Of a DNA stretch of 64,000 nt, positions 1 through 64,000 are shown in pieces. The stretch's first letter is position 1, and each line of letters starts with the position of its first letter. The notes under the pieces are model-generated. The model saw nothing but the letters and a program-made list of their open reading frames with translations. It was not told where the DNA came from and did not search any database. Source of the DNA: Hormiphora californensis. Lineage: Eukaryota; Animalia; Ctenophora. The position numbers were made by a program, and so were the translations under genes. The stretch spans positions 1,984,001-2,048,000 of the forward strand of contig CM035357.1 of NCBI GenBank assembly GCA_020137815.1. Reading direction: 5' to 3'.

Positions 1-1065
1 TACCACATTGTGGTACAAAGATGTGGTTACCATGGTTACCACATTGTGGTACAAAGGGGAAGCTGTAAAAACCTCAGTAAAGGGAAGGCGTCAAACAATG
101 AGAGAAACCATGACAGTAACTACAGTGTTTGAGATCAAATTATGAATCTACCAGAGCGCTCTCGACCACACTGACCATTTACTTCTCTCTTTCATTCTTC
201 TCTCTATCTTTTTTAGTTTCTCTTTTTTTGTAAAGAACGTCACTCTCAAGTCTCACTTGTTATGTTCTAACTCTCCTTTACAATTTTGGGACGCGGTGAT
301 TATTGATCTACCAAAATACAATTTTATAACATAAAGTGACGGTGAGCCACACAAGGTGATTAGTGATAGAGGATCGAGAGCAAGGCAACTTTCTCACTGA
401 ATCTAAGAAAAAGAAGAAAAAGGGCCATGTAAAGATGACACAGATCAAAAAGATATGACCGACTGAAAATGTGTAACACCGTTACAACATTACTTTTGTT
501 GGGGGTCTACTACAGTTAACAAGCTCTGATTTCTCTCACCATCCATTTTCCTTCTCTCCTGCTGCTGTCTCTTTCTCTATCTCTCGCACTCTCTCTATCT
601 TTATCGCTCTCTTCTACTGGTAACAAAGTAATATACTTGGCGGTATCACAAAGACATGAACTACCAGTTACCACCATTAGACAAGCATATCATGATCATC
701 GATATCGGTTAGATTATCGGTATCTACCGGTCCGATACATATCCAATGCTAGTGTGTGGACCATTGCAATCCAAATTAGAGCTCTACCGTAAGTGACACA
801 GGAGTTTAGTTTTGTCATTATATACGGTTCAATACATATCGGTAGAATATAATGATCTATATCAGACGGTGTCTCACAAGGGACTGATCTCTCCGAACCA
901 GATGGGGAATAGGAAGGAATAGTGAACGGACTAACGGACGGCCACAATTCCAGCCATAAACAATCGCAATATATAATACCATATTGTATGAGGGAAATTA
1001 TTACAGATTACTAACTAAATAGTAATACACGACAAGCATAGACTAGACTTAGGATTTCCAGGTGA

Positions 1066-1071
<6 letters not shown>

Positions 1072-1123
<52 letters not shown>

Positions 1124-1138
1124 GAGATAGAGAGAGAT

Positions 1139-1201
<63 letters not shown>

Positions 1202-1216
1202 GAGATAGAGAGAGAT

Positions 1217-1285
<69 letters not shown>

Positions 1286-1310
1286 AAGAGAGAGAGAGAG
1301 AGAGAGAGAG
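1072..1310. repeat. (GA)n microsatellite
   Basis: Long GA run with two repeated AAAGCGAGAGATAG interruptions. Confidence 0.95.
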
Positions 1311-2007
1311 GAGAGGGGGGGAGAAAGAGAGAAAGTAAGATATAAAGATAGAGCGAATGGTACAGTTTAAAACCAACTGCTACTTTATACGCATTGTTAT
1401 CTCTGTGTGTGCACGAGCGGAGAGGTACTTGAGAGAGTGACAATGGAGAAGGGAAGTGTGAAAATCTGTAAAACAGGAGCCTGGGAATTGGTCAAGTATC
1501 AAACTTTGATTCAAAGGGAGAGAGAGCAGGGAAGGAGCAGGGGGGGGGGGGGAGAGCATGGAGGAGAGAGCAGGGGAGAGCATGGGGACAATCTATCTAT
1601 GTGAGCATTTATTAAACATGGCCTAACTAATAGTTAACTAGGCTGGTAGTACTTACATGTTGGGTGACGTAGTAAAACCGAATTGCTCATCATCTCATGT
1701 TGTTTGTTGCACCTTCACTCCACTATCCATTGTACTTTGCTCATGCTTCACATTATATTTTGGTCGTATCGCGTTGATCTACCGTACCCATGACGGTCTG
1801 AGCCGCACAAATACCACATCCTCCAACTGCCATCTTCCATGTTTGAGATTTAGCTATAACATAGGCATGTTAGGAATTTTAAGTAACAGTACAATAAATG
1901 GGGATAGGGGTTGAGAATTTGGAACTTATCTACCAATTAAAACATCCAAGTTTCAAATAAAATTAAACTGAAAAACAACTTAAAAACATTAAAATAGGAC
2001 AATCATT

Positions 2008-14582
<12,575 letters not shown>

Positions 14583-15954
14583 TTTGAGAGTTGTTGAGGG
14601 ACGAAAACTATATAACAGAGAGGTGGGTGATTAGGGGGGTTGGGAGTTTCTAGGAATTTGGTACGACAAGATCAAAATCTAAAAGCATAGCCCCACCCTT
14701 CTTTATAGTTTACCCAATTTAGCTTCAATATTCAAACAGTTTCCTCTCCTACAAGCATTTTTCGCATTCCCTTCCCGTCTTTTAAATAGTTTGGCGAGAA
14801 TTGTGCGTGGTTTGACAGTCACCCCTCCCTCCGACCAGTCTATTACGCGTTTACTTCCCAACCCCCGCCTTCTTTAAATAGATCAGCAAATCGTGGTGTG
14901 ACAACTTGACCCCTCCCTCCGATTGCAACGCCTATTCACCTAATATGATGTGATGATCGTTGCAGAAAAGTCACCACCCCACGTTGCATTCACTACCTAA
15001 ACTTATACCATTTGTAAGAGGGTTGATTTTAGTAAGATGAAGTAACTAACAACCAACTCAAACGGTTGTGGAGATGAAAACACGTGGATTTGTAAGTTTA
15101 TAAATAAAATAAAAGTGTATCATAGGTTAGGAGAGATTAACAGGGGACACCATCATCATTTCAACATATTACAACCTCTCACTTTTATCTATTTTAGGTC
15201 ACGTTACTTCCTTTCTTTCTCGTTATTAGGTGGGACAAGAATCAGCCTATAAACACACAAATACAGGTTATATCGTTTTGTTTTTATCTTTTTTTAAATA
15301 TTTATCATTTTTACCCAATTGCTTAAACTCTAATTTCCGCGAAAAAAGGTCTGGCACGTTCTCAAAATTAGATGTGTTTAGAGGAGAGGAAGCTGTCAAA
15401 TTAATATTCTAACTGTTAAAAACAACCTGAAATTCCCAGTATCACATTAACACACCATCTCTACATAACAACACACAACAATCAGCACGTTATAATTTAG
15501 ATGTGTCTCGACTACCTCCTAACTCAAAATATCTCCCAAATGTGCATTCCAACACGTATATTAGATCTCCCAATGCGGCTCACACATTATATCAAGGTTT
15601 TACTAACTTCCCCTAGCTAGGTCTTTCTGGTTAATGGTGAACGTTGCTACGCTTTAGTAGAAAGTAATACTTGGATATTGTAAATGGAGCTGCTCTCCAC
15701 TGGACAGAAAAAGAGGGATATATAATATTTAGTAATTAATATAAATCCCTATATATCACACCCCTTAAAAACAAGAGAACCGTGCGCTCATTACCCCCTC
15801 CACATTATTAGACGCTTACTGCTTACAGACCTTATAAAAGACTTTCAAAAAGGTTAATTTTTCAGTTATCCCTCCATCTCTTTCCACCTCATCCGCCTCA
15901 CATCGTCTGCATCCCTCACATAATCCCTCAACCTCTCTCAGGGCTCTCTCCACC

Positions 15955-18900
15955 TCACATAGTGAGTTGAAAGTAGTCGATCTGATCATCATCCTCCTCA
16001 TCGTACCAATCATCCCCGTCTCCTCCCTCCTCCTTCCCATCCTTCTTCTCCACACTCTTGCTACTGCTCTCGCTGGTCGTCCGGTGAGATGCCCCCATCT
16101 TCTCCAACGCATACTGAATGCTCTTCACCCGTCGACATCCCTTTAGTCTCCTTCAACACTTTTTGGATTTCAGCCGTGTTCACAGTTGTAGTAGACCCCT
16201 CTTCACCTCCACCTCTTTCAGCAGCGGCGCCATCCCTCCAGCCACCTTTTGATGTGGATGGTGGACTCTCCACAGGCGGTTTGATCGGCCGCCATTGTTC
16301 TCGTGTCCGAGAGGAGGGAATGGCCCGTTCTTGGCGGTTAGCCAAGTTCTGAGACAGGACAACCTCTACACTCCCCCTGCTGATATCCGTCGTTTTGATG
16401 GTGCTGTTGTGCTTCACTGAACTGGTGACTAAGTCACTTAGATCGTTCAAGTTAAATCCACCCTTAGATTTTCCTGATGGTGCAGGCTTCTTAACTTCTG
16501 CTGCAATAGGGTCTGGTTTGACTGGCTCGGGTTTTGGAGGGACTATTGGCTCCTCTTTTGGGGGGCTCGGCGGTGGGAGAGGAGGTAGTGGTGGGGTACT
16601 ATCACTTTCCTTCCTTCCCCCCTTTTGCCAATAATTCTGCTTCATTTTGATCGGTGTCTCAGGCTCACAGATCGGTGATTTAATATCAAGCTCATCGTGC
16701 GTTGGCATTTGGGGTGTTGCATTACCACTGGGTGTTGGCAACCGGATAATCCCCGGGGTGTTCCGTGGTGCTGCCGGCTTTTCAGGGGCTGGTGGATGTG
16801 GGACACTTTGGATGGGGGTCTCCGATCTTGTTTGTGGAGGTGGTGGTGTCGGATCACCGCCGCCCCGAGGTGTCGGATCACCGCCCCTTGGTGTCGGATC
16901 ACCCCCGCCTCGAGGTGTTGGAGGTTTTTCCACCTGTTGTGGGGGTTGTTCTACCAACTGCTGGGGTGGTGGCAACATTTGGGGGAGAGGGGAAACAGCG
17001 TTCGGGGGATAATGTTGTTGCATTTGGGGAATAGGAGAAGCAGTATTTTGGGGATGCTGCTGGTGCATTTGGGGAATAGGGGAAGCAGTATTTCCTGGAT
17101 GGTGCATTTGGGGGATAGGGGAAACAGTGTTCCCTGGATGGTGCATTTGGGGGTTGGGGTAGAGCTGCTGGTGTGGGGGTAACATCCCATCTTGTGATGT
17201 CGGGAGAGGCGGTATTTGTCCTTGCATAGCGGTGGACATAACGTGTTGTTGTCCCATCATATGAGCATGCATCTGGTCAGGATGCGGTGGACCTGGCATT
17301 TGCCCAGGATGCTGTTGACCTGGTAACTGTCCAGGATGCTGTTGCCCTGGTAACTGTCCAGGAAGTGCCATCTGGAAGTGTTGCTGCGGGGGAGGAATAC
17401 CATGTGGTTGTGGTACACCCTGCTGTTGAAGCATCATATGCTGTTGGGCTAACATCTGTTGTTGCATCATAACTTGCTGTTGCACCATCATTTGTTGTTG
17501 TACCAACATCTGCTGTTGATTGGGTCCCATCATCCCTCCTGCCCCCGGCATCATCTGGGCCGGGAATCCTCCAGGATGGGGTGCGGCCCCCTGGGGAGGG
17601 GGTGTCACACCCATCGCCATCATCATGGGGTGCTGGGGTGGTATCTGGGGTGGGGGTTGAGGGGAACCAGATTGATGGTGACCAGGGTGATGCATCATTA
17701 TTGGGTGGAATGGTCCACCTCCACCTCCTGGTATCCCTCCCATCCTCCCACCACCTCCTCCTCCCTGCTGATGGTGAAGGGTATCAGGACTTGCACGTGC
17801 GAGCACCATCTGCTGCATCATTGCCAGCATTTCAGGGTTGGTAGCTGCTCCCGGGAAGGCAGCCGGGTTAGCTGCCATCATGTTTCGCATCATGTGGAAT
17901 TGTTGCTCTTGTTGATCCACCATATGATTGTATTGCGGGTGGTGATGGGGGTCCATTCCATCATCCATCATCCGTGGTGGACCATGATGGTGTTGAAAAT
18001 ACTGGCCACCATGACTCCGGGGGCTTCCCATGGGCGACTCGTAGTGGGACCGCCGGGGAGAGTGAGGCGGGGTGGAGTGGAGGCCGTGCATTGTGGATTG
18101 TAGCGGAGATCCACAGGAACTGCCCTCAGATTGACGGGAACTTCGGTGCGGGCTGAGGGGGATGGGAAGTGTTAGAAAGATCGGGGGATAGATAGTGTTA
18201 GAAAGATTGGGAGATGGGAAGTGTTAGAAAGTTATGGGGGAAGTAGGGTGTTAGAAAGTTATGGGGGAAGTAGGGTGTTAGAAAGATGTGGGGGAAGTAG
18301 GGTGTTAGAAAGATTGGGGGATGGGGAGTGTTAGAAAGATTGGGGGAGGGGGAGTGTTAGAAAGATGTTGGGATGGGGAGTGTTAGAAAGATGTGGGGGA
18401 TGGGGAGTGTTAGAAAGATTGGGGAGGGGGAGTGTTAGAAAGATGGGGGGGATGGGGAGTGTTAGAAAGATGTGGGGGATGGGAAGTGTTAGAAAGATTT
18501 GGGGAAGTAGGGTGTTAGAAAGAAGTAGTAAAAAGAAATAAGGGGGAGACGAATGACGTTGCAGTGGTATAAAGACAGGGGTGAGACTGAGCAGTGAGGG
18601 CAGGTGTTGTTTAAAAGTCGTGAGAGAAACATATTTTTAGATTTTATGTGGCAAAGGGTCCGACGTCCGTGATTAAAAACGAAACAGGTGCTGAATTTTA
18701 AAAAGGACAGGTAGTGTAGATTTTAATGAAGAAAAAATGAGAATGCCACAGCATGGGATAAAAGGTTGATGTATATGTAATATATTTGATTCAAAAGATA
18801 AAATAGAGTTTGAAAAGCAAAAGAGGGCGAAAGTAACTACGATCTATCATCACATGCCTGTGACGTAATAGATCACATTATCTACCTATGAAGTATGACG

Positions 18901-20142
18901 TCATCAAATGATTTACCTGTGAGGCGGGTAATATTGATCCTGATGGAGGGGCGACTGGGATCGATCATGATAGAACGCTCCCGGGGGCACAGGAGGTGGA
19001 TATCCCATTCTGTGGTGAGACGGTGACATCATATGGGATGGTGGATGTCCACGAACAGGACTACGATAACTGTATCCACCGCGGGACCGCTCTTTTCGAT
19101 ATCCACCCCGTCCACCACTGTAGCTCCTCGTATCACGTTTGTCACGTTTCGTCGATCTACAAAGAAGGGAGATGAGAGAGAGAGATATATTAATATAACA
19201 GTTGGACCCCAATTTAGCTAGCTAGATGTAGAAGTTAGTATCCTGGTAGAGTGCTCGATCCGGGGATGCGGAGAGCTTAACTATTGAGACAAGTGAAAAC
19301 AAGTTTTTTACACAATCAACAAATGTTTCACGCGAATGCGATCGTCAGGATTAAAAATGTAAACTTGTTTACTCGTTAACAGTCCTCTGCTCCTTCATAA
19401 AGTTGGATGTTTCATGAGTTTAACGGCTAGATACTTCCTCTTGTGCGGACAAGAGGAAGTATCTAGCCGTTAAACTCATGAAACATCCAACTTTATGAAG
19501 GAGCAGAGGACTGTTAACGAGTAAACAAGTTTACATTTTTAATCCTGACGATCGCATTCGCGTGAAACATTTGTTGATTGTGTAAAAAACTTGTTTTCAC
19601 TTGTCTCAATAGACCCCAATTTAGCAAAATGTTCAGGAGAAAAAACCCCCTCCCCCTCACAAATTCCCCCCTCTACCTCTTAGTGGTGCGGTGTCTGTCC
19701 GGTGTGCCAGTGCTCGATTTCTCCGAACTACTCTCCACACTATCCACACTATCATTCAGCGCCTGCGAGAAGATCTCCGCTCTTTTTTCAGCAGCCCGCT
19801 GATCAGCCGCCACTTCAGACTCAGCTACACCCCTGGGAGTAATGAAATTACCCCTCCGCAAAAGATCACCTATTATATGCAATATAATAACAGGGGTGAC
19901 TTCGTAACCAACCTGGGAGGCTCTAGTGGGACCCTTGGAGGGGACGGAGGGGATGGCTGTTCTTGTTCCGGCTGTGTTGTTGGTGGTGGTGGGGTAGGTT
20001 TCCCTTTACCCTCATCCTCACTGACAGTGGGTGTCGATGCACGGGAAGCCTCACTGCCACTACCACTGCCCCCTGTCCCAGTCCCGAGATGCTTGGTCAG
20101 GGATTTTTTAAAGAAGAGATTGTTATTTGGTTGTCTCGGCAT
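15955..20142 (-). CDS. Large Pro/Gln/His/Met-rich low-complexity protein, function unknown
   Basis: Exons 20142-19913, 19832-19677, 19156-18917 and 18152-16061, all with phase-2 GT-AG junctions. A probable 1-nt insertion at ~16129 would extend the frame to ...DDWYDEEDDDQIDYFQLTM* at 15955. Confidence 0.75.
18165..18522. repeat. 20-21-bp intronic minisatellite (gggagtgttagaaagatgtgggggat-like)
   Basis: About 17 copies of the core gtgttagaaag with G-rich spacers. Confidence 0.9.
19281..19612. mobile_element. Perfect 332-bp palindrome (foldback MITE)
   Basis: 164-bp arms (19281-19444 / 19449-19612) with a 4-nt GCGG centre. Confidence 0.9.
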
Positions 20143-20255
20143 CTATCATTCTGAAAATATAAACACGGTGTTATTTGGTTGTCTCGGCATCTATCATTCT
20201 GAAAATATAAACACGGTGTTATTTGGTTGTCTCGGCATCTATCATTCTGAAAATA
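20121..20255. repeat. 48-bp tandem triplication containing a splice acceptor and start codon
   Basis: Unit (- strand) ttttcagAATGATAGATGCCGAGACAACCAAATAACA; ATGs at 20142, 20190 and 20238. Confidence 0.9.
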
Positions 20256-21170
20256 GCACGGTGTTAGTCGAGATACGTGAGCAGAGAGAGGGAGAATGAG
20301 TGTATCAGTGTATGAGGGTGTTGGTAATTTAGTGTTAGTCTTTGGTTGTGTCCTCTCCGTGCTAAAATTTGTCACTCTCCGTACACACCATGTATCCTGG
20401 CCATTTATTAGTCACGGTTTGACAGATGTTAAACTTCACAAAACACGGTGTTAGTTACACTTGTTTAGATTTGGATACCACACTCCAAGCAGCATGAACA
20501 AGGTATCATGTTACATACACCACATGTCTACTCAGTTGTTACAGACACTTGTGTTTGGTGACGTTATAAGATGGAAAGTTTGGAACTTAATATGCACAGC
20601 GGTCAAGTACTTACCTGGGATTTCCACGTAGTGCAAAACGCATGCAAGTACCACCTGGATACAGGGGGACGTTGTAGAAATTGATTTTAGAATGAACAAA
20701 TAACACAACCAACAAGCAAATGAAATAATCGTATAGTATAACAATTTTCTTGACTGATGTTGTTAAAAACATGGCAACAGACACTCAAATGAACTTACTG
20801 TGGGTCTAAGGACACCGGGGGTTGGACACAGTTGCTAGTTATCAATTCATAGCTAGGATGTATGGCGTGTTAAAGTGGTATTACCTCACCTTGCAACACT
20901 GGTGTGTGGCACACACAAATCAAAATTTTCTTGAAAAAAGTCGAATAATGTTTAATTGACATATACAGGCCCCCATGCAGTACGGGACAATGCAGCGTGG
21001 GCCGCGATAGCCAAGCGCTTTTCAAGGATTTAAAAAAAAGTTTCAAAAAAGTTTTTTTTCTGAATTTAATTCAGTGAATTCGTCCTTGGTTTCTTAACCT
21101 TTCATTCAAACTATGCTTCTGATCTTCGGTCTCCACTCTTCAGGTCACCAGTTCTGACTTCTGAGTTCGG

Positions 21171-22003
21171 CAGGGGCGGTGTTCATTCACGAAAAAAAAG
21201 GTCCAGCGCTGCAAAAAATGGATTTCAAGCGACTTGAGCTGCACGTTTTTCCCGTTCGGAGGGCACTCAGCCGCGACGAGCGTCAGCACAGGGGCGGCTC
21301 TGGCCGGGTGTCCAGGTGGCCATGGCCACCCTGGACGAATTTAAGTGCACGGGGGAACATTTCATTTAAAGAAAATAAAAGAAATTCTATTCAGAAAACT
21401 AGGAACTTAGAAACCGAAATCTTTGTTTTTGACCTGCGTCACATGTTTTTACAGATCTCGCGCGTTACATACATGGTGCTGGGTGGCGAGGACACCCTAC
21501 TTCAGCTATCTTGTGTGTAAACCATGTGAAGTCGCGCGCAGCTCTGGTAAGGATTTTACACGCATTTTCAGAGGCCAGGGTGGCCAGGACACCCTAGATT
21601 TCGATTCAACATAACTTCGCCAAAACTTAATATTTTTCGATGCGGTTTTTTCCTGCTTTCTTCTTTATCAAATCTTCACACATTAAACACAGAAAATACT
21701 CGATCAGCTTCATGGGACAGTTTGATAATTGCGTTTTAGGGTCTAAAACTGTCTCAAATTGACAAAATTGCCCTCAAAAACCCCAAATTTTCCAGGGGGC
21801 TTCGCCCCCTTGACCCCCACCGGGGCTTGCAGCCCCTGGACCCCGGAGGTCGCGAGCCGCCCCTGTGTCAGCACTAACCGGCGCAGCTCATTTTTTACTT
21901 TTTTGTTTGTTTTTGACGATTTTTTCACTTTTTGGCAAGTTTTTCCACTTTCGTCCAAAAAGTGGGTCCTGGATCCACTGGACCCAGCCTAGCTTCGCTC
22001 CTG
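21171..22003. mobile_element. hAT-type non-autonomous element (outer)
   Basis: Termini CAGGGGCG / CGCTCCTG; perfect 8-bp TSD GAGTTCGG at 21163-21170 and 22004-22011. Confidence 0.85.
21289..21865. mobile_element. hAT-type MITE nested in 21171-22003
   Basis: TIR CAGGGGCGGCTC / GAGCCGCCCCTG; 8-bp TSD cGTCAGCA / tGTCAGCA. Confidence 0.85.
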
Positions 22004-22124
22004 GAGTTCGGTGTGAGCCAAAAAAATTTTAAAAAATAAAACGGGAATATAACAATAAGGGAGCACAATAAATTATAATAAATTACCCACACACCGTCAT
22101 ACTTCTCATACTCCCTCTCTCTGC

Positions 22125-25100
22125 TCACTTGTCTCGAAAGTCTACATCTTCCACACTGACTGGGACAACCCTTCTCTTGGTTCCCCGAAGCGCAACAAGA
22201 GTTGATCTTAACAAACTGAATCGTGTCTTTTCTCGGATGAAGGACATGGTTTCAGCGTAACTCTCCTTGTGCCTGTCACAGATCTTCCTGGCCGCTCGCT
22301 CCAAAACCTTCCCTACTTCTCCGGCAAAACCTCCCGACGTGGAGAATACGAGGGGCGTGAAGGAACCCTGCTCCACTTCTTGCACCCTTCGCATATAGGC
22401 AAGTTTCTTCTGATTTTGGTGCTGTTTATACAGGTTCGTGATGGGCATCTTCAGGTAGGATGGGGCATTAGGATGGAAAACCCGTACATCCATGAAACTG
22501 GTCTGCATGTCAGACCATAAGCCACGACAGACTATGTCCATTCGTGCTTCAGCTTTGATATTTGCACTGATTGGCAGGTTGAATCCGTCACAGGGCAACA
22601 TTGGCTGTTCAGTGTTAACGGGTTTAAATCCCGCATACCGAAGGATATCGGCTAAGGTATCCCGAAGGTGGTCATGTCTCCACATATCAAAGCCTCCAAG
22701 CTTGCAGATCAAGGCGTGGTCACTGGTGTTTTGTGCCCCACAGCCGCATTTCCCTATCAGGTCCGGGAAGTGGAAGCCGTATCTGAGCCGAATGGCATCG
22801 ACAAACTCAACCTGGTTGAGCTCATGGCCCAGTTTCTGCAGCGGTCGAGCAGTTAGCCAACTAGAAGCACCGGGTTCGGAGCACAGCTCCATCGCACGCT
22901 GTGTCTTCATATCAAGTACTGCAAAGATATCTGCACGTTCCGTTGCATGCCTCTCATCAGTGGCGTCGGCACACTTCTTCTTCAACTTTCCGCTTTTCAT
23001 CTCGGCATCCATGATGTTATTTGGACAGTCCTCTTCCGCCAGGATAAGAGACACTAGTGGTCCGGTAGCAAAACGGGAATTATTGTATTCTTGATTAGCC
23101 GTTTGTACCGGATTTTCCAATGCCATACCTCCCATCTTGACGGGGAGTGCTAGGATCCTCCTCTCAATGTCCGAGATATGCTTTCCCACAAATAGGGGTA
23201 TCAGCTTGTGCCTCAGGATGTCTTCCATAGGTTGGAACAAGTGCCCTATATCAGGTAGTGTTCGCTACAGGTACGACCACTTCATTTTCAAACTGCGGAC
23301 ATAGTTCGAATATGCAAGGTGGGGGTGAGTTTTCGCAACAGTAACCAGGTTTTCAAGGCAGCTCACCCATTCGGAAACTTTGTTCGTAACAAATGTTGTC
23401 TTGAATTCAGTCGATCCGATTGCTGCACCGAGGTGTCTGGCACCAGCAGTTGTAATCTGTACACCGGTCTCACCGAATAACTCCTGTGCCTTCTCCAGGT
23501 GGTGCTCCTTTGCGATCAGGACACATTTATCGGGGTTGATATGGTACCCGAATGCTGGACCGTGTGTTGTGATGATTTCGTACCACTCATGTAGTCCCGA
23601 GATGGTTCCTGCAGCATTTCCGTCGTCAGCGTACCATACCTGCAGTACATCTTCGAGATCAGCCAGACTAATCAGGGGGAGAATGCCGATACTGTACATT
23701 GCCATTGCAGATGGACAGCCCTGCGTGGCACCCTCTTCGCTCATCAACACTTGGTTTCCGACGTACAATGGTGATGGTGCCCCGTATAGATTGTTGAACA
23801 GTTGTGCAAGTATGGGACAAAGTCTGTCAACACTATGCAGCGCAAGTCCTCTGTTCAGCCGATTGAAGGCGTTACTTGCATCTAACAGAAGAGCACCCTC
23901 ACAATCAACCTCCTCAAACCGATCGGATAGTGAATGAATGGCTGCCTCACAGCCGCCAGACTGCCCTGCTGCCAACTGTACACAGTTTGCAGCAACTTTA
24001 ATCGCTACACGCTGGGAGAAGATAATAGCTTTGACGACTATTCTCCTGAACACTTCTCCAATACCGATTGGCCGAGTACCACCATCTGTCTTCTCCAGTG
24101 GAATCAGGCGAGACGAGCAGAATATTGCAAGAAAGTCACCATGAACTTCGGTAGTTGCAAGTTTCTGGGCAACCAAACTCAAGGCATCACACAGCGCCGT
24201 AGACGATTGTTTGAATTTCTTTGCACATAGGATTCTGCTCACCCCGGAGGCGTCAAAACCACTGGGACCACCTGAACCTTTGATATTTAAACCACATTTG
24301 TAGATGCTCTCACCGGTTATGCCCTGAAATGTGACTGGCTGGTGGTCGGCAGGTGGGTCACTGTGTACATATTTGCTGCTGATAGGTGAAGCGGGTGGAT
24401 GCTTCTTTTCAAGGTCCAGGAGTACCTCGTCAGTGCAGCTTTTGACTCCACATGTGTGTCTGGAAGAGTCAAGCCATCCCGTGGCTTCACTGGTCTGTCC
24501 GTTTCTCATTAGATCGACGAACCGTTTGTTACACCGCTCCTCACTGGGGGATTGGTAGTTCAGGGGTTTCTGGATTGCAGCAGCTTCACGGAATAACTGA
24601 TCAAATTTCCCACTTTTCCATAGCTCAAGTCTCCGCTCCAACAGGTTTTTGTGTCCACCAACCTTGGACTTTTTGCTCGGTTTCTGCAGGAGAAGTGCAG
24701 GAGCTAGCACTAGGGCTGATAATGCATAAGACTCCGCAGCAGTGGATGTCGCGAAAAGGTTTGCCAGCCTAGTGAGTTCATCGATGAAACCTCTGCCAAC
24801 TGCTCCAAATGGAACCTCAAACAAGTTGGGAGCCCAGGTGCTGATTAGTGGTGCAAGAGCCTGTAGCTTCACGAATACCTCCTCTGCATTCAAATCTCCC
24901 CAACAATTCACCTGAGATAGCTGCGGTCTCGGTGGTGGGCACTGATTTACATCCGAGCAAGCTAAACAGAGGGTTGGTGAGTAATCTGGGATTGGAGATA
25001 ACTCGTTTGTGGGTGGTTGTGCTGGTGTGACACACTGTGGGTGGATGAGATTGCTACATGCAGTGCAACTAACGAACTCGACAAAGTATATCTTCTCACT

Positions 25101-25214
25101 GCACTCACAGCACACGGCATCAATTGACAGAGCATTTCTGATATTTCTAATGCACTCATCAGTCGAATCGTTATCAATATCAATATCAACAACAATATTT
25201 ATAACAGAGTCCAT
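22125..25214 (-). mobile_element. CRE/SLACS-type non-LTR retrotransposon ORF (PHD-like finger + RT + restriction-like endonuclease), one premature stop
   Basis: RT motifs RPIGIGE, LLLDASNAFN, GATQGCP and WYADD; CCHC knuckle CGCG..DHALIC; RHD and ARMDI..FMDVRV RLE motifs. The two ORFs are in frame, separated only by TAG at 23265-23267 (WSYL*RTLP). Confidence 0.9.
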
Positions 25215-25560
25215 ATAGATTAAAAATATATATGACCCTACCCGCTCTTACACTTACATACATATAAAAATATATATATGCTGCTAGGCTGAAAGGCCAA
25301 AAGGCCCCAGCAGTTACCTAAAGCGGGCTAACTATCTAAAGTGACAGAGTTTATAGAGGATACTATTCTACTTGAATTATATTGTTTCTAATATAGTACT
25401 TTCCGTCTGGATCTTCGATGCGGAGCTTTTTTAGAGTGTTTATAAGGGCTTTACGCTCCCTAATTTGACTCGGGGTTAAGTCTGGTGACAAGTAAACGGC
25501 TGAGTAATGTTCCGAGTTCTTAAGCTGTCGTGACTTTTTCAGCAGCGCCATGACATTCTG
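25170..25560 (-). mobile_element. CR1/L2-like ORF1 C-terminal fragment followed by a structured non-coding segment
   Basis: VYLSPDLTPSQIRERKALINTLKKLR..KYYIRNN resembles the end of LINE ORF1p. It is followed by nested stems and a short (ATTGAT)-type repeat. Confidence 0.55.
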
Positions 25561-27437
25561 TAAATGTAAATTATGCACTTAATATCCCACTCAATAGTGA
25601 ATATATACCCAGAAAAATGGTGCCAACGCACTCTCTAAAGTATCACTTTCTCAAGTGGATTCTGAATGTTTGTTGAATGATATTTCAGAGTCAAAAGTGT
25701 TGGAATCGTTTGAACCAAATGATGGGAATTCAGAACGAGGCGTAAAGAATGAGAGTAGGTGAGAATCAGGTCGTAAGGTGACTGGAGTTGATTGACATCG
25801 TGATGGTGATCCTCTTGACATCGGGAAAGTGTGATGAGCATCTGGTGACAGGGGTCACCAGGTATCCTCCTCGGTCCTCAGGCAACGGGGCACGTGACTA
25901 TGTTTAAGCCACGCGTGCTCAAACAAAAAGACAGAAAACGAGAAGAGACGAAACGAAAGGAAAATTAGAAAAAAACGGTTGGTGACTTCAAAAAAAGAAA
26001 CACAAAATTCTTCTTTTTATTTTTTCAGCGAGCTAAAACACGACGCGCGCGGCGCGTCGTTAATTCTGGTTTTGCGCGTTCTAAAAAATAATAATCTCCA
26101 AATGTGAACAAACTTTTCCAAGATGGCCGTTTTCGCCTTGGCATGCGCTGCAGACCCCAAGTGCGCGCGTTTTCCACGGCTGTAGCATAGGCCAAGTTTT
26201 CGCCTTTTTAACGTTTACGAAATTGAAAGGGCTTTTCAGCCTGGTTCAAAATCATGACGGCTAAAGCAGCACCCAAAGTTTGGGATCCAATATCAAAGGC
26301 TTATTTTTAACAGTAAAGGAATTACGATCACTTATTCTACTCGAATTTTGAAATTTGACCGAAGGGCTGAGTCCTGACTCCCTGACCCATCATTGAATCG
26401 CTGACCGTCCGATACCATCGTTCCCTTCATCGTTACAACCGCCAACAGGCATGCCTAGCGGTCGCTAACCAGTTACCGCTTGGAAGGTTGGCCGCGCATC
26501 TAACGGGGAGACATAGCACTGACCCATTCTCAGTTCTCACGCGATTCGAACTGCTTAGCGAAGTGATGAGATTGAGGTCAAGCATCACGCTTACAGGGGG
26601 AAGGGACGACACGTTGCCTGTATTAGACGTTGCCTGTATGACAGTTGACAAGTACAGTACTTTGACTTTGTACTGTGACGGTTTATGCAGCAGTAATGTT
26701 AGGGCGTTCTGGTACATGATGTGAAATCCTAGTTGGATTATCCAACCCAAGCTATATAGCCCTATTATATTATCAAAACCAAGCTACAGGAAAACAACAA
26801 AAGTTAGAACAACTACAACCCTAACAGCACTTGTCTACGCAGAATTACCTGTAAATATTAGGTGCACGTGAGTGCTCTACCAGAAAGCCCTAAAATTTTC
26901 TGTGAACTCGGTACTTTCAGGAGCAGTGTTCAATATTAGTAAAACAAGTGGTATATTTAGCGAATCTATAAAAAAGTAAAAGACATCTGGTAATCTTCAC
27001 TTACACGTTCTACATACTTTACACTCTTGAGGACATTCATTCACCGCACTTAAAAGATGTTGTTATATACCTCACACAGTTCTCTGGGGCTATTATAAAA
27101 CAGACAAAGTCCTTTCTTTTGTGGGTTACAGTTTAACCTTTCGACGTCAATCTCGAGGATAATTTAACCAGTGGCGTGTAAAACTAAACCCTTCTCTTCT
27201 TCGGGTTGAGGGATCAAGGTTACAATCATGAACCTTCAACATAACTGGCACAACTGCAAGACGAAATCATAACCCCGTCCTAGTATCCCTCACAGTCATT
27301 AAACTATTTCTCAATTACTCTTTCAGTTTTTCACTTCACTGAATTTCTCACAGGTCAACAGCCTTCCAACCCGCTCTCGCAGAACATAATCATTTGCGAA
27401 TATTATTACCCCGGATAGTCATACATATAATAATTCA

Positions 27438-30400
27438 TCAAGAAGTCGACCCTTTTTCCTTTTCATACACGGAGCTGAATTTGCTCACAATAATTGTCAT
27501 GGGTAGGGCGAGGAATACCATTCCTGAAGTGAGAACAATACTCCCCACAAACTTCCCGCCCGGTGTCGAGGGCACCACTTCACCATACCCCACCGTTGTT
27601 ATGGTAACAATACTCCACCAGCAACCCTGCATTATAGAGTTGAACATGACCGGATTGGACTCGTTCTCCGTGTAGTACATGATGCTACCAAAGGTGATCG
27701 TGAAGATGCCAAGTAAGACGACCAACAGCCCGAGTTCCTTCTTCGCGTGAATCACCACCTTCACAATCAGAATCAAGTCCTGTGAGTGTCGGACGAATTT
27801 AAAGATTCGGATGATACGGAAGATCCTGCAGACCCGTAACACAACGTAACGTTTGCTCATCGCCTCCAGCTCCGAGTTTTGTCCGTCGACTAACGCCCCG
27901 GGAGCGGGATCGTCCGAGGTCCAATCTGCTATGACCCCCACATAAAATGGGAGGATCGATAAGATATCGAGGACGTTGAAGAGGTTCTTCCAGAAGCCCA
28001 ACATGGATGGCCACGTGATCATTCTTGCCAGGAGGTCAGCTGTAAAGAAGGCAATGACAAATGAGTTGATTCCGAAAATAATGTCATAGTACTTGTCAGC
28101 CTTGTTGGTAAAATGTTTGCTTAGGTTGGGGTCCGTTTCCATGATGAGAAATGAGATTGAGATACAGATTAGAACAACGTCCAGACAATGCCAAACTGTT
28201 GCTATTTTCGATGCCCGGGGGTTTTGGAGGAACCTATGGACGGCCTTCTTTTTAGTCGGCCACCCCGTGGATTTGGAGCAGATGAGCTGGCAGGGATCCT
28301 CGTCTTCGGACTCGATGGAAACAGCGAAATCCTGATCGAACTTGATCCTGGGGGAAAGTATACTGATTTCTGTTGTTAGTCGTCACATCACAAGAAAACC
28401 CAAAACGATCATATATCCCATATCAAAATCACTTTCACAACCGAATATATTGCTTCACATTACGACACGTGAAAAGCTGTTCAAACTGTTTGAAATAAAG
28501 CAAACACGTACAAGCGTGGATCCATGTCAACAGTTCATTCGTTTGTTGGACAAAAGGAGACTCGAAACAATGGTCTACAAATACTAACACGGTCACTTGT
28601 AGTGGGAAAACGGTAATGGAAAACTGAAATACAGTAAGACGACGCGCAACCGTGGCCAATCAGGGCGCTGACCACATGCACTTTTTGCTGCGCATTATGC
28701 AACGTGCACGTATCATTACTGTATTTCTATTACGGTAATACGACTACAAGCAGCACTGTAATAATAACCCAGTGAGTCTCCTTTCGTCTAACAAACATAC
28801 AAGCTGTTATCCTCATGAGACAAGAATAATCAAGCGACTTACTTGAAGTAAGCTTTCTCCTCCTCCCACAAGTCTGGATCTGCATTAACGGGCGGGAACT
28901 CATCACCAGTTTGATAGAAGAGTAAAATGCTCTCGAAGCATGTCCGGCTCCTGTAAAGATGGAGGGTTCATTTTACACGTGAAAGAGGGGAGTGAAGAGA
29001 GCAGAATTTTGTCGAAGGATGCTCGGATCTTTAGTTGAGGATGGTGTTTTGCAAGGGCCGGGGGGGGGGGAGGCGGTTACGATTAACCGGGAAAAGATTT
29101 TGCTCGGTATATCGAGGTGAATTGCCGTTATTTTCCTACATCGGGGGAACTGTTATTTTACACCTCGTGGGGTAGTAAATCTAGAGCTAGAGGTCCGACT
29201 GTACTTTTATTTAGAATGCAGTGAATTTTGGTGGAACTCGGATGCCGAGTCATTTAACAACCCATGTGCTCCACATAAAGCTATAATAACCTGCTTACTA
29301 AAAAAACAAGTATTCAGTGGAACCTATGTTTATGTGGGTAGGAAACGCGATTGTATGTCGGCATATAACAGCTACAATCGCGTTTCCTACTCACATATTA
29401 TAATGCAGTAATGTGTTGGGTGCCCGTTTGGCATCAATACTCGCCCCGACATGCTAAGCAACCGGAAACTATACTTTTAGGGCTTTTTGAGAACTGTGGT
29501 CAGAGCATTGGCCTGACAGCTTTTCACTGATATAATATAGTGGGTTGCTAAGTTAGACTGTTTTTCGCACGCCCCGCGGGCGAAACACAGCTAAGCTCAT
29601 TCAAATAACGATCTGGTCCGCGATAATGCGTTGTGGGGCTCACGTGCGGGTTTTGAAATGCTGAAAATACTTACTCTGCGCGCTCTCTCGCATTCTAATC
29701 GCTGTCTCTCACTTTGAGTGAGAGAGAGCTGCGCTCTCCCTCGCATTCTAATCACTGTCTCTCACTTTGAGTGAGAGAGAGCTGTGCTCTTCCTCGCATT
29801 CTAATCACTGTCTCTCACTTTGAGTGAGAGAGAGCGGTGCTCTCCCTCACATTCTAATCACTGTCTCTCACTTTGAGTGAGAGAGAGCTGATCACATACA
29901 CGAGCTGATCACACTGCGCTCTCCCTTGCATTCTAATCACTGTCTCTCACTTTTAGTGAGAGAGAGTTTATCACGTGCACGAGCTGATCACGTGAGCAAG
30001 AGTGTACAAATACACATAACCCTCCCTTACAAATGTAAAGGGAGGGTTAGAACATAACAAATAGTGGGTGGGTGACGTGTGTGTCTCTGTAGCATTATGT
30101 ATAATACTTCATTATCATGTTCTTTACCTATTAAAGAAGTACGCATCGAGTTCAGGGCGGTAGTGTTTGTTCCGTTCAGTGGGGCAGCCCAGTAGCGTAG
30201 TTGGATGCTCTTCCAGGCACCGGTACGTCGTAATGAATAACTCTCCGCCGACATTTATCCTAAATGAATTATCACAGACTAAAATACACGCAATCAGCTG
30301 ATAGTGATGGAGAGAGAAAGAGAGGGAAAGCTAGAGAGAGAGAAAGAGATAAAATTGACGGAACATGGCTAAAACGAACCATACAATGGGACACTTCAAA

Positions 30401-30711
30401 TTGGAACTTTCCAGAAAAGACACATGGCCGTGCTATTGTCCTTCTTATATAACTCAGATTCAAAAGAAAACTCTAAATCCAGGTCTAGTGATAGAAAGAC
30501 ACCTTAAAGTGATGACCACTATGCTAGACAGTACACGAGACATGGAAATTGGAAGGCATATTGAGCTTCTCATACTATAACTACATTATACCTGCATAGT
30601 TCGTCACTCTTCCCAAGTTCATCCTCCACCTCGGTATTCTCCACTAGCTGTAAGCGGTGCTCTTTGTTAGGTCCATTAGCCGCCTGTTGTGGGTCAGGGT
30701 CAACGTGGTTC
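27438..30711 (-). CDS. Shaker-family voltage-gated K+ channel, constant exons (T1, S1-S6)
   Basis: Exons 30711-30592, 30259-30128, 28950-28843 and 28347-27438, all phase 2. T1: RINVGG..HPTTLLG..YFFNRSRTCFESILLFYQTG. S4: LRVCRIFRIIRIFKFVRHS. Pore: TITTVGYGE. S6: LALPMTII. Confidence 0.93.
29680..29970. repeat. ~52-bp tandem repeat with an internal hairpin, in a Kv intron
   Basis: Five units of cattctaatcactgTCTCTCACT-ttg-AGTGAGAGAgag. Confidence 0.85.
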
Positions 30712-31929
30712 CTGGAGAGGGAGGGAGGACGTGTTAGTATAGGGCAGGTCCTTCTCTTTAGGAATATCGAGAAACGTGTGATGGGGAGTTGGGAATAGAA
30801 GAGGGGTTCCTGGCGAGGAATGGAGGGTGTTAGTATAGGACAGGTCTCTATATCCTTCTCTCGGGGTATCCAGAAACATGTGAATATGAGATGGGGAGTT
30901 TGGGAAAAAGAAGCGGGGTTCCTGATGCAATGAGGAATGGAGGGAGTTAGTATTTTTATCAAGTGTTATCCCTCGTGTATGTGAGTCTTATATTGAGGCA
31001 GTTTGAACAGAAATAATTGATTGTTGGAGCGGAACCTAGTTGGACAAGTGCGTGAAATATCATATAGTTGGTCGTGGATGGGAAGACTGTGTGTGCCTTA
31101 TGGGAAGAATGACGAGGATAATCTAAAGGATTCAAGGGTTGAACTGAAATTAAGTTCATATATGTTTGATACACAAATTATATTGATGCCTGAAAAACGA
31201 TCTATGACATCGCATGATTGAGTTGGACATAGGCTTAGGTTTCTAGTTTGTGTCCAGATGCGTGCCGTGACTCTAATGATCATCAAGTGTTAATTAAGCC
31301 CTCTTTTCTTTATGTCACGTTTCGTGCTTTTTTTAATGCCCAATTATTACAGCCTCTCCGACTAGTGATAGTTCTCTTAATGAGCTTGGAAATGGCCTAA
31401 TTTTCTCTCAAGATAATCATAGTATGATCTATGAACAATCATATTCGATCACCTGGCGGTGCGTGTGATTATGTTTTCGTTCGAAATTAATTCTAGAAGG
31501 ATCGAGAATGATAAAATTCTGATATTGAGTAAAATAACTTTGTCAAGCCTCCATGAGTTTGACCCCATGGGGGACTGCTGAGTCCCCTGTTTCTTCTTCC
31601 AAGATTAAGCAATAGTTCATGCACAATGACGTGAATGCCTAGTCACTGATTTAACAAGTATTCCGGGCCAATTTTATACAGTAGTTAGATGGAGTTGTGA
31701 AAACACGTGTCACCAACACTAAGTTATAGAAGTGTGATAATTGGCAGAGAGCGCTGGAAAGCGACAACATACAGTGACAATGGAGGACAAGGAAGGGGAT
31801 ACATACAGCGATCCAAGAACCCAGGCAGCGCTAGCGGCCATAAATCACGTGGGGTCGAAGCTAGTTGGGGACCTCAACTATAACAACAAATCAGGGACTG
31901 GGAGTGGGCATGAACACGAGAGTGAACAA

Positions 31930-32520
<591 letters not shown>

Positions 32521-32525
32521 TTTAC

Positions 32526-32587
32526 CCGTCGTCATCGCTGGTCACTGCTGCACAATTCCTGCAGTCAACAGGCACAGTCAGTGACAT
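32526..32587 (-). CDS. Candidate alternative first exon V5 of the Kv channel (MSLTVPVDCRNCAAVTSDDDG)
   Basis: ATG with an upstream in-frame TGA; phase-2 donor GG|gtaaaa. Confidence 0.55.
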
Positions 32588-32771
32588 ATGAAGGAGTGCA
32601 GCAGTTGTAGTAGTAGTACAGCTTCAGAGATGAAGTGGGAATCTGATTGATTGCAGCTTCAGAGACGAAGTGGAAGTTTGATGGATTGGAATTCTGCAAT
32701 GACTAAAAAGATCAACAAGTCGAAACGAAACCAGCGCACACACATGTGTATAATATATATTTTGTGTCAAT

Positions 32772-32857
<86 letters not shown>

Positions 32858-33734
32858 GATAGAGAGCCGAGATGGAGAGGGGGTCGGGGGGCTATGTGTG
32901 CACTCGCCCTATTAGAGAGAGATAGATGCGAGAGAGCTCGGTATCTAGCACTACGCTCTCGCTCCTAATGATCGAGAGAGATAGATTCGGAGAGATATGA
33001 GGCACTTCTATCGCATTCTATACCACCACTCTCCGGCTTTTTTCTCTTTAAGTTTGAGTAAACTTCGTTAAAGCCTTGTCATTAATGACATTTAGCTATA
33101 CCACAGGACTCCATCTATTTTCCTCTTTTTCTCTCTCTCTCTCTCCCTCTCCCTCTCTCTCTCTCTGCGTGAAGTCGAAAACAGAAAAGGATAGCAAGAA
33201 GGGCAGATTGATGGAGGGGGCTGCATCAGGGGGCTCCACAGCAAAACATAATGTGTGTTAGACTCGAAGTGCTTGTTATACGCACACTTTGAACTGCGTG
33301 GGTGAACGTGGACCTAGTCCAAATATTATTATTACTTAATAACCCCCCCCCCCCCCCACACCATACAATAATAGCGTTACTGTGCACGTTTTATCAAAAC
33401 TGTTCACTGTTCAGTGCACCAGCCCATTCTGTCCCGTTTTGTCCCTCAAATCTAATATATTCGTCATATATATGCAGTTTATAACGTGTCAGGTGAATGC
33501 AGCAGAAATAACTCTCGAAAGTGGAACTACTTATCAAATGACAAGCAGAGCAGAACGGTACTTCATTAAAACACTTGAAAGCCCCTATAGTCAATGTTTT
33601 AGAGGAGAGTATTCGAGCCTAATTTACAGCCTTCACTTGTTTCATAAGACCAACCAAACACTAATAAATGATATCGAACAGCAATTATTCTGAATGAGAT
33701 CTGAGCAAGAATTAAAGGGAAGAAAATAAAAAAT

Positions 33735-33815
33735 ACTGGGCGTGACCGGGATCGGAATTGAACCAACGACCTCCAGAGAGACATTCCCGAAGCTATAAAC
33801 CACTATACCAAAAAC
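33735..33815 (-). mobile_element. tRNA-derived SINE head or tRNA pseudogene
   Basis: A box TGGTATAGTGG, B box GGTTCAATTCC and a downstream T-run; the acceptor stem does not pair. Confidence 0.55.
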
Positions 33816-33859
33816 TAACAACAGCAATTGTTGCAAAATTTCTCCCTTACTACACTTAC

Positions 33860-34023
33860 TTTTTACGAGTATGACGACGACCGCTACTGGAATCGCTAGA
33901 GCTGCTTGACGAGCTACTGCTTGTTGGACTGCTGGCTCGATGATGTGCTTTACGCCCCCTGGTGGTGGGTGATTGGATCATGTCGACAGGTTTTCTAAGT
34001 GGGTTGTATAACAACTGATCCAT
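33860..34023 (-). CDS. Candidate alternative first exon V4 of the Kv channel (M[DQ...]MIQSPTTRGRKAHH...RRHTRKK)
   Basis: ATG at 34023 or 33981; canonical phase-2 donor AA|gtaagt. Confidence 0.65.
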
Positions 34024-34619
34024 AACGAAAGGGAATAGGAAAGGGACAGGAAAGAGAAGTGCACTGTTTGTGTTAGAAATATAGCTACTACTACATGGCG
34101 AGCACTGCATGTTTACTTTTTTGTCATTCCTGAGTAGGTGTACATGATCCTGCTCTGTCAAAACAGAATGAAATTCCCGAGAAGTGAAGCTGTAGGTACA
34201 ACCAAGGTATTTGGCGTTCCGATCAAAGGCAAATATTAAGACAGTCCAATACTAGCTTCTGCTGCTAACGAATCCAACGGCCTGATCGTCGATAAACAAC
34301 CGATCAAAGAAAAAAACCAAATGAAACAACACTTCCGATAGAATTATCGGGACGAAGCGGTCCAAAAAGCGATGAAAATAGCTACAGTAATTGTTTCTTT
34401 TTCAAGGTTTAATGCTTTATAGAGGCTCTATATTCTTCCTTCCCTATCTCTTTATTATATCTTCCCCTCCTCTCCCTGTCTTCCCAAAAAGCTATAAAAG
34501 GAATCATAAGACAGAACGGTAATGTGACGAGGGAATGAGATTGTAAAGAATTGGGTGAAATATAGCGTGAAATAGAGCGTGCAACTCCATGGCTAAACAA
34601 GATAATGATAATGGTAAAC

Positions 34620-35227
34620 CTTTCATCTTCAGGCAAGGTTTCCTCTCCTCCTCCTTCCCCCTTCTCCTCCTCCTTCCCTGTATCTTCCTCCTCTTCCTGG
34701 TGTTCCTCTGCAGCATCTTCCTCAGCTTCCTCCTCCCCTCTAGTATCTTCCTCAATATCTTTGCTATCCTCTGACTCGACCCCAGCTGCAGCAGCCTCTA
34801 AGTCAACTACTGATCCTTCTTTCACAGAAGACTGATCCAGGGTAGTCCCATCCCCCTCCTCATCCTCCTCATCTTGGTCTGCGTTTCCAATTTCTGTGTC
34901 AATGTCAGCGTGACTCCGACCCAGACTTGGTGTTCCGATCTTACTACTGGGCCGGCTTCCTGATTTTTGCTTCCTCCTCAGCGAGGAAGCTCCTTCCCAG
35001 GCCTTGACAAGAGGGTTGGTAATAGCATGTCGAGGTGGTGGCTGGAGTAGGTTAACAGCATTACCTCCACCCGTTGAGGAGGCACTAGATTGCTGGCTGC
35101 GAAGGGCAGTGTCGGGGGTCATCTCGTGAACGGAGGTCCTCTTGCGCAGTCGTCTTGGTGGAGGGGCGGCATTAGCACGGGCCTGTTGGTTCCGACGGGT
35201 CACATAGTAGTTCAGAATTGCCTGCAT
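34620..35227 (-). CDS. Candidate alternative first exon V3 of the Kv channel (MQAILNYYVTRR..., 202 codons with an acidic tract)
   Basis: ATG preceded by an in-frame TGA; coding-like composition ends at the phase-2 donor AG|gtttac. Confidence 0.6.
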
Positions 35228-35529
35228 TTCTCCTCAACTAGGTAACTGATCCGAGATTTGCGTTTTAGATTTGTCCTTTCTCTCTCTCGCTATCTCAGCT
35301 TGCACTGCAGTGATCTCCTATTTTTAATGTTAAACAAAAAACAAGCAATGTGTCAACCGAATATTTAACCGAGGCGGAGCTACAAGCGCGCTGTGCTCTC
35401 TCTTTTTATCTTTCTTTTTCCTTCCTTTCCTCTCTTTTCGGTTCGTATTATTAAACATGTCTTATGTGATTAGCCCCGTGTGAACGGTGTGTCACATAGG
35501 AGAGAGAAATAAAGAAAGAGAGAGAGAGA

Positions 35530-35654
<125 letters not shown>

Positions 35655-35981
35655 TGGTTAAACTTTTTCGGTAACGCGGTCGGTTATTATATTCATATTA
35701 TTCGGCTTGGAACATTTTCTCTATTGCTCTCTTCAATGGTGAACGAGCACTGCAGTAGCACTATAATACATACTGTCTAACTTCCAAGACATGTCGACAC
35801 GTGCAATGAACAATGTTTGTACGATGTGTTTGGTTTAACAAAAAAGCAATTAAGACTAAACAGTGCTAAAGGAACAATAAAGATTAACCCAGAACTGTGT
35901 TTGTTCGCCTGCACTGTCCCTCGCAGCTGTACTAATTTTGTGAAAGCTGATAGGGACAGTGCATATCAGTATGGTATAGGA

Positions 35982-36090
35982 CAGGAACCGACCGACACAA
36001 GTAAGCAACCAATCAGAACTCGTTCTTTAGGTCACGTGACTGGTTATCAGCCAATCAGGGACCAGTATTTCCTGATTCGGTCGGTTCCTG
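35982..36090. mobile_element. 109-bp hAT-type MITE
   Basis: 14-bp TIR CAGGAACCGACCGA / TCGGTCGGTTCCTG; perfect 8-bp TSD GTATAGGA (35974-35981, 36091-36098). Confidence 0.95.
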
Positions 36091-36117
36091 GTATAGGATC
36101 AGCTGTCAATGAAATAC

Positions 36118-36287
36118 CTAACGATTGTAGTGGCAGGGGGAGGTTGTAGTTTCTCCAGGGTCCTTGTAATGTGTTCTGCAGTTAGGATCGTCTCTTGTCG
36201 CTGGAGCAGGACCACTTTCCGGCGGCATGGTACCGCCGCGGACCTCTGGCTGCTAAAAACTAGGGCAACACTAGATGAACATGCCAT
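36118..36287 (-). CDS. Candidate alternative first exon V2 of the Kv channel (MACSSSVALVFSSQRSAAVPCRRK...)
   Basis: ATG with an upstream in-frame TAA; phase-2 donor AG|gtattt. Confidence 0.6.
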
Positions 36288-37364
36288 GTAGTACAACTCA
36301 CATTATAGGACAAGTGGAATATATTGGGCGGCCAAATATTGAGACAACAATTAGTTGACACAGGGGGAAGTGTACGTGTGACTGTGACACAGGGTATCCG
36401 TGTGGTTGTTCACTGGTATAAAACCACACTGCACACACATGGGATAAAGTGTAATACACAATTGGTGTTATGGAGGTGACTGAACAAATTCGAGATACAA
36501 CTATACTCTCAAGTAGGGGAGGTAATTGGTGACATGACAGTGGAAAATGTTTGGGATACAGCAAGAGAGGGCCGTGAGAGAGCAAACAATCAAACAACCC
36601 CCTCTTTGAAAATATCAGGAGGAGGAAATTAGGTGAGTAATATAGAATGTACAATGTTATAACATGTATAGTCACATCACTGGAACATCTGCCTGGCGGC
36701 GCTAGACCCTGTTTTGATTCTCACACCACATGGTGCCCTCAGATCAGGTCGGCACCGCTAGAAACTCTTCGTGGGCGCACAATTCAAGGAAGACTAACCT
36801 GTCAATGCGATAAAACAACTTTCAGCCTGAAAAACTAGAGAGAGAGATAGACTGCTAATGTATATATACTAGCTGATACTAATAATGGCCTTCTCTCTCT
36901 CAATATGCATGCACAAGTAATTTCCTTCTATTAACACCCCTCTCAGCGGTTTCTGCGAGCTGTCTCAGCTGCCTGATTGTTGGCACTCTGTGCATGTTGT
37001 CATAGTTCTAGCTCTCTCGGTTAATGCATGCCCCTTGTGGTGTACTTATATAGGTAGCCATTAACCAACGATGTTATACCAATGTCATGGAGATGTTATA
37101 GAGATGTTTAGTGCAGTACTGACCGGATGAATTTTATCGTTCATGATACATGGTCTGGGTTACAAATCAATATTTAAGCCAGGGGGGGGATAAAAAGCCC
37201 GTTTGGGGGTTTCGTCTAGCTCGAAGAGCCGGACCGGGTGGTTGGAATCATTTTCGTGAACACCCCCTCTGTCAGTGCGATTAGGCGATGATTACCCACA
37301 CGAGAGTACCGCACAATCGATCAATTTTATGAGCTATGTTTATTGTTGATTACTAGGTACTTAC

Positions 37365-37597
37365 TCTGAGTGATGGTTCAGTTCGGGAGAGTGCGGGTGT
37401 GAGCGATGGTGATGGTGCTGCCGAGGGGGGTCCGGGAAACTAAGAAACCTCAATTCCTTGCACATCTTCCTGTTTCTCCCTCCCGTATGGACTCGGGGCC
37501 GGGGTTCTCCACTGCCTGCACTGATATACCGGGCATCCCTCCTACCACCGCCGCTGCCAGGGGGTCCTCCACCAGGGGGTCCACCTGCCATGGGCAT
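37365..37597 (-). CDS. Candidate alternative first exon V1 of the Kv channel (MPMAGGPPGGGPPG...HHSE)
   Basis: Pyrimidine tract and acceptor ccag 5 nt before the ATG; canonical phase-2 donor GA|gtaagt. Confidence 0.65.
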
Positions 37598-38159
37598 GAT
37601 ACCTGGATAGTTGGGAAGGGTGAGAGATCTCGCAGCAATGAATACAGTGTGGTCGATTTCAAAACGGCGGAAGTTTCGACTCTGTCAGCGTCATGCCTGA
37701 ATACTAGCCGCTCAACTGAGAAATGTAGTCAGCACGATGCCTTATCAGAGTGTCAATGCAGGTGTGCGGACTCTATAGTGCTACACTCTAAGTCTACAGT
37801 GGAGTCTGAGTGGACTCTTCGTCTAAATTTAGATAAAGAGTCCGTTAGCACCAGCTAGTCCGCCCACCGTCAATGCAGTAGCAAGGGTGAATCAATCAAT
37901 GAAAGCTAGGATCAGATGTGTTATTATTATGCTAATTGCAATCTTTGATGTTAATATACAACCCTCACGTGACAGCGGGCAAAGAATTGTAATTACAAAT
38001 CCGTAATTCTCGAGATGCGAAATGGGAAAATCCGGATACCTTGCAGTTCCAGGAGAAGAAGAAGAGAGGTAGAGAGAGAAACAAAAGAAAAGAGAATAGC
38101 GCAGATAAGAAGATTAGGTTCTAAAAGAGATATCGGAAGAAACTAGAGATAGATCTTCT

Positions 38160-39000
38160 TCCTCGCTATTCTCCTCTCTCCTCTCCCGCCTTCTCGCCGG
38201 CTCTCTCTCCTCTCCCCTCTCCCCTCGCTCTCTCCCCCCCCCTAGCTCTCTCTCTCTCTCTCCTTTTTTTTTTCCCCCCCGGGGGGGGGCCCCGGGTTTT
38301 CCCCCCCCCCCCGGGGGGGGCCCCCCCCCCCCCTTTTGGGGGGGGGCCCCCCCCCCCTTTTTTTTCCCCCCCTCTCCCCCTCTCCCTTTCTCTCTCTCCT
38401 CCTCTCTTCTCTTCTTTTTCCCCCCTTCTCTCTCTCCTCTCCCCCCTCTTTTTTCTCTTTTCCTCCTCCCTTCTCTCCCCCCCTTTCTCTCTCTCCCCCT
38501 TTCCTTTCCTTTTCTCTCCCCCCTTTTCTCCTCCTTTTTTTTTTCCCCCCCCCTTCTTTTTCAATTCCTTTCCCCCTTTCCCCCTTTTTAAAAATTTTTT
38601 TTGGAATTTCCCCCTGGTGGCCTTTTTTTCCCTCTCCCCCTTTTTTTTTCCCCCTTTTTCCCTCTTTTTTTCCCCCCCCCCCCCCTTTCCTCTCCCCTTT
38701 TCCCCTCCCCTTCCCCCCTCTCCTCCCTCTCCCCCCCCTTTCTCCCCCCTCTCCCTTTTCTCCTCCTCTCTTTTCCCCTCTCTCTCTTTCGCCCCCCCCC
38801 TTTTTCCCCCCCTTTTTTTTCCCCTACCCCCCCGCCTGGGGAAAATTTTTTCCTTCCCCTTCCCTTTCCAATTTTTTTTTCCCCTTTTTTTTTTTTAAAA
38901 AGAAGGGAAAAGCTTTTAAAATTTTTAAAAATTTTGCAATTACAAATGGCAATGGAGGGGGGGAAAGTGGGGTGAAAGGGATTCTGAGTGAAAAATAAAC
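38160..39000. other. Homopolymer-garbled low-quality sequence
   Basis: Near-continuous C/T/G runs, resembling a degraded read of a (CT)n tract. Confidence 0.75.
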
Positions 39001-41350
39001 CCTCTGAACAAAAACTAGACTTTTTTCAATTACGAGTCAATAAACTATATACTGTCTCCAGTTAGCCATTTGTTCAATGCTATCCGGATCCCATCTCCAG
39101 ATTGAATCAAATACCTAGATCTGTGGAGATGGGATCCGGATAGTAATGGAAAAATGGCTAACTGGAGACGGAATGTCTTAAAAGAAAAGAGATAGATGGA
39201 TAGAGAGATAGACGGACCGAGAGAGAGGGAGATAGAGACAAAAAAGAGAGATAGAGAGAGTAAGGGGAAAGACGGATAGAACATGGGGAGGAGGGAAAGT
39301 CTCCCAATTAGAATGTTCCCAGTATATGAGAGGAAGAGAACATCGCGTCCTGTATGTGTGAGAGAGAGAGAGAGAGAGAGAGGAGAAGAGATGGGAGAGA
39401 GAGAGAGAGAGAGGAAGAGAGAGGAGAGAGAGAGATAGAGGAGAGGCGGAGAGAGAGAGCGCGGATAGAGAGAGAGAGAGAAGAGATAAGGCGAGAGAGA
39501 GAAGAGATGAGAGAGCTCGACGAGATTCTCTTAGCTTTCTCTCTCTCCCCCCTAGAGAGAAAACTGAGAGAGAATCACGGATAACCAATTCACGGATAAC
39601 AGTGCGCATTGTGGGAATAAAACACTAGTGAATACACACAATACTACTAGTAAAGAAAGTAGAAAATGTGATGTATACAAGCCTAATATCCAATATAATG
39701 GCTTCAAAGCAGTTTGTTTCATGTTTTTGAAATCAGCACAAAAGTCAAAAAATGCTGTGTGTAAAAATTTCCGACTGAGAAAAAAGTCCGCCTGGCAATT
39801 GATATGAGGCTGCATGAGGAATCGAGAAGAAATTCAAGGCTACAACTTTCAAATAAAACTGCCCCCCTCTCGTATAATACTTTTACAAAATAGCCCCCCC
39901 CCCCTGGTGTATTATTATAATGTTGTACATCGTTTTGACACTCACTTATTAACTCGGACTCTAACTAACCCGGCACATGGCAGCAGCAATAGGGTGGGGC
40001 ACAAAAAGTGAACGTATAATTAGTGGTCAAATATTTTACTGCACTGTTGTAGTAGTATTTTAACCATGAACTTTGGCCAGTTTCACGTTGAACTAACAGG
40101 GTTACAAACTAGAACGACCAGTTTTTGCAGATCTAAATCTTGCCTTGTTCGACCCTCTCTCCCCGCGTTTGAACAAAACAAGTGAGTCCTTGATTATGAG
40201 CATCTGACAAAGAAATTCGCCAATTAGTGGGAACAATAGATAATACGCTATACGCTACACATATCGCAAATATGCTGCAACTTCAAAATCAACTGCAATG
40301 GCCTCAATAATGCCAAGAAATTGTTCAGGTTTCAAAACATATTTAATTTTATTTGAAGATAGCAAATCATTGTTTTGTCGAACAAGGCAAGCAAATCACA
40401 TAACCATAACATAATCAAGAAGAAAATTACAAAACAATAACAAGAAAATGTGAAGCTGAAGATTGAAGAAGTTCCAAATAACAATGTCCTACAATAAAAG
40501 AAATTACATTTTACTAGAAACCTACGAATCCAGCTATGCACAGGAGAGAGAGGAAATATTATAATGATACAGCACACACTCGACTACCCTATATATGTTT
40601 GTTGTGTCAAGCCACCGTGTCAACAACTATATAATACTACAAGTTCTACCCCACGATACTTCAAAGAAGCTTGAAAATGCAGACTGTAGAACTAGAACAT
40701 GAAGTACAGACAATGGAAATACACATGTTGTCTTGGAACATATTGAAAAAGTTTTGAGACACGTCATAGTCTTTATTCGTTTGAATTTCAAACAAATTGA
40801 AAGAGATTTATAGTTTAGCAGAACAAACATGTTCAAGCAAATTGTCAAAGACGTTTCATGTGTTTATCACCTGCTTCTTTCTCTATTTCCACAGATTTTC
40901 TCTCTAGCTCTATCACTTCTGTTTTTATCACTTCGCTATCCTTCTCTCTCTATCTATCTCTCTTTATCTATCTCTCTATCTATCACTCTCTCTATCTTTA
41001 TCTATCTCTCTAAGTCTCTAACATTTTATTCCTGAAATTTATATACACAACACCTGTATCACTCACCATATTTTCACACCTTCCTAATATCCATTTATAC
41101 TACCTAGCCACTGTATGGTATCATAGTAATTCATTGGTCGCTATCATGGCAACCAAATTCTTTACTATGGTAACTAACCACCAAACTGTATTGGTTACGA
41201 AATTACCACTGTATAATTATAAGGAGCTCGCGATGAGGGGAAATTTCGATACCAACTCACATAACTAACTCACTTAACTAACTCACTTACAAATGTTAGC
41301 ACGGGGAGGTCTAAAAAAAAACTAACTCACTTAACTAACTTGAATTTTAT

Positions 41351-41471
41351 GAAATTTCCCACGGTCATAGCTCCACCCCCTGATGAGATAGAGACTTGAA
41401 TTTTTTGTAGGAAGATCATGTCGAGATGTTTCTATCTCACCAAGGGGTAGAGCTATGACCGTGGGAAATTT
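41351..41471. mobile_element. Imperfect palindrome / MITE core
   Basis: aaatttcccacggtcatagctc...gagctatgaccgtgggaaattt. Confidence 0.65.
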
Positions 41472-43023
41472 CGCAAAACCAGTGATGGTATTTTTATAAA
41501 ACTATAGTTTGGGTTTTACTTTACTTGATTCGGGGCCGGGGTGGGGAAAGGGGTTTGCTCGGTAAGCGGTAAAAAGCGGTTCCCGGTATAACTATATCGG
41601 GGTGAAATCCTGCAAATTTTCTATAATTGGCCATTTGGGGAATTTATCCATCCGGTAAACAGGGTTTCCGGTGAATCGGGGAACAGTAAATGGGATCCGA
41701 CTGTAGGTACTCCAAATTAACAGACTACCCCCTCATGGCTCATCTCTCTTTTCCTCTCTCTCCATATTTCCGATCCTACCTTCGATCCTACCTTCGAGAA
41801 CAATCTTCCGAAATCCGAATTGAACTCCTACCCATAATAATTGTGGTGTATCTGGGACGTCTCTCCGTTCGGCCAGTCTGTCCATTCGGCCCGCTCTCGC
41901 TCGCCCTTCGTGCTCGAAGGCCCGGCGTGAGACAGTAGGAACTCTCGCTACATACTTATTACTTGACAATGACATGTTCTAGGAATCCTAGTATTTGTGG
42001 ACCGCCCTAGGGCGACACAAGTACTCGAACAAAATGACCTCGAATCATGGCCTCTTTGCTACTGCAGGATTAAGTCGTTTGACACTGTTTCCGTGTATGA
42101 ATAATTCAACTACAGGATCGTCGATCGAAGTTTGCAATTCAAATTTATTTCGAGGTCGCGCTCAATATTTTTGACCACTTTGCGTAACGCGCGAGACCAA
42201 TCACACAGAGTTGATACGCGCAAATACAACAGTGCGCACAAAAAAGGATTGCGCGGCTTGAGGTCAGCTCAGTCATGTCATTCACGTCGCGACGGAAACA
42301 CTTTTTTGTCGGAAAACGTTAAAATCGGGGTGTTTTGATTGTTAACACTCACGGTTTTTTAGGGTTAGGGCTAAAGTAGGGCTAGGGTTAGAGCTGCGTT
42401 GGGGTTAGGGCTTGATATTTTTTATCAGATAAACTTTGGGATTAGCCAAAAGGGTTGAGTGGTTTTGGTGGTTAGAGCCATTTTAGTACAGGGTACTTTT
42501 TGGCAGTGCACTAATCGTGAACCATAATACAGTTCAAGAGCCTCCAAGAGCGGAACCTATCCAAAAGATACCAAATCCAAGAGATCTCCCCATCCAGAAG
42601 ATAACACACGCAGGGGATACCACACGCAGAAGATGTCTCATGTCCCCGGCGTCGTATTTTTGTGGGTGACCTCTTCTGCATGTGGTATCTCTTGTGCACG
42701 GTATCTTCTGGATGGGGAGCTCTCCTGGTCGTCGTGCGCTCTTGGATCTGGTGCGCTCTTGGAGGCTCGTGAACTTTATTATGGTTCACTATAATCAGCA
42801 GGCCTATAAACACCAAGATCGTAACGGCGCCCGTTATTGTCCCAAAATGGAACCAACGGGTTCGCGATTCGCTGAGAGTACTGAGAATTTAAACACCCAG
42901 ATCGTAACAGCGGCCACCTCATTCGCCTTTACACTACCAGAGGACGTGTGGATTAATCTTACCCTAATGTTTGGCTAATATATATTTACAAAATTACTAT
43001 TCAAACCCCCACTTGCCGGTAGG

Positions 43024-46000
43024 ATGATGCGGGTATCCTCATGGGTGTTGTTCCTCTACCTAGTCATTTCCTCCCAATCTGTCCTTGAAACTGCCCTGAG
43101 CTTCCATGTCCCCGCCCGGAAGGAGCAGTGCTTTTACGAGGATGTGAAAAAGGGAGATGAGGTTGAAATAGATTTCCAGGTAATACAAAAAATAGTAGGC
43201 CGATTTGATCAGTAATGCCCCACACACACACACACACTCACATCACGGTGTACCCCGGACGTAATAAAATTCACCATGTATGACCTGAAAAAGCAGCCCT
43301 TCAAACTTATCAGCCCCGTGTTATTAATGCAGTTTTTGAAATAGTGTTCTGTTTTTGAAATAGTGTTCTAACAAAACAGGTCCCTCATGTTTCTACGGTG
43401 TCTCTTGTTTTGGTAATTATTTAATTAATCAATTATCTAATTTTTTTTCTCAGGTGATAGATGGGGGAGATTTGGATATTGATTTTTCTGCCTATGACGG
43501 TGATTTGAAACGCATTGCAATCAACCGACGAGAGCAGTACGGGTCACACCGATTTGAAGTGGCGAAAGATGGAACTTATAAAGTTTGCTTCAGCAATAAA
43601 TTTAGGTTGGTTTATCAGTAATGTATTAATCATTGGCTAGTTTATTATTCGTATACATAATTATACACCGCCACCTGTATAATTATACATCGCCACCCCC
43701 AAATATCCCCAAATAGAATAATCAACTTTTTCCACCTTTGGTCAATTTCACAACATCTTTCCTCTTAACTTGCTGATACTAGCGCTCCCAACAGCAATGT
43801 ATGATTCAAAACAACCAATCCTTCCCCAGCAAGATGACTAGTAAGACTGTGTTTATGGATGTGTATGTGGATAATGGCGTGTACGAAGAGGACAAAACAG
43901 CTGCCCTGGATGCGTCACTTCAAATTGGAATCGGAAATCTAAATGTGAGTAGCAAGTTAGTTAGTAAATCTCAAAATATCCGGCCAATATCTTAGTTAAA
44001 TACTCAATCTGATCTAGCTCCCTCTCAGTTGCCATTACATGTAAGTTCCTAAAAGTAGCGTGGCTACCCCCTCTATTGTGGTAGAGTAAGTTAAAAGTTC
44101 ACAATACAATAACATCTGGAAGTTTAGTATTCACCCGGCCGTGGAAGAGTAATAAGGGGGGGGGGGGTAACAGCCTAACTTTCCTGCCTTGGTAACCTGT
44201 CCCTGAGTTAAACTAGGTCCCTAAATTTAATTAGGTCTCTGAATTTAACCATGCCCTATTAGATTTACCCTTAGTTTTCATAGTTTTATACCTGCGGTAG
44301 AGCCATACACAACCACTTCAGCAATGGTCATGACTAGTTTCTCGTTATTGTTTATGTCACATCCACAAATCACGTTATCTGTTAAAAGTACTGAAGTGGT
44401 CGGTTCTGGGACAGGAGGACAGGATATCGTGTAAGTCTGGGCTTCTACAGAGGAACGGTTCTTGCTGACGGAAGTGATTGTCCCACAAGTCGTGTTGGTT
44501 GATCCGTGAACTAGAGATACGATCGTTCCGTTTAGTCTATCGTTGTATTTCGTATTCAATCTGAATAATAGTACAACGCAGGGTTAAATCTTACAGTCGG
44601 ATAGAAGGTGCGGAAGTGTGTGTGCTCAAAGAAAGCATTCCAAGTTCAGTGAATAACTTTGCGGTGGAAGGATGCGTTGCTACCCCACTGCCGTAACAGT
44701 GACCACGCTTTACCCCTGCAAATCTAAGATTTCTAAATCATGATGATCATTTTAGCACACGTGATGAAAATACCATCCGGGGGAAAAAATCACAAACCTG
44801 TTAACAATAACAACTTTGTTGACTTTAAAATGTGAACCAAGCCGCAGTTCCAGCCATTCCGGATCCACATTATCAGAAGAGTGGAAGGTAGTAGTAACAT
44901 TTCCATCAAACGCATTGTATGGTTTATTTTTTGAGAGGTTGCGATAGATGGAACTGGCGGACCCGGACACAATTGGAATCCTGTTGATTTCACACAATAC
45001 TAGCGGAGGTTGGAGGAGGAGGAGGAACACGAAGATGGTACACTTCATAGCTAGTTTAGTAGGGTTCAATTAGTCAACATTGCATGAAAGATCTAACTAT
45101 CGAGCTAGTTATAAATTGTGGATATTCAACTTAAACAGACAAGACATACATGCTAAAATATTGAAGAAATTAAGCTAGGGTTAAACTTAGTCGAGATGGC
45201 TAATGTTATTGATCCGATCAAGGTTTGAGTGTATGAATCTCTCTCTTTCTCTCTATGAGAGATGGTGTTTTATACACGCAAAGGTACAAGCTCAAAAAAA
45301 AGGCCCCCCCTAGACCACCATAGTTGCCGATGTGGTGGAGAGCTGTAACTTGGCAGGGTTGCTCCACTATGTCTATCTTGATCCTGACAGAAAAATCAGA
45401 GCTCTAGCTCAAAATTCATTTTCATGAACGGAATGAACTTCTCCGTTCCTTCGATATGAGACCCCCTCATCATTCAGAATTTTTTGCCCGTCTTTGGCTA
45501 ACGATTATCTTTGTAATGAGACCAATTTGAGCATAATCTGATTACCAGGAGAGACACAGTGGAGGGTTTTCCGACCGTCACTCCTGACATGTGATCCAGG
45601 CCCGGTCACGTGGTGAAAAGTGGGTTTGGGGTGCTGTTAACATGTCTCAATAACGGATTATTGCTCTCATATCCCTTGAATATCCCTCCACAATGCTCTC
45701 AAGTCACTTTGTGATGCTGATTGATTGGGTTCATGTCACCAGTTCTTGTCAAAGTTCTCAAGCGGCCCGTGATACGAGATCATTTCATCAAGGAGGGGCC
45801 ATCTTGTGTCACTAATCAGCCTATCATCTCACATTACACTAGCCAAGGGATCTGGGGTATTTAAATCTTCAAATGTTCATCAAAATCATTCCCAATCGTT
45901 ACTTGCAATGCATTTTACACCCGAACAGAGGAACTTCATCTGGCTCAAGAAGGAAACCAACACCCTCTACCCCACCATCGAACAGGAGTTCTTTATCAAG

Positions 46001-48208
46001 TTTGGCCGCCATGCCCCATCCAAGTAACGATTGGGAATGATTTTGATGAACATTTGAAGATTTAAATACCCCAGATCCCTTGGCTAGTGTAATGTGAGAT
46101 GATAGGCTGATTAGTGACACAAGATGGCCCCTCCTTGATGAAATGATCTCGTATCACGGGCCGCTTGAGAACTTTGACAAGAACTGGTGACATGAACCCA
46201 ATCAATCAGCATCACAAAGTGACTTGAGAGCATTGTGGAGGGATATTCAAGGGATATGAGAGCAATAATCCGTTATTGAGACATGTTAACAGCACCCCAA
46301 ACCCACTTTTCACCACGTGACCGGGCCTGGATCACATGTCAGGAGTGACGGTCGGAAAACCCTCCACTGTGTCTCTCCTGGTAATCAGATTATGCTCAAA
46401 TTGGTCTCATTACAAAGATAATCGTTAGCCAAAGACGGGCAAAAAATTCTGAATGATGAGGGGGTCTCATATCGAAGGAACGGAGAAGTTCATTCCGTTC
46501 ATGAAAATGAATTTTGAGCTAGAGCTCTGATTTTTCTGTCAGGATCAAGATAGACATAGTGGAGCAACCCTGCCAAGTTACAGCTCTCCACCACATCGGC
46601 AACTATGGTGGTCTAGGGGGGGCCTTTTTTTGCCGCACACGGTATATGGTACATATATTAGAAACTACGCATTTCGTTACTCTGAAAATCCTCGTATGAT
46701 ATTACATATATATGTACACAATATTGGTCATAACAGCTGACACGGATAAAATGTTAGGAAAAATTATGATATCAAATTTTTACTCTGTAAATGACAAGAT
46801 TACTGTAAATGGCAAGATAAATAAGATAGGGATAAGATCAGTTCATTTCTAGAAATCCCCAAGAAAGTTTCTGGAATTCCCCAAAGAAGTTTCTGGAATT
46901 CCCCCAATCTCTATTCCTCGTCGTCCTCCAAATCAAGACTCTTCTTCATGGCCCACGTGCAGAACTCATCAAACAAAATCTGACCTCCTCCGTTGGTATC
47001 TGAAAGGGGGAATTGTGTGCGTGTACTGTGTCTGAAGAGAGGGGAAGTGACTATCACAGCAATTAACAATTTGTTGCCATGGTAACATAATGCACTCACA
47101 ATGACAATATTATTTCATACAGCAGGTGCCAAAAATAGGGCACAACTTACCAATTGAAGCAAAGGCAGCCTCCATATCATCAATGGACCCAACCCATTTC
47201 TCCATCATGTCCTTAGCAGCCACAAACTCCTCCAAATTGATCCTCCTATCTCCCTCACTATCGATCCTCGCAAAGGCTACAAAATACTCAAAGTACTGCC
47301 GGAGGGAGTGAAGGAAGAAACGGAACTCTCGCTTCTCGATATAGTCGTCTCCGTGCCCGTCAGATCGGCTGGATTTGGTGCAATCCTTCGCAGCCTGGAA
47401 AGCCCTCATGATGGCGGGTTTGCAGTCAAACAGTTCGTCAATGCACAAAACATCTCTCATGGCTTTGTCGACCTCGGCCAAGGACAGGATACCGTTACCT
47501 GTAGATATTACAAAGTTAAGAGAAAGGATGCTTTCATTGCCATGTTGTCATGGTTACGAAGAAAGGGGTCTACAGGATACCGTTACCTATATTGGATAGG
47601 TTAAGTTGGTCAGTTGGGGGAATTGAAAACACAGTGTATTCAGGGTATTGAAAAACAAGGTTTAAAGTTTTGACCGTAAATTGGTCCGAAACATGGTTTT
47701 GTCTGGTAATTACCGTTAGGGTCGAACAAGTCGAACATGGCCATCCTCTCCTGCTTTTTCTCTGGAGTCCTTTCAGAGGGAAGTTTTTCATTGATCTCGG
47801 CCCAGTTTATAGACATGGTGAATCTGCTGAGGAATTAGGTTAGGATGATATACTATAAAAATTAACTTCAATGTTGTATGATTCAACTCAGCGATACAGC
47901 TACTACAACGAAACAAGTCTTGAAATGATAGTATTCCCCCGGAGATTTCTCATTTTTATAGGGACCAGAAGTGCTTGTGAAGTGCATGCAGGATTGTTAA
48001 AAGTTGTCGAGTTACAGCAAGTTAAAAGAGTGGCTTGTATCCCCAGAACTGCAAAAGTGGTTAGAACACAAAGAAGAGCACTCTATGGGCAGATTAATAA
48101 CAAGCAAGAAGTATTAGAAAGGTGGGAGAAATCTGTGAGCATCTCTTTCACTCTATTTCAGTATTTCTCTGTGTATCTCTCTCTCTCTCTCCCTCTCTCC
48201 CTCTCTCT

Positions 48209-48294
<86 letters not shown>

Positions 48295-48303
48295 TCTATC
48301 TCC

Positions 48304-48335
<32 letters not shown>

Positions 48336-49352
48336 CACCCTCAAATTATTTCTCTGTCTCATCTCCAATTTTCTCTCTCTCTCTCACCTGTATCTTGAAC
48401 ATACTAGTAATAATGCATCTCAATGTCCATATCACTGGCACTAAGTAATGTGGTACCCCCGGGCTTCCATTTTGTTCAATATAATTTTATTGAACTTCCT
48501 ATTCTAACTCTTCCCGGCCCTAACTAATTGGCTGGATAGTTGGTTTTGAGTTGAGTTCTAAGAACTTCTGAACTTCTGCTAACGGGTATTTCCATTGGTA
48601 GTAAGATAATTCGGTTACTAAGTCTAAAATGGGTAATTTGTTAAATTTTACCATGCTAAGTGCTAACATGTATTAGGTTGAGAGAAATAACGCTTTTCTT
48701 CACAACTAAAAAGTTTGAGATCCTTGACTGAGCCAATGCACCGCAAAGTAGAGACTAGAGAGTCACGGCACATTATTGAAAGAGGAAGATACTTACTCCC
48801 CCCGCGGAGCCCAGAGATTATGTTTAAAAAATAGTAGTTTCTATATTTAAACTCTCCTTGCAGAATCTGCCACTTCTCTAAAATCCCCCCTCCTTCCTCA
48901 GAAACAAGTGGATGGTATCAAGTCTCAGTTGTTCAAGATCCAGGTCCAGCTGCAGCTAAGCAAGGCACAACGAAACAAGGACCAGAAGATTCAGAACAAC
49001 AATAAAGTACGGGTTGACAGGTGGAGCATGGTTCAGTGTGCATTCATGGTTACCATGGCAACTGTTCAGGTGAGTTTACACACATTTTACAGTAGGATCA
49101 CCACTATATGACAATTGTATTTACACTTTTCTAATTTGAATCCTTGAATCCTAAATCCTTCCAGTGTCGATTAATCTATCCCCTTATAACTAACTAAAAT
49201 TAGTTAGGCGAAGGATATTACTCAGATAAAACTGAACTGAATCCAACCCATGCTACATTTCCCTTTCTTCTAATGTATCCCCTCCCCAGGTGTACTTGCT
49301 GAAACAGCTGTTTAAAGAGGACAAGCAAGCAAAAAGGGCATCCAAGATTTAG
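43024..49352 (+). CDS. TMED/p24 (emp24/gp25L GOLD-domain) cargo receptor, 5 exons, 217 aa
   Basis: Exons 43024-43179, 43454-43605, 43830-43944, 48902-49069 and 49290-49352. Signal peptide, EQCFYE..DFQVIDGGDLDIDF, YKVCFSNKFS, coiled coil, TM and QVYLLKQLF tail. Confidence 0.93.
44278..45048 (-). CDS. Secreted F5/8 type C (fucolectin/discoidin-like) domain protein, 2 exons, 177 aa, nested antisense in TMED intron 3
   Basis: Exons 45048-44798 and 44560-44278 (phase 2). Signal peptide, AFDGN.TT.FHS, EWLELRL, VVIVNR..RLNG, CG and IAEVVVYG. Confidence 0.8.
45295..46631. mobile_element. Foldback element: 611-bp inverted repeats around a 115-bp loop
   Basis: Arms 45295-45905 and 46021-46631. The loop encodes MHFTPEQRNFIW...FGRHAPSK. 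The right end reads TA-CCGTGTGCGGCAAAAAAAGG on the - strand. Confidence 0.9.
46911..47816 (-). CDS. Flagellar calcium-binding protein (calflagin/FCaBP)-like EF-hand protein, 3 exons, 179 aa, nested antisense in TMED intron 3
   Basis: Exons 47816-47714, 47498-47151 and 46999-46911 (phase 1). EF hands FDPNGNGILSLAE, IDSEGDRRINLEE and IDTNGGGQILFDEF; family motif IMRAFQAAK...EFR.FL..LRQYFE. Confidence 0.88.
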
Positions 49353-50293
49353 TATAAACTGCAGCAAGCTCATCTACGTTTTCCTTGCACTCATTAAGCG
49401 CCATCATGAATTCCTTTATTTTTTGTATAAATTGGGAAGAGATCGATATCAATATTATCATTATATCACAATTTTAGAGAGTATCATCGTTTTATCGCCC
49501 ACCACACATTTGTATACACATTTGTATCTATCACCTACTAAGATCTATTATTCAGATGTATAAAAAACTTTAACTGCCGTCTTTAAACTGTTAAACGATA
49601 AAGAGGGAATTGAAAGAAGAAAGCTGTATTTTTCTTATCACATGTATTTTCTTCTTTTTAAATGCTTTGTACAAACAAAAACTTCATTTTTCCTTCTCCC
49701 CAATCCCTTTTCCCTTCTCCCCAGCCCCCTCACGGATCACTCCAGATGTGCTCAGATCGGGGCTGAAGCACCAGACAGCCGACTCCAAACCAAGGACTGT
49801 GCCTAATACAAACATTTACTCGTGTCTCTCTCCACAAAATACATTGAGCTGGTGTGTGAGTGGTTGACCTCAACAAATCCCGATTCAGCAGAAGTCTCAG
49901 CTCTCTGTCTGACGGTTTTGTAACGCGCGAGGACACAAGGTCAGACTGGTACGCGCAGCCGTCCCTTGTCCGTCGCATTTACGTGGCACCGAACCTTTGG
50001 ACCGGGACACGGGACGCTAATTGGGTCCAACCCTCTCCAGTACCGGGAGCCCTACTTACTACTTTTAGACTCAACCGGACTGAACGAACACCCCCGATCT
50101 ATTCAGAATTTCACAATCCACAGGGGGACATTATCCGGTGGGCCGTGAGGGACATTGGACACTGTCTGTGTAGCACTAGCGGGTACATTGATTGCAGCCT
50201 GTAGCCAATCATTACTTGTATGGTATAATACTCGACCCTCTCACAAAAAGGGTTCGAGCATAACAAACCCCAACCCTTCGCCCCGGTAAACCG

Positions 50294-50855
50294 CGGTAAA
50301 TACTCGCACATCCCCCATCAGAATGTCGCTCGGCAATTTCCGCATTGGCTCGGTGATTGGTTCGGTAACAACAGGTGGTTTGCCGAACCAGTGGTTCGGA
50401 GAGTCAAGGAGGTCGCCGAAAACTTACCGCACAAGGCCGCATGGCTCGGCAAACCACCTGTTGTTACCGAACCAATCACCGAGCCAATGCGGAAATTGCC
50501 GAGCGACATTCTGATGGGGGGCCCCCATCAGAATGTCGCTCGGCAATTTCCGCATTGGCTCGGTGATTGGTTCGGTAACAATAGGTGGTTTGCCGAACCA
50601 GTGGTTCGGAGAGTCAAGGAGGTCGCCGAAAACTTACCGCACAAGGCCGCATGGCTCGGCAAACCACCTGTTGTTACCGAACCAATCACCGAGCCAATGC
50701 GGAAATTGCCGAGCGACATTCTGATGGGGGATATCTATTTAGAATTTGCATATTTTGGCCATTGATCTTGACCAATTTGCATGATCTTGGAAAGACTCTT
50801 CCAGAAAGGGCACCGCACAGATATATCCCAAAAATTCGTGTGCGAGTATTTACCG
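50294..50855. mobile_element. Host MITE with 17-bp TIRs, interrupted by the 50312-50730 dimer
   Basis: cggtaaatactcgcaca / tgtgcgagtatttaccg. Confidence 0.7.
50312..50730. mobile_element. Tandem dimer of a 209-bp MITE with ~75-bp TIRs (CCC...GGG termini, AT TSD)
   Basis: Units 50312-50520 and 50522-50730 are separated by one G. I saw one substitution between them; the pair is flanked by AT on both sides. Confidence 0.9.
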
Positions 50856-51129
50856 TTCTTAGTTGACAAAGAAAAACAGCGTAATTTTCATGGTTGCAAA
50901 CAGATCACTATAATTAAACAAGTGGGGATTAGGGGGGTTGGTGCAACGGGACCACGAGGGGTGCAAAACAAAAACAGATGATACAACATATTATGTATAG
51001 AGGGGGGTAATATATAAGCAGTAACACAAACACACACATTCTCACGATTCACCTTTCATAACTCTCTCGGTATCTCTCTCGGTATCTCTCTCTCTCTCTC
51101 TAGGTATCTCTCTCTCTCTCTCTCTCTCA

Positions 51130-51174
<45 letters not shown>

Positions 51175-51248
51175 TTTCTCTCTCACTCTCTCTCAATATA
51201 CATTTTAAAAGGAATAAAACGAGTAAAAACTCTCTCACACACAATCTC

Positions 51249-52771
51249 TCAGTGTCTAATCACCCCGTATTGTGAGTTGGGTGCCGCTTTAGAGTCCGAT
51301 CCTTTATTCCCATGGTGATGTCCATGGTGACCACTTTGGTATAAGTGGGCGAGGGGTCCGAGTTTCCCCGCGGCAGCCGCGAGTTGTAACTGTTGGTAAC
51401 CCGCTAACGATTGCAGGATGGAGGCATTCGTAACGGCCGCCGAGGGATCACCACTTGCTAGTTGCTTATACAACTGTTGAGGGTTAATACCCATGGGGTA
51501 GCCGATTTGGTTTAGAACACCGGCCCCTGCGGGACCGTACGAAAGGTGCTGAAGATGGCCAGGTCCTGCTGAACTCCGATTTAGAAGTGCCTCCTGGACT
51601 TGACCGGGGAACAAACCTCCCCTACCACCTCCACCTCCCTCTGCTGCCCGGACCTGCTGTCGCTGTTGTACCCGTAACCGTTCCTGGTTTAGGATGCGCT
51701 CCTGGAGTAATCTCTCTGCTGCTGCTGGTGCCGGTGCGGCCCTGCCCCTCCTGCCTCCACCTCCGATCTGGTGGTGACCATGGTCCCCATTACTAGCCCT
51801 ACCATGAGTGGTAACTTGTTGTTGTTGCTGCTGTTGGGGTGCTGCTGCTGCGGCAGCTGCTGCTGCTTGGGCGTGTTGTCGGAGCTGTGTCGGAAACGCA
51901 GGTTGTGACTCACCCCGTCCGTAAAAGTCCACGAGTGACCCCAGGTCGGGTTGTTTGAGGTGGTGCTGGCCAAAGTTTAGTTTGGAAGCTGCCGTTGTGG
52001 GAAACGAGAAAGGGAAGGCTCGGGAGTACAGCTGCTGCCGAGCAAATATTTCCTGTTGCTGCCGTTTTGACAGTGCCTCACTCTCCTGAACCACCAACCT
52101 AGCCTTGGCATCCTTACTATCAGCCTCAACAGCTATCGTTTGATGGTTAATGGTAACGACTGGTGTCCGGTGAGGCCCTCCCGCCGTCAGTTTCCCGTGC
52201 TCCAACAAACTCTCAGACAGTGACAGCTGGTCGGGTCGTTGGTGGCAGTTGGGCGGCATGGAGGGGGAGGCTCGTGGTGTTATGGGAGAGGTGCTGTTAC
52301 CCATTTTCACCAGGGGAGAGTTCTTTGGACTTGGTTTGTGGAGGGGCATGCCATTGCGGATGAGGGGCGCATTGGTTAGGATATTATCAATGTTCGTGTG
52401 GGGCGAGATGGGCGACACCCGGCTGCTCCCAGGTCCTTTGAGGGGCGAGGAGGGAGAGATGGGAGAGGTGACCTTGGCAGGAGTTGCATCTTCGGTTGGG
52501 AAGGCGAATCTTTTCTTCTTTCGCTCACCACCGGGTGGCTGTTCCAAGCTGGGTCGTTTCGGGGCAACCTGAAAAAGAGAAAGAACTGTTAATACGAGAC
52601 GAAAAGGTAATTTATTTCCTTATAAGGAAGTGAGAGACAAAAGACGCACATAGAGAAGTGTCCGACAAAATTAGAGCACAACTCAATATATAAGTTGCTC
52701 TAAATTTACACATGCGCATGATATAACACAGTGGTTTGTGCGTTAACTAACCACAGACATACAATATGTGC

Positions 52772-52866
<95 letters not shown>

Positions 52867-54962
52867 CCTCTCTAAAACTATAATTAGAGCTTGTGTGCTC
52901 TATTTCTGGGAGGACAAGAGGAAGTTCACTAAATGATGGCCGTGTATGATCATACAAAGAACGAACAATCATGCGTGTAGTTTTCTAATTAGGAAAGTTT
53001 ATGCCTTAAAGGAGGGTTAGAACATAACAAGCTAGATTATAGTTAGAGATCATTCATGCCGACAAATTTTATTTTTTCTCAATATTAGCCTTGCCTTTTT
53101 CGGCCCTGACTCCCCGCGCTCCGCACGGTGAGACAGTAGCAAATGTAAAAGAGGATTAGAACATAACAAACCTGTATTGAAGACACTGGTGCGACGGTTG
53201 ATGTTGGTGTCGTACACTTCACGGGTATCTTTGGCGAGCTAAGTGGTGGAGGTCCATTCAACAACATGTGCTGCATCCTCGGTCCATGGTGAATACCACT
53301 GTGAGCAGCCGTCAACATGGGTGGTTTACTGGGCCCTTGGAGGTTAGGGATCCCCATGACGAGCTCTGGTCGAGGTGGTTTCTCTCCCATTCGGGTGACG
53401 GGAACTTTTAGCGTGTTACCCGTACTGGAGACAGGTATCGGCGGGACTTTACTCGTTAGCGGCGTCAGCTGAGAGAAAGAGTTTTGTTAGTTTTTTATGT
53501 GAACTATGAATTGGAAAAGTAAAAAATCTCTAGAATGAGTTTTGAAAAAATAGAAGAATCTCTTACCTCGTTGAGGGAATTCGAATCGTTGGAGAAGATC
53601 GAATCCACCAGGTTCATATCATGTTTAGCACCCTGGGGCGTCCTGAACTTAAAACTCTTGCTTTTCTTTGCGTTTGTGTTCATCGGGAGGGGCTTAAACT
53701 TTGGCAAATCCTCTGTTGGAGTCGGTGTAGTGATTTCCTTTGGTGAGCTCTGTTTCACGGGCTTGAATTTAGAGGCAGAAGGAGGTGGTAGTGGCTGGTG
53801 GGCGGCTGGAGGTTGTTGTTTTGATGAAGGAGCAGGTGTTGTTGGTGTTGCCTTAGCAACAGGTGCCTTCTCCACCGTAACAGGTTCTACTGGCTGTTTA
53901 GGCTCAGTTAGAACTGGTCCAGGTACCTTCGATTCCGAGCTAACTTGCTTTTTAATTCTACCAGCGGAAGATTTCAACTTAGGAGAAATGGCCATTTCAA
54001 ACAAGCCCCCACTGTCGCTTAATCGAGATTTTGTTTTCTCAATTTTAGCGGCAGGTTTAGGTTCCCGTTCTAGGGCCGAGGGTTGGGGTGCTGGTACAGC
54101 GGGAAGGGGAGGAGGCGGCTGAGGTTTAGGGGGTTCCTGTTTCACCCGGCTTTTCGGTGGTTCGTCGACAACTTTTGCTGGTGGTGCAGGTGGTGGTTCC
54201 TTTTTAGCAGGTTTCGGAGTTTGTTTCGGAGTCTGTTTAGGAGCAGGAGGTGTAACTTTTTGGGGTTTGGGCGATGGAACTCTCGGGGGAGGTTTCTCGT
54301 TCTCCTCCTCTTCTTCCTCCTCCTCCTCATCCCTTCCTTCGCTCAAACTCTGTCCACTCCGCTCCAAAATATTCCTGATCTTTTCCCCGTCCGACTCGAT
54401 ACTATCTCGTCGAGATCGCCTCTTTTCATGTCTCCGGGCGCGATCATGTCCCCGTCTCTTTTCCTTGGTAGCAGTGGGTGGAGCTGGAGGGGTCCGGGCA
54501 GAGGGTGTCATGACCGGAACGGATTGTTCCTCAAACTGGTCTTCTTTAGGTTCACCATAAAACTTGGGTTTACAGGATCGTGATCGGCACTTTATCCTCT
54601 CCGATAGAGACTGAGAGTAGTCTCCCGCAATGTTGGGTACAGGTACCGCCGAGGGGCTTCTGGGGGGTGTCAGGGGTGATTTAACGACACCATTCTCTTG
54701 TTTCGAAGATGGTTTCCTCTCCGATTTTTCAACAGCAGGAGCAGGAGGGGCTTTAACTTTTCGTTCCGGTTTGTGGTGATTCTGTTCACGCCGGTGGTGT
54801 TTGCTCGGAGATACCACTGATCTGGGTCGGTGGTGGTGAGGCCTGGTCCTGTTCTCGACCATGACCTGCTGATCCAGTTGAGGAGCGATCTCGTTTATCC
54901 TTTTTATTGCTTCCATGGTTAAGGGTGGCGTTGGCAATCAGTTTGCTGGCCACTTTGGGTGT
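51249..54962 (-). CDS. 3' part of a large Pro/Lys/Gln-rich disordered protein; upstream exons probably lie in the garbled block
   Basis: Exons ~54962-53567, 53468-53172 and 52568-51249 (phase-0 GT-AG). No recognisable domain; possible 1-nt insertion near 54938. Confidence 0.7.
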
Positions 54963-55049
54963 CTGAAAATAAAGGAAATATTAGAGAGATGGAATGGAAA
55001 TGTAAATATGGGAGGTAAAACTAGCTCTGGCGACAAATTTTTAATTTTC

Positions 55050-56549
55050 TCTACTACTCTCTATCTCTTCCCCCCCCCCCTCTCTCTCTTTTATTTATTA
55101 ATATCATTTTGGGTTTCTCAATTATCGTTTTTCTTCTGGAAACTACTCAACTCTTAAATTACACCACCCCCGGGACTAAATTTACACCCTTTCCCTTTTT
55201 TTGTCCTCCACCCAACCCCAAAAACGGACGGAAATTTTTAATTTTCTTATAAAGGAAGAGTGTCCGCGCTTTTCGCTCTAAAATAAAAAGGGACAAATTG
55301 AAAAACCATGGGAACTAGCAACTATTCTATAGCAACAGTAACAAATAGTTACCCATTTTTACTAATTACCCTTTTACCCCCGGCCCCTCGGATTGTGCAC
55401 TATTTACCCCCCCCCCGGGCCCCTTCACTCTCCTCCCCTTTCGTTACCCCTTTTTTGGGGTCCCTTGGAATTTCCCTTTTGTGCAGATGTAATGCGTCCA
55501 GAGACCACGTTAAAACCGCACTGGCACCAAGTTGGAAAGGGCGGTTAAAAAACTGGTTCCTTGTAGGGTGGCTTTATTTCACTCCCTGGGGGAGGAAACG
55601 CGGGGTTTAAAGGGGGGGTGGTTTAAAAGGGGGGGGGAGAGGGGGGTTTAAAAAAGAGAGGATTGGGGGGGGTGGTTAGGGGGGTGGTTTAAAGGGGGGA
55701 GTAAACGGGTGGTTGGGGGGTGGTTAAAAGGATGTGTTGTTAGAAAAAGATGGGGGGTTTTAAAGGAACCGGTGGTTAAAGGGGGGGTTAGAAGGGGGGG
55801 TTAAAAAAATTTTAGATTGATTTTTTCGGAAAATGGTAAGACAGAATTTTGGGGCCCCTAAATTTAATCAAAATAAAATGGACATGCAAAAGTTCCCCCC
55901 GCGAAGACACTTTGGAAGACGACGGGGAAAAGGAGGGAGGAAAGGGGGAGAATGTCATTTGGTTGAAATTGAAGGGTTTTTTCAGTCATCCTCTCCTGAA
56001 AAGGGGGGAAGTGTAAAAGCGCTTTTTGTGAAACTTCAAAACTAAAACATTTTTTAACAGTTATTTTTTTTAGTAAGTAAAACCTCACTTTGAGAATCCA
56101 CCTAACTTTTCATCAATTTTTTCCCCCTTCCTCCGCTACGCCCAAATTCTCCCCAGAAGAGAAAAATCGGGGAGAGACTCCCCGGAAGTTTCGGGGGTAA
56201 TATGATACTACGCATTTTTTTGCTGCAAGTTGATGTGTGTGCTGTTGGGAAATTAATTTTGCCGGAATTCCGGGGAATAACCCTAATTTTGAGTCCAAAG
56301 CAAAAAGAGAGAAAAAAATTTGAGGAAAGAATTTTTTCGAGTGAAAAGGTTAGAAAACGTGAGAGATAGATAAATAGAGAAGAACGCATAGTAAAATTTT
56401 TAGGAGGGCCAAAAAGGGTTTCTTTCGTTTAAACAACTTCTATTTTTGAACAAACGCCATTTTCTTGACACTTTGGAGAAGAAAACATTTTGGAAAAAAC
56501 AGGGGGGTTTCGGCATTTAGGGAGGAGAAATAAAGGAAATTGAAGAGGG

Positions 56550-56581
<32 letters not shown>

Positions 56582-57930
56582 AAAGAAGAGGGGAGGAAAA
56601 GAGAAGAGAGAGGAGAGAGGGAAGAAGAAGAGGGAGAGAGAGAAGTTTTTGGGTTTTTCCCTTTAAAAAAAGGGGAAAATAGAGCTTTGTTGAACTGGGG
56701 TCAATTAATTTTTTTTTGCGTGGGGCCCCCCCTTCCTGGTGACAAATTTTAAGTGGTTTTTTTGGGCCCCCCTGCCCCTCCCCCTTTTTTCCTTTCCCCG
56801 GGGAAAAACTTTTTTACTCCTTGCTGCCCTTTTCTTCTTTTCTCCCAAATTTCCTTTTTTTCCTCTCGGGTCGCGGGGGAGGGGGGGTAAAAAAACCGGG
56901 CTGTTTTATTTTTCTTTCTTTCCCCTTCTTCCCCCCCCAAGCCCCAATCCAACCCCTACAACCCCCCCCCTGCCCAAACCTTAAAAAATAATAGTTTTTT
57001 ACCCTTTAACGGGGGGGAGGAACGGCCCCAAAGAGGGGGGAGCGAAAATTATCAAACAAAACCCACAACCTAATTGATTTTTAACTCTCTTTCCCTTTGT
57101 TTTCCCTGGGGGCATTTCCCGTTTCTTCTTTTTTTTTTCACCCTTACTCCCCCCCACACCATAGATGAAAGGAAATTCACGGAGGAGGATTTGCGGAAAT
57201 CGGATATGGGGGGGAGGGGACGTAAAAGGGGCCCCCCTTGCTATTTCAACTTGCTAGTCAAATGTTCAGCTAGAAAAGAGAGAGGTGTTAGATTTGTAAA
57301 ACAAGGAATAATAGGGGACTTCAGTTAGGGGGATTTAATGTGGGGGGCTAGTAAAGAGACAAAAAACAAGACATTTTCGGGGTTTTTCCTTGCAAATCAC
57401 GTGACGATCAAATCGATTTAAAAAAAAACCGAAAATTAAGGTCAATCTTAAATTAACACAGCACAGCTTTTTTCTAAAAAATCTTCCAATATAACTTAGA
57501 AGCTTTTTGTTTCGTTTTAAACAATAAAATTTTTCCCCCACCATAGATTCTGTTATCTTTCTCAACTTTCTCTCTCGAAAAGTAAAAATATCTGCAAAAA
57601 TTTATAATCATTGTATATATATTTCTGCTGTTAAAAGCACAAAAAAGATCAAATCATATAGTGTAAAAAAAACACGGAAACGTTACAAAAAAAACCGCAC
57701 AAAATTTGGGACAGTCGACCCCGAAACCGGCACCCCTTTTCCGGGAAAAAAAAACCCCTTTCCCACGAGGTTTTCCCGGTAAATGGGGGTCCAATCTTTT
57801 ATTACCATATCAAACCCAAACGGGCGCGCTACCCCCCCCTTTCTGAAAGAAAATTTAAAATTCACTGCAAAAACAAAAAGATCTCGGGGAGGGGGTATAT
57901 TTTAAGTAAAGTTAAATAAAATCATGTAGT
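55050..57930. other. Homopolymer-garbled low-quality sequence containing exon-like and MITE remnants
   Basis: Expanded A/T/G/C runs throughout, with coding-like islands (~55480-55560, ~56200-56250). Confidence 0.7.
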
Positions 57931-57931
57931 G

Positions 57932-59892
57932 TTATAAAAAACAAAAACTTAATACAAATAAAACAACTGATAAACTGCAATAGAACCTCTTATAACCAAC
58001 ATACCCCATCATAGTGGAGGCTGCATTGTTCCTGGACCCCCTAAAAGGTGGATTCTCGAAGGTATTGTTCGAGTCTGTCCCATTTAGTGCCATGGACACA
58101 TTCCTCAGCTCAGGGAGGAACTCTGTCCCATGGTGGACTATCCACCACCGCTGTAACTTCATGGTACCATCACCAGTGTTGGTAACGGATAGAGTCCACG
58201 TGCCCATGGCAGCCTCGCCCCAAAAGTGGACGCTCATAAACGGCCATTCCGTGAACCCCTTACCGCTGGGATCCTTAGGCCGAGAGTTGAGAATTTGGGA
58301 TGGGGTGTTGGAGGGGGAGATGAGGGTTAGGGAGATATCACCACGGCGACCCGCTGCTATGGTAACCACTGTCTGCACGTGTTCTAGGTGTTTTATACCA
58401 CACCCCGTGGCACGGGATGTGAAATTCAGGGTGGATCTGGCTGGTATAACCTGGGCTGGATAAGAGATGGATCCATCGCACTCAAGTGCAGGTCCAACAT
58501 TTGTCCACCGTCGGGCAAGTTCAACCAAGCCCCCCGCATCAATCACCCCAAAACCAAACTGATGGGAAAAAGCATGTCCCGCAGCGTTTCCTCCTCCAAT
58601 CACCAACCGTATCCCGAGATTTAGACGTCCTCACCAACAAATGCTGGGTATCCCGCCACCCCAGTCCGGGGTTAGCATGAAGTGTGCAGTGCCAGTATAC
58701 CGGCTGCTAGAGGCGCAGCGGCACTAGTTCCCGTGTGGGCCTCGGTGCACTTAGAGTGAAGGTCAGTTGAGACGATCTTGGGTTCCTTGTGGGATCCACT
58801 AGAGTAAGTAACGGCCATGGTTGATGAGCATTCCTCAGCGTACCACGGTTTCTCACCCCTCTCGCTCACCGCTCCAATGGAGATCGTCCAGATGGCATTG
58901 GTGTAACCGTCACAGTTACAGTTATCTAATGTTGCCCCTCCATTTCCACTAGCCCACACAAATATACTCCCGAGCCCCCGGCGACCCTCTTCAATACCAA
59001 TTTTAAAGGTTTTCTCAGTGACTTTCCCTGGTCCATCTACGGTTTGGCCGTCATCATCTGGCCCCCAGCTGGAGCTATAGATATCCACTATATCGGGATT
59101 CAACCCCAGGGCAGTCGCCTCGACAATATCTGTTACATCACCATCTAGCATTCTAATACCCCCGATTTTAGTTTTATATGCCGCCCCCACACCACAGTAA
59201 TTATTATCAGCTACCGATGCTATCTCACCTGCACATCGTGTACCATGTTTGTTTTCATTGCTAGGATCATATCTCGGAGCGGGGTCTCTATCATTATCAT
59301 TCATGTCCCACGATGCTAGTGGTTCGTAGTTAGCCTCTAGATCTGGATGCAGATACTCTAGCCCGTCATCAAGAACAGTCACAACCACCCCCTCGCCACT
59401 AACCCCCTGGGCCCACGCACCCGTCACATTGTTATAATCTGACTGTAGGAACCATTGGGATGGGTAGAGAGGATCAGAGGGCGTGAACAGGTGGTCAAAT
59501 GACACACTCCGTCGCTTTCTAGAGAGGAGCTGCTGTTGGACAGCTGATATAACTCCGAGGTGGTTTAGCATTGTTCGTGTGACATGTCCCGAATCCCTGG
59601 GGCTATGTCTGGGAGTGTGTTCATGTTTAAAGTGGTGATGGTAGGGAATCTGGCCGATTGGGCCAATATACTCCAGGCCTAGATCACGTGCTATGTCATG
59701 GGGAGAGTGCCCTGGACGGATTATAATACTCCATGTGTGGTGGTAGTGGCCAGTTGTATCTCGGAGGTTATCGTGATAGTTACCAGATTCAGAGTCCCGG
59801 TTACCATGGTTACCAGATTCAGAATAACGGAGATTTTGATCAGTGGATGCTGTCGTGAGATGGTGAAGAAGAGAGAACCATATCAAGTGCAT
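57932..59892 (-). CDS. Furin/PCSK-like subtilisin proprotein convertase (S8B), intronless CDS with two +1 frameshifts
   Basis: Signal peptide; prodomain ending RKRR; catalytic LDDG, HGTRCAGE, ASGNGG and HTGTSAAAP; P domain with RRGD and WPFMSVHFWGE. The bridge ANPGLGWRDTQHL is in a third frame (shifts at ~58688 and ~58588). Confidence 0.92.
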
Positions 59893-62867
59893 TAAATTCT
59901 CTGCATATAGGCTCGAGGTTTAGAGGAAACAAATCAGAGCTTTCTTGGCCTCTAGAAGTTTTAATTTATAGTTCCTGTTTTAACTAGGCGAGAGCTGCAA
60001 ACTGTGTATATCAGGGCTGTCCGAGTCTCTTGAAGTTAGAGATGGCAGGACGATGTATTTCAGAGTCAATCAGGGATGTACTTAACTTGCTATAGGGACA
60101 AGAAATGGTCAGGTAAAAGATAGTATAATAGGGACGAGAAATGGTCGATTAGGGAATAGGGATGTACTAAACTTGCTAGGGACAAGAAAATGATCGGTTA
60201 GGGTTTTCAGAAAACAATGTGATGCAAACAGACCCTGAGAGGGGAGGCTGGTACTAAATAAGCGACAAGAAACAAAGTATTCCTTTGAACCAGGAAGTTA
60301 CGTTAAAAAATGTTCACGATTTTAAATTTAAAATTAACCAACTCTTGCCATTCAATAATTCTACTTTAGAATCAAATATGCACCGAATATACCGACAGTT
60401 CGCTGAAGCAAAAAGAAATAACGCTGCTGCAGCAGGGAGTGGTTACTATAATACATAACTCATAATTATTATAAAGAGCTGCATAAAAGGGTGTGGTATA
60501 ATTTAACAAGTAACCATTATATAGCTTGACCGTTTACTAACTGCAACGTTATAAACGGTATCAATGATTGAACAAAGTTGTCGAGCAGGGCAAGAACAAA
60601 ATATGTCTCGAAACTGATCGTAGGAATTTTAACGCCAACGATCAAATAAATATTTCTTGAGCGGGATAAGACCTCCGCGATAGAGCAAATCAGTGACAAT
60701 ATAGTATCAGTATGTATTATCAAAAGGGCAGTTTTAAAGCGATATAGTTAGACTAATCAACCAAAATATCGTCAAGGAAGCAACAGCATTTATCGAAAAA
60801 CAAAGGTGTAAAAGCACAAAACTAAAAAATCATTTCAACGAGCAGAACATAATTCTGAGCAATACATGTCTCTATAAAATAACAATACCAGAATTAATAC
60901 AACCCCCCGGGGGAAATAAATAAATTATTTTAAATAGAGGCTTTTTTAAGGGTGGTCGTTTCTGAAACAATTTCTAGGGAATTACACTGTGTTTTCATAG
61001 TATGGCAGGGGAACTGAAATCCCAAAAATAGGGAAAAGGAAAAATTCCAAATTTTTACTTTAAAAATCAAAGAAAGTGTGTCGGGAGGGGGGTAAGTTGT
61101 TGCTGCTGGGAATTGGTAATCGAATTTTCGGGGTTTCAAGGGAAAAAAAAAAAAAATAGCAAAAAAATTAAAACAATGAAAAAAGCCTTTGTAAAAGAAA
61201 AAAAAAAGGAGGGAAAAGAAGGGGAAGAGGGTACAAAAATCAGAGAAGCCTAGAAAAGACAAAATTTTAACAAAAAACAACTGTTTAAAAATCAAATCCC
61301 TGAAACAAGAAAAAATAAAAGCACGCCAAAACCCGGGGAATTTCTTTAAACAATGCTCAAAATCAACTATTTCCCTTGGGTATCCATAAAAGCTCTATTT
61401 TTTCTCTATCACTCCATCTGACATCTCTATCTCTATCTCTCCCGTTCCTTCTCTTCTTGGGAAGATCAGAAACAGCGCTATTCGGCGACATGGGAGCGGC
61501 GGGACACCGGACCAAGGAAGATAGTTCTCTCTCCCTCGCTCTCTCCCTTCTCTCCACTCTCTCTCTTCTCTCTCTCTCTCTCTCCCCCTCAATTATGCTA
61601 CCGGGAAATACAAACCGGGAGGGGGAAAAGCGAAAAAGCCCCTCCTCTTCTCTTTTCTATCTCTAAGAAGGGAAAACGCGTCCAATGGGTAGCCAGGAAG
61701 AAAAACGTCACCAAACAGAGATAGATTACGGAAATGGGTGTAATAATTTGTTGTCACCGAGTCTGGCACATTTGACATGTTCTAATTGGTCAACCCACTT
61801 ACAACAATAACACTCACTAATTTCACTAAACATTTGATGTGATCATGTTCTGCAGATTCACTGGTGAGATCTATGATGCAACAATCATCTCATGGTGAAT
61901 CCGGTAATGAATAATGGAAATGATTTATGTATTATTCAAACAATTAAAATTCAATGAATAGATAGTTAGTTATTATCTGAATTTAAAATATTCATAATCC
62001 AGTCTAGCGCTCTCATTGCTCTAAACATTAGTAGAGGGGGTTGAAGGCTTCAACTTGAAGCACAGAAGCACAACTTAGCGATCCCACTATATCTTGCCAG
62101 TAACTCAGCCCTGTTATACCCCGCCGGTGATTAGCTAAATTGAGCCTGCACAATGTGTGTGTCTGTCTAAATACCTTCCACAGAGGGAAATAATAATTGC
62201 ACTGTATTATTTATAACTATCTATTCTACTCTCACTAGGATCTATTTCCGAGTTGATCTGTTGAATACATTGACATGATGGCACTCAAACAGCCGGCACA
62301 ATGACTAGTTAACCTGTCTCTCCCTCCCTCCCTCCCTCCCTCCGTCACAATGACTATCTAGCTAAATATATATCATTAGTATCTAGCACCTAGTGGATCA
62401 TGCAAATGACCAATCGATCATCTAGCACCCCCCCCCCCCCGAATTAGAATAAAGCCCCGTCTGCTACCAGCTAAAGACTTTACCTCTCTCTCAATCCCAT
62501 TTCAACTACTACAATATTCTACCTGTTGATATGAGGCAAGTTGGTGTACACAATTCACAAACCAGACAGTTTCTGGCAGACACCTGCTGTGCACTAGGGG
62601 TTGCTAAGTCGGAATGAATCGCTATGAATCATATTTCCTGTTATTCATTGGGTAATTATCTACTGATATCCGGAGTTTCAGCCCAAACGGTTGAGCCGTT
62701 TGGGATCGCAAGCCACTTTTGTGACCCTTGTTTTTGCTGTTTATTGCAGTGCGCATGGGTTGTATTCGTGTACATACGGTTGTATAGTATAAAATGGGGG
62801 GGGGCCAACGCTCATTTTTTATATATTTTTATATATTTTATATACCTTTTTTTTGGAAAAAAAAAAC

Positions 62868-62906
<39 letters not shown>

Positions 62907-63178
62907 TGCGCTGGCAAGCGCAAAGGTGACCATCCCCTCCCCCCAGCCGCGCGTGCCAGTATGCAGTAATAACTTTTTTCAGTTTTTAGCCAAAAATGGC
63001 ATTTTGCGACGCCCATAGCGAGGCCCCCACTGCACCAATCAGTCTGAAATTTGGTATACAGTGTCACATAGTCTAGATCTACTTTAGTTTAAAAGGGCAA
63101 GTCTCTATCTCTTTTAGTTTTAGAGATATGGCATCGTGAAAAAAGCAATAAGTGTCCCGGGTCTATGTATCTATGTAT

Positions 63179-64000
63179 CAGGAAACGACCGAACCGGGTT
63201 TTTTTCCACCGAACCGAACCGAACCGAATTTGAAAAACTTTTTTACCGAACCGAACCGAACCGAACCGAATTTCGGTAACCGAACCGAACCGAACCATAC
63301 AAAACTTTTTCTGTATAAATGTTTCTCTAAAAAGTCATGGAGAGCACCGATCAATGTATTGAGAATCATTCTCTGAAATTTTGTTAAAAAATGTTTGAAA
63401 AAATTTCAAAGTCAATTTTGTGAAAAAATTTTCAAAGTCAATTTTATCGTAAATTTTCTATGTCAATTTTTGCGTACGAATCGTGTTTCGAATCGGCAAT
63501 GCTATACGGGAATGGTATTGCTAATTAGCAGGATTAAACGAACCATGAATCGTGTCTCTCTAAATTTCCTAATTAGATTTGATGGGGGATCACGTATCAG
63601 TACAATCCATCTCGGACCCACTAATTACCAACATCACTCCCGTTTAGCATTGCCGATTAGAAACACGATTCGTATACCATAATTTACTTAAAATATTTTT
63701 CACAAAAAAATTTCACAAAATTTCAGGTGATGATTCTCAATAAAGTCGGATTTTTTGAAGTTGTCACCCCCCTTTTCGTGCGCGGAATGTTTTTGCGCGT
63801 CACATCACATGTTAACGTGTGGTGTGCGCGTCAAAATTGATAAATTTCACATGCGCGGTCATTTTGGGGTGACAACTTCAAAAAATCCGACTTTACCTTG
63901 ATCGATGCTCTCCATGAATTTTTAGAGAAACATTTAATTTTGTGAAAAAACTTTGTAAAATATTTCAAAGTCAATTTCGGAAAAAAAATTATATGTCAAT
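63179..64000. mobile_element. Longer hAT-type element related to the 35982 MITE, running off the window
   Basis: Starts CAGGAAACGACCGA, followed by (CCGAA)n subterminal repeats and an internal inverted repeat (~63317-63390 vs ~63715-63935). Confidence 0.6.
63741..63895. mobile_element. MITE inserted at TA in the host element arm
   Basis: 30-bp perfect inverted ends taaagtcggattttttgaagttgtcacccc, including the TA TSD. The opposite host arm shows the empty site. Confidence 0.9.

Follow-up and report, generated by a model that had tools for sequence, protein, structure and literature searches.

In the clustered protocadherin and UGT1 loci, the variable 5′ exons are large tandem paralogues that encode a functional domain, have a promoter each (with a shared element in the protocadherins) and are spliced to constant exons. 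Drosophila Shaker is reported to carry five unrelated N-termini on one core, which give graded block and correlate with the inactivation rate (PMC2229190), and its variation is described as limited to the 5′ and 3′ exons (PMC10527868). Cnidarian and mammalian Kv1 channels, likewise Kv1-like with a range of inactivation rates, are mostly intronless in the account of PMC3519636, which attributes their diversity to gene number and beta subunits and judges splicing unimportant. In the ctenophore Mnemiopsis, deletion of the N-terminus reportedly abolishes fast inactivation of MlShak4, MlShak5 and MlShak13 (10.1101/2024.12.09.627618), which were each expressed from one ORF; splic-, exon, isoform and intron never occur in the main text of that preprint. 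Among 16 Shakers of Mnemiopsis, seven produced no current as homomers when expressed. Present accounts derive ctenophore K+ channel diversity from gene expansion and treat functional splicing of Shaker as a feature of protostomes.

We analyzed a window of 64,000 nucleotides from Hormiphora californensis (GCA_020137815.1, contig CM035357.1, positions 1,984,001 to 2,048,000), which contains a gene of the same family as MlShak4, MlShak5 and MlShak13 but a different paralogue. This gene very probably combines a startless Shaker core with several alternative upstream N-terminal exons joined at position 30711. Like Drosophila Shaker, it is Kv1-type and, as seen in its orthologues, would have several N-termini joined above T1; its own five candidate N-termini are unrelated in sequence. 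Unlike Drosophila Shaker, the orthologues have a single C-terminus in both isoform sets (Bolinopsis and Mnemiopsis), and N-terminus variation, whose gating effect is proposed by analogy, recurs over many paralogues rather than in one gene. The likeness is probably convergent, because ctenophore Shakers form a separate expanded clade. The first-pass annotation had compared the locus to Drosophila Shaker, which fits, and to protocadherin and UGT1 loci, which holds only loosely: variable 5′ exons are joined to common constant exons in both, but here each is a short tail unrelated to the rest. A protocadherin/UGT1-type locus was rejected on the lack of homology among the five upstream candidate exons (V1 to V5; lowest p 0.032 in 10 pairwise comparisons) and of any Pfam family in V1 or V3. 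No common upstream element of these exons was seen in 31000-38100, only microsatellites and short two-copy repeats.

The constant part of the gene

The four constant exons (Table 1) encode 422 amino acids, with phase-2 introns throughout. As first claimed, they open at a phase-2 acceptor (30711) with no ATG before T1; T1 starts at residue 39 and the first methionine is residue 189. Motif reading placed a basic S4, the TVGYG filter and S6 in constant exon 4. The motif H-x5-C-x20-CC is the T1 zinc site that marks Kv2-4 channels, and its absence from the constant part points to a Kv1-like channel. In a tree, the gene grouped with ctenophore Shakers in a supported four-row set (95/88) with Bolinopsis XP_063686011, Mnemiopsis G004775 and P0004. 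By its sequence, it is classified as a ctenophore Kv1-like Shaker. The acceptor region carries direct repeats spaced 96-117 bp. Of the two extra acceptor copies, the one at 30921 is in frame, with the frame open, and would add 70 aa; the one at 30809 is out of frame.

Table 1. Constant exons, acceptor region and candidate N-terminal exons, in window positions.
Feature	Position	Strand	Description
Constant exon 1	30711..30592	(-)	Codon-completing G, then Asn-His-Val (NHV); linker to T1; every orthologue isoform converges on NHV
Constant exon 2	30259..30128	(-)	First half of T1; Pfam BTB_2, E 2.9e-05
Constant exon 3	28950..28843	(-)	Second half of T1; alignable to Bolinopsis orthologue
Constant exon 4	28347..27438	(-)	T1-S1 linker, S1-S6, pore, short C-terminus, stop; Pfam Ion_trans, E 5e-39
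Triplicated acceptor region	30712..30960	(-)	Two extra copies of branch/pyrimidine/CAG unit, at 30921 and 30809; putative acceptors
V1, variable N-terminal coding exon	37365..37597	(-)	233 nt, 78 aa; GTAAGT donor; Bolinopsis X2 homology; best supported of the five
V2, candidate variable exon	36118..36287	(-)	170 nt, 57 aa from own ATG; alternatively an internal cassette exon of 135/132 nt with acceptor 36252/36249
V3, variable exon	34620..35227	(-)	608 nt, 203 aa; P0241 homologue; weak donor AG/GTTTAC
V4, variable exon	33860..34110	(-)	Start uncertain: 34110, 34023 or 33981; donor AA/GTAAGT
V5, weakest candidate	32526..32587	(-)	62 nt, 21 aa; alternatively an internal exon of 33 nt with acceptor 32558, or a chance ORF

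Isoforms of the orthologues

All eight RefSeq isoforms of the Bolinopsis microptera orthologue (X1-X8, XP_063686008-016) have a common 418-aa suffix, beginning at NHV, and diverge above it. The four isoforms of the Mnemiopsis orthologue (ACHWQZ_G004775 / ML149210a) also diverge above NHV, with three junction types, and a cluster from another ctenophore has at least four N-terminus types at NHV among the 11 long members listed, two of which start lower down. The point of divergence is identical in the three ctenophores and equivalent to 30711 in the Hormiphora gene, which is 68% identical to its orthologues. These isoforms are automated database models, compared here as sequences; we found them in automated annotation and found no paper that describes them. 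Below the junction, the assembled spliced contigs L001 and L002 have 98.75% identity across 1200 nt. They share one G above the Asn codon and provide a direct view of the phase-2 join; each also has an in-frame stop upstream of its ATG. Further, three of the eight Bolinopsis N-termini were matched in the Mnemiopsis orthologue (p<=0.002), and one of these N-termini is also present in a third species (P0240). Six Bolinopsis N-termini are only 6-16 aa long. The orthologues include two-exon N-termini, and Mnemiopsis isoforms have a 41-aa second exon in common. Conservation in other ctenophores, which had been proposed as a check, was borne out by the same junction and phase, with 3-8 N-termini per orthologue. 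Because the core is startless and its relatives carry 3-8 front ends at that point, several channel versions from one gene are likely.

Candidate N-terminal exons upstream of the core

The upstream region holds five ATG-initiated ORFs of 3n+2 length (233, 170, 608, 164/122 and 62 nt) that end at a GT, as the first-pass annotation described. Its further observations also stood: canonical GTAAGT donors at 37365 and 33860, where the frame closes at an intronic TAA; in-frame stops 5, 2 and 12 codons upstream of the ATGs at 36287, 35227 and 32587; and acceptors of incompatible phase, namely phase 1 for 37602 and phase 1/0 for 34154/34149. The claim that the five are first exons unable to chain was not confirmed. 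Phase-2 acceptor-like sites lie at 36252/36249, 34189 and 32558, each open-framed behind the exon at 37597, and orthologues have two-exon N-termini; some of V2, V4 and V5 may therefore be internal. Acceptor-like sites above the ATGs were left out of the supporting evidence. Under a loose donor score and >=60 nt, five phase-2 ORFs were reached in 105/300 dinucleotide shuffles and in 29/39 real block-by-phase controls. When a strong donor and >=120 nt were required, three ORFs (37597, 36287 and 34110/34023) were reached in 0/300 shuffles and 2/39 controls, and phase 0 had no strong-donor long ORF, versus three in phase 2. These thresholds were picked with the data already seen, and donor strength was scored against a consensus. 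The count of five loose ORFs is at chance level; the three long strong-donor ORFs are beyond chance. Orthologues with the same junction and phase and the homology of V1 uphold the claim of several N-termini on one acceptor, but not the use of all five ORFs here.

V1 would almost certainly be spliced to 30711 in Hormiphora. It encodes a Gly/Pro-rich, basic peptide that matched the N-terminus of Bolinopsis isoform X2 with a score of 87 (reached in 0/2000 shuffles; best control frame, 51) as well as P0129 and P0125 (p 0.002 and 0.01, respectively), and its L-x-F-L-x-F-P motif is retained in three lineages. The GC step at its donor is at the 99th percentile. Three ESM Atlas matches to V1 at 0.80 were uninformative. 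Joining of V3 to the same acceptor is likely. Its homologue P0241 (E 9.7e-05) is identical at 48/69 positions upstream of the donor, with no frameshift, and is frameshifted against the read-through near 34477, downstream of the donor. Because the sequence past the donor is as conserved (45/56 identical) as that before it, the donor position is not pinned; the GC step there is at the 96th percentile. A second match, P0242 (E 9.6e-04), was dropped as compositional. Among 571 candidates, a targeted search found no long protein (>355 aa) that carries the front half of V3, which is weak evidence. The homology of V1 and V3 makes alternative N-termini likely in Hormiphora itself.

V4, which is probably also joined to 30711, has an additional in-frame ATG at 34110 beyond those first noted (34023 and 33981, 164 and 122 nt), a Ser-rich, basic peptide, a GC step at the 93rd percentile and a coding score not above background. 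V2 is somewhat favored to be used, as a start or as a cassette exon; it has a coding score of 3.6 per 100 nt (null 95th percentile, -1.5) and no GC step at its donor. Use of V5 is doubtful, with a moderate donor, a GC step at the 74th percentile and a coding score inside the null. The codon model was trained on the window gene alone and is weak, scoring held-out true exons at -2.6 to 2.0 and V1 at -5.0. Compared with 22 orthologue N-termini, none of V2-V5 matched better than control frames, leaving them without a detectable counterpart in Bolinopsis or Mnemiopsis. By hydropathy and charge, the V2 and V3 peptides start hydrophobic and then turn basic, as inactivation balls do, whereas V1 and V5 do not; V3 also has a long acidic tract. 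The window contained no short conserved N-terminus of the Ile-Ile-Arg-Arg type found in relatives, and 38100-43000, where 38150-39050 looks low-quality, held no convincing further exon. An RNA run (X1, share 0.00) compared with 27300-31800 and 35700-38100 gave short repeat or paralogue pieces and zero joints, which is evidence neither way.

Mechanism, alternatives and the wider Shaker family

We propose that splicing joins one out of a set of mutually unrelated coding exons upstream to the sole phase-2 acceptor, 30711. The resulting channels would share T1 and the pore but differ in their N-termini, which are probably disordered and could tune N-type inactivation or targeting. Transcription from alternative starts would most likely make the choice, and some transcripts would then receive a trans-spliced leader. 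A trimmed version of this explanation, in which the true starts number just two or three (V1, V3, V4) and V2 and V5 are internal cassettes or chance, has about an even chance. It is consistent with the internal acceptors 36252/36249 and 32558, whose frames are open behind V1, with the shared 41-aa exon in Mnemiopsis and a 21-aa cassette in a Bolinopsis paralogue, and with five loose ORFs arising at shuffle level. However, V2 and V5 have their own ATGs with stops just upstream, and the 6-16 aa N-termini of Bolinopsis indicate that short start exons are normal, so that the true number may exceed five. It is very improbable that V1 alone is used and that the others are chance or, in the case of V3, a small gene of its own that lacks introns and sits inside the intron. 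V1 is the sole ORF with an orthologue N-terminus match, the V3 donor is weak and its ORF continues 71 codons further, and nested genes are reported to be common in ctenophores (PMC8527503). Yet orthologues have 3-8 N-termini, three long ORFs have strong phase-2 donors and phase 0 has none, the V3 homologue is frameshifted in the read-through portion and not within the exon, and the coding score falls from 3.6 to -11.8 past the donor.

Leaders could also make the choice themselves, if alternative trans-splicing on one long pre-mRNA joined the leader to the acceptor above the chosen exon and removed the exons upstream. Leaders, which end in TGAG, are reported on 56% or more of the Iso-Seq reads from Hormiphora (PMC8527503); acceptor-like sites lie 5 nt upstream of the V1 ATG and ~110 nt upstream of V5; and L002 starts with an AT-rich 22-mer ending in TGAG and L005 with TGAG. 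Such sites are common, however, the L002 start is no close match to the published leader, and the window showed no excess of the leader-like pattern (3 matches versus 2.47 expected). A leader on an isoform does not separate promoter choice from acceptor choice, and skipping of the downstream exons would still need explaining. Leader choice is very unlikely. Returning to promoter choice, it is rather unlikely that the isoforms, though real, arise mainly as neutral by-products when tissue-specific promoters are used, with N-terminal peptides that play no part in gating. The peptides are low-complexity and fast-evolving, a convincing counterpart in Mnemiopsis is missing for five of the eight Bolinopsis N-termini, and the counts of alternative starts cover Shaker loci only. 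Against neutrality, N-termini are conserved across species in 5/5 gene pairs tested, the V1 motif is maintained in three lineages, and ctenophore Shakers are reported to employ N-type inactivation (10.1101/2024.12.09.627618). By likeness to Drosophila Shaker, the N-termini may well affect inactivation, a reading we hold slightly better than even. PMC13749725 names four strong inactivators, and the Mnemiopsis orthologue ML149210a is not among them.

If ctenophores use splicing as well as expansion, the earliest-branching nervous system reached the fly solution independently, and the true channel repertoire would exceed the present count of 27-42 genes several-fold. An inactivating form may be overlooked where a gene model or expression construct includes a single N-terminus. 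The proposal is directly testable, as the Bolinopsis and Mnemiopsis isoform sequences exist and the oocyte assay is established. Tentatively, ctenophores could have rebuilt the Drosophila Shaker splicing toolkit independently and family-wide, with swappable N-termini on many paralogues and, in some, mutually exclusive S6/C-terminal exons that set inactivation and assembly in each cell; in that case the phenotypes published from one ORF per gene, those of some ‘silent’ subunits among them, would be incomplete. Several N-termini were found at 5/8 Bolinopsis and 5/7 Mnemiopsis Shaker loci among those seen, with Shaker loci only counted. In two paralogues the S6/C-termini are also swapped, with two forms each.

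The constant exons and their junction in orthologues

The window carries a Shaker-family channel gene on the minus strand, whose constant part spans four exons and 422 aa and contains a T1 domain and a six-helix channel detected by Pfam. As the first-pass annotation had it, these exons open at a phase-2 acceptor (30711) without an ATG before T1. The first Met is residue 189, within the membrane part and after the T1 start (residue 39), so the channel needs an upstream coding exon whose end is in phase 2. The top named matches among 105 were Mnemiopsis G004775 and Bolinopsis XP_063686011, each 71% on the last exon. A 34-row tree grouped the channel gene with both and with the homologue P0004 (support 95/88), outside the Bolinopsis-Mnemiopsis pair, which marks the source of the window as a ctenophore. 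The constant acceptor is itself triplicated; one copy would add 70 aa in frame and another shifts the frame.

The core idea of the first-pass annotation, several N-termini on one constant junction, is borne out by orthologues that diverge at Asn-His-Val in phase 2. The Bolinopsis cluster (18 members, 15 of them listed) includes eight RefSeq isoforms (X1-X8), all sharing a 418-aa suffix from Asn-His-Val, the first residues of the window exon at 30711, below eight distinct N-termini of 6-115 aa. The four Mnemiopsis isoforms have a 423-aa suffix in common from the same residues, with three junction types. A further ctenophore cluster, a putative orthologue of unsettled tree position, has four N-terminus types at the junction among its 11 long members listed, two of which begin further down. 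Two of its spliced transcript contigs (L001 and L002) show 98.75% identity across the 1200 nt that follow the junction. On the other side of it they have a single G before the Asn codon in common (phase 2), and each carries an in-frame stop upstream of its own ATG. Three of the eight Bolinopsis N-termini were matched in Mnemiopsis at p<=0.002, and one was found again in P0240.

Features of the channel locus and its surroundings (window coordinates)
Feature	Position	Strand	Remark
Constant exons	30711-30592, 30259-30128, 28950-28843, 28347-27438	minus	every intron phase 2
Triplicated acceptor	30712-30960	minus	copies at 30921 (in frame), 30809 (frame shift)
V1	37597-37365	minus	
V2	36287-36118	minus	
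V3	35227-34620	minus	
V4	34110/34023/33981-33860	minus	
V5	32587-32526	minus	
Second frame in V2	36118-36228	minus	
Repeat element	35985-36090		~105 bp
28-nt piece	36799-36827	minus	
Short ORF	34117-34145	minus	10 codons
Homopolymer-rich segment	38150-39050		
Retroelement-like ORF	22125-25247	minus	~1040 codons; RVT_1
p24/TMED gene	42979-43995	plus	Pfam
F5/8-type-C gene	44278-45069	minus	Pfam
Subtilisin-like convertase	57932-59919	minus	by eye
GPCR-like gene with LDL repeats	2911-7097	minus	by eye

Candidate variable exons upstream

All five ATG-led upstream ORFs (V1-V5) exist as first described, with an in-frame stop lying 5 codons above the start of V2, 2 above that of V3 and 12 above that of V5; a further ATG of the V4 frame, at 34110, is an addition. 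The claim that the ORFs cannot chain held only in part: the acceptors of V1 and V4 are in phases 1 and 0, but previously overlooked phase-2 acceptor-like sites (36252/36249, 34189 and 32558) each leave an open frame behind V1. Seven strong donors lie on the minus strand of 30712-38100, of which three end a phase-2 frame that opens with an ATG and is 120 nt or longer, one a phase-1 frame (within V3) and none a phase-0 frame; no strong donor on the plus strand of this region ends an ATG-led frame of this kind. Using ORF and donor thresholds chosen after inspecting the data, the three strong-donor ORFs were matched by 0/300 shuffles and 2/39 real controls, whereas five ORFs under loose settings were matched by 105/300 and 29/39. 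Because only the three strong ORFs beat the shuffles, the window sequence by itself supports about three exons rather than five. Start exons as short as those of Bolinopsis (6-16 aa) are indistinguishable from chance in it. Ranked among 368 GT sites, the GC drop at the donors of V1, V3 and V4 fell in the 99th, 96th and 93rd percentiles, and none was seen at V2 or V5.

V1 matched the Bolinopsis X2 N-terminus with a score of 87 (0/2000 shuffles; best control frame, 51) and also P0129 (p 0.002) and P0125 (p 0.01), the matches running through an L-x-F-L-x-F-P motif. Contig L002 encodes a V1-type N-terminus fused directly to the constant exon. None of V2-V5 rose above control against the 22 orthologue N-termini compared. 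V3 has one real homologue, P0241, of two matches among 1.84 billion representatives. Before the donor, 48/69 residues are identical and gaps are in whole codons only; past it, 45/56 are identical but a frameshift occurs near 34477, a pattern more in line with a coding exon than with an independent gene, though it does not pin down the donor position. V2 scored as coding in its proposed frame and may be a cassette exon, since its first 35 nt resemble a 3' splice site. V5 is the weakest candidate.

Several minor features accompany these ORFs. A second ATG-led frame in V2 meets a TAG exactly at the donor and has a lower coding score than the phase-2 frame. The element directly after the V2 donor is an interspersed repeat, single-copy in the window, with a ~90% match to a contig of run X1 and unlike flanks. 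The 28-nt piece is flanked by an acceptor-like site and a strong donor (CAG|GTTAGT) and has a stop in phase 2; it is a possible non-coding 5' exon feeding V2. The short ORF immediately below a tandem acceptor, ATG-led and in phase 2, is a possible sixth start exon resembling those of Bolinopsis; it may be chance. Additional exons could be hidden immediately upstream of V1, where sequence rich in G/A homopolymers resembles low-quality sequence.

Probable selection of the N-terminus and its possible consequences

The likeliest mechanism is that transcription begins at alternative sites, so that a single variable exon comes first, and its phase-2 donor would be joined to 30711 across 1.8-6.7 kb; cassette exons may be added in some isoforms. 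A less likely alternative is that the N-terminus is chosen by trans-splicing of the leader to different sites. PMC8527503 describes both leader trans-splicing and nested genes, and two contigs start in leader-like sequence (L002 1-22; L005 1-4) whose TGAG ends weakly resemble the 3' end of the ctenophore spliced leader given there. The variable tail would lie 38 residues before T1, a position at which an inactivation ball operates. In V3 and V2 a hydrophobic start is followed by basic residues; V5 is acidic, and V1 is rich in Gly and Pro. These differences in character make a mixture of inactivating and non-inactivating channels plausible.

Drosophila Shaker has five unrelated N-termini whose block potency correlates with inactivation rate (PMC2229190) and varies in 5' and 3' exons (PMC10527868), and splicing seems unimportant in cnidarian and mammalian Shakers (PMC3519636). 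Ctenophore Shaker diversity is ascribed mainly to expansion, with N-type inactivation in MlShak4, 5 and 13 (10.1101/2024.12.09.627618); its main text contains no splic-, exon, isoform or intron, and its supplements may bear on the point. The Mnemiopsis orthologue is listed as Mlei_149210a (PMC11287247, supplement file 5), and the four strong inactivators carry other gene ids (PMC13749725). Among the papers listed in literature searches, none was on alternative N-termini of ctenophore Kv channels, though the two most relevant ones (PMC11309979, PMC11917167) may mention them. The isoforms are already latent in automated annotation, and alternative N-termini at this locus are probably convergent with known Shaker-type splicing.

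The Shaker family and the genomic neighbourhood

Swappable N-termini are of greater interest as a property of the ctenophore Shaker family at large than at this one locus. At least two N-termini at one junction above T1 were found in 5/8 Bolinopsis and 5/7 Mnemiopsis Shaker loci, a biased subset of a 27-42 gene family counted without a genome-wide control. The loci came from homology matches and cluster look-ups, member-rich clusters first, leaving out two single-member Bolinopsis clusters. In 5/5 gene pairs at least one N-terminus is conserved between the two species. Two pairs (XP_0636778xx/G014878 and XP_0636872xx/G015942; P0052, P0154, P0064, P0168, P0050, P0178, P0063, P0193) also have two S6/C-terminal forms, splitting just after GYGDM in both species, which are probably mutually exclusive last exons. 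With both ends swapped, these two paralogues closely parallel Drosophila Shaker.

Immediately downstream of the channel gene lies a non-LTR retroelement-like ORF broken by a single in-frame stop near 23265. Of the neighbouring genes, the one for p24/TMED is transcribed divergently from the channel gene.
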